DNA from: an uncultured Chloroflexia bacterium
Lineage (GTDB): Bacteria > Chloroflexota > Dehalococcoidia > DSTF01 > JACRBR01
Assembly (NCBI GenBank): GCA_963701135.1
Contig: OY969567.1
Coordinates: 2,113,847-2,177,846, forward strand
Length of the DNA stretch: 64,000 nt
Direction of reading: 5' to 3'
Numbering within the stretch: position 1 is the stretch's first letter; each line of letters begins with the position of its first letter. The position numbers and the translations under genes are program-made. The notes below the pieces were generated by a model. The model was not told the origin of the DNA, ran no database searches, and worked only from the letters and a program-made list of their open reading frames with translations. Shown here one piece after another: positions 1-64,000 of this stretch.

Positions 1-197
1 GTTCGAGGGCGTCATGGCGGCGGACGAGGTGGAACAAGCGCTGGTCGAGGCGCTGGCGCCGGGCGGCGCCCCATAACCCGTGCTCCGCTTACGGGCTAGT
101 GCTTAAGGGCAGGGCCGGATAGCATATCCTCGCATGGTGCCCCGGCAACGCCCGGGGCACGGTCAAGCGCGAACCGGCACGTTCAAGTTCAGGTCAG

Positions 198-1220
198 GTG
201 AACATGCAGTACGTACAGACGGTCCTGGCTCGGATCGCCGCGAACAGGTTCGATGCGGCTTCTCAACCGGGTGGGTTGCTCGCCGAGCTCGATGCCCACC
301 GGGCATTCGCATCGGCCCAGGCGGGGTTCCGCGGCATGAACATCACCCGCTCCGCCAACCCGGAAGGCGACGCCCTGGTGGTCGTCGAGACGCGTTGGGC
401 CAACAACAACGCGCTCGCCGATTATGCGACCGGCCAGCAGCACGCGGAGAGCATCTTCAACGCTCACAGCGGCGACCTGGTGACTGACAGCCTGCAAGTG
501 CACCGGATGCAGTCGGACGCCGCGCCCCAGCAAGAAGGCCCGGCGCGGGCGTATGACCGGCTGGCGCTGGCGCTCTTCGTGCCGCTCGGGGTGCTCTCGT
601 TCGCGCTGCTCGTGATCTACGCCCTGTCCCGCATCTACCTGACACTTCCGGGCGAGTGGGCGACGCCGCTCGCCGCCGGCATTGCGCTCGGCGTGCTCGG
701 CGTGTCGTGGTACTTCGCGAGCCACCCGTTCGTGCCGCGGTGGCAGATCGCAGGCGTGGCCGTCGTCGTCCTCGGCACGCTGGCGATCGCCGGCACGGCA
801 GCGGCGGTCTACGACGAGCAGAACAAGGAAGTGAAGACAGCCGAATCGCCGACGGCCGCGCCCTCGGCCGGCACGACCCCATCGACGCCGGGCGCCCCGG
901 AGATCGACATGGGCGACAACTTCTTCCAGAACGCGGCGGGCCAGAAGGAGCCGACGATCCCGGTCACAGCGGGCCAGGAAGTCACGATCAACGTGAACAA
1001 CAAGGGTCTGGCGCTCCACAACGTGCACGTGGCGAACGCTTCGGGACAGTTCACGCAGGCGATCTGCAAGGCGGGCGGACCGGAGTTCTGCTCGAATCCG
1101 GCGCAGGTCCCGGCCGGCAGCAGCGCCAAGCTCGTCGTGAAGTTCGACCAGCCGGGCACGTACGACTTCCGCTGCGACTTCCACATCGACCTGATGAAGG
1201 GGAAGATCGAGGTCAAGTAG
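198..1220 (+). CDS. ABM (antibiotic-biosynthesis-monooxygenase-like) domain / 3 TM helices / C-terminal cupredoxin fusion protein
   Basis: Intact 340-aa ORF. The N-terminus is ABM-like (..ALVVVETRWANNNALADY..). Three hydrophobic helices span aa ~120-205. The C-terminus carries a type-1 copper ligand pattern (LALHNVHV ... YDFRCDFHIDLM). A hairpin follows the stop. Confidence 0.65.
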   Translation: MNMQYVQTVLARIAANRFDAASQPGGLLAELDAHRAFASAQAGFRGMNITRSANPEGDALVVVETRWANNNALADYATGQQHAESIFNAHSGDLVTDSLQVHRMQSDAAPQQEGPARAYDRLALALFVPLGVLSFALLVIYALSRIYLTLPGEWATPLAAGIALGVLGVSWYFASHPFVPRWQIAGVAVVVLGTLAIAGTAAAVYDEQNKEVKTAESPTAAPSAGTTPSTPGAPEIDMGDNFFQNAAGQKEPTIPVTAGQEVTINVNNKGLALHNVHVANASGQFTQAICKAGGPEFCSNPAQVPAGSSAKLVVKFDQPGTYDFRCDFHIDLMKGKIEVK

Positions 1221-1269
1221 ACGGGGGAGAAGCGAGAACCTGGAACCAAGAACCTAGAGGACTTGACGA

Positions 1270-1294
1270 GCGGGCCGCCCTTCGGGCGGCCCGC
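1270..1294. terminator. GC-rich hairpin between convergent genes (likely bidirectional intrinsic terminator)
   Basis: gcgggccgcc-cttcg-ggcggcccgc forms a 10-bp perfect stem followed by gtgttt. It lies 50 nt after the stop of ORF 198..1220. Confidence 0.5.
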
Positions 1295-1328
1295 GTGTTT
1301 GGCTCGTGATTATCGGATGCGGCGGCGG

Positions 1329-1479
1329 TTATTTCTTGCGGGTGAGGCCCATCGCCTCGAGCTCCTTCGTTCACCTCGGACCAGCGGGGCTCCCGGCTTG
1401 CGGCCTCTTCCCGGGCGTACCACTTGAAGAAGACCCAGGCGATCAGGCTCCAGATGATGACGCTGCCCATGAGCTTCAT
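1329..1479 (-). CDS. small membrane protein (about 50 aa), frameshifted as assembled
   Basis: The ATG overlaps the ctaG stop (TGATG). The product starts MKLMGSVIIWSLIAWVFFKWY (one TM helix). A 1-nt shift near 1375 restores ..KELEAMGLTRKK-stop before the hairpin. The call is weak because the ORF is short. Confidence 0.3.
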
Positions 1480-2201
1480 CACCCCGCCGCCGACTGCTGG
1501 TCTGCCTCCGGCGACAACCCCCACGTACGCGGCGCCTGCTCGTAGAACGAGTACACGGCGCCGTCCGCGAACGTGATGAACGACGACAGCACCATGGGCA
1601 GCAGCGACTGCATGAACAGGTACGCCATCTGCAGCGGCGCCGCGAGGTGCGGCAGCTCGGGGACCTCGCTCAGCACGGGCCACCACATCAGCATCGCGCT
1701 CGACAGGAGCGCCGCGTGCACCCAGAAGTGGAACCAGTGGTTACGGAGCGCCAGGTCGACGATGGGCGGCAGGTGCGTGAGCAGGAGGAGCGCGTTGAAG
1801 ATCGAGAACGCGACGATGGGGTGCGTGAGGACGCGCGCGACCGCGAGTACGCCTTTGACCCGGAGGAGTGCCTGCCACATCCACACGGGGACACCGGCAA
1901 GCAGCAGCGGTGCGGCGACCAGCACGAAGATCGTGTGCTGGAACATGTGGAAGCTGAGCAGGTACTGCTCGCTCAGGTCGTGTACGGGCGTGCCCGCCAC
2001 CGCATAGACCGCGACGACGCCGGCCGTGAACAGCGCCACCTGGCTCCGGCGCACGCGCCCGGCGTCGGAAAACAGGTCGCGGAGCTGCGTCACGGCGTAC
2101 AGGTAGCCGAGCTCCATCGCGATGCAGAGCAGGACCACGTCCGCGTGCGGGTTCCAGTGGAAGTCATACGGGCCGGAGGCGGCGTGGAGGAGCGGCAGCA
2201 T
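1479..2201 (-). CDS. ctaG: cytochrome c oxidase assembly factor CtaG (caa3-type, membrane)
   Basis: Intact 240-aa polytopic ORF with ..MFQHTIFVLVAAPLLLAGVPVW.. and ..MLMWWPVL.., typical of the Caa3_CtaG family. It lies downstream of the oxidase subunit genes. Confidence 0.7.
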   Translation of the reverse strand: MLPLLHAASGPYDFHWNPHADVVLLCIAMELGYLYAVTQLRDLFSDAGRVRRSQVALFTAGVVAVYAVAGTPVHDLSEQYLLSFHMFQHTIFVLVAAPLLLAGVPVWMWQALLRVKGVLAVARVLTHPIVAFSIFNALLLLTHLPPIVDLALRNHWFHFWVHAALLSSAMLMWWPVLSEVPELPHLAAPLQMAYLFMQSLLPMVLSSFITFADGAVYSFYEQAPRTWGLSPEADQQSAAG

Positions 2202-2267
2202 GTTTAGTTCCCTACCGTGGGCGGGCGTGCCCCAGGGAGGCCCCGAAGACCCTGAGTATAGATCGAT

Positions 2268-2693
2268 TCAGACCAGGTTCCCCCCGAGCGTCGCCAGGAC
2301 CACCACGAACAACGCCGACGCCAGCGCGAAACCCGTGAGGAACGCCGTCGAGAACAGGCGGCTATCGAACTTCAGGTGCATAAAGAACATGACGACGAGC
2401 GAGAACTTCACCGCTGACAGCCCCAGCAGAATGCTGACGAAGACGGCCTGCTGGATGTCGAAGTAGTACACGATGACCTCGACCGCGGTCACCGCCGCAA
2501 GCAGCAGGCCGATGCGGACGTACTCCTCCGGGCCGGGGTGCGCGACGCCGTGACGCCGGGCGGGCGCGCCGGCCGGGGCGGGTGCGGCCGCCGAACTGAG
2601 GAACGTCAGCGCGACGATGGCGAGGCCGATGAGACCGAGAACCAGCAGCGGCGCTCCCAGCAACAGAGAAGGACTCTCAAAGAAGTTTTTCAT
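2268..2693 (-). CDS. ctaF: cytochrome c oxidase subunit IV family protein with an extra N-terminal TM segment
   Basis: The C-terminal 90 aa (EYVRIGLLLAAVTAVEVIVYYF..VKFSLVVMFFMHLKFDSR..) match prokaryotic COX4. I chose the start at MKNFFESP (ATG 2693), which overlaps the upstream small-ORF stop as ATGA. Confidence 0.7.
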   Translation of the reverse strand: MKNFFESPSLLLGAPLLVLGLIGLAIVALTFLSSAAAPAPAGAPARRHGVAHPGPEEYVRIGLLLAAVTAVEVIVYYFDIQQAVFVSILLGLSAVKFSLVVMFFMHLKFDSRLFSTAFLTGFALASALFVVVLATLGGNLV

Positions 2694-2821
2694 CGCGCTC
2701 CCCTGGACGGCTTGAGCAAGCCGCTGAACAATGCTCCAACCGCGACCAGCGCCCCGCACAGGCCTATGACCAGCAGCGGCGCCCCAATCAGCAGCGCGGG
2801 GTTCTCAAGAAACTCTTTCAT
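2690..2821 (-). CDS. 43-aa single-TM peptide, paralogous to the N-terminus of the subunit IV gene
   Basis: MKEFLENPALLIGAPLLVIGL.. aligns with MKNFFESPSLLLGAPLLVLGL.. of the next gene. It has an ATGA stop/start overlap and sits between ctaE and ctaF. Confidence 0.4.
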   Translation of the reverse strand: MKEFLENPALLIGAPLLVIGLCGALVAVGALFSGLLKPSRGAR

Positions 2822-2919
2822 CCTTCTCCCTTTACCTTGCGACCACGAGCGAGGCACACGCAGCCTCCGGTCAGCAGATTGCCGGAGGCTTTCCACGCCC
2901 GATGGAACCCAACTGTCCC

Positions 2920-3516
2920 TTACTGCACAAGGTAGACGAGCGTGAAGATGACGATCCAGACGATGTCGACGAAGTGCCAGTACAGGCCGGCCAGCTCGAC
3001 GTTCAGGGCATTCTCGCTCGGTCAGCTTGCCCTCGCAGCGAGCATCACGCAGAGCGACAGCAGGATCAGCACGCCGACGGTGACGTGCGCGCCGTGGAAG
3101 CCCGTCAGCACGAAGAACGTCGTGCCGAACAGGTTCGTGTCGCAGCGCAGGCCTTCGTGGTAGAACTCGGTGAACTCGAACGCCTGGCCGGCCAGGAAGA
3201 CGATGCCCAGCAGCGACGTCGCACAGCAGCCAGATGCGCATGCCGCGCAGGTCGCTGCGCTGGATGGCGGCGAGCGCCAGCACCATCGTCACGCTGCTCA
3301 TCAGCAGGACGAACGAGCTGACCGACGTGAACGGGATGTCGTACAGGTCTGTTCGCGGTACGGGCCCGATCGATGCTGCGGTCGCGGTAGAGCAGGTACG
3401 TGGCGATGAAGGCCGCCGAAGAACAGGCACTCCGACGCCAGGAAGAGCCACATGAGCAGCTTCCGGTTGTCGAGGCCGGTGCTTGTCTCGAGGTGCGCTA
3501 CCGCCGCCTGTTGCAC
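2920..3516 (-). CDS. ctaE: cytochrome c oxidase subunit III, frameshifted as assembled
   Basis: Fragments lie in three frames: [35 protein letters not shown].., ..[30 protein letters not shown].., and a C-terminal ..[21 protein letters not shown] ending at TAA 2920. Confidence 0.75.
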
Positions 3517-3537
3517 GTGCCAGTCCTTCCGCCCTGC

Positions 3538-5473
3538 TTATTCCGTCGCCGGCTCCAGCGCCCAACCGTAGATGCCGACAAGCAGCACGACCGCGCCGAC
3601 CGCACGAGCGCGTAGTCGTAGATCAGACCGAAGCCGATGATCGGCAGGCCCGAGCGCCGCGATCAGCGGCAAGTACGACGGCGACGGCAGGTGGATGCCG
3701 TGGCCGTCGCTCGTGTCCGTCGCCGCGTGCTCGCGTCGCCAGCGACGCGCCGGCCGGCACCGGCACCGGCTTGCCGCTGCGCGTCCTCGGCGTACTTCCT
3801 GTGCCAGAAGTCGTCGAGCGCGTGCACCTGCGGGATCTCGGCGAAGTTGTACGGCGGCGGCGGCGACGGGATCGTCCACTCGAGCGTGCGGCCGTCCCAC
3901 GGGTCGGCGCCCGCGTTCCTCGCCCTTGCGCAGGCTGCAGATGACGTTGACGATGAACACGAGGATCGAGGCCGCGATCGTGAACGCGCCGACGGTCGCC
4001 ATCATGTTCCAGAAGCCCCAGCCGTAGTCCGTCGGGGTAGGTCTGGATGCGCCGCGGCATGCCCAGCAGGCCGAGGATCATCATCGGCTGGAACGTCAGG
4101 TTGAAGCCGATGAACATCGAGCCAGAAGTGCAGCTGGCCGATCGTCTCGTTCAGCATGCTTGCCGGTGAACTTCGGGAACCAGTAGTAGATGCCGGCGAA
4201 CAGGCCGAACATCGCGCCGCCGAACAGCACCTGGTGGAAGTGCGCGACGATGTAGTACGTGTCCTGCTGCTGGTAGTCCGACGGCACGATCGAGTGCGTC
4301 ACGCCGGTCAGCCCGCCGATCGTGAACATCGCGATGAAGCCGACGGCGAAGTATCAGCGGCGTCTTGAAGCTGATCGAGCCGCCCCACAGCGTCGCCAGC
4401 CAGTTGAAGATCTTCACGCCCGTCGGCATCGGCGATCAGGATCGTCGAGACGCCGAACGCCGAGTTCGCGACCGAGCCGAGGCCGGTCGTGTACATGTGG
4501 TGCGCCCACACGCCCCAGCTCATGAACCCGATCGCGATGCCGGAGAAGACGACGAACGGATAGCCGAACAGCGGCTTCCGCGAGAACGTCGGCAGCACCT
4601 CCGACACGATGCCCATCGCGGGCAGGATGAGGATGTACACCTCCGGATGGCCGAAGAGCCAGAACATGTGCTGCCAGAGCAGCGGCGTGCCGCCCGCCGC
4701 CGCGTTGAAGAAGTTCGCGCCGAACAGGCGGTCGAACGTCAGCTGGAACAGCGCCACGGCGATCACCGGCATCGCGAAGATGATGAGGAACGACGTGACC
4801 AGCGTCATCCAGACGAACACCGGCATGCGGAACAGCGTCATGCCCGGCGCGCGCATGTTGAGGATCGTGACGATGAAGTTGAAGCCACCGGCCAGCGACG
4901 AAACGCCGAGGATCTGCAGTGCCGAGCGCCCAGTAGTCGATGCCGTTGCCGGGCGAGAACCGCGTTGAGCGTCAGCGGCGCGTAGCCGAACCAGCCGGCG
5001 TCCGGCGCGCCGAGCTCGCCCTCGAAGATGTTGCCGCCGGTGAAGAAGCTGGCGTTCATGAAGAGGCCGCCGAGCAGGAACACCCAGTAGCTGAAGGCGT
5101 TCAGCCGCGGGAACGCGACGTCGCGCGCGCCGATCATCAGCGGGACCAGCAGGTTGAAGAACGCCGCGCTCAGCGGCATGACGACGAGGAAGACCATCGT
5201 CGTGCCGTGCATCGTGAAGATGCGGTTGTACTGGTCCGGGTTGAGGAGCGTCGCCGTTCGGCGTCGCGAGCTGCAGGCGGATGAGCAGCGCCTCGATGCC
5301 GCCGATGAGGAAGAACGAGGAACGCGCGTGACGCCGTACAGCACGCCGATGCGCTTGTGGTCGACGGTCGCGATCCAGCTCCAGATGCCCTTGTACGTGC
5401 CGGCGCCCTCGCGCATCTGCCGGAGGGCGCCGGCCATGGTCACGCGTTTCGGTGCGTAGGTAGCGCCTGCCAT
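3538..5473 (-). CDS. ctaD: cytochrome c oxidase subunit I, multiply frameshifted as assembled
   Basis: Diagnostic CoxI segments are spread over at least 6 ORF fragments. Examples are [95 protein letters not shown] and the C-terminal ..[10 protein letters not shown]. Confidence 0.9.
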
Positions 5474-6377
5474 CAGTTACTCCCTGTCGAGGCCAGCGCG
5501 GGCTGTCCGGCCGTACCGTCACGCGTGGCGGCCTGCTGCTGCTTCAGCCAGCGTCTGGAAGTCCTGCTCGGACTCGACGATCACGGTGAAGCGCATCTTG
5601 GCGTGGCCGATGCCGCAGAACTCGGCGCACTGCGCGCTGTAGGTGCCGAGCTCCGTCGCCGTTGATCCACATGTGGTTCTCGCGGCCGGGGATGATGTCG
5701 GTCTTGCCGGCGAGCTTGGGCATCCAGAAGCTGTGGATCACGTCGGCAGAGCGGAGCCGGAACAGCACATCGCGGCCGATGGGGATGTGCAGCTCGTTCA
5801 GCGTCTGGGCGGGGGCGCCGCCATCGGCGGCGGGGTAGTTGAACTGCCACGCCCACTGGATGCCGTTCACATCGACCTCAAGGGCGCCCTTCGGTTGTCT
5901 CGCGAGGTCGATGATGCCGCCGATGGTCGGGGGCACGAAGAACGCGAGCAGGATCACGGGCGCGATCGTCCAGAGAATCTCGAGCCTGTTGTTGCCGTGC
6001 ACCTGTTCCGGAAGGCCCGTGTCGCCCTTCTTGCGGCGGAAGCGGAAGAGGATGTACAGCAGTAGCCCCTCGACCAGGATGAGGATGGCCAGGGCGGGCC
6101 ACATGGTCAGGAAGAAGATGTTTTTCTGATCGCGCGCGACATCGCCTGCCGGTGCGAAGGTGTTTTGCGGGCTGTCGAAGAGGCTGCAGCCGGAGAGCAG
6201 GAACGCGACGGCCACGAACGAGGCGAGGGCGGCGAGCCGCGGCAGATGCCTGCTACGCACGGGCGCGAACCTCCTGGTGGAACCGCGAGAAGCGGCTGTG
6301 CATGCGGAAACCAGACGGAGTCGCCGCGTCATCGACGAGGCCTCGCGTGGCAGGGCCGCCTGGACGTGCCATTGCAT
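5474..6377 (-). CDS. ctaC: cytochrome c oxidase subunit II (lipoprotein-type signal), frameshifted near the 3-prime end; start uncertain
   Basis: The product has ..FLLSGCSLF.. (lipobox), two TM helices and ..DVIHSFWMPKLAGKTDIIPGR... The CuA motif CAEFCGIGHAKM is readable only in a shifted frame. The TGA stop abuts the ctaD ATG (TGATG). Confidence 0.8.
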
Positions 6378-6649
6378 ATCTCCTCGCTCGATTCGCTGAC
6401 CGCGGAATTATTCCGCCGAAGGCAGCTTCGGTCAAGGGGTCGCGACGTTAGCCGCAAGGGCCGCACGGCAGGGCCAATGGCCCTTTGTATATTTCGCAAA
6501 TAAAACAGCCAATGACTGGTCAATACCGGCACGCGACGACCTGCGAAGGCCCGGCAATGCAGGCGCGCCCCGCGCGCATGGCGCGCCTAAACAGCGTGCT
6601 GAAAGCGCTCAACGCGACCGGAGTCTCTTGAGTTGGGCTGCCGCACCGC

Positions 6650-6718
6650 GCGGGCTGGAAAGCCCGCGCCACGGGGTGAACTGGCTTTGCGGGCTGAAAA
6701 GCCCGCGCCACGGGGTGA
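6650..6718 (+). repeat. two tandem copies (39-bp period) of a REP-like hairpin element GCGGGCTnnAAAGCCCGCGCCACGGGGTGA
   Basis: Copies lie at 6650-6679 and 6689-6718, each with a 7-bp stem gcgggct/agcccgc. A third copy is at 48274-48300. They sit just 3-prime of ctaB. Confidence 0.6.
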
Positions 6719-6738
6719 GCTGACGTTCCGGCACCCTG

Positions 6739-7651
6739 CTAACGGAGGATCAGTTGGTCGAGGGCGACAGCGAAGAAGATGAACGAAAGGTAGTAGATCG
6801 ACACGCGGAACAGGCCCATGGCGGCAACGGGCGCGTCGTTCGAGCGCAAGCGCCACGCCTCCCGCACGAACATGACGCCGAGGGCGAGCGCGGACGCGGT
6901 GTAGATCCAGCCGACGGCGCCGGTCAGCACGAGTGCCAGCGAGACCGGCACGAGCACCAGCGTGTACGCGAGGATCTGATTCTTCGTCGAGGCCATCGTC
7001 GCGACGACGGGCAGCATCGGCACGTGCGCCCGCGCGTAGTCGTCCTTGTACTTGATCGAGAGCGCCCAGAAGTGCGGCGGCGTCCAGAAGAAGATGATCG
7101 CGAAGAGAATGACCGCCGGCACACCTATGTCGCCCGTGACGGCCGCCCAGCCGACGAGCGGCGGGACCGCGCCCGCCGCACCGCCGATGACGATGTTCTG
7201 CGGCGTCGTGCGCTTCAGCCACAGCGTGTAGACGAACACGTAGAACAGCGTCGCCGCGGCGGCCAGGCAGGCCGCCAGCAGGTTCGACGAGAGCGCCAGC
7301 AGCGCGAACGCGACGGCTTCGAGCGCCACGCGCGAACGACCAGCGCGCTGATCGGCTCAATCTTGCCGAGCGGCAGCGGGCCGCCCCTGCGTCCGGTGCA
7401 TGATCTCGTCGATGTCGCGGTCGAGGTAGCAGTTGATGGCGTTGGCGCCGCCGGCCGCGAGCGATGCCGCCGACGACGGTCGCGAGCATGAGCCAGAGCG
7501 AGGGCACGCCCTTGCTCGCGAGGATCATCGTCGGGATCGTCGTGATCAGCAGCAGCGAGATGATGCGCGGCTTCGTCAGCGAGAGGTAGGCGCTCGCGGT
7601 CTCGCGCCAGGTCAACGCCGGGTGCCGCAGCGTGCTCTCTAACGCGCCCAT
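6739..7651 (-). CDS. ctaB: protohaem IX farnesyltransferase (haem O synthase), frameshifted as assembled
   Basis: The N-terminal fragment reads ..[24 protein letters not shown]... The C-terminal 196-aa ORF has ..[34 protein letters not shown].., characteristic of the UbiA-family CtaB/CyoE. Confidence 0.85.
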
Positions 7652-8595
7652 TGTGCCGCCTCCCCGCCACGCCTGCGGCGCTCTTCCGCCTCTTCCTCCA
7701 CGTCATCACCCGGCAGGTAGTAGGCCAGCGCGCTGATCAGCACCATGGTGCACCAGAGCAGCGCAGCGAGCGACAGGTGCGTGACCACGACGCCCGCCGC
7801 GAGGCCGGTCCAGATGTTGGCGGCGCCGATGAGCGCCTGGGCCACGTACGCGGCGCCGGCGAACAGCGCCAGCGCGAGCAGCAACGGCTGGCGGCGGCGC
7901 TCCTCGAACGCCAGGTAGATCAGCGCCAGCAGCATGATGCCGAGCGCACCGGCGAGCAGCCGGTGCAGGAAGTGCAGCCCCACGGCGCTGCCGCCGGCAG
8001 GGATGACGCTGCCGTTACACAGCGGCCAGCCGCTGCACGCGAGCGATGCGTCGGTGTTGCTGATGTAGGAGCCCAGGACGAGCGTCGCGAACGCCATCGC
8101 CGCCGCCAGCGATGGCCATGCGCGTGAACGCGGTGTCGGTAGACGATGCGAACGCGCGGAAGCCGCGCGAGCGCATCAGCGAGACGGTCGCGGTCACGAT
8201 CAGGACGCCGATGAAGGTCATGGCGGTGCCGAGATGCGTTGCGACGATGCTCGGATGGCAGCTCCTTCTTCACCGTGATGCCGCCGAGGACGATCTGCAC
8301 GGCCAGCAGGACGCCCGCCGTGAACGCGAGCCAGAACACGAGCGGGTTCTTGCCGCTCACCCTTGAACGTGAAGAAGGTGACGCCCAGGAACAGCATGCC
8401 GACGAAGAAGGCGGCCGTGCGGTGCGAGAACTCGATCAGCGTGTGCTTGTCGGACTCCGGGACGAACTTGCCGTGGCACGTCGGCCAGTCCGGGCAGCCC
8501 AGGCCGGAGCCTGTGGCGCGGACGGTGCCGCCAATCATCACCAGCGCGAACGTGGCGACGATCGTGATGAGCAGCAGGCGCTGGAACCAGGTCAT
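7639..8595 (-). CDS. ctaA: haem A synthase (COX15/CtaA family), frameshifted as assembled
   Basis: The N-terminus reads [42 protein letters not shown]. The C-terminal half has ..[23 protein letters not shown]... Four fragments lie in different frames, and the gene overlaps the ctaB start. Confidence 0.8.
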
Positions 8596-8837
8596 ATCGA
8601 GCCACGCGCCGGGAAGGCGCGCGAAATCCACTCCTGACGGCCGGGTGCACGCGGCCTGGGGCGACCGCTGGTGACCTCTATCACGAGTAGCACGGGGCGG
8701 CTCGCAGGGCAAGCGAACGCGGGCGCGGCGGCGCGCACATTGGAGGACTCGTTGACGCCGAATCACGGCGAGCTAAGATGCAGGACTGTCCACCTGTACC
8801 AATCGCGAACCGCACGAGTGAAAGGCAATCGGAAGCT

Positions 8838-9950
8838 ATGAGCGCCACAGGCAAAGCCGCCGTCTTGCTCGGCCCCGGCAAGGGTTACGAGATCCGCGAA
8901 TTCGAAGTACCGGTGCCGGAACCGGACGGCGTCGTCGTCAAGGTGAGCATGGGCGGCATCTGCGGGTCGGACCTGCACATCTGGCGCGGGGACTCACCGC
9001 TGTTCGCGGCGATGGCCGGGAGCGTGGCCGGGCACGAGATGACGGGCCGCGTGCACTCGCTGGGCTCGAACATCAAGACCGACTCGCTCGGCCGGCCGCT
9101 GAAGGAAGGCGACCGCGTGGCGTACGCGTACTTCTACCCGTGCGGACGCTGCTACCAGTGCAACAGGGCCGAGTTCGCCACCTGCCCGAACAAGCTGGCG
9201 CGCATGGGCCCGACGATCAGCCCGTTCAGCGGCGCCTACGGCGAGTACTACTACCTGAAGCCCGGCGGCTGGATCTTCAAAGTGCCCGACGAGATCAGCG
9301 ACGAGGTGGCGACGCCGGTGAACTGCGCGCTGTCGCAGGTCACGTACGGCCTGCAGAAGGCGGGGCTGCGGTATGGCGACACGGTTGTCGTGCAAGGCGC
9401 GGGCGGCCTGGGACTAAACGCGATCGCCGTGGCGAAGGAGATGGGCGCCGACGCCGTGATCGCCATTGACGGCGTGCCGAGCCGGCTGGCGCTGGCGAAG
9501 AAGTTCGGCGCCGATGAGGTCATCGACATCAACGAGAACCCCGGGCCGATGGACCGCATCGCGAAGGTGAAGGGGATGACGGGCGGCCGGGGCGGCGACG
9601 TCGTCGTCGAGGTCGTGGGCGTGCCGGCGGTCGTGCCGGAAGGGCTGCAGATGCTGCGGGAGGGCGGCACCTACCTGGAGATCGGCAACATCTCGTTCGG
9701 CCGCACGACGGAGATCGACCCGTCGCAACTCGTGTGGGGCTCGAAGCGCATCCAGGGCGTGATCATGTACGACCCGTGGGTGATCCCGGAGGCGCTCGAC
9801 TTCCTGGTGCGGACGAAGAACAAGTACCCGCACGGCGACGTCGTGTCGCACAAGTTCAAGCTCGCCGACATCAACGAGGCATTCAGCAGCAGCGAGTGGC
9901 AGCGCGAGGGCGAGGCGACGAAGGTGAACCGCGCCGTCATCACGATGTAG
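8838..9950 (+). CDS. zinc-dependent alcohol dehydrogenase family (MDR) oxidoreductase
   Basis: Intact ORF with ..GICGSDLHIW.., ..GHEMTGRV.., a structural-Zn Cys cluster (CGRCYQCNRAEFATC) and the Rossmann motif VQGAGGLGLNAI. I chose ATG 8838, which has an upstream purine-rich RBS. Confidence 0.85.
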   Translation: MSATGKAAVLLGPGKGYEIREFEVPVPEPDGVVVKVSMGGICGSDLHIWRGDSPLFAAMAGSVAGHEMTGRVHSLGSNIKTDSLGRPLKEGDRVAYAYFYPCGRCYQCNRAEFATCPNKLARMGPTISPFSGAYGEYYYLKPGGWIFKVPDEISDEVATPVNCALSQVTYGLQKAGLRYGDTVVVQGAGGLGLNAIAVAKEMGADAVIAIDGVPSRLALAKKFGADEVIDINENPGPMDRIAKVKGMTGGRGGDVVVEVVGVPAVVPEGLQMLREGGTYLEIGNISFGRTTEIDPSQLVWGSKRIQGVIMYDPWVIPEALDFLVRTKNKYPHGDVVSHKFKLADINEAFSSSEWQREGEATKVNRAVITM

Positions 9951-9982
9951 GTTGCGGAGACGGATACCGGGAAATCAACGAG

Positions 9983-10000
9983 GGCCGGCGATCGCCGGCC
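9983..10000. terminator. perfect 18-bp palindrome between convergent genes (putative bidirectional terminator)
   Basis: ggccggcgatcgccggcc followed by ttctcttcg. It lies between the ADH stop (9950) and the stop of the minus-strand lipoprotein gene (10014). Confidence 0.45.
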
Positions 10001-10013
10001 TTCTCTTCGTCCG

Positions 10014-10709
10014 TCATTCCGCGGGGGTCTCCGTCGCGTCCGGTGGTACAGCCGGCTCCGGCGTGCCAGTCGCCGACGGCGTGCCCGCAGGGGCGACGAG
10101 GAACGACCGCACGCGGTCGCCCGCGACGAGCTCGAGCGCCTGCTCGCACTCGCGCTCGAACCAGGCCACGCGTCCGTCTTTGACGTGCAAGGCGAGGGCT
10201 GCCGGGGCGCCGTCCGGCCGCGCGCCCACCAGGAGCACGATGACATGCTGGGCGCCGAAACCGCTGCCGAACGTCTCATCGGTGTCGTCCGGCTCATACA
10301 CAGCGAACAGCTTGACGTCGCCCGCCGACAGCGCGGCCCGGTACGCATCGGGCACTTGTTCCGGCCGCACCCACGTCCGGTCGCACGCGGACGACGCGAG
10401 CACTTCCACCTCGTCTCCGGACGATTCGTTGTCACGGCAGCGCGGAACATCGGTCCCATCTTCGGCATCAAGATCGCAGGCGACGTGCTGGTAGCCGGTG
10501 AGCGCGGCAAGCTCGATCACGTCCTTCGCCTCCGCCGCGGCGATGAGGTGGTCGACCTCGGCGATGCCGGTGAGGGTGCGTGCAGTGAGCGTGACCTGCG
10601 GCACAGGCACGGTGCGGACCGTCGTCGTCGTGCCGCCACCGCCGCCGCACGCGGCGACGGCCGCGCCCGCGACGGCGACGGCGGCGAGGGCGGCGGTCTT
10701 CATGTTCAT
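10014..10709 (-). CDS. hypothetical lipoprotein
   Basis: Intact 231-aa ORF. It has a signal peptide plus lipobox (MKTAALAAVAVAGAAVAACGGGGG). I recognise no family. Confidence 0.5.
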   Translation of the reverse strand: MNMKTAALAAVAVAGAAVAACGGGGGTTTTVRTVPVPQVTLTARTLTGIAEVDHLIAAAEAKDVIELAALTGYQHVACDLDAEDGTDVPRCRDNESSGDEVEVLASSACDRTWVRPEQVPDAYRAALSAGDVKLFAVYEPDDTDETFGSGFGAQHVIVLLVGARPDGAPAALALHVKDGRVAWFERECEQALELVAGDRVRSFLVAPAGTPSATGTPEPAVPPDATETPAE

Positions 10710-10773
10710 GTGACTCCTTGGGTGCGGAGCGGACGAAGATTCGAGACAGTATGGGCATGCGGATGGCGAGCGA

Positions 10774-10798
10774 AAAGCCCCTCGGCGTCGAGGGGCTT
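10774..10798 (-). terminator. intrinsic terminator downstream of the ferredoxin gene
   Basis: On the minus strand: aaagcccctcg-acgc-cgaggggcttt followed by tcgctcg. The stem is 11 bp. Confidence 0.5.
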
Positions 10799-10823
10799 TA
10801 CATGTCGCAACCTGAGAGGCCGT

Positions 10824-11324
10824 TCAGCCGGCCGAGGCCTCGGCGAGCTCTTTCACTTCCTCGCCCTCCTCTTCGGGCCACGCGCGCTTCTTGAGCATCT
10901 CGCGCGGGGGGTCGATATAGACGGCGCCCCAGCCGCACGCGTCCTCGCACAGACGGCAGCCGGTGCACTTCTTCTCGTTCAGCACGGCGATGCCGAAGAA
11001 GTCGCCGACGGTGCGCTCCGGCTCGCCGAGGCTGAGCGCGTCGAACGGGCAGATCTGGATGCACAGCTCGCAACCGCTGCCGATGCAGTTGTCCTCGACC
11101 ACGATCGCCTTCGGCCACTCCTTGCGGGGGAACGTCTTGCAGACGTCGCCGAGCTCGTCGAGGATGGCCTCGGGCGGACAGACGACGCCGCAGGCGCCGC
11201 ATTCGATGCAGAGGTTGGGGTCGATGACGTGCACGACATTGCGCGAGCCGGTGATCGCGTCCGTCGGGCAGCGCTTCGTACACGCCGTGCAGCCGATGCA
11301 GGTATCGATGATCGTGTAGGACAC
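10824..11324 (-). CDS. 4Fe-4S poly-ferredoxin (four Cys clusters)
   Basis: Motifs present: CIGCTACTKRCP, CIECGACGVVCP, CIGSGCELCIQICP and CTGCRLCEDAC. A GTG start at 11324 lies 7 nt after GGAG. Confidence 0.8.
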   Translation of the reverse strand: MSYTIIDTCIGCTACTKRCPTDAITGSRNVVHVIDPNLCIECGACGVVCPPEAILDELGDVCKTFPRKEWPKAIVVEDNCIGSGCELCIQICPFDALSLGEPERTVGDFFGIAVLNEKKCTGCRLCEDACGWGAVYIDPPREMLKKRAWPEEEGEEVKELAEASAG

Positions 11325-11574
11325 GCGGTACTCCTCGAGGCGCGAGCGCGGGGCCCGCGCGGGATGTTCGATCTCGGCCTCGGAGCGGCAGTTTCGCAAG
11401 TGATTGCTTGTGAAACTCCGCACCTGAGTATAGGGGTGCCGGACTCGCACCGGCAAGCCAACGGCCGGCTGTCGCCGACGACCTGCTGCGCTGACCGGCT
11501 AGACCTGCGCCCTACCGGCCGGGCTTGCGAAACCACACTCTTCGCCTAGCGCCGAGTGACTTCGCGGGTTTACA

Positions 11575-12438
11575 TTGACGCAAGAAATGGAGGATGCAAC
11601 GAAAGCTGCATTAGAGGTACGAGCTCGGGATCGGCGCAGAGTCATGCCCGTCGTCCGGTATCCCGGCGGCAAGCAACGGCTCATAGCCTTCCTCAGTGGC
11701 TTTCTTCCGAAGCCTAGCCAAGTCACAGGGCGGTATATGGAACCGTTCGTGGGCAGCGCGGCCGTATTCCTACACGTTCGTCCACGTAAGGCAACGCTGT
11801 CGGACACAAATCCCGAACTCATCGATCTGTATCTTGGCATCAAGAAGAGCCCGACCGGCGTTTGGCGGGCGTATTCGGGGTTCAAGAACACAAAGCGTGA
11901 GTATCTTCGGGTTCGAAAACTGGATCCGGTCCGACTCGACCTGGTCGATCGCGCAGCACGGCTTCTCTACCTGAACCGCACGTGTTTCAAGGGGAACTGG
12001 CGACACAACCGAAAAGGTGAATTCAACGTCGGGTACGGAGGTCAGTCCCGGCGCTGGGTCCTTAGCGAGGACTATCTCACCGGTGTATCGCGCGCCCTGC
12101 GTAGGGCTGTGATTGAGTGCGGCGACTTCGAGGAGATGATCGACCGGGCCGAGCCTGGGGACTACCTCTTCCTCGATCCCCCTTACCGGCCAGGAGAACG
12201 CGAGCTATTGCACATTCACTATCACGCAAAGCGGTTCGCTTTTGATGACCACCGGAGACTAGCCGCCGCATTGAGACGCGCGGACCGCCGGGAGGTGGAG
12301 TGGTGCCTGACAACTTCGGGGCACGCGGATATTCGACGATTGTTCCGCGGATACCAGATTGAGGAAATACCGAATCGCGGCAAGCAAGGCGCGAGCTCAG
12401 GAGAGGTCTTGGTCTTATCGAAACGGGGACGTAGATGA
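11575..12438 (+). CDS. dam: Dam-family DNA N6-adenine methyltransferase
   Basis: Intact 287-aa ORF with ..VVRYPGGKQRLI.., motif I EPFVGSAAVF and catalytic DPPY (12175-12186). The stop overlaps the next gene's ATG. Confidence 0.9.
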   Translation: MTQEMEDATKAALEVRARDRRRVMPVVRYPGGKQRLIAFLSGFLPKPSQVTGRYMEPFVGSAAVFLHVRPRKATLSDTNPELIDLYLGIKKSPTGVWRAYSGFKNTKREYLRVRKLDPVRLDLVDRAARLLYLNRTCFKGNWRHNRKGEFNVGYGGQSRRWVLSEDYLTGVSRALRRAVIECGDFEEMIDRAEPGDYLFLDPPYRPGERELLHIHYHAKRFAFDDHRRLAAALRRADRREVEWCLTTSGHADIRRLFRGYQIEEIPNRGKQGASSGEVLVLSKRGRR

Positions 12439-14396
12439 TGAAGAACTTCTTCCAAGATGCCGAGATGCAGGATCACCCGCTTCGAGCCCTCCGGGAGTTT
12501 ATGGAGGCAGAGGCTTCGTATGAACTAGCCAAACAATGGGAGAAGATGCGGTTTGTGGGATACGTTCTCGAAATTGGCTACGACACGGCTACGATCATTA
12601 CGTCTGACCCGTACAAGGTCAGCGTGGGGGGCGTTCCACACAACTCGCTGTTGATCATGGTCCCGGCTATCACGGCGGACAACATGACGCCCCATTTTAC
12701 CGTGCTTCGTGTTGCGGCCGCCGCGCCGACGCCGCTTAGCCGCGACGTACAGCAGACGTACTTCGAGCTACAGAAGAAATCCATGCCCGAACTCGATGTG
12801 TTCACTCAAAGTGAGCTTCAGTGGGGCGCTTTGAGCACGAACGTGCTCGGCATGTTCTACCCAAACCCCTCCGTGAACAACCAAGTGGAGTTCTCGGGCA
12901 ACGTCAACAACTTTGTGAGCGCTCACAAGTACAAGGTGTACGCTCCGGACGACAAGCTCCTGGACCTAATCACGAACGCCCTGGTGCCAACCGAGAATCG
13001 CTTCTGTCTCGGAAAGCTCCGCATGACCGAATGCAGGCTCCCGCTGCCCCAGACCGTACCGCCCGATGTGGACGTGACCGTTTCTACTCGCGATTTCATG
13101 GGCGCTCGGACTGCGTTGTTCGGCAAAACGAGGTTGGGGAAGAGCAACGTGGTGAAGTTGATCGCGGAGAGCCTCATCGAGACGACGAAAGAGGGACGGA
13201 ACGTCGGCCAAGTCATCTTTGATATCAACGGCGAATACGCGAACAACAACCCGTGGGACAACAGTTCATCGCTGCGAAGCGCCTATCCCGATCGGTGCAC
13301 CGTGTATGCGTTGACGCCAAAACCGTTGACGCCGTCTAAGCCACTGAAGTTGAACTTCTACGAGCATCCAGAGCGAGCGCATCGTATTCTCGGTGACCTT
13401 CTCGCGGGTGCGGGGCGCACGAGCATTTATATCAAGGCGTTTGCGACCGCCGCGATCCCGTCTATCGCAGAACTGGGCAACTTGGCGGTCGGCGAGAAGC
13501 TGCGAGCCACCAGAAGAATTCTGATGTACTGGGCGATCCTAAAGAAGGCGGGGTATGTCGAACCCGCGAGCTTGTCGTTGCCGATCGACCCGGGATACAA
13601 GGCGGCGCTTAGGCAAGCCATATATGGCGGTGCGACGCCACCGGTCATCACGACGTTAAACGAGCTCCGCGTCGAGTTTGAGAAGATCCAAGACTTTATG
13701 AGGTCGAACGCGAATTCGCCACTACTTCAATCGACAGGCAGCGGCGGCGCACTATTCGACAGCGACGAGAAAGTCCTGCTCGAGTTCCTTAAGCCGACAA
13801 CCGGCGCGGGGCCCACGGTCATTCAACCTTTTAGAAAGTATCACGACGTGAACGCCGGGAACTTTATACATGAGATCATCGAGCTAATCGATGTTGGAAG
13901 AACAGTAATTCTTGATCTAGGTAATGCGAATGAAGAAGTAATGAAGTATTTCTCAGAAGAACTTTCCGCCGAGATCTTCAATCACCAGGTGGAACGATTC
14001 ACGGCCAACGACCTCGGCGACCACTACGTACAGCTCTATTTCGAGGAGGCCCACAATCTCTTCCCGTCTGAAGAGCGTGACACGATTGACATCTACCGCC
14101 GGTTGGCGAAGGAGGGTGCCAAGTACCACATCGGGATGGTCTACGCGACGCAGTCTGTAACGAGCATTAACCGCGACCTCCTCGGACAAACGGAGAACTA
14201 CTTTGTCGCTCACCTGTCCTCGCAGGACCAAGTGAACGCGTTAGGACGTGTTAACGTCGCGTTCGAGAGCGTTAAAGAAGATATTCTGCGGGCGCAGACG
14301 CCCGGCTATGTCAGAGCGCTAACGAAGTCTCATCGCTTTGTCATTTCGATGCAGGCGAATCGTTTCATGCCGACCATAGCTCCGGCAACGCCGTGA
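12435..14396 (+). CDS. HerA/FtsK-clade (DUF87-like) P-loop ATPase
   Basis: Intact 653-aa ORF. It has an N-terminal barrel-like VGYVLEIGYDTATIITSD, Walker A FGKTRLGKSN, Walker B-like VQLYFEEAHNLF, and ..GAKYHIGMVYATQSVTSINRDLL..YFVAHLSS.., typical of HerA-like hexameric ATPases. Confidence 0.8.
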   Translation: MMKNFFQDAEMQDHPLRALREFMEAEASYELAKQWEKMRFVGYVLEIGYDTATIITSDPYKVSVGGVPHNSLLIMVPAITADNMTPHFTVLRVAAAAPTPLSRDVQQTYFELQKKSMPELDVFTQSELQWGALSTNVLGMFYPNPSVNNQVEFSGNVNNFVSAHKYKVYAPDDKLLDLITNALVPTENRFCLGKLRMTECRLPLPQTVPPDVDVTVSTRDFMGARTALFGKTRLGKSNVVKLIAESLIETTKEGRNVGQVIFDINGEYANNNPWDNSSSLRSAYPDRCTVYALTPKPLTPSKPLKLNFYEHPERAHRILGDLLAGAGRTSIYIKAFATAAIPSIAELGNLAVGEKLRATRRILMYWAILKKAGYVEPASLSLPIDPGYKAALRQAIYGGATPPVITTLNELRVEFEKIQDFMRSNANSPLLQSTGSGGALFDSDEKVLLEFLKPTTGAGPTVIQPFRKYHDVNAGNFIHEIIELIDVGRTVILDLGNANEEVMKYFSEELSAEIFNHQVERFTANDLGDHYVQLYFEEAHNLFPSEERDTIDIYRRLAKEGAKYHIGMVYATQSVTSINRDLLGQTENYFVAHLSSQDQVNALGRVNVAFESVKEDILRAQTPGYVRALTKSHRFVISMQANRFMPTIAPATP

Positions 14397-14464
14397 AGTG
14401 AAACAGCAGTGAGGCGTTAAGGAGATGAGACATGCCGTATGAAGCTGGCTCACGGTTGCCGGGA

Positions 14465-14583
14465 TGACCTGCCCCCCGAAAACTGGTCCAGTCTAAATGA
14501 GAGTCCTCCGGGATAATGGCCCTGGCGACAGGGCAAGGAGGACCCATGCGGAAGAGCCGGTTCACGGAGGAACAGATCGTCAC
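14465..14583 (+). mobile_element. 119-bp fragment of the orfA-proximal end (IRR end) of the adjacent IS, in inverted orientation
   Basis: It is the exact reverse complement of 15687-15805. It starts with the IS end TGACCTGCCCCCC and includes the orfA RBS plus 12 codons. Confidence 0.85.
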
Positions 14584-14612
14584 TGACCTGCCCCCGATCT
14601 TTGGTCCACTCA

Positions 14613-15461
14613 TTATGAGAGTCCGACCGGGTCTTTCCGCTCTGTGATGCTGCGCCTGAACTCCTCCGGCGTCCTGTTCTGCAGCGAGCTGTGCGGGCGC
14701 TCGCGATTGTACTCCACCCTCCAGGTTTCGATCTTCTCTCGTGCATCCCAGATCGTCGTGAACCAGTGCTCGTTGAGACACTCGTCACGAAATTTGTCGT
14801 TGAAGCTTTCGGCGAAGCAGTTCTGCACGGGCTTTCCCGGCTCGATGAAGTGCAGCCGCACACCGCGTGCATAGGCCCACTGGTCGAGCGCCTTGCTCGT
14901 CAGCTCAGGCCCGTTGTCCATGATGATCGTCTGCGGCGCCTGGCCGCGCTCATCGATAATCCGATCCAGCACGCGGCCGACGCGCACGCCGGAAAGCGAC
15001 GTGTCCACTTCGATGCCGAGCGCTTCCCTGGTGCAGACATCGAGGACATTCAACGTGCGAATCCGACGGCCCCACCAGAGTTGATCGTGCACAAAGTCCA
15101 GGCACCACACCTCGTCCGGGCGCTGCGGCCGCGGCGCCGGCGTGCGGGCCACGCTTGTCGTCCGTTTGCGCTTCTTCCGCCGTAGGCTGAGTCCTTCTTC
15201 CCGGTAGATCCGCTCCACGCACTTGTGATTCACGCACACCCCCTCCCGCCGCAGCAGCACGTGCAGCCGCCGGTAGCCGTAGCGCCGCTTCTGGGCCGCC
15301 AGCTCGCGTAGCCGCGTGCGGATCGGTCCCTCTGCGCGCCCGTGTCCCTGATAGCGGGCCGTCGAACGATGCATGGTGAGCAGCCCGCAGGCACGGCGCT
15401 GAGACAGCCCCCGTTCCCCTTCAAGGAAAAGAACGGCGACCCTCCGCACCGCGGGCTTCAC
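14613..15461 (-). CDS. IS3-family transposase OrfB (DDE/rve integrase core)
   Basis: 282-aa ORF with ..WCLDFVHDQLWWGRRIRTLNVLDVCTRE.. and ..IIMDNGPELTSKALDQWAYARGVRLHFIEPGKPVQNCFAESFNDKFRDECLN.., a typical rve domain. Confidence 0.9.
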   Translation of the reverse strand: MKPAVRRVAVLFLEGERGLSQRRACGLLTMHRSTARYQGHGRAEGPIRTRLRELAAQKRRYGYRRLHVLLRREGVCVNHKCVERIYREEGLSLRRKKRKRTTSVARTPAPRPQRPDEVWCLDFVHDQLWWGRRIRTLNVLDVCTREALGIEVDTSLSGVRVGRVLDRIIDERGQAPQTIIMDNGPELTSKALDQWAYARGVRLHFIEPGKPVQNCFAESFNDKFRDECLNEHWFTTIWDAREKIETWRVEYNRERPHSSLQNRTPEEFRRSITERKDPVGLS

Positions 15462-15724
15462 CAGTTTCGCGAGGCCACCTCTTTGAGGGCGTCGATGTCC
15501 AGCGCCTGATTGGCGACGAGCTTCTTCAGCCGCCGATTCTCATCCTCCAGGGTCTTCAGGCGCTGCGCGTCGGGCACGCTCATGCCGCCGTACTTCGCCT
15601 TCCAGCGGTACAGCGTCTGCGCGCCGATGCCGAGGCGCCGGCAGAGCTCCTGCGTCGGCGTCCCTGCCTCGTGCTCTTTGATCGCCGTGACGATCTGTTC
15701 CTCCGTGAACCGGCTCTTCCGCAT
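15458..15724 (-). CDS. IS3-family transposase OrfA (HTH)
   Basis: MRKSRFTEEQIVTAIKEHEAGTPTQELCRRLGIGAQTLYRWKAKYGG..LKKLVANQALDIDALKE. AAGGAGG lies upstream of ATG 15724. Confidence 0.85.
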   Translation of the reverse strand: MRKSRFTEEQIVTAIKEHEAGTPTQELCRRLGIGAQTLYRWKAKYGGMSVPDAQRLKTLEDENRRLKKLVANQALDIDALKEVASRNW

Positions 15725-15834
15725 GGGTCCTCCTTGCCCTGTCGCCAGGGCCATTATCCCGGAGGACTCTCATTTAGACTGGACCAGTTTTCGGGGGGCA
15801 GGTCAGGGAGAACACGCCAGTCGATTGGGCCACC

Positions 15835-17080
15835 TTGACGTTCCTGAAAAGTCCCCTAGTGAGAAAACTGTGCGAGAGCTTCGAAGACACCGCCGCGCAT
15901 GGCAGGATTCCACCGGCGTCCTGGGAGTTGCCGCCGATGGGTACGCCGCTCCCTCTGGTATTCGCGGTAGACGGGTCGCTGCAGATCATAGAAAACGAGC
16001 TACCACCGCATAAGACGTTGGCGTTCGTGAAGACAGCGCTGTTGCGAGTGGACCGAGTGGCCCTCGCGGCAATCGATCCCCTGATGCCTCACCCGCTGGC
16101 AATGCGTGAGCTGCTGGCCGATTCGGCGATGTACCACGCCACGGCGTTCCCGATGCGGCACGTAGCAGTAGCAGGAATGACGGTTTATGACGCCGTTCGT
16201 CAGGTGATATTCGAGTCCGTGAAGGACCCGACTCTTCAGGGCGAGGTCATGGAAACTCTCAAGTGGCTGGCCTACGAGAAATGGGACGGGCAATCGAAGA
16301 GTTTGCCTCCGTTCCAGTGCCCGCACTGCGATGACAGTACGTCCATGTCATTCGATAACGAATTAGGTCCTTGCGATAGCTGTGGTAAGGATGTCTTTCT
16401 GACTGACATGCTTGGCTTCCATCTCGAGATGGCTGACGACGCCGCGCCGAACAGCATCGCTGGTTCGTACATGCTTGTGCACGAAACTCTAATGCTGTTC
16501 ACCGGCGTGCGGTACTTCTGGGAACAGAACAGATCTCTGCTTTCGGATTGTCTGTTCTTGAAGGACGGTCCGCTGGCTATTCGAGCTCAGTATTCCAAGC
16601 TCGTCGCGCCAATTCGTCGCTTCTTCGAAGCCGCCAGGTTCCGCAGGCGTCGAGGTGTGCATGGTGGGGCAAGAGAAAACCGGAGCCTTCGTGGAGCACT
16701 TGAACCTTATCGGACCTCACGGGCCTGATCACGGTATCTTTCTTCCGGGCCACGACTATATCCGCTCGGAAGTGCAACATCGACCAATCGCCGGCGACCC
16801 ATACGGTCTATACACCAACTATGGTGCGAAGGTATTCACGCGGTTCTCCGAAAGACATCAAGCTGTCCTGACGATCCCGACGGGCAAACACCTTCGCGAC
16901 CCCGCTTCGAGCGATCTCATCGGCGCGGCTCGGATCTTCGCGACGCTACCGGCTCTATTGAGTAGCCGGTTCGAAGGAGGACTGTTCCCGATTGAGCTGG
17001 CCAACAACGTAGCGTCTCTGTCTACCTACCCGTCGGCGAAGGTTCTAGCCCTTTTTGCTCAGGCCGCTGCTACGCATTGA
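15835..17080 (+). CDS. NurA-like nuclease with Zn-ribbon insert; 5-prime end displaced by the IS and +1 frameshift near 16639
   Basis: ORFs 15835..16728 and 16655..17080 join if one T at about 16639 is removed (..RRFFEAAR/SAGVEVCMVGQEKTG..). NurA-like motifs are VFAVDGS, YMLVHETL, LFLKDGPL, GQEKTG and FPIELANNVASLS. The Zn-ribbon reads CPHC..CDSC. Confidence 0.6.
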
Positions 17081-17245
17081 AGTCTGGCCCGCAAGGGGGT
17101 GCAGTTTCAGGAGTCTCGATCTACTAACCCGGCAAGCCGACGGCCGCCGAGATCGAGCGGCCGCACCGGCCAGTTCCCCTATTCGGCGGCGGTGCACTCC
17201 CTCGGACCGCAGATTCGGCCGATACAAGAGCGGGAGGACGCTGCC

Positions 17246-18547
<1,302 letters not shown>

Positions 18548-18553
18548 GCGGGA

Positions 18554-18725
18554 GTCTGTCGGTCGGTCAGTCTTTCAGTAGGTCAGGTCACGGCTTGCGC
18601 CGCCACTCACCCACATCCACCCCGACCTCACCCCGGCCTTCGGCCACCCCTCTCCACGGGTGTGGAGAGGGGCGCGTAGTGGTCATTGGTTTCTGACCGA
18701 CTGACACCCTGACCGACTGACAGAC
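18554..18725. repeat. 172-bp nested palindromic (MITE/REP-like) element between convergent gdh and pyrK
   Basis: The outer imperfect inverted arms are built from GTCAGTCGGTCAG-like units (18554-18587 and 18693-18725). They enclose a perfect 11-bp stem cccctctccac/gtggagagggg (18647-18672). Confidence 0.6.
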
Positions 18726-18728
18726 CCC

Positions 18729-19544
18729 TCAATACACATCCCTGATTTCGAACCGCGGCCCGTCTTTGCAGACGAGCTTCATGGCGCGGCCGCCGCGGAC
18801 GCGCACCTCGACGGCGCAGCCGTAGCAGATGCCGGTGCCGCAGCCCATGCGCTCTTCGAGCAGCGCCTGGACGGAGCGGCGCGCCTTCGCCTTGCGGGCG
18901 GTCTCGGCGAGCGCACGAAACATGGGCGTGGGCCCGCAGGTGAACGCCTGGTCGCACCACTCCAGCAACTCGGCGAAGGGTTCGGTGACAAAGCCCTTGC
19001 GGCCGGCCGAGCCGTCGTCGGTCGTGACGACGACCTCCACTTCTGGCGGCAGGAGTTTCGCCGGGTAGAGGAGGCCGGCCGAACGAGCGCCGATGATCAT
19101 CGTCACGTTGAGGTGCTTCGCGACGGCCTGGTCGGCGAGCCAGACGAGCGGGGCCACGCCGATGCCGCCCGCGACGAGCAGCAGGTTGCGCGAGGTGCGG
19201 CCGACCTTGTAGCCGGTGCCCAGCGGGCCCCAGCAATACACGCGGTCGCCGGGTTGACGTCGCGCGAGCCAGCCGGTACCGCGGCCGACGACGACGTACA
19301 GGATGGCCCATTCGGGGCCGTGGGCGCCGTCGCGCACGCGGTAGTAGCTCATCGGGCGGGGGAGCAGCGGGTCGTCGGCGTGGCCGGCGCCGCCGTCCGC
19401 GTACGCGGCGTCGTCGGAGCAACGGAGCATCACGAACTGGCCGGGGTATGCGCCGTGCGCCAGCTCGGGCGCGCGAAACCACGTGACGTACGTGCTGCCG
19501 TACAGCCGCTCGTTCTCGACGACCTCCGCGTAGCCGGTCTTCAT
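18729..19544 (-). CDS. pyrK: dihydroorotate dehydrogenase electron-transfer subunit
   Basis: Intact 271-aa ORF with an FAD/NAD-binding fold (..RPMSYY.., ..LVAGGIGVAPL..) and a C-terminal 2Fe-2S motif CGTGICYGCAV. It is the last gene of the pyr operon. Confidence 0.85.
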   Translation of the reverse strand: MKTGYAEVVENERLYGSTYVTWFRAPELAHGAYPGQFVMLRCSDDAAYADGGAGHADDPLLPRPMSYYRVRDGAHGPEWAILYVVVGRGTGWLARRQPGDRVYCWGPLGTGYKVGRTSRNLLLVAGGIGVAPLVWLADQAVAKHLNVTMIIGARSAGLLYPAKLLPPEVEVVVTTDDGSAGRKGFVTEPFAELLEWCDQAFTCGPTPMFRALAETARKAKARRSVQALLEERMGCGTGICYGCAVEVRVRGGRAMKLVCKDGPRFEIRDVY

Positions 19545-19566
19545 GTTCGCGCGCTCATCCTTCGAC

Positions 19567-20732
19567 TCAAGCCAGGTATCCGATAGCGATGCCGCTAACA
19601 GCGGCGAACGCGAGCGCCGGCAGCGGGCCGTAGCGCCACGCCAGCGCGAAGGCGGCGACCGCGATCGCGGCGGTCCAGCCGCCGGTGATGGCGTCGCGCC
19701 CCAACTGGGCGGAGACGGCGGCGATGGTGCCGACGACGGCCGGGGCGACGCCCTTCAGGAACGCCGTCGCCATGTTCCACGAACGGACGCGCTCGAGGAA
19801 GGTGCCGGCGCCTATTGCGAAGACGAACGCCGGCGCAAAGACGGCGACCGTCGCGACGATTGCGCCGGCGAGGCCGCCGGCGGCATAACCGACGAACGTC
19901 GCGGTGATGATGATCGGACCCGGCGTGGCCTGGCCGAGCGCCACGCCATCGAGGAACTGCTGCTGGGTGAGCCAACCGTGCTGCTTCGTCACGCTGTCCT
20001 GGATCAGCGGGATGAGGACGTAGCCGCCGCCGAAGAGCAACCCGCCGGCGCGGAGGAAGACGAGCGTGAGGCTTCCGAGGGCGCCGGGCTGCCACGTGAA
20101 GAACGCGGCCGCGAGCGGCAGCGCCAAGAGCGGCCACGGGGCGACCACGCGCAGCGGCAGCCGCGGGTAGTCGCCGGGGCCGGCATAGAGGGCCACACCG
20201 GCGAGCCCGGCCGCGATCAGGATCAGCGGCTCCCAGCCGGTGAAGGCATACGCGAGCGCTCCGGCCGCGGCCATCAGCGCCAGTTGGGGCACGTCGCGTA
20301 CGGACGCCTTGAACAGCCGCCAGAGCGTGACGGCGAGGATCGCGATCACCGCCGGCTTGATGCCGTCGAAGACGTCGCTGATGGCCGCGACGCCCGTCCA
20401 GCGGAAGTACGCCCAGCTCAGCACGACCATCATCAGGAACGCCGGCGCGATGAACGTCGCGCCCGCGACGACGGCGCCGGGTACGCCGGCGCGACGGTAG
20501 CCGACGTGGACCGCCATCTCGGTGGAGTTGGGTCCGGGGATGATGTTCGTCGCCGCAAGCGCATCGACGAACTGCTGGCGCGGCATCCAGCCGCGCTTCC
20601 TGACGACTTCGTCCTCGAGCAGCGCGATGTGCGCGGTGGGGCCGCCGAAACCGACGACGCCCAGCTTGCCAAACAGCCGCAGCAACTCGCCGATGCTGCC
20701 TTGCGCCGGCGCCTCGGCGTGAGACGGTGTGG

Positions 20733-20736
<4 letters not shown>
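19567..20736 (-). CDS. chrA: chromate transporter (ChrA family, two CHR domains)
   Basis: Intact frame at the C-terminal end of the 1092-aa composite ORF: ..[35 protein letters not shown].. and ..[33 protein letters not shown]... The GTG start overlaps the carB stop (GTGA). Confidence 0.85.
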
Positions 20737-24046
<3,310 letters not shown>

Positions 24047-24086
24047 GCGCTACGGGAATCCAGGACTGCGATCTTGCCGTTGGGCA

Positions 24087-24578
24087 TCAGCGCCGCCTCG
24101 CGGCAGCGCGCTGACGCTGTTCTCGTTGTTCGGGCAGCACACGCATACCGCCGAGATGGCCCGCGACGAGGCAGCCGGCGACGAACGCGGCCGCCATCAT
24201 CGCGGCGAATGATGCGTACACGGGCACGGGCGTCGACGTGAGCATGTACGCCAGCACGGCGTTCGCGGCGCCGGCGATGCCGAATCCGACGGCATAGCCC
24301 GGCCACTCCGTGATCCAGTCGCCCGACCAGCGCCAGGCGAAGACGCCGAGCGCGACGCCGGCAGCGCCGACGGCGATCGCCAGCACCCAGCCACCGAGCC
24401 AGTAGAACAGCGCCGCCGAGCGGTCGTCGCCCCAGAGGGCGAACGGGAGCACGCACGCCGTGACGAAGAGGACCGGCCCGGCGATCATCGCCATGGCGGC
24501 GACGCACTGGCCGCCGAAGGCCAGCCGACCGTACACGTCGATGCTCTTCATCACCGAATCGAGACGCAGCTCGTTCAT
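24087..24578 (-). CDS. hypothetical polytopic membrane protein
   Basis: Intact 163-aa ORF with 4-5 hydrophobic helices and an Arg-rich tail. I recognise no family. Confidence 0.45.
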   Translation of the reverse strand: MNELRLDSVMKSIDVYGRLAFGGQCVAAMAMIAGPVLFVTACVLPFALWGDDRSAALFYWLGGWVLAIAVGAAGVALGVFAWRWSGDWITEWPGYAVGFGIAGAANAVLAYMLTSTPVPVYASFAAMMAAAFVAGCLVAGHLGGMRVLPEQREQRQRAAARRR

Positions 24579-24613
24579 CCGCCCCCCGCGCTAACAGCGC
24601 AGCGCGTCGCAAC

Positions 24614-25087
24614 CTAGACCAGCGGAAGCTCGAAGCGGGCTTCCGGATTGTAGATGGGCACGAGCGCGCCGATGCTGCTCAGGAACGTCAGCGCGACCTC
24701 GTTGTCCTGCGGCAGGCGGCCGCGGATGCGCTTGTAGCCCTTGTCGCGCGCGAACCCGAGCGCGTACTCCGCGAGCGCGGTACCGATGCCGCGGCGGCGC
24801 ACCTCGGGCAGCATCCAGACGCCGAGCACGACCGTGTCGGGCTCGATCGTGTTGTAGTCGAGCGCGCCGAAACCGACGACGCGGCCGTCGATGATCGCAA
24901 GGAAGACGCCGCCTTCGCCGCCGAGGCGGCTGAGCCAGGTGCGCACCTCGTCGGGCGTCAGCGCGTGGTCGAAGCCGACGGGGTTGGGCTCCTCGCGCAC
25001 CGTCCGGATGACGTTCGAAATAGCTTCGGCGTCGTTAACGTTCGCCTGCCGGTAGGTCGGTTCTGTCTGTACGTTCGTGTCGCTCAT
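24614..25087 (-). CDS. GNAT-family N-acetyltransferase
   Basis: Intact 157-aa ORF with acetyl-CoA motif A ..VWMLPEVRRRGIGTALAEYAL... Confidence 0.8.
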   Translation of the reverse strand: MSDTNVQTEPTYRQANVNDAEAISNVIRTVREEPNPVGFDHALTPDEVRTWLSRLGGEGGVFLAIIDGRVVGFGALDYNTIEPDTVVLGVWMLPEVRRRGIGTALAEYALGFARDKGYKRIRGRLPQDNEVALTFLSSIGALVPIYNPEARFELPLV

Positions 25088-25138
25088 GACGGCCTCCCGC
25101 CTGTTGATGAGATGCCCGCCGCGTGGCGGGAGTCGCGC

Positions 25139-26237
25139 TTACGCGGTCGCCTTCGTGCTGTTCACCATGTCCAGGAAGCGCTCGAACAGGTACAGGTTGT
25201 CGAGCGGCCCCGGCGACGCCTCGGAGTGGTACTGGATGGTCATGATAGGCTCGCGCTCGTGGCGCAAACCCTCGACCGTGCCGTCGTTGACGTTGCGGTG
25301 GCTCACCGCGACGTCCGCGGCGAGCCCCGCGTCACCGATGGCGTACCCGTGGTTCTGCGCCGTGATGTAGACGCGGCCGGTGGCTTCGTCGCGCACGGGG
25401 TGGTTAGCGCCGCGGTGGCCGAACTTCAGCTTGAACGAGCGGGCGCCGAACACGGCGCCGAGCACCTGGTGGCCGAGACAAATCCCCATCATCGGCACCT
25501 TCCCGACGAGCCCGCCGGCGGTCTTCACCGCGTAGTCCAGCAGCGCCGGATCGCCGGGCCCGGGCGACAGGAGCACGCCATCGGGCCGCATCGCCAGGAT
25601 GTCTTCGGCCGTCGTGTGGCACGGGACGGCGGTCGGGGCGCAGCCGAGGCGGTGGAGGACGCGCAGGATATTGTACTTGACGCCGAGGTCGAGGACGACG
25701 ATATGCGGGCCCGTCCGCGGCTCATCGCCGCCGGGATAATCGTACGGTTGGCGCGTGCTGACCCACGGCACGAGGTCGGTGCTGCCGTAGCGCGGCATCT
25801 CGGCGAGGCGGGCGAGGGCCTGCTCGGGGGTCTCGTCGTGCGTCACCATGCCCATCATGACGCCGCCGGTGCGCAGCTTGCGCGTCAGCGCGCGCGTGTC
25901 GACGCCGGCGATGCCGGGGACGCCGTTCTCCAGGAGGTAGTCGTGGAGCGTGCGCTTCGAGCGCCAGTGGCTCGGCACGGCGCAGTCCTCGCGCACGACG
26001 AACGCGCGCACCTGGATGCGGCGCGACTCGACGTCGTACTCATTGATGCCGTAGTTGCCCTGCAGCGGATACGTCATCACGAGCACCTGCTCGGCGAACG
26101 ACGGATCGGTGAGCGCTTCCTGGTAGCCGGTCATCGCCGTGCAGAAGACGACCTCGCCGTGGGCGCTGACCGGCGCGCCGATCGGGGTCGCCGGTGAACA
26201 CGGCGCCGTCTTCGAGCACGAGGAGGGCTTTAGGCAC
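25139..26237 (-). CDS. carA: carbamoyl-phosphate synthase small (glutaminase) subunit, frameshifted near the 5-prime end
   Basis: The 331-aa ORF has ..GICLGHQVLG.. (catalytic Cys) and ..IQYHSEASPGP... The true N-terminus MPKALLVLEDGAVFTG.. is in another frame (ORF 26040..26237) and overlaps the pyrC stop. Confidence 0.9.
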
Positions 26238-27594
26238 GGGCGCCTCCGGCGGCGGGCGCAGCAGGCTGCGCCCCTAGAGCGTCATGCACCACGCGTCCGC
26301 CGGCGATCGTCGCCACAACCGCACCCTTGAGGGTGACACCGCCGAGCGGCGTATTCTTCCCCTTCGACGCGAAGCGCTCCGGTTCGACGACCCACTCCGC
26401 GGCGGGGTCGAGGAGCACGACGTCGGCGGGCGCGCCGGCGGCGAGCGTGCCGATGCGGGGGACGTGACGGTCGAGGGCGAGCGCGCGCGCCGGGCCCGCG
26501 GTGAGCCGCTCGATGAGCACGGGCAGCGTGAGTTTGCCATCGTGCACGAGGCGCATGCAGAGCCCGAACGCCGTCTCAAGACCGCTGATGCCGAACGCGG
26601 CGTCATCGAACTCGCACAGCTTCTCGATGACGGCGTGCGGCGCGTGGTCGGTGGCGATGCAGTCAATCGTGCCGTCGGCAAGCGCCTCGACACAGGCATC
26701 GACGTCCTCTTGCGAGCGCAGCGGCGGGTTGACCTTGGCGTTGGCGTCATAGAGCAGCGCGTCGCCGCCAAGCGCGCCGAAGGCGACGATCTCGTCGGTG
26801 AGCGTGAGGTGATGCGGCGTCACCTCGGCGGTGACGTGCACGCCGCGCGCCTTCGCGCGCCGGATGGCATCGACCGCGCCGCGCGTGCTCACGTGCGCGA
26901 TGTGGACGTGCGCGCCGGTCGCCTCGGCGAGCGCGATGTCGCGCGTGACGGCCGACTCCTCGGCCGCGGCAGGCGCCGCGCGCAGGCCGAGGCGCGTCGA
27001 CACCCAGCCCTCGTGCATGACGGCGTCCTGCGCCAACGACTTCTCCTCGCAGTGGTCAATGATCGGCAGTGCGAAGGCGCTCGCGTACTCGAGCGCGCGC
27101 CGCATGAGCGTGGCGTCGTGCACCGGCGCACCGTCGTCGCTGAAGCCGACGCAGCCTGCCGCGGCGAGATCGCCGAGTTCGGCGAGCTCCTTGCCGGCGC
27201 GGCCCTTGCTCACGGCGCCGATGGGCAGCACCCGCACGTGGCCGCGCTCCGCCGCCTGCCGCAGCACGTATTCGACGACCGAGCGGTTGTCCATCGCCGG
27301 TTCGGTGTTGGGCATTGCGCAGACCGTCGTGAAGCCGCCGCGCGCCGCCGCCCTCGTCCCCGACTCGATGTCTTCCTTGTATTCGAGGCCCGGGTCGCGC
27401 AGATGCGCGTGCAGGTCGATGAAGCCGGGCGCAACGACGAGGCCCGTGGCGTCGATCTCGCGCGCACCCGTTGCGGCGATGTCGCCCCCGACTTGCGCGA
27501 TGCGGCCGTCCTCGATCAGCACGTCAGTCGTTATGTCGAGCTGATTGGCCGGATCGAGCACGCGGCCGCCCCGGATGACGATACGCTCGCTCAC
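26230..27594 (-). CDS. pyrC: dihydroorotase
   Basis: Intact 454-aa ORF with ..FIDLHAHLRDPG.. (metal-binding HxH), ..HVHIAHVST.. and ..IATDHAPH... Confidence 0.9.
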   Translation of the reverse strand: MSERIVIRGGRVLDPANQLDITTDVLIEDGRIAQVGGDIAATGAREIDATGLVVAPGFIDLHAHLRDPGLEYKEDIESGTRAAARGGFTTVCAMPNTEPAMDNRSVVEYVLRQAAERGHVRVLPIGAVSKGRAGKELAELGDLAAAGCVGFSDDGAPVHDATLMRRALEYASAFALPIIDHCEEKSLAQDAVMHEGWVSTRLGLRAAPAAAEESAVTRDIALAEATGAHVHIAHVSTRGAVDAIRRAKARGVHVTAEVTPHHLTLTDEIVAFGALGGDALLYDANAKVNPPLRSQEDVDACVEALADGTIDCIATDHAPHAVIEKLCEFDDAAFGISGLETAFGLCMRLVHDGKLTLPVLIERLTAGPARALALDRHVPRIGTLAAGAPADVVLLDPAAEWVVEPERFASKGKNTPLGGVTLKGAVVATIAGGRVVHDALGAQPAAPAAGGARA

Positions 27595-28640
27595 AGCGAC
27601 CCCCTAGCGGATGCGCGCGAGGCCCGCGCGCTCGCCGTCCTCGTGATGAGCCAGAGCACCGCCATACGGACGGCGACGCCGTTCGTCACCTGCTCCTCGA
27701 CGTGCGACTGGAGGCCGTGCGCCACGTCGTGGCTGATCTCGACGCCCTCGTTCATCGGGCCCGGGTGCATGACGAGCGCACCCGGCTTCGCGCGCGCCAG
27801 CCGCTCGGCGTTCACCTGGTACAGCCGGGAGTATTCGCGGGCGCCGGGCACGAAGCCGCCGTGCATGCGTTCGAGCTGCATCCGCAGCGCCATCACCACG
27901 TCGGCGCCCTCGATCGCGCGGTCGAGGTCCGTCTCGACGCGCACCGGCGGCAGGCGGCCCTCGGTGTCGCGGCCCAGCCCGGCGGGGATGAGCGTGGGAG
28001 GCGCGCAGAGCGTGACGTCGGCGCCGAGCGCGGTCAGCGACCACAGGTTGGAGCGGGCGACGCGGCTGTGCAGCACGTCGCCGACGATGACGACGCGCTT
28101 GCCCCGCACGTCGCCGAGCGATGTGCGCATGGTGTAGAGGTCGAGCAGCGCCTGCGTGGGGTGCGCGTGCAGGCCGTCGCCGGCGTTGACGACGCTGCAA
28201 CGCGCGTGGCGGGCTGCCAGGTACGGAGCGCCGGAGCGGTTGTGGCGCATCACCAGCACGTCGGCGCCGACCGCCTGCAGCGTCTTGACGGTATCGACGA
28301 GCGACTCGCCCTTGGTAACGCTGCTGCCGGATGCGGAGACGTTGATCACGTCGGCGCCGAGCACCTTTCCCGCGAGCTCGAAGGACGCGCGCGTGCGCGT
28401 GCTGTTCTCGTAGAAGAGCGTGACGATCGTCGTGCCGCGGAGCGCGGGCACGCGCGGGACCTCGCGCGACAGCACTTCCTTCATCGCGTCGGTCGTGTTC
28501 ATCACGAGGTCGAGCTCATCGACGGTGAAATCGTCGAGGTCGAGCAGGTGGCGGCGGCGCCACGCGGCCTCCTCGGCGCCGGGGGCGGCGAGCGGCGCGG
28601 CGACGTCGGCGCGGGGCTCGGGCGGCCTGATCGTGGTCAT
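27591..28640 (-). CDS. pyrB: aspartate carbamoyltransferase catalytic subunit
   Basis: Intact ORF with ..[13 protein letters not shown].. (STRTR), ..[10 protein letters not shown].. (HPTQ) and ..VMHPGPMN.. (HPxP). Confidence 0.9.
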
Positions 28641-29209
28641 CGGAATGCCTCTCTCCCCGGCGAGCCTTCGGCCGCTTCTTCGGCCGCGGCGACGCGCACG
28701 TACTCTTCGCCGTCGATCTCGCCGAGCCGGACCTGCACGTCGTCCGCGCGCGACGTCGGAATGTTCTTGCCGACGAAGTCGGCGCGTATCGGCAGCTCGC
28801 GGTGGCCGCGGTCGACGAGCACGGCGAGCTGGATGCGCCGCGGCCGGCCGTAGTCGATGAGCGCGTCGAGCGCGGCGCGCACCGTGCGGCCGGTGTACAG
28901 CACGTCGTCGATGAGCACGACGCGCTTGCCGGCGATGTCCGGCATCTCGCTCGGCTGGATGTTGACGGCCGGGCCGCGCTCCGTCAGGTCGTCGCGGTAG
29001 AGCCCGATATCGAGCGTGCCGACGGGGACCTGCTCACCCTCGAACTCGGCGATGGCGCGGGCGATGCGATGCGCGAGCGGCACGCCGCGCGTGAGCATGC
29101 CGACGAACACCAGGTCCTGGGTGCCGCGGTTGTGCTCGACGATCTCGTGGGCGATGCGGGTGACCGCACGCCGGATGTCGGCCGCGGACATGACGGTGGC
29201 GTCTCGCAT
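28637..29209 (-). CDS. pyrR: bifunctional pyrimidine operon attenuation protein / uracil phosphoribosyltransferase
   Basis: Intact ORF with ..[13 protein letters not shown].. and the PRPP motif ..[18 protein letters not shown]... It is the first gene of the operon and is preceded by the attenuator. Confidence 0.9.
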
Positions 29210-29210
29210 C

Positions 29211-29243
29211 AAAAAACCTCCTGCCCGGCGATCCGGGTGGAGG
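29211..29243 (-). terminator. attenuator terminator of the pyr leader (also sequesters the pyrR RBS)
   Basis: On the minus strand: cctcc-a-cccgg-atcg-ccggg-ca-ggagg followed by tttttt, immediately before the pyrR ATG. Confidence 0.6.
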
Positions 29244-29300
29244 TCGTGTACGGATGTGCATGCGCGCGCTGCGCCGGTTGCGGGCTATGTCATAATCGTG

Positions 29301-29335
29301 CCTTCCCGGCCTCACGGGACCGGATTAAAGGGTCA
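29301..29335 (-). promoter_or_regulatory. putative PyrR-binding (anti-antiterminator) stem-loop
   Basis: The minus strand reads ccuuuaaUCCGGUCCCGUGAGGCCGGGAaggcac. This resembles the PyrR binding-loop consensus (UUUAAUCC..G.GAGG) and lies about 60 nt upstream of the terminator. Confidence 0.5.
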
Positions 29336-29385
29336 GGACGTTACTGAATGATAGATCGCCGGACCGGCCTTCGGACAAGCGCCGC

Positions 29386-30663
29386 TCACACCCGCGCTCG
29401 CCGCTGCCAGACGGCCGCGCCGAGGGCCAGCACCACGACCAGCGAGATGAGGCGGTGGGCCACGACGGTGACCTCCGCGCCATCGAGCATGAGGTCGGCG
29501 GGGACGCGCGCGAGGAGCAGCGCATCGATGCCCCAGCGCACGGGGAGCGTGAGCTGCGGGAACTGCCATGCCGCGAACGCGGTCACGAAGACGCCGGCCG
29601 CCGCCGCGCCCCGCAGGATCGCCGCCGGGACGAAGCGCAGCCATTGCATCTTCTTCGGCAACACGAGCGACGGGATGCCGTCGGGCGCGAACGCCGTGAT
29701 GACGCCGAAGGCCGTGCATCATGAGGCCGCCCTGGAAGACGAGGAAACTGTCCTCCCAGAACGTCGGGCGCGAACTTCTTCTTGTAGTGGTTGAGCGAGC
29801 GGAAGCTGTAGATGAAGTTGGCTTTCATGCACAGCGCCCTGAACAGCAGCGTGAGCACGCGGAAGCGTCCGTACGGCTGCGCGGTCGCGCCCTGGAGCGG
29901 CGAGGTGCCGAGGCTCAGCAGGGCCAGACCGCCGGCCTTCGCGCCGCAGGCGCGCCTCCTCGATCAGCAGCTCGCGTCGTGCCGTACGGCGCGTCGTGGC
30001 GGCGAAGCTGCTCCTCGACGAACAGCATGCCGCGCGCGGCGGCCGGCGCGCACGTCATCGCGCCGACAACGCGCCCCTCGTGCCAGGCGATGAAGGTGCG
30101 CTTGCGGTCGCGCTGCGCGAAGGGGCGCGAACGCAGCAGGAAGCCCATCGGGCGGCGCCTGGCGATGCTCGAGCCAGTCTTCGGCGATCTCGCGGATCTC
30201 CGAGTCGATGGCCGGCGAAGGCTCGCGGTACTCCTCGACGGTGATGCCGGTGCGGCGCGCGAGGTTGATCGCCGAGCGGGCCTTCTTCGCGCCCTTGCCG
30301 CTCATGCTGTAGCGCTTCAGGTCGAAGAACGGCTCTTCGCCGATCTTGACGGCCTTGAAGCCCGAGGCCGGCGGCCACCTTTCCAACGCGCGCGCTGGCG
30401 CCGACGAACGTGAACCGCCACTTGCGTCCGGCGCAGTACTCGGCGAAACGGGTCAGCAGCGCCGGCAGGTCCGCTTCGGCGCAGACCGGGTCGCCGCAGG
30501 CTACGGCGGTGCCGCGATGCAGCTCGAAGGCGATGAAGCCATCGATGCCGGACGGCTCGAAGTAGCGCCAGCCATCGTAGAGCGTGAGCAGCGCCATCCC
30601 GTTGTACCCGTGGGTGTCGACCAGGCGCAGGCGGCGCTCCGATGCGCTCTCGTTCCGGCTCAT
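29386..30663 (-). CDS. DUF2156 (lysyl-phosphatidylglycerol synthase C-terminal-like) domain protein with C-terminal TM region, frameshifted as assembled
   Basis: Segments include MSRNESASERRLRLVDTHGYNGMALLTLYDGWRYFEPSGIDGFIAFELHRGTAVACGDPV.., ..FKAVKIGEEPFFDLKRYSMSGKGAKKARSAIN.. and ..FRSLNHYKKKFAPDV.. across at least 4 frames. Whether the terminal TM part (29386-29664) is fused is uncertain. Confidence 0.5.
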
Positions 30664-30854
30664 TTCGGCAGCATCTCCGCGATATGTCGCCTCGATGTGA
30701 GTCTACGCGATCGGCAGGGCGCGGGCAGCGGCGCTCGCCTGGAGATCGGGTGGCGGCCGATCTAGCGGGCCCCGCGAGTTGTCATAGAATTATCCTCGTA
30801 CCGCGGCCCGCTGTGTAAGCTGGCCTCAGGGTCTTGCAGTGCAAGGAGCCGCGC

Positions 30855-33358
30855 GTGACGCGGGCCGCTCTCATCCTGGCCTCGTTCGTCCGCCGACGGC
30901 CGGCCGCGCTCGTGGCAGGCGCGATGCTCGCCGCCCTCGCGCTTGTCGTTCGGCATCCCACGCCTGGAGTTCCGCACCGGCCAGGACACGCTGCTCGACC
31001 CCGGCTCCAAGATCGCCCGCGACAACGAGCGCTTCCAGCGCCAGTTCGGCGGCGACCCCATGCTCGATCCTGTTCGAGGCGCCGGCCGACGGCGCGCGAC
31101 ATCCGCGCAGCTCTTCACGCCGGAGAACCGCGACGACGCTGGCGCGCATGCAGCGCGACCTGGAGGCGACGGGCGACTTCCAGAGCGATCCTCACGCCGC
31201 TGACCGTCCTCGAGTTCGCGCAGACGCAGATCGCGCCAGCGCATGATCTCGCGAGCCGGCGAAGCTCGCCGCGGACCAGGCGCAAGCCGCGGACGACGCG
31301 CGCGCGGCGGCGTCGGCGGCGCGCGGCGAGACGCCGGCGCAGCAGGAAGCGGCCGCGCAGGCGGCGCAGCCAGAAGGTGGCCGACGAGTTCAACGCCGAG
31401 TTCGGCGCGGACGCGCAGGCGCTTCCTCGGCGTCGGCGACCAGACGCTCGACAACCCGAAGTTCGTCGAGTTCGTGATGTTCGGCGCCGACGGCAAGCTG
31501 CGCCCGGACTTCGCCGGCATCTTCCCGGACGACCGCCACGCGCTGATGGTCGCGCGCCTGAAGGGCAACCTCTCGATCGACGACGAGTCGCGCGTTGCGG
31601 CCGACGATGACGGACAGCGTGGCGGCGTACCAGTTCGACGGCGTCACGCTGCTGGCGTCCGGCTCGCCGCTGCTGATCAAGGAGATCAACGACAAGATGA
31701 AGAGCGCTCGTGCTGGTCATGGCGGTGCTCGCCGTCGTGATCATGGTCGTCGTGCTGTTCTCGATCTTCCGCGCGCGGTGGCGGCTGCTGTCGCTGCCGG
31801 CGGTGCTCATCGGCTGCGTCTCGGCGTTCGGGCTGATGGGCTTCCTGGCATCTGCCGCTGACGATGGTGACGATCTCCGGCCTGCCGATCCTCATCGGCC
31901 TCGGCGTCGACTTCGCGATCCAGGTGCACAGCCGGATCGAGGAAGAGACGACTGGCGGCGCGACTCGGCGGAGCGTCGGCCTCGACCGTACGTTCGCCCG
32001 GCTCGGGCCGGCGCTGGCGATGGCCGCGGGCCGCCGCCTGCATCGGCTTCATCGTGCTGCACCTGTCGCGCGTGCCGATGATCCGCGACTTCGGCTCGAT
32101 GCTGGCGGTGGGCGCGGTCATCGTCTTCGTCACGAGCATCGTGCTGGTGAGCGGCGTGCTGTACCTGCGCGAGCGCCAGCGCCTCGGTCCGACGGAAGCG
32201 CCGCGGGCCCGGTTCGAGGTCGAGCGGCTGGTCGGCGGGCTGACGGCGCGCACCGTCGGCAGGCTGCTGCCGATCGCGCTGATCGGCCGCGGTGGTCGCG
32301 ACCGTCGGGCTGTACGTGAGCCGGCAAGATCCCGACGCAGACGGACCCGGAGAAGTTCGTGCCGTCCGACAGCTCGGTGCTCGTCGACCTGCACAGCGTC
32401 CGCGACGTGGCCGGCTCGACGAGCGAGCTCGACCTGATCGTCGAGGTACCGGACGGGAAGCACGTCACGGACCAGGACGTGCTCGACTGGATGATCGGCG
32501 TTCGAGGAGCGGCAGAAGCAGCGAGCACCGCGAGCTGATGCAGTCGAACAGCCTCGCGTCGTTCACGAAGCTGGTGACGCGGCGACGCGCCGACGACGGC
32601 GCCGGCGGAGCAGGCGCTCGTCGGTGGCGCCGCAACCGCTGGTGGACGCCGTCGTCAGCGGCGACCGCACCATGGCCGCGATCACGTTCTCGCATCAGCG
32701 ACGACGGCATCGCTCGAGCGAGCGCAAGGCGATCACCGACGACGATCATCGCCGAAGCGCGCAGCCGCCGGACGGCGTCGCCGTCGCGCCGGCGGGGATC
32801 GCCGTGGTGGGCACGGAGACGGTGCGACGCGGTCAGCAGCAACCGCGACCTGATGTCGTTCGTCGCGGTCGCGGCGATCCTGGCGCTGCTGCTGGCGGTC
32901 TACCGGAATCCGCTGAAGGCGATCGCGCCGCTGCTGCCCGTCGTGCTCGCGCTGGGCGCGTCGGCGATGCTGCTGTACTTCACTGGGCATCGAGTACAGC
33001 CCGCTGACGTCGATCTCCGGGCCGCTGATCATCGCGATGGGCACCGAGTTCAACATCCTGCTGATGTCGCGTTACTTCGAGGAGCGCGAGGCGGGGCTCG
33101 ACCCGCGCGCACGCGATGAGCAAGGCGTCGCTGCGCATCGGCCGCGCGATCACGGCGTCGGGACTGACGGTGATGGGCGGGTTCGCGGTGCTGGCGTTCA
33201 GCGACTTCCCGCTGCTGGACAACTTCGGCAAGGTGACGGCGCTGAACATCGGCCTGAGCCTGCTGAGCACGCTGATCCTGCTGCCGCCGCTGCTCGTGTG
33301 GGCCGACGAGGAGCACCGCGTTCGCCGCGATGCCCGGGCGAGGCGGTCGACGGAGTAG
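30855..33358 (+). CDS. MMPL/RND-superfamily membrane transporter, multiply frameshifted as assembled
   Basis: GTG 30855 follows AAGGAG. Segments include ..FGIPRLEFRTGQDTLLDPGSKIARDNERFQRQFGGDPML.., ..GSPLLIKEINDKM.., ..ISGLPILIGLGVDFAIQVHSRIEEE.. and ..ISGPLIIAMGTEFNILLMSRYFEERE..GFAVLAFSDFPLL... Confidence 0.75.
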
Positions 33359-33374
33359 CGCGCCGGCAGTTCGG

Positions 33375-34413
33375 TCAGGACGGTCCGCCGATCCAGCGGA
33401 AGTACTGGCCGAGGTCCGGCAACGCCGAGCCGTGCTCGCGTCAAGAAGAAGATGCCGACGAACAGGCTGAACACCGCGGCCACGAGCCCGGCCGCGACGT
33501 AGATGCTCTGCCGCCGCTGCGTCGAGACGAACCCGGCGGTGCTCATGACCGTGACGATCGAGTTCGAGATCAGCAGCCCGACGACGAACGCGCCGAGCGC
33601 CGCCGCGCCCATCGCCCGGCTGCCGGCGCCGACCGCGGTCGCGATGACCAGCACCTGCGTGCCGGTCTCGGCGCCGATGCCGTGGATCAGGCCGACGCGC
33701 GTACGCGGTCTTCACGCCGTACTGCTGCGCCTCGTGCACGTGCTCGTGCGGGCGGCCGAAGACCTTCGAGCGCACGAGGCCGAAGCCGTTGCGGACGCCG
33801 GCGAAGACGAGCATCCAGCGGCTGCGCAGGCGGAACTCCGCGCCGCCGCGGAAGAACTGGAAGATCGAGTAGAACAGGTACGCCGCCAGGAAGATCAGCG
33901 TCACGCCGACGATGCGCTCCATGATCGGGTCGATCCAGTCGGGCAGGAACTGGCGCGCGAGCAGCGCGAGCAGGCCGAGCGACGACGACGATGCTGCCGT
34001 GGCCGAGCGCGTACATCGTGCCGAGCAGCAGCGCCGGCCTCTGCCGGCGCACGAAGCTCGCCGATCGCTGGCAGGTGCCATTCGGCGGCCGTTGTGCGCG
34101 ATGCCCCAGCTCGCCGAGCGAGTGCACGTGCGACTCGGCTGTCATCGCGGCCATCGCTGCGGCCGATGCCGGCGCCGACTGCGCGGCGCGCGAGCGCAGG
34201 CGTGGTGCGACTCGTCGGTGAGCATGACGCCGGGCTCGCGCACGAGCCACGCGTCTTCGGTCGTCATCCGCGCTGGCCGCGGTGCTGGTGATGTCGGTGA
34301 TCGCGGCGATGTGGTCCCAGTCGATGCCGTGGCGGATGCCGAGCGCGAGCGCGGCGCCGAGGACGCCGACCGCGCCGCCGATGCCGAGCGGCAGACAGTA
34401 TCGTGAGGTCCAC
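33375..34413 (-). CDS. NiCoT-family nickel/cobalt permease, frameshifted as assembled
   Basis: The signature HX4DH appears in ..LALGIRHGIDWDHIAAITDIT... Other segments are ..LGTMYALGHGSIVVV.., ..RIVGVTLIFLAAYLFYSIFQFF.. and ..LISNSIVTVMSTAGF... It lies directly downstream of the Fur-family gene. Confidence 0.7.
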
Positions 34414-34441
34414 CGACAGTTCCTCTGCTGACTGATGTCCG

Positions 34442-34887
34442 CTACGTTAGTCGCCGGCAGATCTCGCGCTGGCAGGCGGCGCAGAGACCGAAGATGGCGA
34501 AGTGGTCGATGTCGGCGCCGAAAGCCGAGGTCCGTCGCGATCTGCGCGCCGAGCCTCTCGAGGTAGTGATGGTCGAGCAGCGTCACGCCGTTGCACTTCC
34601 GGCAGATCAGGTGGTGGTGGCGCTCGACGCCGACCCACTCGAACGCGGCGTCGCCGCCGCCCATGTGCGTCTCGGAGATCAGGCGCAGGTCCTTGAGCAC
34701 GGTGAGCGTGCGGTAGACCGTCGAGATGTCGACGTACGGATAGCGGCCTTCACGCGCTCGAAGATGTCGGCGGCGGTCAGGTGGCCCGGGCGCGTGCCGC
34801 AGCGAAGTGAGGATCATCATGCGCTGGGGCGTCATCTTGTGCCCCGGACTCGCGCAGGACGTCGATCGTCTCGGACTCGCAGCTCAT
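34442..34887 (-). CDS. Fur-family metal-responsive transcriptional regulator, frameshifted as assembled
   Basis: Segments include ..KMTPQRMMILTSLRHAPG.., ..YPYVDISTVYRTLTVLKDLRLISE.., ..HHHLICRKCNGV.. and C-terminal ..FGLCAACQRE.. (shifted frame). Confidence 0.8.
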
Positions 34888-34964
34888 GCCAGAAGCCTTT
34901 GTTGCAATGATTTGCGTTTACTGTACGACAGAACTGTCGGCGGCTGCAATACCCGGTCGGGCGA

Positions 34965-35062
34965 GCACTAGAACCTGGAACCTACGCAGACTAGCTGGAA
35001 CCCAGAGCCAAGCGGGCCGCGGCCCAGGCTGGTTCTTGGCTCCAGGTCTTGGTTCGCGCCGG
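34965..35062. repeat. long imperfect palindrome built from GGAACC/GGTTCC units around a perfect gggccgcggccc core
   Basis: ctagaacctggaacc...ctggaacccagagccaagc-gggccgcggccc-aggctggttcttggctccaggtcttggttc. It shares the 13-mer AGAACCTGGAACC with 1235-1247. Confidence 0.45.
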
Positions 35063-36513
35063 CTAGCCGGGCAGGGAGAGGGTGAACGTCACGCCGCCGG
35101 ACGGCGCGTTGGCGGCCTCGATCGTGCCGCCGTTGAGCTCGACGAGCTCGCGCGTGATGGCGAGGCCGAGCCCGCTGCCGGCGGATGTCCGGCGCGCGCG
35201 GTCGCCGCGGAAGAAGCGGTCGAAGACGCCGGGGCAGGTCCTCGGCCGGGATGCTGCGCGCCGGTGTTGCGTGACGGCGCACTTGACACGGCGCGGCCCG
35301 GCGCCGTTCTCGCGCCAGCCGCGCACGTCGATCGCGCCGCCGGCCGGCGTGAACTTCGCGGCGTTGTCGAGCACGTTGGTGAGCGCCCGCTCCAGCTTGT
35401 CCGGGTCGACCTGCCGAAGCACCGCGTCCGGCTCCAGCTCCGTGTATGATCGCGACGTCCTTCGCGCGCGCCTGCGGCTCGACGCGGCGCAGGCAGCGGG
35501 CGACGAGGGCGTCGAGCGGGACGTCTTCGCGGCGCGTCACGACCTGCCCGGCGTCGATCTCGCCGAGGTAGAGGAGGTCGGCGAGCAGGCGGTTCACGTG
35601 CTCCGCCTCCTCGCTTGATCACCTGCCCGATGTGCTCCGTGTCCTCGGGCCCGGCGGTGCCGTCGGTCAGCGCCTGGGCGTAGCCGGTGATCGAGGTCAT
35701 GGGCGTCTTGAGGTCGTGCGAGACGTTCGCCAGCAGCGCGCGCATCTGCGCATCGCGCTCGCCGACGTGCTCCGCCATGGCGCTGAACGAGCGCGCGAGA
35801 CGGCCGACCTCGTCGTCCCGGCCGACCTCCACGCGCTGGTCGAAATCGCCGCGCGCCATCGCCTCGGAGGCGGCCGTGAGCTTGCGAACGGGCTGCGCGA
35901 CCTGGCGCGCGAGCCCAGTGCCGCGAGCGCGGCGAGCGGCAACGCGACGAGCGCCGCGAGCCCGAGCCCGGGCAGCACGCCGACCCAGGCGCTGGCGATC
36001 GTGTCGGTCTTCACCGCGAGCACGATGCGGAACGGGAGCTGGCGGCCGCCGGTGGTGATGATCCCGGACGACGCGGCCACGAACGTCAGGTTGTGCTCCG
36101 GGTACTCCTCGCGACGGCTGCCATGCGAGGAACCCGCGCTGGAGATCGGTGTTCGTCGAGTCGGGGATCGACGATGCCGAGGCCTTTGAGCTGGTCGCCG
36201 GTGTCGTGCAGGATCGCGCCGTCGTTGGAGACGAGCAGGATGCGCACGTCCTGCTGGTGCGCAAGGTCATCGAGCGTTTCCGTGAACGGATGCTCGTCCT
36301 CTTCGCTGCGGCAGGAGCGCGAAGAGCGCCTGTTGGTAGATCGCGGGCGAGGCGGCGGCCACGCGGTCGAGCGCCTGCTGCGCCGTTCGTTGCGGGTGCG
36401 GACGACGAACACCGTCGCCCGCAAGGAAGAGCGCCAGCAAGATGACGGCGGTCAACGCAAGGACGAGCTTGGTCTGGAAGCTGAATACGAAGCGCGCGCA
36501 GATGCGCGATCAC
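35063..36513 (-). CDS. sensor histidine kinase (TM-HAMP-HisKA-HATPase_c), frameshifted as assembled
   Basis: Segments include ..FDQRVEVGRDDEVGRLARSFSAMAE.. (HAMP), ..LLANVSHDLKTPMTSITGYAQAL.. (H-box), ..NVLDNAAKFTP.. (N-box) and ..GSGLGLAITRELVELNGGTI.. (G2). The start overlaps the RR stop (GTGA). Confidence 0.8.
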
Positions 36514-37201
36514 GCCGGCACCGCCTCCACCAGTCGATAGCCGCTGCCCCATACCGTCTCGATCTTCAGGCCGGACCCTTCGAGCTTGCTGCGCAGCCGG
36601 ACGATGTGGACGTCGACGGTGCGCATGCCGTAGAACGACGTGCCCCAGACGAGGTCAAGCAGCTTCTCGCGGTCCAGCGTGACGTTCGCGAAACGCGCGA
36701 ACGTCGCGAGCAGGTCGAACTCCTTCGGCGTCAGCGTCAGCGGCTCGCCCTTGATCGTCGCGGCGCGGTTGCGGACGTCCATCCGCAGCTCGCCGATGGC
36801 GATGTGCTCGCCGCTGGGCTCGGCGGCTGCGCGGCTGCGGCGCAGCACGGACTGCACGCGGGCGACGAGCTCCGCCGGGTTGAACGGCTTGGTGACGTAG
36901 TCGTCGGCGCCGAACTGCAGTCCGGCGACCTTATCGATGTCGGACGAACGCGCCGAGAGGAAGATGACGGGCATCTCGCTGCGCTTGCGGAGATGGCGGA
37001 TGATCTGCAGCCCGTCGGGGCCGGGCATCATGATGTCGAGCACGGCGAGGTCGAACTGCCGCTCGCGCAGCAGGCGCTGGGTCTCATCGCCGTCGCGCGC
37101 GACGGTGACGTCGTAGCCGGCCTTGGTGAGGTACATGCGCACGAGGTCGGCGATGTTGCCGTCGTCGTCGGCGACGAGGATGCGAGACGGCGTCGTCGTT
37201 C
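36510..37201 (-). CDS. OmpR-family response regulator; 1-nt insertion in codon 2 as assembled
   Basis: Segments include ..ILVADDDGNIADLVRMYLTKAGYDV..DLAVLDIMMPGPDG.. and the winged helix ..LTPKEFDLLATFA..VDVHIVRLRSKLE..GYRL. The ATG at 37201 is out of frame by one A (atgAacgacg). Confidence 0.85.
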
Positions 37202-37276
37202 ATAATTGTTACAGCCTTACTATAGAAGAAACGGCGCAGGCGCACGCCCGCGCCTCGCCGTCCCCTCTATCGATCG

Positions 37277-38019
37277 TCAGGAGCGGAAGAGGCCGCTCTC
37301 CACACCTGAGCCAGGCGTCGCGCCGCCGTCGTCCTGCTCGTGCTGCTCGTCCTGGTCGCCGTGCCGGTGCATCCTGGGCCCGCCGAAGCCGTGGCCTTCG
37401 AACCGCGCAGTTCCCATCGATGATCTTGTCCAGGTGTCGCATCGAGCTGCGGCAAGCGCTTCATCCTCGCGTTTCTGGGTCAGATCGCCGTTCGTCACGG
37501 CCTCGTCCAGCTTTGCTTTTGCGCCGTCGCTGATGAACGTCTTGAGCTCATCGCGGCTCTTGCCGTGCGCCTCAGCGACGCTCGCGAGCGTTGCGTTGTC
37601 GGCGCGAAGCTCGGTCTTGAGCTGGTCCGCGGAGATGCCCAGGAAGCCGGCCAGTTTGTCGGCGGCGTCGCCCAGGCCGAACCCGATGCCCGGACCGCCA
37701 AACGCGCCGGGAAGCCGCCGTGCCCTTCGGGCCGGCGAACGGTCCGAGGACCGTCATCCGGCATCTGGTCGAGCCGCTGCTTCAGCGCGTCGGCCTGCTT
37801 CTGGGTCAGGTCGCCGTTCTGGACCGCCTCATCGATCTGGTCCGTCCGTGCGCTCTTGACGGCGTCCTTGAGCTTGGGTGCATCGATGCCGAGCTTCTGG
37901 GCGACGCGGTCCCAGAAGCTCGTGCCGGTGCTCGTGCCCGGCGTCTGCGCCACGACCGCGCCGGCACCGATGATGGCGATGGCCGCCACTCCCGCAAAGG
38001 CTACTATCCACTTCTTCAT
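37277..38019 (-). CDS. secreted protein with two internal LGI-x-A..LK ... DEAV-x-NGDLTQK repeats (DUF2680/YckD-like?), frameshifted as assembled
   Basis: The signal peptide is MKKWIVAFAGVAAIAIIGAGAVVAQ, after GAGGAGG. The two repeats read ..LGIDAPKLKDAV..IDEAVQNGDLTQKQADALKQ.. and ..LGISADQLKTEL..LDEAVTNGDLTQKREDEA.. in two frames. Confidence 0.45.
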
Positions 38020-38825
38020 CCACACCTCCTCTAGTCTCCTGCACGCAGGCTACCCATCGGCAGGGCTCAGATGTGTTTCGAACCCGTTAGCGTTGGAACG
38101 GGCCCATGAAGGCCGGTGCCGGCGGGCGCGGCCACACCCGAAATAAAGTTCCGGAATTATCCGTCGCGGCCCAACAGGTTTGGCACGTGAGGCCGATTCC
38201 TTTGGTGGACAATCGAAGATCGCTCCGACAAAGGCAAACCCGCCGAAAGGCGGCGACGCAAAGCCACGGGCCTACGTCCCACCGGGATACGGCAGCCGGG
38301 CCGCCGAAGGCACCTGAGTGGGTCGGAGTCTGCAGCCCTCATCCTGCTGCGGATTGAGGGCTTTCCCATGCCTCTCCGGCTCCATCGCGGAGAGATCGGC
38401 GTGGGCCGTATCGCACATGGCACGTGCGCAGGACAGGGCGTGACCGTCCGGCTGTTTGGCTGCGGCGATCCGTCCGGTTTCATCCCCGGGACTCTTCGCG
38501 GTTCAGTGAGCGCTTCCACCGGCGAAGTCGGCCGGAGTCACGTTACCCCAACCCCTGACCCTGACCCCCGTGACTCCGGCCCACGCAACTGCGTGCGCAC
38601 TACGTCCGAGCGAAGTGGCGCCGTACGCCTACGCCGGGCTGACCGGCGGTACGGCGCCGCCGGGTCGAGCTGAGGGCCTGCACTCCCCGCGCCGTCGACC
38701 CACCAGTCGAACGGCGCAAGTCCGCAACTGCGGACGTCCCCTCGGCTCGACCCGGCCACACCTCTACAGCATCGACCACAGCCTCCATGTCTTGAACCTG
38801 CGCCGGCGGGCAGCATCGCATTTCG

Positions 38826-39314
38826 ATGCTATGCTGGCATCGCATGGCTGCCTACTACACATCGCAGGCGTACGACGCTCCGGCGTCGCTGATCTGGTCG
38901 ATCCTCACCGACTTCCCGTCGTGGCCGCGGTGGTTTCCCCGCGTGTCCGCGGTGAACGTGGAAGACGGAGCGCCGCCCGAGCGCGGCGCGCGTCTCGTCG
39001 CCCAGGGCGACGACCCGGACATGTGGACGCGCTGGCAGATCGTCGACTGGCAGGCGCCGGCGCGTCTGGTCTGCGAGCATCTGGACTCGAATGCGCCGAT
39101 GACGTCGCAGGTGCAGGCAGCGTACCTTCAGTTCGAGCTGTTCGAGGAGCCGGAGGGCTGCACGCTGGAGGTGGAGATTGGCGCGGAGGGTTACGGCGTG
39201 GTCGGCGACTTCTTCGTCGGGATGACGCTGGGGCCGGGGGTCCGGCGCATGCTGCCCGAGCTGGTCGATGCCTTCAGCGACCACGTCGTCGAGCGCGTCG
39301 CGAACGGCCGATGA
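38826..39314 (+). CDS. SRPBCC (START/polyketide-cyclase-like) family protein
   Basis: Intact 162-aa ORF with ..YDAPASLIWSILTDFPSWPRWFP.. The size and pattern are typical of SRPBCC. The stop overlaps the next ATG (ATGA). Confidence 0.6.
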   Translation: MLCWHRMAAYYTSQAYDAPASLIWSILTDFPSWPRWFPRVSAVNVEDGAPPERGARLVAQGDDPDMWTRWQIVDWQAPARLVCEHLDSNAPMTSQVQAAYLQFELFEEPEGCTLEVEIGAEGYGVVGDFFVGMTLGPGVRRMLPELVDAFSDHVVERVANGR

Positions 39315-40349
39315 CGCTCCGGCCCGGAAAGCTGCCCGCGGCGATGCTGGCCGAACTGCTCGGCACGATCACCCATCGCGACCCGCGCGTGGTCTTCGGC
39401 CCGGGCATCGGGCGCGATGCGGCGGTGATCGACATCGGCGGCGACCGGCTGCTGGTGGCAAAGACCGACCCGGTGACGTTCGCGTCTGACCTCATCGGGT
39501 GGTACGCGGTGAACGTCAACGCCAACGACATCGCCTGCATGGGCGCGCGGCCGGCGTGGTTGCTGGCGACGGCGTTGCTCCCGCCCGGAGCGCCCGACGG
39601 CCTGCCGGCGCAAATCTTCGGACAGACTCACGGACGCGTGCGCGGGCCTGGGCATCGAGCTGGTCGGGGGGCACACGGAGGTCACGATCGGGATCGACCG
39701 CCCGATCGTGGTGGGCGCGATGCTGGGCGAGGCGTCGCGGGACGAAATCGTGCTCGGAGAGAGCGCTCAGCCCGGCGACCGCGTACTCCTGACGAAGGGC
39801 ATCGCGATCGAGGGCACGGCGCTGCTCGCGCGGGAGTGCGCGCCGCAACTCCGGAAACGAGGCGTTTCGCCCGATACGATCGCGCGGGCGGCACGAATGT
39901 TGTTCGAGCCGGGCATCAGCGTGGTGGCGGATGCGCGCGAGGTGTGCGCCGCGACGCGTCCCCGCGCGATGCACGATCCGACCGAAGGCGGGCTGGCGAC
40001 GGCGCTGCAGGAGCTGGCGCAGGCCATCGGAGCGGCGCTGCGGGTCGATCTCCAGAGGCTGCGCGTGTTCGACGAGACGCGGTCGATTTGCGGCGCGCTC
40101 GGCCTCGATCCGCTGGGCCTGCTGGCGTCCGGGGCACTGCTGGCCGTCGTCAGTTCCGAGGATTGCGACCGGGTGGCCGCCCGTCTCACGAATATGAAGA
40201 TCGAGTGCCAGGTGATCGGCGCCATCGAAGCGGGGCCAGCGAGGGTTATACTGGGGGCTGAGGACGCCGCCACTCCTGTACCACAGTTCGCACGTGACGA
40301 ACTCGCGCGCTTCTTCGACGAGGTGCAGGGACGAGGGCGAACGGATTGA
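39311..40349 (+). CDS. AIR-synthase-related (PurM/HypE/ThiL-fold) protein, one frameshift near 39620
   Basis: Segments include ..GPGIGRDAAVIDIGGDRLLVAKTDPVTF...GWYAVNVNANDIACMGARP.. and then, in another frame, ..GDRVLLTKGIAIEGTALLA..MHDPTEGGLATAL..LLASGALLAVV... Confidence 0.7.
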
Positions 40350-40371
40350 GACACCACGCGGAAGGATCGTG

Positions 40372-41778
40372 ATGCGCATGACGGAAGCAAGACCACGGAC
40401 GCTCGGTGAGCTGAAGAAGTCCGGGTATAAGGTGGCCTCCGTGAAGGAGGAGATGCGCCGGAACCTGATCCAGCGCATCCGCAGCGGCAGACCGCTGTTC
40501 GACGGCATCTACGGTTACGAAGAGTCGGTGGTGCCTCAGCTCGAGAACGCGATCCTGTCGGGCCAGGACATCATCTTCCTGGGCGAGCGCGGCCAGGCGA
40601 AGTCCCGCATGATCCGTGCGCTCACGGGGCTGCTCGATGAGGCGATCCCGATCATCGCCGGCAGCGAACTGCACGAGAACCCGTTCGAGCCCGTCACGCA
40701 CGCGAGCCGGCTACGCATCGAGCAGGAAGGCGACGACCTGGCGGTCGACTGGATCGGCCCGGACCAGCGGTATGGCGAGAAGCTGGCCACACCGGACATC
40801 ACGATCGCCGACCTCATCGGCGAGGTGGACCCGATCAAGGTGGCGGAGGGCCGCTACCTGTCCGACGAGCTGACGATCCACTACGGGCTGATCCCGCGCA
40901 CGAACCGCGGCATCTTCTGTATCAACGAGCTTCCGGACCTGGCGGAGCGCATCCAGGTCGGGCTGCTGAACATCATGGAAGAGCGCGACGTGCAGATCCG
41001 CGGCTACCGCATCCGCATGCCGCTCGACGTGCTGGTAGTGGCCTCGGCCAACCCGGAGGACTACACGAACCGCGGCCGCATCATCACGCCGCTCAAGGAC
41101 CGGTACGGCGCGCAGATCCGCACGCACTACCCGCGCAGCGTCGAGCACGAGATCGACATTATGGAGCAGGAGAGCTCCAGCTTCGACGACAACGATTACA
41201 CGGTGAGCGTACCGGCGTACATGAAGGAGATCGTCGCGGAGATCACGCGGCTCGCACGGCGCAGCCCGGACGTCAACCAGCGCTCCGGCGTGTCGGTGCG
41301 CGCCTCGATCGCGGACTACGAGAGCCTGCTCGCGAATGCGATGCGCCGCGCCATCCGGCTGGGCGAGGGCGACGTCGTGCCGCGCATCAGCGACCTGCCG
41401 TACGTCATCCCGACGATCAGCGGCAAGGTGGAGTTCGAGACGGTCGAGGACGGCAAGGAAGAGCAGATCATCGAGAAGCTGATCCAGAACGCGGTCGTGG
41501 CCGTGTTCAACCGCTACTTCAACGTCGTGGACCTGGAAGAGGTGGTTACGCGCTTCAAGGCGGGGCTTTCGACGGACGTCGGTGACCAGATGCCGTCGGA
41601 TAGCTACGTGAAGATGATGAAGTCGATCGACGGGCTGAGCAAGGCCGTGGCCAAGCTGGAGCCGGGCGAAAACCCGGCGGTGGTGGCGAGTGCGACGGAG
41701 TTCATTTTGGAGGGGCTGCACCTGAACAAGCGGCTCAACAAGGATCGCGTCGGCGGCCGAGCGCAGTATCGGGGGTGA
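40372..41778 (+). CDS. ChlI/MoxR-like AAA+ ATPase (Mg-chelatase subunit I-like)
   Basis: Intact ORF with Walker A-like FLGERGQAKS, Walker B ..GIFCINELPDL.., ..LLNIMEERDVQIRGY.. and ..LVVASANPEDYTNRGRIITPLKDRY... ATG 40372 follows GAAGGA. Confidence 0.8.
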   Translation: MRMTEARPRTLGELKKSGYKVASVKEEMRRNLIQRIRSGRPLFDGIYGYEESVVPQLENAILSGQDIIFLGERGQAKSRMIRALTGLLDEAIPIIAGSELHENPFEPVTHASRLRIEQEGDDLAVDWIGPDQRYGEKLATPDITIADLIGEVDPIKVAEGRYLSDELTIHYGLIPRTNRGIFCINELPDLAERIQVGLLNIMEERDVQIRGYRIRMPLDVLVVASANPEDYTNRGRIITPLKDRYGAQIRTHYPRSVEHEIDIMEQESSSFDDNDYTVSVPAYMKEIVAEITRLARRSPDVNQRSGVSVRASIADYESLLANAMRRAIRLGEGDVVPRISDLPYVIPTISGKVEFETVEDGKEEQIIEKLIQNAVVAVFNRYFNVVDLEEVVTRFKAGLSTDVGDQMPSDSYVKMMKSIDGLSKAVAKLEPGENPAVVASATEFILEGLHLNKRLNKDRVGGRAQYRG

Positions 41779-41780
41779 TC

Positions 41781-42110
41781 ATGGCGCAGGTCTACACTTA
41801 CTACGATGCGGACGGTACGCCGGAGATTATTCGGAACCGCGTACCCGCGGCAGGCAGCGGGAAGGTCTGGGCACGCGGCCGGTACTCGAGTGAAGTCCGT
41901 CCGAGTCCACTGGACGTCAGAGTCGGGCGCGGCATCAAGATTTGGGAGCTGATCAGGGATCTTCGTTCACTCAACGACGACTTCGACGCGCTGCTGAGAC
42001 TCCACGCACCGCACCTCGACCGAAGGGATGTGGACGCCGCGCTCGACTATTACGGGCGCTACCGTGCGGAGATCGAACGGAAGCTATCTGAAGAATTGGC
42101 CGCGGCTTGA
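41781..42110 (+). CDS. DUF433-like putative antitoxin
   Basis: About 110 aa. The C-terminal half ..IKIWELIRDLRSLNDDFDALLRLHAPHLDRRDVDAALDYY.. resembles the DUF433 HTH-like module. It has a 4-bp overlap with the downstream PIN-like gene. Confidence 0.5.
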   Translation: MAQVYTYYDADGTPEIIRNRVPAAGSGKVWARGRYSSEVRPSPLDVRVGRGIKIWELIRDLRSLNDDFDALLRLHAPHLDRRDVDAALDYYGRYRAEIERKLSEELAAA

Positions 42111-42505
42111 GTTCGCGGACCTATGCGGATGAGGACGTGTCACGACAAGTCGTCGATGAACTCCGGCGTGCACATGACGTTGAATGTCCCTCCGAAAGCG
42201 GCGGAACCGGACATTCTGACGTCTGGCATCTTCAGCGCGCCCTCGCGGGCGAGCGCATTCTGATCACCGTCAATCACAGCGACTTTCGCTTCCTGCACCG
42301 CGTGCTCACGTCCGCACACGTATTCCGGGGTGTACCTTCAACACACGCAGGCATCCTTTCCGTGGCTCAGCGACCGCAACCCGTCGAGTGGGTAACTGCT
42401 CTCAATCGGCTGCTTTCGAGCGATGAAGAACTGGACGGTCGCCTCCTTGTATGGCATACCGATCGCGACGAATGGCTGGAGGACGCCTGGCGTCCACGAG
42501 ACTGA
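42107..42505 (+). CDS. DUF5615/Mut7-C-like (PIN-like) putative toxin
   Basis: 132 aa. The pattern is YADEDVSRQVVDELRRAHDV ... D ... ERILITVNHSDF, matching the DENV..GhDv..D..RilvT.D.DF pattern of DUF5615 partners of DUF433. Confidence 0.55.
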   Translation: MSSRTYADEDVSRQVVDELRRAHDVECPSESGGTGHSDVWHLQRALAGERILITVNHSDFRFLHRVLTSAHVFRGVPSTHAGILSVAQRPQPVEWVTALNRLLSSDEELDGRLLVWHTDRDEWLEDAWRPRD

Positions 42506-42515
42506 GATAGGCATC

Positions 42516-44738
42516 ATGGTTGCTTTCCGTTACAGCGAATGGGACGGCACGCAGGAGATCCCGCCACTCGACGCCGATGAGGTGCTCGAGGCATTGACGG
42601 ACGACCTGATGAACTTCGGCGACTTGCAGCACGCCATGCGCAACCTGCTCCAGCGCGGCATGCGGAATAACACGGGGGACCGCCTGCAGGGGCTGCGCGA
42701 CCTGCTCCAGCAGCTCCGTCAGCAGCGCCGCAACACGCTCGACCGCTACAACCTGTCGTCGGCTATGGACGACATCAAGAACCGCCTCGACGAGATCTTG
42801 CAGATGGAGCGCGGCACGATAGACCGCCGGCTCGATGAGGCGCTCGGCGGTCAGCAGGACGCGCAGGGCTCGCCGCCACCCGACGGCGGAGAGCCGCAGG
42901 CGGGCGAACAGCAAGGCCGGCCGCAATCCGGACAGCCGCAGGGCTCGCCGCAGTCCGGTCAGCAGCAGGCCGGCGCGCGGCCGGGCGCCGCGCAATCAGG
43001 CGGGCGGCAGCAGTCCGGCGATGCGGGCGCGCAGGGCGGCGCACAGGGGCCGGGGCAGCAGGGCGCGGGCGACCGCGACCAGTTCTCCGAGATGCTGAAG
43101 AACATCGCCAACCGCAAGAAGAACTTCCTCGACAACCTGCCGGACGACGTCGCAGGCTCGGTGAAGGAGCTGCAGAACTACGAGTTCATGAACCCGGAGG
43201 CGCAGCACAAGTTCACCGAGCTGATGGACATGCTGAAGAAGGCGATGACGGAGACCTTCTTCAAGGACATGTACGACCAGATCGCCAACATGTCGCCCGA
43301 AGACATGGCGCGCATGAAGCAGATGGTGAAGGACCTGAACCAGATGCTGAGCGACCGGCTGGCGGGCGGCGAGCCGGACTTCGAGAAGTTCATGCAGCAG
43401 TACGGCGACCTCTTCGGCCCGAACCCGCCGCAGTCGCTCGATGAGCTGGTCGAACGCATGCAGGGCCAGATCGCTCAGATGCAGAACCTGCTCGACAGCC
43501 TGCCGGGCGACATGCGGCAGCAGCTCCAGGACCTGCTGGCGGACAAGGTCGGCGACCCCGACCTGCAAGCCGAGCTATCGGAACTTCAGGCGAACCTGGA
43601 GTTCCTCTCGCCGATGCGCGACATGCGCAACCAGTACCCCTTCCGCGGCGACGAGGAGATCGACCTCAACGAGGCGATGGGTCTGATGGACCGCATGCAG
43701 TCGATGGACGAACTGGAGCGCCAGCTCGAGCGCACGCAGTACGGCGGCGACATCGACGATGTCGACGAGGAGAAGCTGCGAGAGCTGCTCGGCGACGAGG
43801 CGGCGGATACACTCGACCAGCTCAAGAAGTTCCTCGAGGTGCTGGAGGAGCAGGGGTACATCCGGCGCAAGGGCAACAACTACGAGCTGACGCCGCGCGG
43901 GACGCGCAAGATCGGCCAGAAGGCGCTCGGCGAGATCTACTCGCAGCTCAAGAACGACTCGTTTGGCAAGCACGCGCTGCGCGACAACGGCCAGGCCGGC
44001 GAGCGAGCCGACGACACGAAGAAGTACGAGTTCGGCGACCCGTTCCACCTGGCGCTCGACAAGACGATCATGAACTCGCTGCAGCGCGAGGGGGCGTCGC
44101 TGCCGGTGCGGCTCGACAAGGATGACTTCGAGGTGTATCGCTCGGAGCAGCTCACGCAGACCGCCACGGTGATGATGGTCGACCTGTCGTGGTCGATGGC
44201 GCTTCGCGGCTCATTCCAGGCGGCGAAGAAGGTGGCGCTCGCGCTCAACAACCTGATCCGCAGCCAGTTCAGCCGCGACAGCCTCTACATCATCGGCTTC
44301 TCGGCGTACGCGCGCGAGCTACAGGCGGAGCAGCTGCCGTACGTGCGGTGGGACGAGTCCGTCCTCGGCACGAACATGCACCACGCGCTGATGCTCGCAC
44401 AGAACCTGCTGGCGAAGCACAAGAGCGGCACGCGGCAGATCATCATGATCTCCGATGGCGAGCCGACGGCGCACCTGGAGCGCGGGCGGTCGTACTTCGC
44501 CTATCCGCCGAGCCCGATCACGATCCGCGAGACGTTGAAGGAAGTGAAGCGGGCGACGCGGAAGGGCATCATCATCAACACGTTCATGCTGGACCGCAAC
44601 TACTACCTCAAGGAGTTCGTCAACCAGGTCGCAAAGATCAACAAGGGCCGCGTTTTCTACACGACGCCAGACAAGCTGGGCCAGTACATTCTCGTCGACT
44701 ACGTGCAGAACAAGCGCAAGACCGTCAAAGGCCAGTAA
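42516..44738 (+). CDS. vWA-domain protein (ChlD-like C-terminal module) with Q/G/P-rich linker
   Basis: Intact 740-aa ORF. It has a low-complexity linker (QGSPPPDGGEPQAGEQQGRPQSGQPQGSPQSGQQQ..). The C-terminal vWA has a MIDAS-like ..VMMVDLSWSM.. and ..IIMISDGEPTA... Confidence 0.8.
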   Translation: MVAFRYSEWDGTQEIPPLDADEVLEALTDDLMNFGDLQHAMRNLLQRGMRNNTGDRLQGLRDLLQQLRQQRRNTLDRYNLSSAMDDIKNRLDEILQMERGTIDRRLDEALGGQQDAQGSPPPDGGEPQAGEQQGRPQSGQPQGSPQSGQQQAGARPGAAQSGGRQQSGDAGAQGGAQGPGQQGAGDRDQFSEMLKNIANRKKNFLDNLPDDVAGSVKELQNYEFMNPEAQHKFTELMDMLKKAMTETFFKDMYDQIANMSPEDMARMKQMVKDLNQMLSDRLAGGEPDFEKFMQQYGDLFGPNPPQSLDELVERMQGQIAQMQNLLDSLPGDMRQQLQDLLADKVGDPDLQAELSELQANLEFLSPMRDMRNQYPFRGDEEIDLNEAMGLMDRMQSMDELERQLERTQYGGDIDDVDEEKLRELLGDEAADTLDQLKKFLEVLEEQGYIRRKGNNYELTPRGTRKIGQKALGEIYSQLKNDSFGKHALRDNGQAGERADDTKKYEFGDPFHLALDKTIMNSLQREGASLPVRLDKDDFEVYRSEQLTQTATVMMVDLSWSMALRGSFQAAKKVALALNNLIRSQFSRDSLYIIGFSAYARELQAEQLPYVRWDESVLGTNMHHALMLAQNLLAKHKSGTRQIIMISDGEPTAHLERGRSYFAYPPSPITIRETLKEVKRATRKGIIINTFMLDRNYYLKEFVNQVAKINKGRVFYTTPDKLGQYILVDYVQNKRKTVKGQ

Positions 44739-44864
44739 GGACAGCAACTGACTACCTGCCCGCGTCCTCCACACACCACACCGAACCCCATCGGTCGCCT
44801 CGCCGGAACTCCGGCGTCATTCGCGTAGCGCGCCCGCAAGCCGCGCTACGCATGGAGTCAACCT

Positions 44865-45872
44865 TTGTCGAAGCTCAACAAGGCGTCGAGTTTTCCGTTC
44901 ACAGGAGGACAAGCGGCGCTCCCGCCGTCCGGCCATCGCACGATCCCGAGCCGCGACGACATCGTCGCGTTCTACCGCACGCATGAGCGCGTAAGCTGGA
45001 GCCTGACGGAGTTTCTCGCGATCCCGTGGCAGGACATCCAGCTCGACCAGCTCACGCCGGCCGACGTGCACGTCGTCGAGACGACGATGCTGGTCGAAAG
45101 CAACAGTCCCGACTACGTGGCGAATCTCATCGAATACTTCAAGGCCGACCAGGACGTCTGCGACTTCATCATGATGTGGGGGATGGAGGAGTGGAAGCAC
45201 TACTACGCGTTGCGCGATTACCTTACGAAGGTACGCGTGGCGATCGCGGCGGCGAAGTCGAACGCGTATGGAGCCGACGAGCAGGCACGGCTGGACCAGA
45301 TGGAGTCGTCGATCCGGGATGCGCTTACCGATGATGTGGGCGCTGTCCGGGAGGCGAGCAACGAGAACTGGGGCATCCCGGCGCACTTCGTGCCCGCGCA
45401 GCTCGTCGCAAACACCACGGTGCAGGAGTTCATCACGGCGGACTTCTATCGGAACCACGCCAGCCACACCAAGGAGCCGACGCTCGCGCGGCTTGAGATA
45501 CTCCTCGCGAAAGACGAGGTGCGTCACGAGATGTTCTACGAGAAGCGCCTGGGCGATTGCCTGGACGCGGACCCATCGCTCATGCCGCTGGTGATCGCCG
45601 CGCTCAAGGAGTTCGGGATGCCCGGCGCTTACCTCCTCGACGACTACGGCGACCGGCGCGCGGCGATGGAGAACGCGGCGTTCCCAACGCTCGCCGACAA
45701 GAAGGGCGCCTTCACGCGGCTATTCGCGAAGATGACGCGCCTCGTCGGCCACGACAACGCCATGCGCGTGTTCACCGAGGGCAACTACTTGTCCGACGGC
45801 GTGGACGACCCGTCGAAGAAGAAGATGAAGCCGGAGATGATCACGCGGCTGCTGACGCGCCGCCTGGGGTGA
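44865..45872 (+). CDS. ferritin-like di-iron protein, acyl-ACP desaturase family-like; start uncertain
   Basis: Intact 335-aa ORF with two E..H di-iron motifs (..MWGMEEWKHYYAL.. and ..LAKDEVRHEMFY..). Confidence 0.55.
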   Translation: MSKLNKASSFPFTGGQAALPPSGHRTIPSRDDIVAFYRTHERVSWSLTEFLAIPWQDIQLDQLTPADVHVVETTMLVESNSPDYVANLIEYFKADQDVCDFIMMWGMEEWKHYYALRDYLTKVRVAIAAAKSNAYGADEQARLDQMESSIRDALTDDVGAVREASNENWGIPAHFVPAQLVANTTVQEFITADFYRNHASHTKEPTLARLEILLAKDEVRHEMFYEKRLGDCLDADPSLMPLVIAALKEFGMPGAYLLDDYGDRRAAMENAAFPTLADKKGAFTRLFAKMTRLVGHDNAMRVFTEGNYLSDGVDDPSKKKMKPEMITRLLTRRLG

Positions 45873-46181
45873 TGATCGAACGGCGTACAGCCGCCGTTAA
45901 TGTGCGGACCGAAGGGGCCTTTCGCGGGATCGATGAGCACGCCGACGGCCCACTCGTAGCCGTCCGGGTCACGCACGCACACTTCACGCCAGCCGTGGCC
46001 CTTGTCAACGACCGGCACCGAGACCGTCGCGCCGGCGGCCAGCGCGCGCCGCTGCGTCTCGTCGGGGTCGATGCCGAGGATACGGAACTGCGCGCCGATG
46101 CCGCGCGCGGCCCCCGACGTCAGTGCGGCGTACCAGCTATACCGCTGAGAGATTGAGATTGCGGACGGGTACGACCGTCAT
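45785..46181 (-). pseudogene. VOC (glyoxalase/bleomycin-resistance) family protein, frameshifted; 3-prime end uncertain
   Basis: MTVVPVRNLNLS.. (ATG 46181) shifts frame into ..WYAALTSGAARGIGAQFRILGIDPDETQRRALAAGATVSVPVVDKGHGWREVCVRDPDGYEWAVG... The ORF tail overlaps the convergent desaturase-like gene. Confidence 0.4.
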
Positions 46182-46244
46182 AGCCCATCGCCGTATTCGC
46201 GGGTCGCGGAATTCCGGCGGCAGAGCGCGAGAGCGCATTGCCCT

Positions 46245-46808
46245 CTAGCCGGTCACCGCATAGGCGTCGGCAGCGAGGGATTCGTCGACCGGCGCGCCAC
46301 ACTTGGCCAATGCCACCGCGATCTGCGCAAGAGCTTGAACAGGCCAGCCGCCATCGCGATACATGATGTTGATGCCCAGATGGATCTGGACGCGTGTGGA
46401 TTCAACGACGAGGTACGGGCGCTCGCGACCGAACCACGACACCTCATCCTGTCGATAGACACCTGTGATGTCTTGAATTGCGATGTACTGGCGTGTGAGG
46501 CCCGCCCAGTTCACGCGCAAAATGCCACGACAGTCGACGTGGACGTAGTTTCCCCACGTCTCAGTCATGCCCGTAATGAGTGTCGTCGCAAGCAGCGGCA
46601 CCGCAGCCACCAGGGGTAAGCGGTCCTCTGGGTCGAACAGCAGCGTGAAGAGCATCGCTCCGAATGCGAAGAGGAAGATCACGCCAAGCATGCGTGCCGG
46701 ACGGAGCGTGATGCCGCGACCGTGATGATGATGGCTCAAGATAGGCAGGATCATGCCACGGCGAGGGCAGCGGCATCGCCCGCTTCGACCCGCGCACCGC
46801 AGAGACAC
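46245..46808 (-). CDS. hypothetical membrane protein
   Basis: 187-aa ORF with two TM helices (LGVIFLFAFGAMLFTLLF, LVAAVPLLATTLITGM) followed by a soluble domain. I recognise no family, and the start is uncertain. Confidence 0.35.
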   Translation of the reverse strand: MSLRCAGRSGRCRCPRRGMILPILSHHHHGRGITLRPARMLGVIFLFAFGAMLFTLLFDPEDRLPLVAAVPLLATTLITGMTETWGNYVHVDCRGILRVNWAGLTRQYIAIQDITGVYRQDEVSWFGRERPYLVVESTRVQIHLGINIMYRDGGWPVQALAQIAVALAKCGAPVDESLAADAYAVTG

Positions 46809-46829
46809 ACTACCAGCGGCATGTGCGGG

Positions 46830-47506
46830 CTAACTCCCGCCGCCGGCGGACGCGAGCGCTGCCTCGGCCGCGGCGGGCGCCTCGGCGCGGTGCGGCGGCA
46901 TGCCGGCGAGGGCGCGCATGGCGTTCTCCAGCAGCGTCGTGCCTTCGGACACCGACGTCACGCCTTCGAGCGAGACGGGCGGGCCGATGCGGGCGCTGAC
47001 CGCCGCGGGCCGCGGTTCGCGCTGCCCCTTGGGCATGACGTTGCGCAGGCCCTCGATGTAGATCGGGATCACCGGCGCCTTCGACTGCATCGCCATGATC
47101 GTCGGGCCGGCCTTGAACTTCTGCACCTGCGCCCTTCGACCGGCCGCCTTCCGGGTAGATCAGGATCGACCAGCCGCGCCGTAGCAGCGACATCGGGATA
47201 GTCGAGATGCTTCGTGCCGCCGCCGCGGTGCACAGGGAAGGTGTTGAGGAACAGCGAGTACCACCAGGTGCGCTTCCGCCGGTGCGCGTAGAACTTGTCG
47301 GCCGCCGCGGCGATCGCGATCTTGCCCCGGATGCGCTCCGGCAGCGCCGACAGCACGACGGGCGTATCGAAGTGCGAGCTGTGGTTGGCGATGACGATCG
47401 CGCCGCCGCGGAACGCGCGCAGGTTCTCGGCGCCCTCGACCGTGAACGGCCGGCAGTACCGTTTGACGTAACGGTCGATCACCCACGGGCGGCCGGCGCG
47501 GCGCAC
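46830..47506 (-). CDS. plsC: 1-acyl-sn-glycerol-3-phosphate acyltransferase family, frameshifted as assembled
   Basis: The HX4D motif is ..IVIANHSSHFDTPVV... Then ..ILIYPEGGRS.. and ..APVIPIYIEG.. appear in two other frames. Confidence 0.7.
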
Positions 47507-47546
47507 GGCGCGCGCCCAGATGCCCGTCTGCCAGCGATGCGGCTCG

Positions 47547-47846
47547 GTGCGATACGGCTGCGATCTTCAGCAGCTTCTGGAAGCGCTCGATCTCGACGGC
47601 CGGGAACGTCTGCATGGTAAGCGTGCCCAGGCTGGCGATCTCGGCCCCGATGCGGGCAATCGCGACGTTGTCCGCCGCCTCGATGAACGTCACGAAGTCG
47701 TACTCGCCGAGCACGGCGTACTGGTCGACGATCTTGCCGCCGAGGCTCTTCACCTGCGCGTTGATCTCGGCCAGCCGGTCAGGGTTCTGGTCGATGATCT
47801 TGCGCGCGGCCGGGCGCAGCTTCGTGAAGACGACGTACGTCGACAT
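47547..47846 (-). CDS. GYD-domain protein (3-prime end approximate; stop apparently lost as assembled)
   Basis: MSTYVVFTKLRPAARKIIDQNPDRLAEINAQVKSLGGKIVDQYAVLGEYDFVTFIEAADNVAIARIGAEIASLGTLTMQTFPAVEIERFQKLL. The ORF reads on to 47160 without a stop. Confidence 0.5.
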
Positions 47847-47851
47847 GAGCG

Positions 47852-48152
47852 TCAACTACCCTCGCGGCCCTTGAGCATCTTCGTGAACTCATCGACCGGG
47901 ATGGCAGCCATGCGTCGTGAGTTGAACCGTACCGCGGGAGCCCAATTCGACGGAGATGCGGGCGACGGTCTCGTTGTCCGGCGCCTCCATGATGTTCACG
48001 AAGTCGTAGCCACCGAGGACGGCGTACTGATGCGTGACGCGCGCGCCCATGGCCTCGATCTCGCGGTTGACCTCTTGAAGCCGCTCGGGCCGTTCCTTCA
48101 GCGTCTTGCGGCCCTCATCGGTCAGGGTGCTGAGCATGATGTAGGTTGCCAC
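47852..48152 (-). CDS. GYD-domain protein, 1-nt frameshift near 47925
   Basis: MATYIMLSTLTDEGRKTLKERPERLQEVNREIEAMGARVTHQYAVLGGYDFVNIMEAPDNETVARISVELGSRGTVQLTT. After the shift it reads ..MAAIPVDEFTKMLKGREGS-stop. Confidence 0.6.
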
Positions 48153-48273
48153 GGTGCGGCCTCCTTTGCGTCCGGCTGGAAGACGATTGTACTCCAGCGT
48201 GTCAAGGAAGCGCAGTACCGCCTTCGAGCGTGATCGTCGGCGATTGGAGGTCGAGGCGCGAGGGCGGCATCAC

Positions 48274-48300
48274 GCGGGCTAGAAAGCCCGCGCCACGGGA
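48274..48300 (+). repeat. third copy of the REP-like hairpin element (GCGGGCTAGAAAGCCCGCGCCACGGGA)
   Basis: Same sequence family and same orientation as 6650-6718. It lies 9 nt 3-prime of the HD-GYP gene stop. Confidence 0.55.
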
Positions 48301-48308
48301 ATCGAGTC

Positions 48309-49658
48309 TTAGATCAGCGTGCAGAACAGGCGCGTGAGCTCCGGGTCGAGCTGCGTGCCGGCTGCGCCGAGCAGGATCTGGCGAGCGTCTTTCCTCGCCA
48401 CGGCGTTCCGGTGCGGACGGTCCACCGTCAGCGCCGCGAACACGTCGGCGACGGAGAGGATGCGCGACTCCAGCGGGATGTCGTCGCCGCTGAGCATCTC
48501 CGGGTAGCCCTTGCCGTCCGGCCGCTCGTGGTGGCGCGCGATCCAGATGGCGATCTCCTCGAAGCCGTTCAGCTCCTGCAGCACCATCTCCGAGCTGCCC
48601 GGGTGCTGCCGCATGAGCTGCATCTCGGTCACCGAGAGGATGTCCGGCTTGGTCATGACGCGCGCGGGCACGCCGAGCACGCCGATGTCCTGGAGCAACG
48701 CGGCGATGCGGATCATCTCGACGTGGCCGGCATCGAGGCCGACGGCGACGGCGAGCTGTTCGGCGAAGTCGGCTGTGCGGCGCGAGTGGCCGCCGTTGTG
48801 GCCGCCCTTCGCGTCGCCGAGGTCAGCGAGCACTTCGGCGAAGCGCATGACCCGCTTGCGGCTCCGGCGCGTGTCGATGGGTCCGCGCATGGCGTTGAGC
48901 GTCTCGGCCAGGTCCTCCGAATACAGCCCGAGCCAGAACTCGTCGGACTTCGCCACCTCGAGGAGGCGCGCGACGATCTGCGGGTCGAGCTGCCTGCCGG
49001 CGTACTGGCCGATGGACGAGACGAAGTGGCGCCGCGCGGACAGCGAGCTCGGCTGCTCCGCGATCAGCACCTCGGCGACGTCGGCCGCGGCGAGGATGCG
49101 CGCCTCGAGCGGGATATCGCCTGAGCGCAGGCCGTCCGGGTAGCCGCCGCCGTCCCAGTCTTCGTGGTGGCGCGCGACCGCCGTCGCGGCCTCATCCGGA
49201 AGCTCGAGCAGGCGGACGGCTTCGGCGCCGAGGGGACAGTGCTGGTAGATGGCATCGAGCACGGCGCCGCGGTCGGCGAATCCGAACTCGGGGCGCTGCG
49301 GGTCGATCGGCCGCGCGGGAAGCGGGGCGAAGATCGCGTCTTCATCGACGCCGGCGACGCGGCAGAGGTCGGAAGCCGACAGCGTGACGCCGATATCGTG
49401 CATCAGCGCGCCGAAGAAGACGCCGGCGCGCGCGGGCGCCTCGAGTTCGAGCGCGTCGGCAAGCATGGTGGCGATGTAGCAGACGCGCTTGGCGTGCCCG
49501 ATCGGCTTGCCTTCGGCAAGGTCGAGCGCCTGGCTGAACGCGATGCCCAGGTCGGAGGCGGTGAGCGCGTGCAGTCGCTCGGGCCGTCGCGACATGGGCT
49601 TGGCGAGGTCTTCGAGCGTCAGGATAGGGCGGCGCGGCGGGAGATTCTCAGTGACCAC
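48309..49658 (-). CDS. tandem HD-GYP domain protein (putative c-di-GMP phosphodiesterase)
   Basis: Intact 449-aa ORF with two HD-GYP modules: ..HHEDWDGGGYPDGL..IPLEARILAAADV.. and ..HHERPDGKGYPEML..IPLESRILSVADVFAALT... Confidence 0.85.
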   Translation of the reverse strand: MVTENLPPRRPILTLEDLAKPMSRRPERLHALTASDLGIAFSQALDLAEGKPIGHAKRVCYIATMLADALELEAPARAGVFFGALMHDIGVTLSASDLCRVAGVDEDAIFAPLPARPIDPQRPEFGFADRGAVLDAIYQHCPLGAEAVRLLELPDEAATAVARHHEDWDGGGYPDGLRSGDIPLEARILAAADVAEVLIAEQPSSLSARRHFVSSIGQYAGRQLDPQIVARLLEVAKSDEFWLGLYSEDLAETLNAMRGPIDTRRSRKRVMRFAEVLADLGDAKGGHNGGHSRRTADFAEQLAVAVGLDAGHVEMIRIAALLQDIGVLGVPARVMTKPDILSVTEMQLMRQHPGSSEMVLQELNGFEEIAIWIARHHERPDGKGYPEMLSGDDIPLESRILSVADVFAALTVDRPHRNAVARKDARQILLGAAGTQLDPELTRLFCTLI

Positions 49659-49830
49659 AGACGCTCCGAATCGAGTTAGTTGCCCGTTGAGGCTGTCTGT
49701 GGGGATTATCGGCAGGGATAACCCTAGCTTTTCAGGTGCAACCCCCCATGGGGGGCCGCGTCAAGCTGGGGCTGCCCAGTCAGAGCGATACTCGAAATCG
49801 GTGAGGCGGCGGGACGGAAGACAAAACGAA

Positions 49831-49857
49831 GCGAGGGCGCCGAATGGGCGCCCTCGC
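49831..49857 (-). terminator. intrinsic terminator after secreted-protein paralogue A
   Basis: The minus strand reads gcgagggcgcc-catt-cggcgccctcgc followed by ttcgttttgtctt. Confidence 0.55.
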
Positions 49858-49880
49858 TCAATGTTCCGGCGGTCCGGCGG

Positions 49881-50348
49881 TTACGCGCGGCGGCGCGCGC
49901 CGATCAGAACGGAGCCACTGCCAAGGGTGAGGAGCAGAAGCCCGGCGACCAGGAATGACAGCTCGATGCCGCTGCCGCCGGCCATGGCGCCCGTGCCCGT
50001 GTTCGGCGGGATGACTTCCTGTCCTCCGGCGCCGCCGCCGGGACTCGTGGCCGTGGCGGCCGGCTGCGTGGCGGCGGGCGTGACCGGCACCTGGGTCGAG
50101 GTCGCGGCCTCCGTCGGCGTCGTGGTGGGCGTGTGCGTCTTGAGCTTCACCGCCGTGCACGTCGGGATGGGCGTATCGGTAGCGATCACCGTGCCGTTGC
50201 CGAAGCTATCGATGCCGACTGGCGTGGAGCCACACGGAACCTGGTTGACGGCGGCGGCGCGTGGTGCGCCGCTGAAGGCCATCCCGAGCATCAACGTGCC
50301 TATCACGAGTGCCGCCACGCCGGGCAGCATGAGTCTGCTGGTTTTCAC
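49881..50348 (-). CDS. secreted Thr/Pro-rich protein with LPXTG-like C-terminal sorting signal (paralogue A)
   Basis: A GTG start lies 7 nt after AGGAGG. It has a signal peptide ..LPGVAALVIGTLMLGMAFSGAPRAAA, two Cys, ..[15 protein letters not shown].. and the C-terminus PPNTGTG + TM + ARRRA. Confidence 0.6.
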   Translation of the reverse strand: MKTSRLMLPGVAALVIGTLMLGMAFSGAPRAAAVNQVPCGSTPVGIDSFGNGTVIATDTPIPTCTAVKLKTHTPTTTPTEAATSTQVPVTPAATQPAATATSPGGGAGGQEVIPPNTGTGAMAGGSGIELSFLVAGLLLLTLGSGSVLIGARRRA

Positions 50349-50400
50349 GGGATCTCCTCCTGAGTGTGGGTTGCTCCTGCTTCTCTGCGAGAGTAGTGGA

Positions 50401-50435
50401 TAGCGATCACTCATTTCAACAATAATGGGTCAACC
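50401..50435 (-). promoter_or_regulatory. conserved upstream motif shared by paralogues A and B (contains TTGACC)
   Basis: The minus strand reads GGTTGACCCATTATTGTTGA-aatga-GTGATCGCTA, 53-87 nt upstream of the start. A near-identical block lies at 51066-51100. Confidence 0.3.
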
Positions 50436-50527
50436 AGAATTGCCGAATTAGCTTCTCCGATTACGCGACGAGGAGCGGGCAGCCGCTGCTGCCTGCTCCT
50501 CGATCGTATGTCGAGTGTTCGAAGCGC

Positions 50528-51016
50528 CTAGCGCGCCCGGCGTGCGGCCGCCGACGCAACCGTCCCGCCACCGGCGATCGCGAGCGTCAGTCCCGCCACC
50601 AGCAGCCACACATCGACGCCGCTGCGTGTGGCCGTAGCCGCACCGGTACCCGTGCTCGGCGGGCGTACGCCCCCGCCCTCGGAGCCGCCGGCCGGGTTCG
50701 TCGCCGTCGGGGGGGCCGGTTGCGTCGGCGCGGGCGTCACCGGCACCGCCGTCTGAGTCGCTGCCTCGGTCGGCGTGGTTGTGGGCGTGTGGGTCTTCAG
50801 CCGCACGGGCGTGCACGTCGGCACCGGCGTCTCCGACGGCGCCGGCTGAAGGTTCCCGATCACGCCGATTTGGTCCGGCGTGGCCGTGGCCGTCGCGTCG
50901 CACGGCACCTGCTGATTGCCCGCCGCGGCTCTCCCGGGCAAGGAAAGTGCGAGCCCTAGCATCGCCAATCCAGCGATCAGCGCGGTCGTGCCTGAAAGCA
51001 TCGTCTTGCGTGACAT
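50528..51016 (-). CDS. secreted Thr/Pro-rich protein with LPXTG-like C-terminal sorting signal (paralogue B)
   Basis: The ATG follows AGGAGG. It has the signal peptide [32 protein letters not shown], ..[15 protein letters not shown].. and the C-terminus PPSTGTG + TM + ARRAR. Confidence 0.6.
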
Positions 51017-51065
51017 TGCGATTCTCCTCCTGAGCATTTCTTCCGAGTCGGCCGGAGGATACCTG

Positions 51066-51100
51066 TATCGATCACCGGAATCAACAATAATTGGTCAACC
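51066..51100 (-). promoter_or_regulatory. conserved upstream motif, copy B
   Basis: The minus strand reads GGTTGACCAATTATTGTTGA-ttccg-GTGATCGATA, 50-84 nt upstream of ATG 51016. Confidence 0.3.
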
Positions 51101-51206
51101 CGAGCGGTCATTAAGGCATCTCGTGTTTTCCCAGAGGAATCTCTTCTGGAGGCAGCGCTTGCGCCGTTCCTGAGGTGCGAGCAGCAGCGACCGGAGAAAA
51201 GCGGAA

Positions 51207-51230
51207 GGAGAGGACCGTTCGGTCCTCTCC
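51207..51230 (-). terminator. intrinsic terminator after the large repeat protein gene
   Basis: The minus strand reads ggagaggacc-gaac-ggtcctctcc followed by ttccgcttttctcc. Confidence 0.55.
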
Positions 51231-51257
51231 TGTGCGTGACCAGCGTGACACCCGCGG

Positions 51258-54200
51258 CTAACGGCCGCGGCGGCCCATTCCGGCGGCGAGCGTCAGGCTG
51301 CCGGCGACACCGGCGAACAACGCCAGGAGCGCCAGCAGATCGCGTGCGGCCGCGTGTTCGCTCCCGGCGCCCGCGTTGGGCAAGCCGGGCGCCGTGTCGG
51401 CGGCGGCCCGCGACATCAGCGCGTAGAGCGTGAAGTGCGGCACGCTGATCGAAACGGTGTGGTGCACCGGGTCCACCGTCCCGCCGAGCAGTTGCCAGGC
51501 GCCGTTCATGTATACCCAAACCGCCAGTGACGATGCTTCGGCGTCCGTGAACTGGAGCGCGTCGTACGGGAACGTGATCACCGCCGGCGGGTCGAAGGTC
51601 ACGCCTTGCGGCCCGAGGTCGATGGCGCGGCCCACGACGGCGCCGCCGGACGGCGGCGCCGGCACGTCGAGGCTGCTGTACACCTTGAGCGTGACGACGG
51701 TGTCCGCCGGGAACGTGCCTGGCGCGAACGTCACCGTCTCGCCACTCTCGACCGAGACGCTGCCACCCTCCGGACCGACGGTCGCGATCGCCGTGGCGAT
51801 GGCGCTCGACTCCGGCGGATAGCCAGGGGTGAGCGCCGGCGTGGCGCTGTCCGTCGCGGCCGGTGTGGCCGTGTCCGGCGAGACGGCGTCCGTCGCCGCC
51901 GGCGCCGGCGTGTGCGTCGAGACCGGGGCGTTCGTGGCCGTCGCGGTCGCGCTGGCGGCGGACATCGTGTTCGTCGCGGTCGGGACCGACGTGCCGGTGG
52001 CGGCAGGCGTCGGCGTGCTCGTGCCGGTGGAGACCGCGGTCGCGGTAGCCGTGCCGGTCGGCGTCGGCGTGTTGGCGGCGGCCGCGGTGTTCGTCGCCGT
52101 CGGCACAGCCGTATCCGTGGCGGTGGCCGTCGGCGTGGCGGTGTTCGTGGACGTGCTGCCGGGCACCGGCGTGTCTGTCGCCGTGGGCACCGGCGTATCC
52201 GTCGGCGTGCTCGTCGGCACCGGCGTGTCGGTGGCGGTGGGCACCGGCGTGTCGGTCGGCGTGCTCGTCGGCACCGGCGTATCGGTGGCGGTCGCCGTTG
52301 CGGTCGGCGTGTCCGTGGCCGTCGGCACCGGCGTGTCGGTCGGCGTGCTCGTCGGCACCGGCGTGTCGGTCGCGGTCGCCGTTGCGGTCGCCGTGTCCGT
52401 CGCCGTCGGACCGGCGTGTCCGTCGGCGTGCTCGTCGGCACCGGCGTGTCGGTGGCGGTCGCCGTCGCGGTCGCCGTGTCCGTCGCCGTCGGAACGGCGT
52501 GTCGGTCGGCGTGCTCGTCGGCACCGGCGTGTCGGTCGCGGTCGCCGTTGCGGTCGCCGTGTCCGTCGCCGTCGGAACCGGCGTGTCGGTCGGCGTGCTC
52601 GTCGGCACCGGCGTGTCGGTGGCCGTTGCCGTTGCGGTCGGCGTGTCCGTGGCCGTGGGCACCGGCGTGTCGGTCGGCGTGCTCGTCGGCACCGGCGTAT
52701 CGGTGGCGGTCGCCGTTGCGGTCGCCGTGTCCGTCGCCGTCGGCACCGGCGTGTCGGTCGGCGTGCTCGTCGGCACCGGCGTGTCGGTCGCGGTCGCCGT
52801 TGCGGTCGCCGTGTCCGTGGCCGTCGGCACCGGCGTGTCCGTCGGCGTGGCCGTCGGACCGGCGTGTCGGTCGGCGTGCTCGTCGGCAGCGGTGTGTCCG
52901 TCGGGGTCGCCGTGGCCGTGTCGGTCGGCGTCGCCGTCGCCGTGTCAGTTGGCGTAGCCGTCGGCAGCGGTGTGTCCGTCGGGGTGGCGGTCGCCGTATC
53001 GGTCGGGGTCGCCGTCGCGGTGTCCGTCGGCGTGCTCGTCGGCAGCGGTGTGTCCGTCGGGGTGGCGGTCGCCGTGTCGGTCGGGGTCGGCGTTGCCGTG
53101 TCAGTTGGCGTAGCCGTCGGCAGCGGTGTGTCCGTCGGTGTCGCTGTGGCCGTGTCGGTCGGCGTCGCCGTCGCCGTGTCAGTTGGCGTAGCCGTCGGTA
53201 GCGGTGTGTCCGTCGGGGTGGCGGTCGCCGTGTCGGTCGGCGTCGCCGTCGCGGTGTCAGTCGGCGTGCTGGTCGGCAGCGGTGTGTCCGTCGGGGTCGC
53301 CGTGGCCGTGTCGGTCGGCGTCGCCGTCGCCGTGTCAGTTGGCGTAGCCGTCGGCAGCGGTGTGTCCGTCGGGGTGGCGGTCGCCGTATCGGTCGGGGTC
53401 GCCGTCGCGGTGTCAGTTGGCGTGCTCGTCGGCACCGGCGTATCGGTCGGTGTCGCCGTGGCGGTATCGGTCGGCGTCGCCGTCGCCGTGTCAGTTGGCG
53501 TGCTCGTCGGCAGCGGTGTGTCCGTCGGGGTGGCGGTCGCCGTGGCGGTATCGGTCGGCGTCGCCGTCGCCGTGTCAGTTGGCGTGCTGGTCGGCAGCGG
53601 CGTGTCGGTCGGGGTGGCTGTCGCCGTGTCGGTCGGGGTCGCCGTCGCCGTGTCAGTTGGCGTGCTCGTCGGCAGCGGTGTGTCCGTCGGGGTCGCGGTC
53701 GCCGTGTCGGTCGGCGTCGGCGTCGCGGTGTCCGTCGGCGTGCTCGTGGGCAGCGGTGTGTCCGTCGGGGTGGCGGTCGCCGTGTCGGTCGGGGTCGGCG
53801 TCGCGGTGTCAGTTGGCGTAGCCGTCGGTAGCGGTGTGTCCGTCGGGGTGGCGGTCGCCGTGTCGGTCGGGGTCGCCGTCGCGGTGTCAGTTGGCGTGCT
53901 CGTCGGCAGCGGCGTGTCGGTCGGTGTCGCCGTCGCCGTGTCGGTCGGCGTCGCCGTCGCGGTGTCCGTCGGCGTGCTCGTCGGCAACGGCGTATCGGTT
54001 GGCGTCGCCGTCGCGGTGTCGGTCGGGGTCGATGTGTTCGTGGGCGTGTTCGTCGCGGTGGCGGTGTTGGTCGCGGTGTCCGTCGCCGTGCTCGTGGGCG
54101 TCGGCGTGTCGAGCGCGCCGTTGGACAACGCGACGTTGTCGAAGTACGCCAGGTCGCCTGCGGCAGCGCTCATGAGCACGAGCTCAACTCGCGCATTCGT

Positions 54201-54686
54201 ATCGCTTGCACCGACGGCGATACTTCCCGTGAGTGCCTGCCAGCCGTCGACCTCGCTCACGACGTTGCTGTCCTGTACGCCCGTCTCCGTTGTGCAGGTG
54301 TCGCTGAAGGTCCGGACGGTGAGCTTGGCTTGCGTCGTTCCGGCGTTCGCCGTTGGGAGCTTGACCTTGCCCTCGAATGGATACGTGTTCACACCGGTGA
54401 GCGTGACGCAGCTTGAGCGCACCGTCGCGGCGCCTGCGCTGTTGAGCCGCGTGACCTGAGCGGCACCCGACGCTGGATTGAGTCCGTCGGCGTCCTGCGT
54501 ATTGACATGCACGACGTCGCTGTTGGCGTCGGCTGCGGACCAGCCGGTGACGTTGGCGTCAAACGTGCTGTTGGTCACGAGATTCGGAGCCGCGGACGCG
54601 TCGCCGCCGAGCAGCACAGCCGCCATGGCGAGCAGCACGACCGTGATCGTCGCCACGACCAGCGCGTGCCATCGCCCAGCGTTCAT
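51258..54686 (-). CDS. large secreted protein: CBM4/9-like N-terminal domain, about 640-aa Thr/Pro/Asp/Ala tandem-repeat stalk, C-terminal domain and LPXTG-like sorting signal
   Basis: ATG 54686 follows AAGGAG, and the signal/TM is ..[23 protein letters not shown]... The N-terminal domain reads [16 protein letters not shown]...[11 protein letters not shown]. The C-terminus is LPNAGAG + TM + GRRGR. The middle of the repeat leaves and re-enters the coding frame (about 52860 and 52400). Confidence 0.7.
52140..54060 (-). repeat. coding tandem repeats: about 14-15 units of 78 bp ([26 protein letters not shown]) then about 8 units of 84 bp ([28 protein letters not shown])
   Basis: The periodicity is read directly; for example ggcagcggtgtgtccgtcgg recurs every 78 nt at 53041, 53119 and 53197. 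There are no stop codons in several frames. Confidence 0.85.
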
Positions 54687-54936
54687 GCCCGACTCCTTGC
54701 ACCAGCCTTTGCGCACCGACTCGCGCAAGCGGCGGAGATCCCCCGGTGGAGCTTTGCCCCTACCGGTGAGTGTCGTGTCGCGAGATGCATCCTGACACGG
54801 GGGAGAGCACCTACATTTGGCCCCGCCACACCCTTACGGATGGCGCTTGACCGCTTCACGGACGTTGCTATGATGCCCTCGCTTTTCCGCGTGATCTCCC
54901 GTCACGCCGCCGTTCACCCAGGAGAGGGCGCCGTCC

Positions 54937-55908
54937 ATGCAAGTACTCGCCGAAGGCACCGCGGAGTTCCTCAACGTCGACCCGGACGCGTTTCGCGCGT
55001 GGGTGCGCGACCACAAGCAGCGCGCGCTCACGCCGAAACTGATGAGCGCGAGCGAGGCCGTGTCGCGCTTCGTCGCCGATGGCGATTACTTCGTGTTCGA
55101 CTGCAACTACTTCCAGCGCGGGCCATCGACGCTGATCCGCGAGGTCATCCGCCAGCAGAAGAAGGACCTGTGGCTGTGCGGCAAGTTCAGCTACGTCGAC
55201 GTCGGGCTGCTCGTCGGCGCGGGGTGCGCGTCGAAGATCGACTGCGGCTTCTTCTGGCCGGGCGCGACGATCGATAAGGCGGTGGCCGACGGGCGCGTGC
55301 AGGTGTACGAGTACAGCAACATCGTGATGACGCTGCGCTTGCAGGCCGGCGCGATGGGCCTGCCGTTCCTGCCGGTGCGGTCGTTCGGCGGCACCGACGG
55401 CTTCGAGCACTCAGGCGCCAAGCTCGTGACGGACCCGTTCACCGGCAAGCCGATCACGCTCGTACCGGCGCTCAACGCGGACGTCGCGATCATCCACGCG
55501 CAGCAGGCCGACCAGTACGGCAACACGCGCGTGTTCGGCACGGGCATCGCGCACCAGGAATCGGCGATGGGGTCGAAGAAGGTGATCATCTCGGCGGAGG
55601 AGATCGTCGACACCGACGAGATCCGCCGCGACCCGGGGCGCACGTCGATCCCGTACTACGCCGTCGATGCGGTGGTGCACGCGCCGTTCGGGGCGTGGCC
55701 GGGGAACTGCGGCGGCTACTACGGCTCCGACACGCCGGCCGTGATCGAGACGTTCGGCGCGATCGCCAGCGACAACGTGGGGCCGTACGTCGCGAAGTAC
55801 GTGACGCCGTTCGCCGACGACCGCGAGATGTTCGACAAGCTCATCGGCAAGGAGCGGCTGGACAAGCTCGTGGCGGCGGAGACGATCAGCGAGGGGTACC
55901 GGGCGTAG
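54937..55908 (+). CDS. CoA-transferase subunit A (glutaconate/3-oxoacid CoA-transferase family)
   Basis: Intact 323-aa ORF with ..VADGDYFVFDCNYFQRGPS.., ..LQAGAMGLPFLPVRS.. and ..VAIIHAQQADQYGNTRV.., typical of the family I alpha subunit. Confidence 0.8.
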   Translation: MQVLAEGTAEFLNVDPDAFRAWVRDHKQRALTPKLMSASEAVSRFVADGDYFVFDCNYFQRGPSTLIREVIRQQKKDLWLCGKFSYVDVGLLVGAGCASKIDCGFFWPGATIDKAVADGRVQVYEYSNIVMTLRLQAGAMGLPFLPVRSFGGTDGFEHSGAKLVTDPFTGKPITLVPALNADVAIIHAQQADQYGNTRVFGTGIAHQESAMGSKKVIISAEEIVDTDEIRRDPGRTSIPYYAVDAVVHAPFGAWPGNCGGYYGSDTPAVIETFGAIASDNVGPYVAKYVTPFADDREMFDKLIGKERLDKLVAAETISEGYRA

Positions 55909-55970
55909 GACGAGGCGATGGGAGGTCGGAGGTGAGAGGTGGGGTATGCCGGGCGCTTTCGGAGTGAGTG

Positions 55971-56390
55971 ATGGCTGACATCCACGACCGGTTCTTCGAT
56001 GGACTGACGAACTTCTTAGAGGTCAGTTCGCTTGTACCGCACAGGGGAACCGACCAGGGCCGGGATCTGATTGTTGCAAGGGGTGGTCGCGTGAAGGTTA
56101 CGGCCAACTTCGCGCCCTCCGAGCCCCGTGTTTCGGTGAAATTAACCGTTAGGAGAGAGGTGCCCAGGGGGCCGACACCGCTGTTCGATCAATTGCGCGC
56201 CGCGCGTGAAGGCGAATCTAACCTGCTCGAAGGCAAAGTGGAGTGGTGTCGCGACTCCACCATCAATCAGTCCGAATCGAGGGTGCAGGTGTGTCGCACG
56301 CTCCACGACGAAAGCGAAGATTGGCGCGAGCACTACGAGTGGATCGAGCGTCAAGCAACAATCCTTCGCAGATGGGCTGTGTCTTTATAG
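55971..56390 (+). CDS. hypothetical protein (weak DUF4268-like pattern) inserted between the CoA-transferase subunit genes
   Basis: Intact 139-aa ORF, with the ATG 6 nt after GGAG. It has ..VSVKLTV.., ..LEGKVEWCRD..SRVQVCR..DWREHYEWIERQATILRRW. GC is somewhat lower than in the neighbours. Confidence 0.45.
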   Translation: MADIHDRFFDGLTNFLEVSSLVPHRGTDQGRDLIVARGGRVKVTANFAPSEPRVSVKLTVRREVPRGPTPLFDQLRAAREGESNLLEGKVEWCRDSTINQSESRVQVCRTLHDESEDWREHYEWIERQATILRRWAVSL

Positions 56391-56429
56391 TGAACAGCGA
56401 CGGCAGGCGCAGTGGCTGGAGGCAGGGCG

Positions 56430-57299
56430 ATGAGCATTGATCTGGGACTGAAGGCCGCGGTGGGGACGACCGCATCGTCGTTCAACGAGCGCGAGATGCA
56501 GATCTGCACCGTCGCGCGGCTGGTGGAGGACGGCAAGACGTACTGGGTCGCCGGCGGCGGCGGTCCGATGTACGCCGTGCTGCTCGCCATCAAGCTCTAC
56601 GCCCCGGCCGCGCAATACATCACCGAGGACGGCGTGATCGCGCCGGAGCCGATGCTGCCGTTCGAGCCGGTGATGACGATGGTGTCATCGCGCGCGGGCT
56701 ATCGCGCGCTGGCGTGGGGCACGATGAACACGGCGGGCAACCACGCGCAGCTCGGCATGATGGACTACGGGCTGCTCAACACGCTGCAGGTTGACCAGCA
56801 CGGCAACATCAACTCGACGGCGATCGGCACGTACGGCGAGCGCTCGCGGCGCTTCGGCGGGCCCGGCGGCGCCGACTCCATCGCCGCGCTCTGCTGGCGC
56901 ACGATCCTGATGACGGACCAGGAGAAGCGGAAGTTCGTCGAGCGCGTCGACTTCATCTCGTCGCCGGGGTTTCTCGACGGCAGCGACGGTGCGCGCGAGC
57001 GTGCGGGGCTGCCGCCGGACACGGGGCCGTTCCGAGTCGTCACGCCGTGGGCGCTCTACGACTACACGCCGGGCCGCAAGCTGCGGCTGATCGCGCGGTC
57101 GCCGTGGGTCACCGTCGACCAGATCCTGGAGCAGTGCGAGTACCCGCCGGTGATCGCGGACGACGTGGCGCTGCTCGACGGTCCGACGGAGGAAGAGCTG
57201 CACATTTTGCGGACGGAGCTTGACCCTCGTGGCCAGAACACGGCCGAGCGCAGCGCGTGGGTGGTCTACGACGGGGAGTCGTACACGCGCACTGCGTAG
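56430..57299 (+). CDS. CoA-transferase subunit B
   Basis: Intact ORF with ..REMQICTVARLVEDGKTYWVAGGGGP.., ..QVDQHGNINST.. and ..GGPGGADSIA... ATG 56430 follows GGAGG. Confidence 0.8.
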   Translation: MSIDLGLKAAVGTTASSFNEREMQICTVARLVEDGKTYWVAGGGGPMYAVLLAIKLYAPAAQYITEDGVIAPEPMLPFEPVMTMVSSRAGYRALAWGTMNTAGNHAQLGMMDYGLLNTLQVDQHGNINSTAIGTYGERSRRFGGPGGADSIAALCWRTILMTDQEKRKFVERVDFISSPGFLDGSDGARERAGLPPDTGPFRVVTPWALYDYTPGRKLRLIARSPWVTVDQILEQCEYPPVIADDVALLDGPTEEELHILRTELDPRGQNTAERSAWVVYDGESYTRTA

Positions 57300-57747
57300 C
57301 GAGCGCTACGCAGTGGCGCGCCTCCGACTTGATCGGTCTCGTGCCGCCGCCACGCGCCCCGCAGCGGGAACACGAACACAGCCCCGCCTCTGTTCTGGCC
57401 GTCCCCTCTTCACGCCTACGGTGTCGGTGACACCGAAGTCGGCGTGCAGCGATATTAGTTAGGCAGCGTTGCGCCGCACGAACAAAGCCTCCAGCCGCAA
57501 TGAGGGCGAGCGCCCCGACGCCAACAATCACGAACTCCAGCGTGTGATGATGGCCCGTCGCCTCGGCTGTGCCCGCCGGCAAGGACGAGACATCTGACGA
57601 TTCGGCGATGCCACCCACGGAAGGCGGAGGGGTTCGCGTGGGCGTATTGGTCGGGCAGACACCGCTGGGGCAGGGCGTTGCGGTCGGGCGTCGCTGTCGG
57701 CCATGCGCCGGATGTTGCGCTCCATTGCCCGTCCGGGCCACAGCTCC

Positions 57748-59529
57748 CTAACAAACGAACCCCATCTCCGTCAGCATTGCCGCTACGTCTGTCGTGGTGC
57801 CGATGCCGCCGTCCGGCGGGCCTGGCCAGTTGTGGCCGTTTTTCATGACGAGCGAGCGGTCGTACTGTCTGCCGTCGGCTACGCCGTTTCCGTCCATGTC
57901 CTGGTCGTACGCCTGGCTGCCCGGCGCCGTGCCGACGTACTGCAACAGCGCCACAAGGTCGGTGGTGATGCCGATGGCATTATCGCGGCTGCTCGGCTGG
58001 CCCAGCAGCAATGCCGGAACCGGGACGCTGTAGAAGTCCCAGGGGTCCAGCGGGTCAAGATCGCCCCAACCAACTTCCTTCCCGTCGCCGCACCCGTCAC
58101 CGTCCGTGTCCGCGAGCAACGGGTTCGTGTGGTACGTGTTGAGCTCGGCGTCGTCTGGCAGCCCATCGCCGTCCGTGTTGACGGGCGTTGGCGTGGCGGT
58201 CGGTGTGGCCGTGTTGGTCGCTGTGGCGGTCGGCGTGGGCGTCCGTGTCGGCGTAAAGGTAGGCACGCGCGTGGGCGTCCGCGTGGGCGTGGCGGTGGGC
58301 GGCGGCGGCAGGGGGTCGTCGCAGTTGGGCCCGAATCTTTGGTCGGCCAAGTCGTGCAGTTGGACGCCATTCGACGCGTAGGGTGGCAGCCAGTACATCA
58401 TGCCATTTTGGAATTTCTGCCGGACGATGCCGAACGCATCGGCGTACTCTTCGGTCGTCGGATAGCCGAGGAGGTGGATGTACTGCACCGGATCGCCACC
58501 CGCCCATGGCACGCACTTGCCGATGTAGTCCTGCCAGAACCGGCCGTACATCCACATGGCGTCGTAGTTTGCGCGCCCGTCAGCGGGATCGTGCGTCACT
58601 GTGTCGCCGTGCAGGATCGCGCCCTGCCCGTATGAGGAATTGGGGCTGTCGAAGTCCTGGATCCACCCGGACCCCGCGTAACTTTCCCACCGGTGGACAT
58701 ACCAGCCTGCGCCGTACGGATTCGCCGGTTTACCAACGACGTTCACGCTGTAGGAGCCGCGGAAGCTCCCTTCATCGACATACCGCGCGCGGATCACTGC
58801 ATCGCTGTCGATCGCAACGCCCTCTGTAACAGGCTTGTCCGCGACGCCTGCGTTGTTCGACGGGTGGCTGACATCTTTCCACGAAGGCCCATCGTAGCTG
58901 GGGTCGTAGCTGAACGCGTACTGCTCCCCGCGCGCTCCGCAGTTGATCGAGATTGCCCGATAGGACCAGTCGGCGCACTGGTCCGACAGCGGTTCCGGTA
59001 TGCAGACACCGCTGGCGCAGCTATCGCTCAGTATCCGGTAATGCAGGTGCGCTCCGTCCGCACAGTTACCGCTGGTTGACTCCACGTGTCCCGTGTGCCC
59101 GGCCCTTCCTATCACCCAACCCGCCAGGACGTGGGCATTTTGATCCCAGGCCCGCGATTGAAGGTGCGCGTAGCGGTGGGTGAATCCGCCCACGTCGGTC
59201 ACATCGACAAAGGTTCCGTAACCGAGGAGGCTACCGCACTCGGTTTCGTCGCCGGTGAGAGTCACGAAGCCCTCCTGGCTTGCCACGACGTAGTTGCCCT
59301 CAGGAACGCTGAAGTCAAGCGCATACCTGTCAGCCGGAATCGCGTCGCTGTGACCTCCTTCTCCGTAGCCGAAGCCGCTGACGAAGTGCTGCGAGCCGGC
59401 TTTCCACGGCAGGCGCCAGAAATCTCCCGGAGCCTGGTTGGACGACGCGGGAGAGGGGAGAGACGCGAGCACGACGACTCCGAACGTCAGGAGCCCCGCA
59501 AGCAACGACAGGCAGACGTGTCGCGCCAC
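57748..59529 (-). CDS. secreted M23-family metallopeptidase with Thr/Pro linker, thrombospondin-type-3-like Ca-binding repeats and dockerin-like C-terminus
   Basis: It has a signal peptide and the M23 motifs ..FTHRYAHLQS.. / ..GRAGHTGHV..GAHLHYRI... The linker reads [36 protein letters not shown]. The repeats read NTDGDGLPDDAE and DTDGDGCGDGKE. Two dockerin-like segments read ..DNAIGITTDLVALLQYVG.. and ..DGGIGTTTDVAAMLTEMG... Confidence 0.8.
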   Translation of the reverse strand: MARHVCLSLLAGLLTFGVVVLASLPSPASSNQAPGDFWRLPWKAGSQHFVSGFGYGEGGHSDAIPADRYALDFSVPEGNYVVASQEGFVTLTGDETECGSLLGYGTFVDVTDVGGFTHRYAHLQSRAWDQNAHVLAGWVIGRAGHTGHVESTSGNCADGAHLHYRILSDSCASGVCIPEPLSDQCADWSYRAISINCGARGEQYAFSYDPSYDGPSWKDVSHPSNNAGVADKPVTEGVAIDSDAVIRARYVDEGSFRGSYSVNVVGKPANPYGAGWYVHRWESYAGSGWIQDFDSPNSSYGQGAILHGDTVTHDPADGRANYDAMWMYGRFWQDYIGKCVPWAGGDPVQYIHLLGYPTTEEYADAFGIVRQKFQNGMMYWLPPYASNGVQLHDLADQRFGPNCDDPLPPPPTATPTRTPTRVPTFTPTRTPTPTATATNTATPTATPTPVNTDGDGLPDDAELNTYHTNPLLADTDGDGCGDGKEVGWGDLDPLDPWDFYSVPVPALLLGQPSSRDNAIGITTDLVALLQYVGTAPGSQAYDQDMDGNGVADGRQYDRSLVMKNGHNWPGPPDGGIGTTTDVAAMLTEMGFVC

Positions 59530-59547
59530 AGTGGTTGCCCCTCTTCC

Positions 59548-60360
59548 TCAGTAAGGAGTAACCGTCGCCAAGAGCGCCGTCACGGTCTTGAGGTCGGCCT
59601 CGATTGCAGCGACGTCAGCGTCGTCAGCGATGTTGATCGTGATGACGTACACCACGGCTTCCTTTCGGAAGGCCGCGTAAATCATGTGGGAGAGGCCCTC
59701 CCCGGGGCCTTCGTCCCAGATCGCGCCGGGAAATCCACCGAAGGTAGCGTTTGGCGCTTGCAGGTGCTTGTCGATCACCGGGACGACAAAGGCGGTGTCG
59801 TCGAGCGGCACGTACGCACGGGCTGTGAAGTGAGCGACCAGCCCACCCGGCAGATCCGCCCCCTTCGCCTGCTCTGCCGCCCCCGCGGCGTCGTAGAGGT
59901 GAAACTCGCCACCCTCGGGCCGCATGTCGGAGTACCAGCCGTCCGGCACCTGGACAGTGAACCGGAACAGCGGGTTATCGATGACGTGCGTGCCCTTCTC
60001 CGGCGTCGGAGTAGGCGGGCGTTTCGCGGCGTCTGCGGTGGGGATCGTGCCTGGCGGCGGTTCTGCGCCCGAGTTCCGGCACGAGAGCGGGGGAAGGTTG
60101 GGGTCGGGGCGCTCGTTGGTGGGCAGCGTGCACCCGGGCGGGTTTGTGGTATTTGGCAGCACTACGGTGGCCGGGTAGCCCTTGAAGGGAAGCGGCGTGA
60201 TCTTCGTGAAGTTAACCGCGGACCCGCCACCTCCGCCTTGCGAGGTTACGAATCCGGTGGTCCACATGGCGACCGCGATCGCCGCCGCGGTTGCCAGAAC
60301 CGCGGCCGCGCCCACGATGGCGATGGTCCGGCGGTGCCGCGTGTGCGAATGCGTGTCCAT
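59548..60360 (-). CDS. hypothetical membrane-anchored extracytoplasmic protein
   Basis: Intact 270-aa ORF with an N-terminal anchor ..RRTIAIVGAAAVLATAAAIAVAMW... It lies 18 nt upstream of the M23 gene, so the two are probably co-transcribed. Confidence 0.5.
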   Translation of the reverse strand: MDTHSHTRHRRTIAIVGAAAVLATAAAIAVAMWTTGFVTSQGGGGGSAVNFTKITPLPFKGYPATVVLPNTTNPPGCTLPTNERPDPNLPPLSCRNSGAEPPPGTIPTADAAKRPPTPTPEKGTHVIDNPLFRFTVQVPDGWYSDMRPEGGEFHLYDAAGAAEQAKGADLPGGLVAHFTARAYVPLDDTAFVVPVIDKHLQAPNATFGGFPGAIWDEGPGEGLSHMIYAAFRKEAVVYVITINIADDADVAAIEADLKTVTALLATVTPY

Positions 60361-60680
60361 AGCCCCTCCAGGCTGCGTTCCGGGCCGTTGGTCTGCGCTA
60401 TACTCATGCGGATCGGCGTGTTTGTCAATGGGGCTGATGGACCTATTGTTTCACGCTTGGCGAACCTCTCGATCGCAGGCGGTCACTGTGGGGCAAGCGA
60501 CGGTCGTTGTAGCCGTACCCGGTCTCGGTCCGAGCCTCCGTTCTTGACTCTCGACGACCTCCGCCGCGCGTATCCTCGGCGGCTGATTCCCGGCATAGCC
60601 GCGATGACCCATCTGCTATTCTGTGCGCACGGCGCGAACTCGCCGCGCCCGCTCGAACAGACTCGGAGGAAGCACACTTT

Positions 60681-61817
60681 ATGTCGACAAGAGCGAAGGT
60701 CGCCGTCCTGCGGACGAAGCCCGAGACGGCGATCGAGGACTATGAGCGGCTCATGCACCTGGCCGGCGTCAGGGAGTACCTCGACCCGTCGGCGACCACG
60801 ATCATCAAGGACAACATCTCCTGGCACTTCCCGTTCCCCGCGGCGAACACGACGCCGTGGCAGCTCGAGGGGTCCGTCGTCGGGCTGCGGAAGGCGGGGT
60901 ACGAGGACCTGGTCTGCGTGCAGAACAAGACCGTCGTCACCGACGCCTTCAAGGGCGAGGACGAGAACAAGTACCTGCCCGTCTTCAAGCAGCACGCCGT
61001 CCCGGTGAAGTTCAACTTCCGCGAGACGGACATGAAGTGGGAGATCTACCAGCCGAAACGCAAGATGCTCGTGCTCGACAAGATCTTCCCGGGCGGCATC
61101 AAGATCCCCGACTACTTCCACGGCAAGAACATCGTCCACCTGCCGACGATGAAGTGCCACATCTACACGACGACGACCGGCTCGATGAAGAACGCGTTCG
61201 GCGGCCTGCTCAGCACGAACCGGCACTACACGCACAGCCACATCCACGAGACGCTCGTCGACCTGCTGGCGATCCAGAAGGAGATTCACACGGGCATCTT
61301 CGCGATGATGGACGGCTCGACGGCCGGCAACGGCCCGGGGCCGCGCATCATGTACCCGACGACGAAGAACGTGATCCTCGCCTCCGGCGACCAGACGGCG
61401 ATCGACTCGGTCGCGACGAAGATGATGGGCTTCGACCCGATGACGGTCGGCTACATCCGCATCGCGCACGAGCAGGGGCTCGGCGTGGGCGACCCGAACG
61501 AGATCGAGATCGTGGGCGACACGGAGCTGGCGCAGGAGTCGTGGGGGTTCAAGGTCGGCGGCCACATCCACAGTTTCATGGGCTGGCTCGCGTGGTACGG
61601 GCCGACGCGCATCCTGCAGAAGCCGGTGCTGCACACGCCGCTGGTGAACGTCGCCAACCTGTTCAGCGAGGCGTTCCACGACTACTACCACTGGCCGCTC
61701 AAGGAGAAGAAGATCTACGAGCGCTGGCGCGCCGAGTCGCCGTGGGGCCACCTGTTCGCGAAGTACGATGCGGAGGGCGCGCAGGCGCCATCGACGGCGC
61801 CGGTGGCGACGACGTAG
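60681..61817 (+). CDS. DUF362-domain protein
   Basis: Intact 378-aa ORF with ..NIVHLPTMKCHIYTTTTGSMKNAFGGLL.., ..MDGSTAGNGPGPR.. and ..ILASGDQTAIDSVATKMMGFDP.., the typical DUF362 core. Confidence 0.8.
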   Translation: MSTRAKVAVLRTKPETAIEDYERLMHLAGVREYLDPSATTIIKDNISWHFPFPAANTTPWQLEGSVVGLRKAGYEDLVCVQNKTVVTDAFKGEDENKYLPVFKQHAVPVKFNFRETDMKWEIYQPKRKMLVLDKIFPGGIKIPDYFHGKNIVHLPTMKCHIYTTTTGSMKNAFGGLLSTNRHYTHSHIHETLVDLLAIQKEIHTGIFAMMDGSTAGNGPGPRIMYPTTKNVILASGDQTAIDSVATKMMGFDPMTVGYIRIAHEQGLGVGDPNEIEIVGDTELAQESWGFKVGGHIHSFMGWLAWYGPTRILQKPVLHTPLVNVANLFSEAFHDYYHWPLKEKKIYERWRAESPWGHLFAKYDAEGAQAPSTAPVATT

Positions 61818-61841
61818 CGGCGCTCCCATGGTTTGACGAGA

Positions 61842-61868
61842 GAGGCGGCCGCATTCCGGCCGCCTCTT
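61842..61868 (+). terminator. intrinsic terminator after the DUF362 gene
   Basis: gaggcggccg-cattc-cggccgcctc followed by ttctttat. Confidence 0.55.
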
Positions 61869-61880
61869 CTTTATGTCGAC

Positions 61881-62957
61881 TCAGCCGTGGCGGTGGCCGT
61901 CGCCTGCGTGCGCGCCTTCCGTCTCCTCGGCGACGGCGAACTGGCGGACGAAGCGGAAGAAGCCGCGGCCGACGCGGCGGTTGTGGCCGATGACGTCGCG
62001 GAACGGCACCGGGACGATCTCGAGGCCCTGGGCGGCGGTCATGACGCCGTGTTGATTCTCGTGCACCCAGTCGACGGCCGTGGCGCCCATGCGCGTGGCG
62101 AGCACGCGGTCGAACATCGACGGCGAGCCGCCGCGCTGCACGTGGCCGAGCACGGTGACGCGCGCCTCAACGCCCAGGCGCTCTTCGATCGCCTCGGCAA
62201 GCCGCATGCCGATGCCGCGCGTCGAGAGCCGCACGTGGCCGAACTGGTCGACCTCCGTGGTCGTCCCCGACTCGATGCCCTCCACCGTCGCGCCTTCCGA
62301 CACGACCACGATGCTGAAGCGGCGCAGGTCCATACGATGCTGCACGTGGTGGATGACGCGGCTCAACGAGTACGGGTCCTCCGGGATGATGATCAGGTCG
62401 GCGCCGCCGGCGATGCCGCCCGCCGTGGCGAGCCAGCCGGCGTCGCGGCCCATCACCTCGACGACCATGACGCGGCGGTGCGATTCGGCGGTCGTGTGCA
62501 GGCGGTCCAGCGCCTCGCCGACGACCTCGACGGCCGAGTCGAAGCCGATGCAGTAGTCGGTGTGCGGCACGTCGTTGTCGATGGTCTTCGGCACGCCGAC
62601 GACGGTGAAGCCGCGGTCGGAGAGCGCGGACGACACGCTGAGCGTGTCGTCGCCGCCGATCGTGATCAGCGCATCGATGTTGCGGCGGCGCAGGTTGAGC
62701 TCGACCTGCGCCATCTCGTCTTCGCTGCGCGCCGGGTTGGTGCGCGAAGAGCCGAGGATGGTGCCGCCGAGATGGAGGATGCCGGCGATCTCGTCGGACG
62801 TCAGCACCAGGGAGTTGCCCTCGCCCAAGAGGCCGGCCCAGCCTTCGCGGAAGCCGATTACCTCGTCACCGAGCATCCATGCCCGGTGGGCGATCGCCCG
62901 TATGGCCGCGTTCAGTCCGGGGCAGTCGCCGCCGCCCGTGAGCACTCCAATCCGCAT
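61881..62957 (-). CDS. pfkA: 6-phosphofructokinase
   Basis: MRIGVLTGGGDCPGLNAAIRAI.., ..ITIGGDDTLS.., ..VGVPKTIDND.. and ..MGRDAGWLA... I chose the start at the internal Met of ORF 61881..63035. Confidence 0.9.
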   Translation of the reverse strand: MRIGVLTGGGDCPGLNAAIRAIAHRAWMLGDEVIGFREGWAGLLGEGNSLVLTSDEIAGILHLGGTILGSSRTNPARSEDEMAQVELNLRRRNIDALITIGGDDTLSVSSALSDRGFTVVGVPKTIDNDVPHTDYCIGFDSAVEVVGEALDRLHTTAESHRRVMVVEVMGRDAGWLATAGGIAGGADLIIIPEDPYSLSRVIHHVQHRMDLRRFSIVVVSEGATVEGIESGTTTEVDQFGHVRLSTRGIGMRLAEAIEERLGVEARVTVLGHVQRGGSPSMFDRVLATRMGATAVDWVHENQHGVMTAAQGLEIVPVPFRDVIGHNRRVGRGFFRFVRQFAVAEETEGAHAGDGHRHG

Positions 62958-63080
62958 GGTTGCACCTCGCGTGATGTTCGGCTGCGAACGTCTACGGGAA
63001 GCATAGGTGATTCGGAGCGGGTTGTGGTCATCCAACCAGTTCGTTCGTAGTTTGTAGTGGGTAGTTTGTGGTTTACGGGC

Positions 63081-63915
63081 TCAGCCCACCGCGCCGGCGT
63101 AGGCGAGACGGATGCCGAGTGCGAGCAGGGCGACCGCGAGCAGCCGGACGATCGCAGGGCCCTTGAACTTCCGCGCGAGTTTGGCACCGACCTGGGCGCC
63201 GGGGATGACGCCGATCGCGAGCAGCAGGACGCGCACGAGGTTGTGGCCGGCCAGGTCGCCGTTGGCGAGGTGCACGGCGCTGCCCGACGCGGAGATGATC
63301 GCCAGCACGAAATGCGACGTCGCGACGGCGACGTGCACCGGGAAGCGCAACAGCGTGATCATGATGGGGACGTGCATGACGCCGCCGCCGATCCCCAGCA
63401 GGCTGGAGATGAAGCCGACCGCCGCGCTGTAGACGATGCCCTGCCAGACGTTGTAGGAGTAACGGAACGTCTCGCCCTCCTCCTCTCCCGGCATGACGCG
63501 CGTCACGACGCCCCATCCGCGCAGCGGCTGGCGGATCGATGCCGTCCGGCCGGCCGCCCACAGCGTGTACGCGGCGAGCGCGAGCAGCACGGCCCCGAAC
63601 ATCGCGTCGAACGCCTGCCGGGGCACCGCGCCGACGAGGAACGCGCCGGCGATCGAACCGGGCATCGCGGCGGCGGCGAAGATGAGCCCGGTCCGATAGT
63701 CGATGCGGCGCAGGCGCGCGTAGGCCGCGGAGCCGGAGGCGGCGTTGAAGAAGACGACGGCGAGCGAGATGGCCGTGAGGCTGGGCGGCGTCCTCGTCCG
63801 GGTAGAGCAGCAGCAGCACGGGCACGAGCACGAAGCCGCCGCCGGCGCCGACAAGCGTGCCGTACGCGCCGACGGCGAACCCGAGCGGGATCAGCAGCAG
63901 TTCAAGCCAGGACAA
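63081..63915 (-). CDS. TauE/SafE-family anion exporter, one frameshift near 63800
   Basis: The N-terminus MSWLELLLIPLGFAVGAYGTLVGAGGGFVLVPVLLLL.. lies in one frame. The remaining 257 aa (..LGIGGGVMHVPIMITLL..) lie in another. Confidence 0.75.
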
Positions 63916-64000
63916 TCGCTCCCCCTCTGCGCGCGATCGTACGGCGCGGCGATTGTTGGCGTAAGTCTAATTATGGCGGTGGGGGTTGGGGGGAGTTCAC

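Follow-up and report, generated by a model that had tools for sequence, protein, structure and literature searches.

A disrupted methyltransferase, HerA-clade ATPase, and NurA-fold nuclease cassette in a Chloroflexia genome, with a probable restriction-like role for its family

The stretch of DNA analyzed here (the window: 64,000 nucleotides of contig OY969567.1 from an uncultured Chloroflexia bacterium) holds a damaged copy of an unnamed cassette of three genes that is widespread, an island with co-oriented genes for a D12 methyltransferase, a HerA-clade ATPase, and a 433-aa third product, the last a pseudogene (Table 1). The best reading of the island as a whole, and a reasonably probable one, is that of a horizontally acquired, ATP-dependent, restriction-modification-like cassette. 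On balance, we favor viewing it as a methylation-based counterpart of the TdpABC defense system that is defunct in the window. Among solved structures, TdpA comes closest to the ATPase and TdpB to the nuclease.

Table 1. Features of the island and of the element inserted in it (window coordinates)
Feature	Position	Strand	Evidence
Left island edge and upstream leader of cassette	11545..11643	+	L001 homology starts here
Dam/DpnM-like D12-class N6-adenine DNA methyltransferase, intact	11644..12438	+	PF02086, TIGR00571, PADLOC MTase_II
TdpA-like HerA/FtsK-clade ATPase, 653 aa, intact	12435..14396	+	PF01935, PADLOC HerA, fold
Nuclease gene, first 11 codons (MPYEAGSRLPG), severed by insertion sequence	14432..14464	+	Family N-terminus consensus
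IS3-family insertion sequence	14465..15805	-	rve/rve_3/HTH_21 and HTH_Tnp_1 domains
IS3-family element orfB	14613-15461	-	Domains
IS3-family element orfA	15458-15754	-	Domains
Rest of NurA-fold, TdpB-like nuclease gene	15810..17080	+	Alignment to L001; AF2/Foldseek of P0001
Right island edge	17081..17084	+	L001 homology stops just past stop codon

The island has a GC content of ~57% in a surrounding housekeeping context of ~69%, and in 400-nt windows the values are 50 to 61% inside and 66 to 75% in the flanks, bearing out the low-GC island that the original prediction had described from the sequence. Comparison by blastn/MAFFT with an intact relative, locus L001, shows 85.6% identity over window positions 11545-17084 and no similarity outside them; the cassette boundaries are sharp and coincide with gene edges. 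The flanks carry a 4Fe-4S ferredoxin gene and a fragmented glutamate dehydrogenase (gdh) gene, and no restriction endonuclease gene was found adjoining the island, as originally noted. We found no tRNA gene in the window and no consensus sigma-70 promoter in the leader.

The methyltransferase was originally placed in the Dam family of N6-adenine enzymes at 11575-12438, which is the maximal open reading frame, opening at TTG 11575. The family assignment is firmly supported by matches to Pfam MethyltransfD12 (PF02086; 6e-38), TIGR00571 'dam' (179 bits, with a cut-off of 114.85), and PADLOC MTase_II (3e-58), and the true start is likely ATG 11644 (264 aa), matching the call in L001. The nearest solved relative is DpnM (2dpm, 8.5e-36), followed by E. 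coli Dam (4e-19), and the target is probably GATC, judging from similarity to these two enzymes only. Near carrier loci, CTAG is the only palindromic 4-mer more strongly depleted than GATC (observed/expected for GATC 0.81, carriers only). The motifs YPGGKQRL (11659-11682), FVGSAAVF (11746-11769), and DPPY (12175-12186) are present, and, like the motifs of the other two genes, lie where they had been reported; dN/dS relative to L001 is 0.11.

The ATPase start codon overlaps the methyltransferase stop (ATGA), confirming a further early observation, and the same overlap is present in L001. The HerA-like assignment is backed by profiles (Pfam DUF87/HerA, PF01935, 2e-12; PADLOC HerA, 3.5e-18) and by fold, with Walker A (13122-13148) and Walker B (LYFEEAHN, 14034-14057) motifs. 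A phmmer comparison with PDB sequences recovers TdpA (8wet_A) at 7e-24 and other HerAs at 8e-9 at best, and Foldseek with an AF2 model (pLDDT 78.5) returns only TdpA chains as its top six matches (3e-30, TM up to 0.72), although identity to TdpA is only 20 to 22%. Relative to L001, the gene has an in-frame 24-nt deletion close to the C terminus (gap at 14386).

The third gene was thought to occupy 15835-17080; its motifs are where they had been located, but the gene actually begins at ATG 14432, ahead of the insertion sequence, and is preceded by a ribosome-binding site (AAGGAG, 14419-14424). The N-terminal consensus of the family is MPYxAGxRLPxERASRLGHLDV. The repaired product is 95% identical, ungapped and colinear, to the related protein P0001, and retains the catalytic-type residues VDGS, HET, KDGPL, and GQEKTG together with a CxxC...CxxC zinc ribbon (16318-16392, as originally positioned); dN/dS is 0.057. 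Conserved family columns D65, E236, D263, and E299 sit on an RNase H-like strand-helix order. With an AF2 model of P0001 (pLDDT 85.7, pTM 0.84), the top 11 Foldseek matches are all TdpB or NurA, with TdpB best (8e-9) and the following ten NurA, and the similarity to TdpB is moderate (TM 0.50/0.59). The proposal of a NurA-like nuclease is thus upheld by fold and, transitively, by Pfam NurA matches in 7 of 49 divergent relatives (best 8.5e-26), but no model in the HMM libraries searched, whether NurA or PADLOC, matched the nuclease directly, and a profile search against PDB sequences gave no match, TdpB included.

The IS3-family element, present as a single copy in the window, splits the nuclease gene after codon 11 and is flanked by a 4-bp target duplication, GGGA (14461-14464, 15806-15809). 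The first 119 bp at the left of the element repeat its right end in inverted orientation without a mismatch (119/119). Alignment to L001 places +1 insertions in the nuclease gene at 15841 and 16639. Excising 14465-15809, as proposed earlier along with an extra T at 16639, agrees exactly with this alignment, but the repair was incomplete, having overlooked the insertion at 15841. The two frameshifts may compound the damage done by the element, yet both insertions may be assembly errors because the neighboring gdh gene, with at least five frame changes, is frameshifted too. Because its nuclease gene is disrupted, the cassette copy in the window is dead, with the methylase and ATPase genes still intact.

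In 55 of 66 genome loci, all three genes are intact and lie side by side in the same order; the carriers belong to Chloroflexota, Acidobacteriota, Planctomycetota, Cyanobacteria, candidate phyla radiation, Deinococcota, Firmicutes, and Campylobacterota, as well as several archaeal phyla, and the genomic contexts are unrelated. None of the neighborhoods examined is a phage replication or packaging module. Of the three genes, the methylase is kept most consistently across the 66 loci, lying directly upstream in 62, and it diverges in step with the ATPase and nuclease. These observations, together with the overlapping stop and start codons, make it very improbable that an orphan Dam merely sits beside a functionally unrelated HerA-effector defense pair. 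In favor of that alternative, a Tolypothrix plasmid relative has the ATPase and nuclease without a methylase, and HerA acts with stand-alone effectors in the anti-phage systems Sir2-HerA and DUF4297-HerA; remote relatives (~24% identity), by contrast, join this ATPase-nuclease module to different methylase families, namely an N6_N4 methylase in Deferribacter pDF308 and, in a Vibrio prophage, a D12 methylase encoded beside the integrase on the other strand. Sir2-HerA and DUF4297-HerA resemble the cassette in joining a HerA-clade ATPase to an effector, and PADLOC HerA models match the cassette ATPase, which differs in having a NurA-fold partner and an accompanying methylase and in falling below the NCBIfam HerA_antiphage cut-off (44 bits versus 800).

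A second alternative is that a housekeeping-type HerA-NurA double-strand-break end-resection system travels with a Dam methylase of repair or regulation. The archaeal and Deinococcus HerA-NurA complex shares both folds and the expected hexamer-plus-dimer assembly, and PGAP labels distant relatives 'DNA double-strand break repair nuclease NurA', but we consider this reading quite unlikely: the ATPase scores 34 bits against an NCBIfam HerA equivalog cut-off of 970, no mre11 or rad50 genes lie near the cassette in the loci examined, and the nuclease gene has been inactivated in the window without loss of neighboring genes. The cassette is also methylase linked, and its patchy distribution (members from different phyla and domains are 45 to 75% identical to P0001), low GC, and frequent disruption among the 66 loci suggest that it is mobile and dispensable.

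The architecture had not been recognized among described defense families, but it has precedents in TdpABC (2025) and the ICEth1 tdtA operon of Thermus thermophilus. TdpABC is reportedly a DNA phosphorothioation-based defense of extreme thermophiles, attributed to An et al. (Nat Chem Biol, 2025; PDB 8wet, 8wfd, and 8y1k). It, too, consists of three genes: one encodes an enzyme that modifies DNA, and the others encode TdpA, which is the HerA-like ATPase, and TdpB, which is the NurA-like nuclease. It is a described modification-based defense system (PMC12914056, PMC13223576), and the reported Tdp motif, GpsATC (PMC12914056), parallels the resemblance of the cassette methylase to GATC enzymes. 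The cassette differs in carrying a D12 N6-adenine methyltransferase in place of TdpC, and therefore DNA would be marked by a methyl group on a base rather than by sulfur in the backbone; its nuclease is ~75 aa longer than TdpB, with the zinc-ribbon insert and conserved N-terminal peptide, and the family is not confined to thermophiles. A search of the literature outside the primary TdpABC report found no published description of a methylase, HerA-like ATPase, and NurA-type cassette.

The main rival is a DNA-donation machine, in which the ATPase exports host DNA, the nuclease processes it for uptake by neighbors, and the methylase is accessory. The ICEth1 operon comprises TTC1877 (type IIG, Tth111II), TTC1878 (NurA-like), TTC1879 (TdtA, a HerA-family ATPase that forms hexamers), and TTC1880 (N4/N6 methylase), co-transcribed in a low-GC mobile region within an integrative conjugative element. 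Transjugation depends on both TdtA and the NurA-like protein, and the operon is reported to serve DNA donation and not restriction (PMC5365140, PMC7767461). Type IIG restriction-modification genes are also the commonest neighbor family of the cassette (4 of 131 neighbor open reading frames), ahead of PD-(D/E)XK, DEAD/ResIII helicase, and N6 methylase families. We nonetheless regard donation as unlikely: the window and most loci lack integrase or conjugation genes, the ICEth1 methylase (PF01555) comes last in its operon and has only minor effects on transfer, whereas the cassette methylase is the gene most often kept, and the nearest solved relatives of the cassette proteins are defense proteins.

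In the ATP-dependent three-component restriction-modification systems CglI and NgoAVII, an SF2 DEAD-family helicase serves as the motor and a PLD-family enzyme as the nuclease, unlike the HerA ring ATPase and RNase H-like NurA-fold nuclease of the cassette. The cassette shares with them the underlying logic of a methylase combined with a separate nuclease and a separate NTP-driven motor (PMC5737866).

A restriction-like role is the best-supported reading because the checks that the original prediction had set itself, among them conservation of the triad elsewhere and location outside phage modules, mostly came out in its favor. Support for the original interpretation is nevertheless partial, as the window copy itself is dead, the architecture has precedents, and an ICEth1-type function is a live rival. 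We count low GC, sharp edges, dN/dS values of 0.05 to 0.11 for cassette genes, the commonest neighbor families, and GATC depletion as signs of mobility and constraint. Against restriction we count the lack of a direct nuclease-NurA HMM match, the moderate TdpB fold similarity, the methylase-free Tolypothrix relative, the mostly housekeeping neighbors, and the need for the related ICEth1 gene set in DNA donation rather than defense (PMC5365140).

The methylase is intact with a broken ATPase or nuclease in the window, L005, L070, L085, and Deferribacter, and L062, the sole locus to keep an intact ATPase and nuclease in its absence, adjoins a DpnII/MboI-like GATC endonuclease; such decay is consistent with toxicity of the restriction arm. 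In such a system, the methyltransferase would mark host DNA with N6-methyladenine, probably at GATC, and the TdpA-like ring translocase and its TdpB-like partner would form a hexamer-dimer machine, as in the solved TdpA6-TdpB2 and HerA6-NurA2 complexes, that threads and degrades double-stranded DNA. Following an idea that reportedly comes from the TdpABC study, the methyl mark would halt this machine on self DNA or keep it off, such that only unmarked incoming DNA would be destroyed.

The three co-oriented genes of the cassette, coding for a D12 methylase, a HerA-clade ATPase and a NurA-fold nuclease, form a lower-GC island (50 to 61% in 400-nt windows versus 66 to 75% in the flanks) in a housekeeping context, with a ferredoxin gene to the left and a glutamate dehydrogenase gene (gdh) to the right. 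The original prediction was of just such an island, without a conventional restriction endonuclease adjacent, and profile searches indeed found no endonuclease families in the cassette or its flanks, whereas an orthodox Type II restriction-modification (R-M) system has a recognisable stand-alone restriction endonuclease beside its methylase. An intact relative locus in a Chloroflexota metagenome-assembled genome (L001, cassette at 5189-9302) aligns with window 11545-17084 at 85.6% nucleotide identity, and the homology ends about 100 bp upstream of the methylase gene and immediately past the stop codon of the nuclease gene, so that only the three genes make up the mobile unit. We note that an 18-nt direct repeat, CCGGCAAGCC(A/G)ACGGCCG, with 17 of 18 positions matching, lies on either side of the island, 78 bp outside the L001-shared region on the left and 45 bp on the right, and may be either an insertion-site remnant or a chance occurrence. 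There are no tRNA genes within the window, and a promoter and terminator scan gave signals at or below the shuffled background.

Features of the cassette and its surroundings, with the positions of related modules in other records (window coordinates unless a locus is named)
Feature	Position	Strand	Remarks
4Fe-4S ferredoxin gene	10824-11456	-	Left neighbour
18-nt direct repeat	11450-11467, 17129-17146		
D12-class adenine methyltransferase (gene 1)	11575-12438	+	Maximal ORF, likely start ATG 11644; profile matches
DPPY catalytic motif of gene 1	12175-12186		
HerA-clade ATPase (gene 2)	12435-14396	+	653 aa; Walker A 13122-13148, Walker B 14034-14057
True start of gene 3	ATG 14432	+	Upstream of IS, seven bases past AAGGAG
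Gene 3 disruption	14465-15809		IS plus one copy of the 4-bp GGGA duplication; splits gene after codon 11
IS3-family element	14465-15805		HTH_Tnp_1 orfA 5e-25; orfB rve 8e-22, rve_3 3e-29
Inverted copy of IS right end	14465-14583		Right end at 15687-15805
Native left inverted repeat of IS	14584-14624		
+1 insertion in gene 3	15841		L001 alignment
+1 T insertion in gene 3	16639		L001 alignment
Glutamate dehydrogenase gene	about 17246-18550		Right neighbour
L062, ATPase-nuclease pair and GATC endonuclease	879-1661 (-), 3015-6366		Nitrososphaeraceae archaeon
L087, Deferribacter desulfuricans pDF308 module	2126-5924		
L088, Vibrio phage 10N.286.54.E5_PE002 module	1-5751		

Assignment of gene 1 to the Dam family is well founded, with a match to Pfam PF02086 at 6e-38, a score of 179 bits against TIGR00571 'dam' (above the cut-off of 114.85), and the predicted motifs in place. 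The closest solved relatives are DpnM (8.5e-36) and then E. coli Dam (4e-19), both GATC enzymes, which suggests that the gene 1 methylase has GATC specificity too. Among palindromic tetranucleotides in the sequence flanking 39 carrier loci, only CTAG is more strongly depleted than GATC (observed/expected 0.81 for GATC), which is no more than suggestive; in the window alone the GATC value is an unremarkable 0.89.

Genes 1 and 2 are coupled, with the ATG of the ATPase gene overlapping the methylase stop (ATGA), and this overlap, the Walker motifs and the HerA-like character of the product are all as originally read. The protein matches Pfam DUF87/HerA (2e-12) and the PADLOC HerA models (3.5e-18), and lies far under every NCBIfam HerA equivalog cut-off (e.g., 34 bits against NF040819, cut-off 970, and 44 bits against NF042943, HerA_antiphage, cut-off 800). 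By phmmer against PDB sequences the best match is TdpA (8wet_A; 7e-24), the ATPase of the phosphorothioation-based TdpABC defence system, with all other HerA proteins at 8e-9 or weaker. The AlphaFold model (pLDDT 78.5) has TdpA chains as its top six Foldseek matches (3e-30 to 8e-28, TM up to 0.63/0.72, identity 20 to 22%), followed by Sir2-HerA, DUF4297-HerA and archaeal HerA at about 1e-21. Nucleotide alignment with L001 also shows a 24-nt in-frame deletion at the extreme end of gene 2.

The NurA-like nature of gene 3 is upheld by fold and by the wider family, although not by a direct profile match. Neither the repaired gene 3 product nor its relative P0001 has a relevant match at E<=10 in Pfam, including NurA PF09376 (there is weak zinc-ribbon noise only); the repaired product has no match in NCBIfam or PADLOC, and the family profile retrieves nothing relevant from PDB sequences. 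However, an AlphaFold2 model of P0001, built from a 72-sequence alignment (pLDDT 85.7, pTM 0.84), has 11 significant Foldseek matches in the PDB, all of them NurA-fold. The top match is TdpB (8wfd_G; 8.4e-9, probability 1.0, TM 0.50/0.59), the TdpABC nuclease, where sequence finds no PDB chain, and it is followed by NurA of Thermococcus, Deinococcus, Pyrococcus, Thermotoga (TM1739) and Sulfolobus. Nuclease homologues form 756 clusters at E<=0.001 among 1.84 billion representative proteins scanned, and Pfam NurA is matched by 7 of 49 divergent full-length relatives drawn from this list (all entries at 1e-33 or better against the family profile), the best at 8.5e-26. Residues D65, E236, D263 and E299 are kept in at least 90% of the divergent set and in the repaired window gene, and their placement on strands and helices follows the pattern of an RNase H-like active site. 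A zinc ribbon (C181, C184, C199 and C202; all invariant except C184, which is kept in at least 90% of sequences) is inserted between the third strand and the catalytic helix. Most genes of the family are annotated as 'hypothetical protein', without a Pfam domain.

In the window, gene 3 is a pseudogene. The family N-terminus, MPYxAGxRLPxERASRLGHLDV in an alignment of 72 homologues, places its start 5' of an inserted IS3-family element; the gene was first read as 15835-17080, an anatomy that had to be corrected. The original prediction rightly called for removal of 14465-15809 and of the extra T at 16639, but missed the +1 insertion at 15841; with the IS block and both insertions repaired, the gene codes for 433 aa, gapless and 95% identical to P0001. 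The dN/dS ratios relative to L001 are 0.11 for the methylase, 0.05 for the ATPase and 0.057 for the nuclease, and the low value for gene 3 indicates purifying selection until very recently. Synonymous divergence from L001 over 11644-17080 is 0.45 for the nuclease gene and 0.80 for the methylase and ATPase genes, which hints at recombination inside the cassette or at differing codon constraints.

The two +1 insertions may be assembly errors, because gdh switches frame five or more times (fragments of its Pfam domain fall in three frames) and GC3-phase tracking reveals further frameshift-rich patches at about 2.7-4.4 kb, 19.5-22.7 kb and 29-36.4 kb of the window; 41.7-60 kb reads without frameshifts. 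Either the genes are truly decaying here or the assembly contains local indel errors, and single-base frameshifts in the window are therefore weakened ground for conclusions. The IS insertion, with its flanking 4-bp GGGA target duplication, is not an assembly error. The restriction arm is dead in this genome, and the methylase is effectively an orphan. The element itself has terminal inverted repeats and is unusual at its left end, where 119 nt repeat its own right end exactly in inverted orientation, the first orfA codons included, and join directly onto the native left inverted repeat, which is only 76% matching. The GGGA duplication brackets this entire composite, which thus moved as one unit with two identical right ends.

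Three intact homologue loci have the identical methylase-ATPase-nuclease order in unrelated contexts, and a scan of one genome per species found 80 loci in very broad taxa. Bacterial carriers include Chloroflexota, Methylomirabilota, Nitrospirota, Acidobacteriota, Planctomycetota, Verrucomicrobiota, Cyanobacteria, Spirochaetota, Saccharimonadales, Bacteroidota, Desulfobacterota, Campylobacterota, Firmicutes and Deinococcota, and the archaeal carriers include Methanoperedens, Methanosarcinales, Methanobacteriota, Nitrososphaeraceae and Heimdallarchaeota. Cultured carriers with an intact cassette include Meiothermus hypogaeus DSM 23238 (NZ_QWKY01000005.1, about 20.9-25.1 kb), Geosporobacter ferrireducens IRF9 (NZ_CP017269.1, about 244-248 kb) and Methanolapillus millepedarum Ac7. 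Gene states were counted at the 66 loci whose upstream sequence extends to 2.9 kb or more, where all three genes are intact and adjacent in 55, so that the triad proposed from the window is conserved as a neighbourhood elsewhere; the methylase is present, intact or broken, in 62 and the ATPase in 63. An intact methylase accompanies a disrupted ATPase at L005 and L070, and a disrupted nuclease at L085 and in the window; several genes are broken together at L026, L033 and L067, and L045, L053 and L066 are solitary nuclease remnants. L062 is the only locus with ATPase and nuclease intact but without a D12 methylase. Its gene pair is divergent beside a DpnII/MboI-like GATC endonuclease, also adjoined by a 353-aa protein without assignment, and given this adjacency the host may have another route to GATC methylation.

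Three annotated remote relatives, at about 24% identity, have other arrangements. In the Deferribacter desulfuricans plasmid pDF308 an N6_N4 methylase gene is followed by a DUF87 ATPase gene and then a PGAP-called NurA; the ATPase gene is split by IS200/IS605 TnpA/TnpB, a second, independent case in which a transposon disabled the restriction arm and spared the methylase. A Vibrio cyclitrophicus prophage (L088) carries at its accessory end an integrase, a split HerA, the nuclease homologue and, on the opposite strand, a D12 methylase; the module lies directly beside the integrase, and in this record the methylase alone bears a defence-type note (Type II MTase). A Tolypothrix plasmid codes for an HTH protein, then DUF87 and NurA, with the methylase absent. 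The association of different methylase families with the same motor-nuclease pair is as expected of restriction-modification logic.

The 131 neighbouring ORFs (the two nearest on each side at 33 loci) most commonly belong to Eco57I/type IIG R-M, PD-(D/E)XK, DEAD and ResIII helicase, and N6 methylase families, together with many housekeeping genes; modules for packaging, replication or conjugation are absent from them. The alternative raised with the original prediction, a part in phage replication or packaging, is rejected from 50,697 phage records, which contain just two remote matches, both in accessory regions of Vibrio prophages. No relatives were picked up when IMG/VR viral contigs were scanned by pattern, and viral structures yielded no Foldseek match at E<=0.001. 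The cassette is unlikely to serve housekeeping repair, as its distribution is patchy, it is low in GC, copies are often disrupted, and no Mre11/Rad50 families are found among the cassette neighbours. The cassette differs from canonical HerA-NurA double-strand-break repair both in lacking this mre11/rad50 linkage and in an ATPase below the HerA equivalog NF040819.

Among known defence systems, Sir2-HerA and DUF4297-HerA differ in that the window ATPase does not reach HerA_antiphage NF042943 and its partner protein has no SIR2 or DUF4297 match. PADLOC gave no Hma matches in the cassette, and its MADS and PD-Lambda-5 candidates were discarded, because the mad8 and PD-Lambda-5_B matches are weak and the generic HerA and MTase_II models score higher; the nuclease is not represented by any model in PADLOC 2.0.0. 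A literature search returned no methylase-HerA-NurA defence system, although one may be mentioned in An et al. (Nat Chem Biol 2025), the primary TdpABC paper, or in Iyer et al. 2004. NurA also goes unmentioned in two surveys that compare HerA/FtsK 'capture' systems across genomes. The closest parallel is TdpABC, in which a single enzyme, TdpC, modifies DNA at the reported motif GpsATC (PMC12914056), and which a 2025 review tabulates under phosphorothioate-based R-M (PMC13223576). The window ATPase is nearest to TdpA by both sequence and fold; in contrast, the modification gene here, as at 62 of the 66 related loci, is a D12 methyltransferase and not TdpC. Modification in TdpABC reportedly blocks both translocation and nuclease activity on self DNA. 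We read the cassette as a probable TdpABC-like restriction system in which base methylation replaces phosphorothioation.

A serious alternative is that the cassette is a DNA-donation machine like the Thermus thermophilus ICEth1 operon, in which a NurA-like gene, the HerA-family hexamer TdtA, an N4/N6 methylase and a type IIG enzyme are co-transcribed, and in which TdtA and the NurA-like protein are needed for DNA donation in transjugation (PMC5365140, PMC7767461). The ICE context is absent here, however: the cassette is flanked by ferredoxin and gdh, with no integrase domain in the flank genes scanned and no tRNA gene. Gene order also differs, as does the methylase, which is PF01555 alongside a type IIG enzyme in ICEth1 and D12 class in the window. 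Moreover, the methylase is the most faithfully retained gene here but mattered little in ICEth1, and the closest solved relatives are TdpAB.

If the cassette is a restriction system, family knowledge suggests that the methylase would mark host DNA with m6A, probably at GATC, while an ATPase hexamer and a nuclease dimer would form a complex that threads and degrades duplex DNA, much as in the TdpA6B2 and HerA6-NurA2 assemblies. By analogy with TdpAB, modification would halt this machine on self DNA or exclude it. We speculate that the zinc-ribbon insert could read DNA, and that the 36 N-terminal nuclease residues, which are strongly conserved but poorly modelled, could dock the ATPase. We consider it plausible, if a little short of an even chance, that the 756 clusters (at 50% identity) represent a large unannotated class in bacteria and archaea in which a HerA ring translocase coupled to a NurA nuclease destroys DNA that lacks base methylation (probably m6A at GATC), and that, together with TdpABC, the module is modification-agnostic, swapping phosphorothioation, D12 and N6_N4 methylases.

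The nuclease family merits its own profile model for annotation. If the restriction reading is true, restriction is carried out by a common three-gene cassette that goes unrecognised by PADLOC 2.0.0 (for the nuclease) and by the defence notes of the Vibrio record, and the ICEth1 tdtA operon, built from the same parts but currently interpreted as DNA-export machinery, deserves re-examination. The TdpABC principle would then reach from backbone sulfur to ordinary base methylation, raising the question of how a threading ring ATPase or a NurA nuclease senses an N6-methyl group in the major groove.
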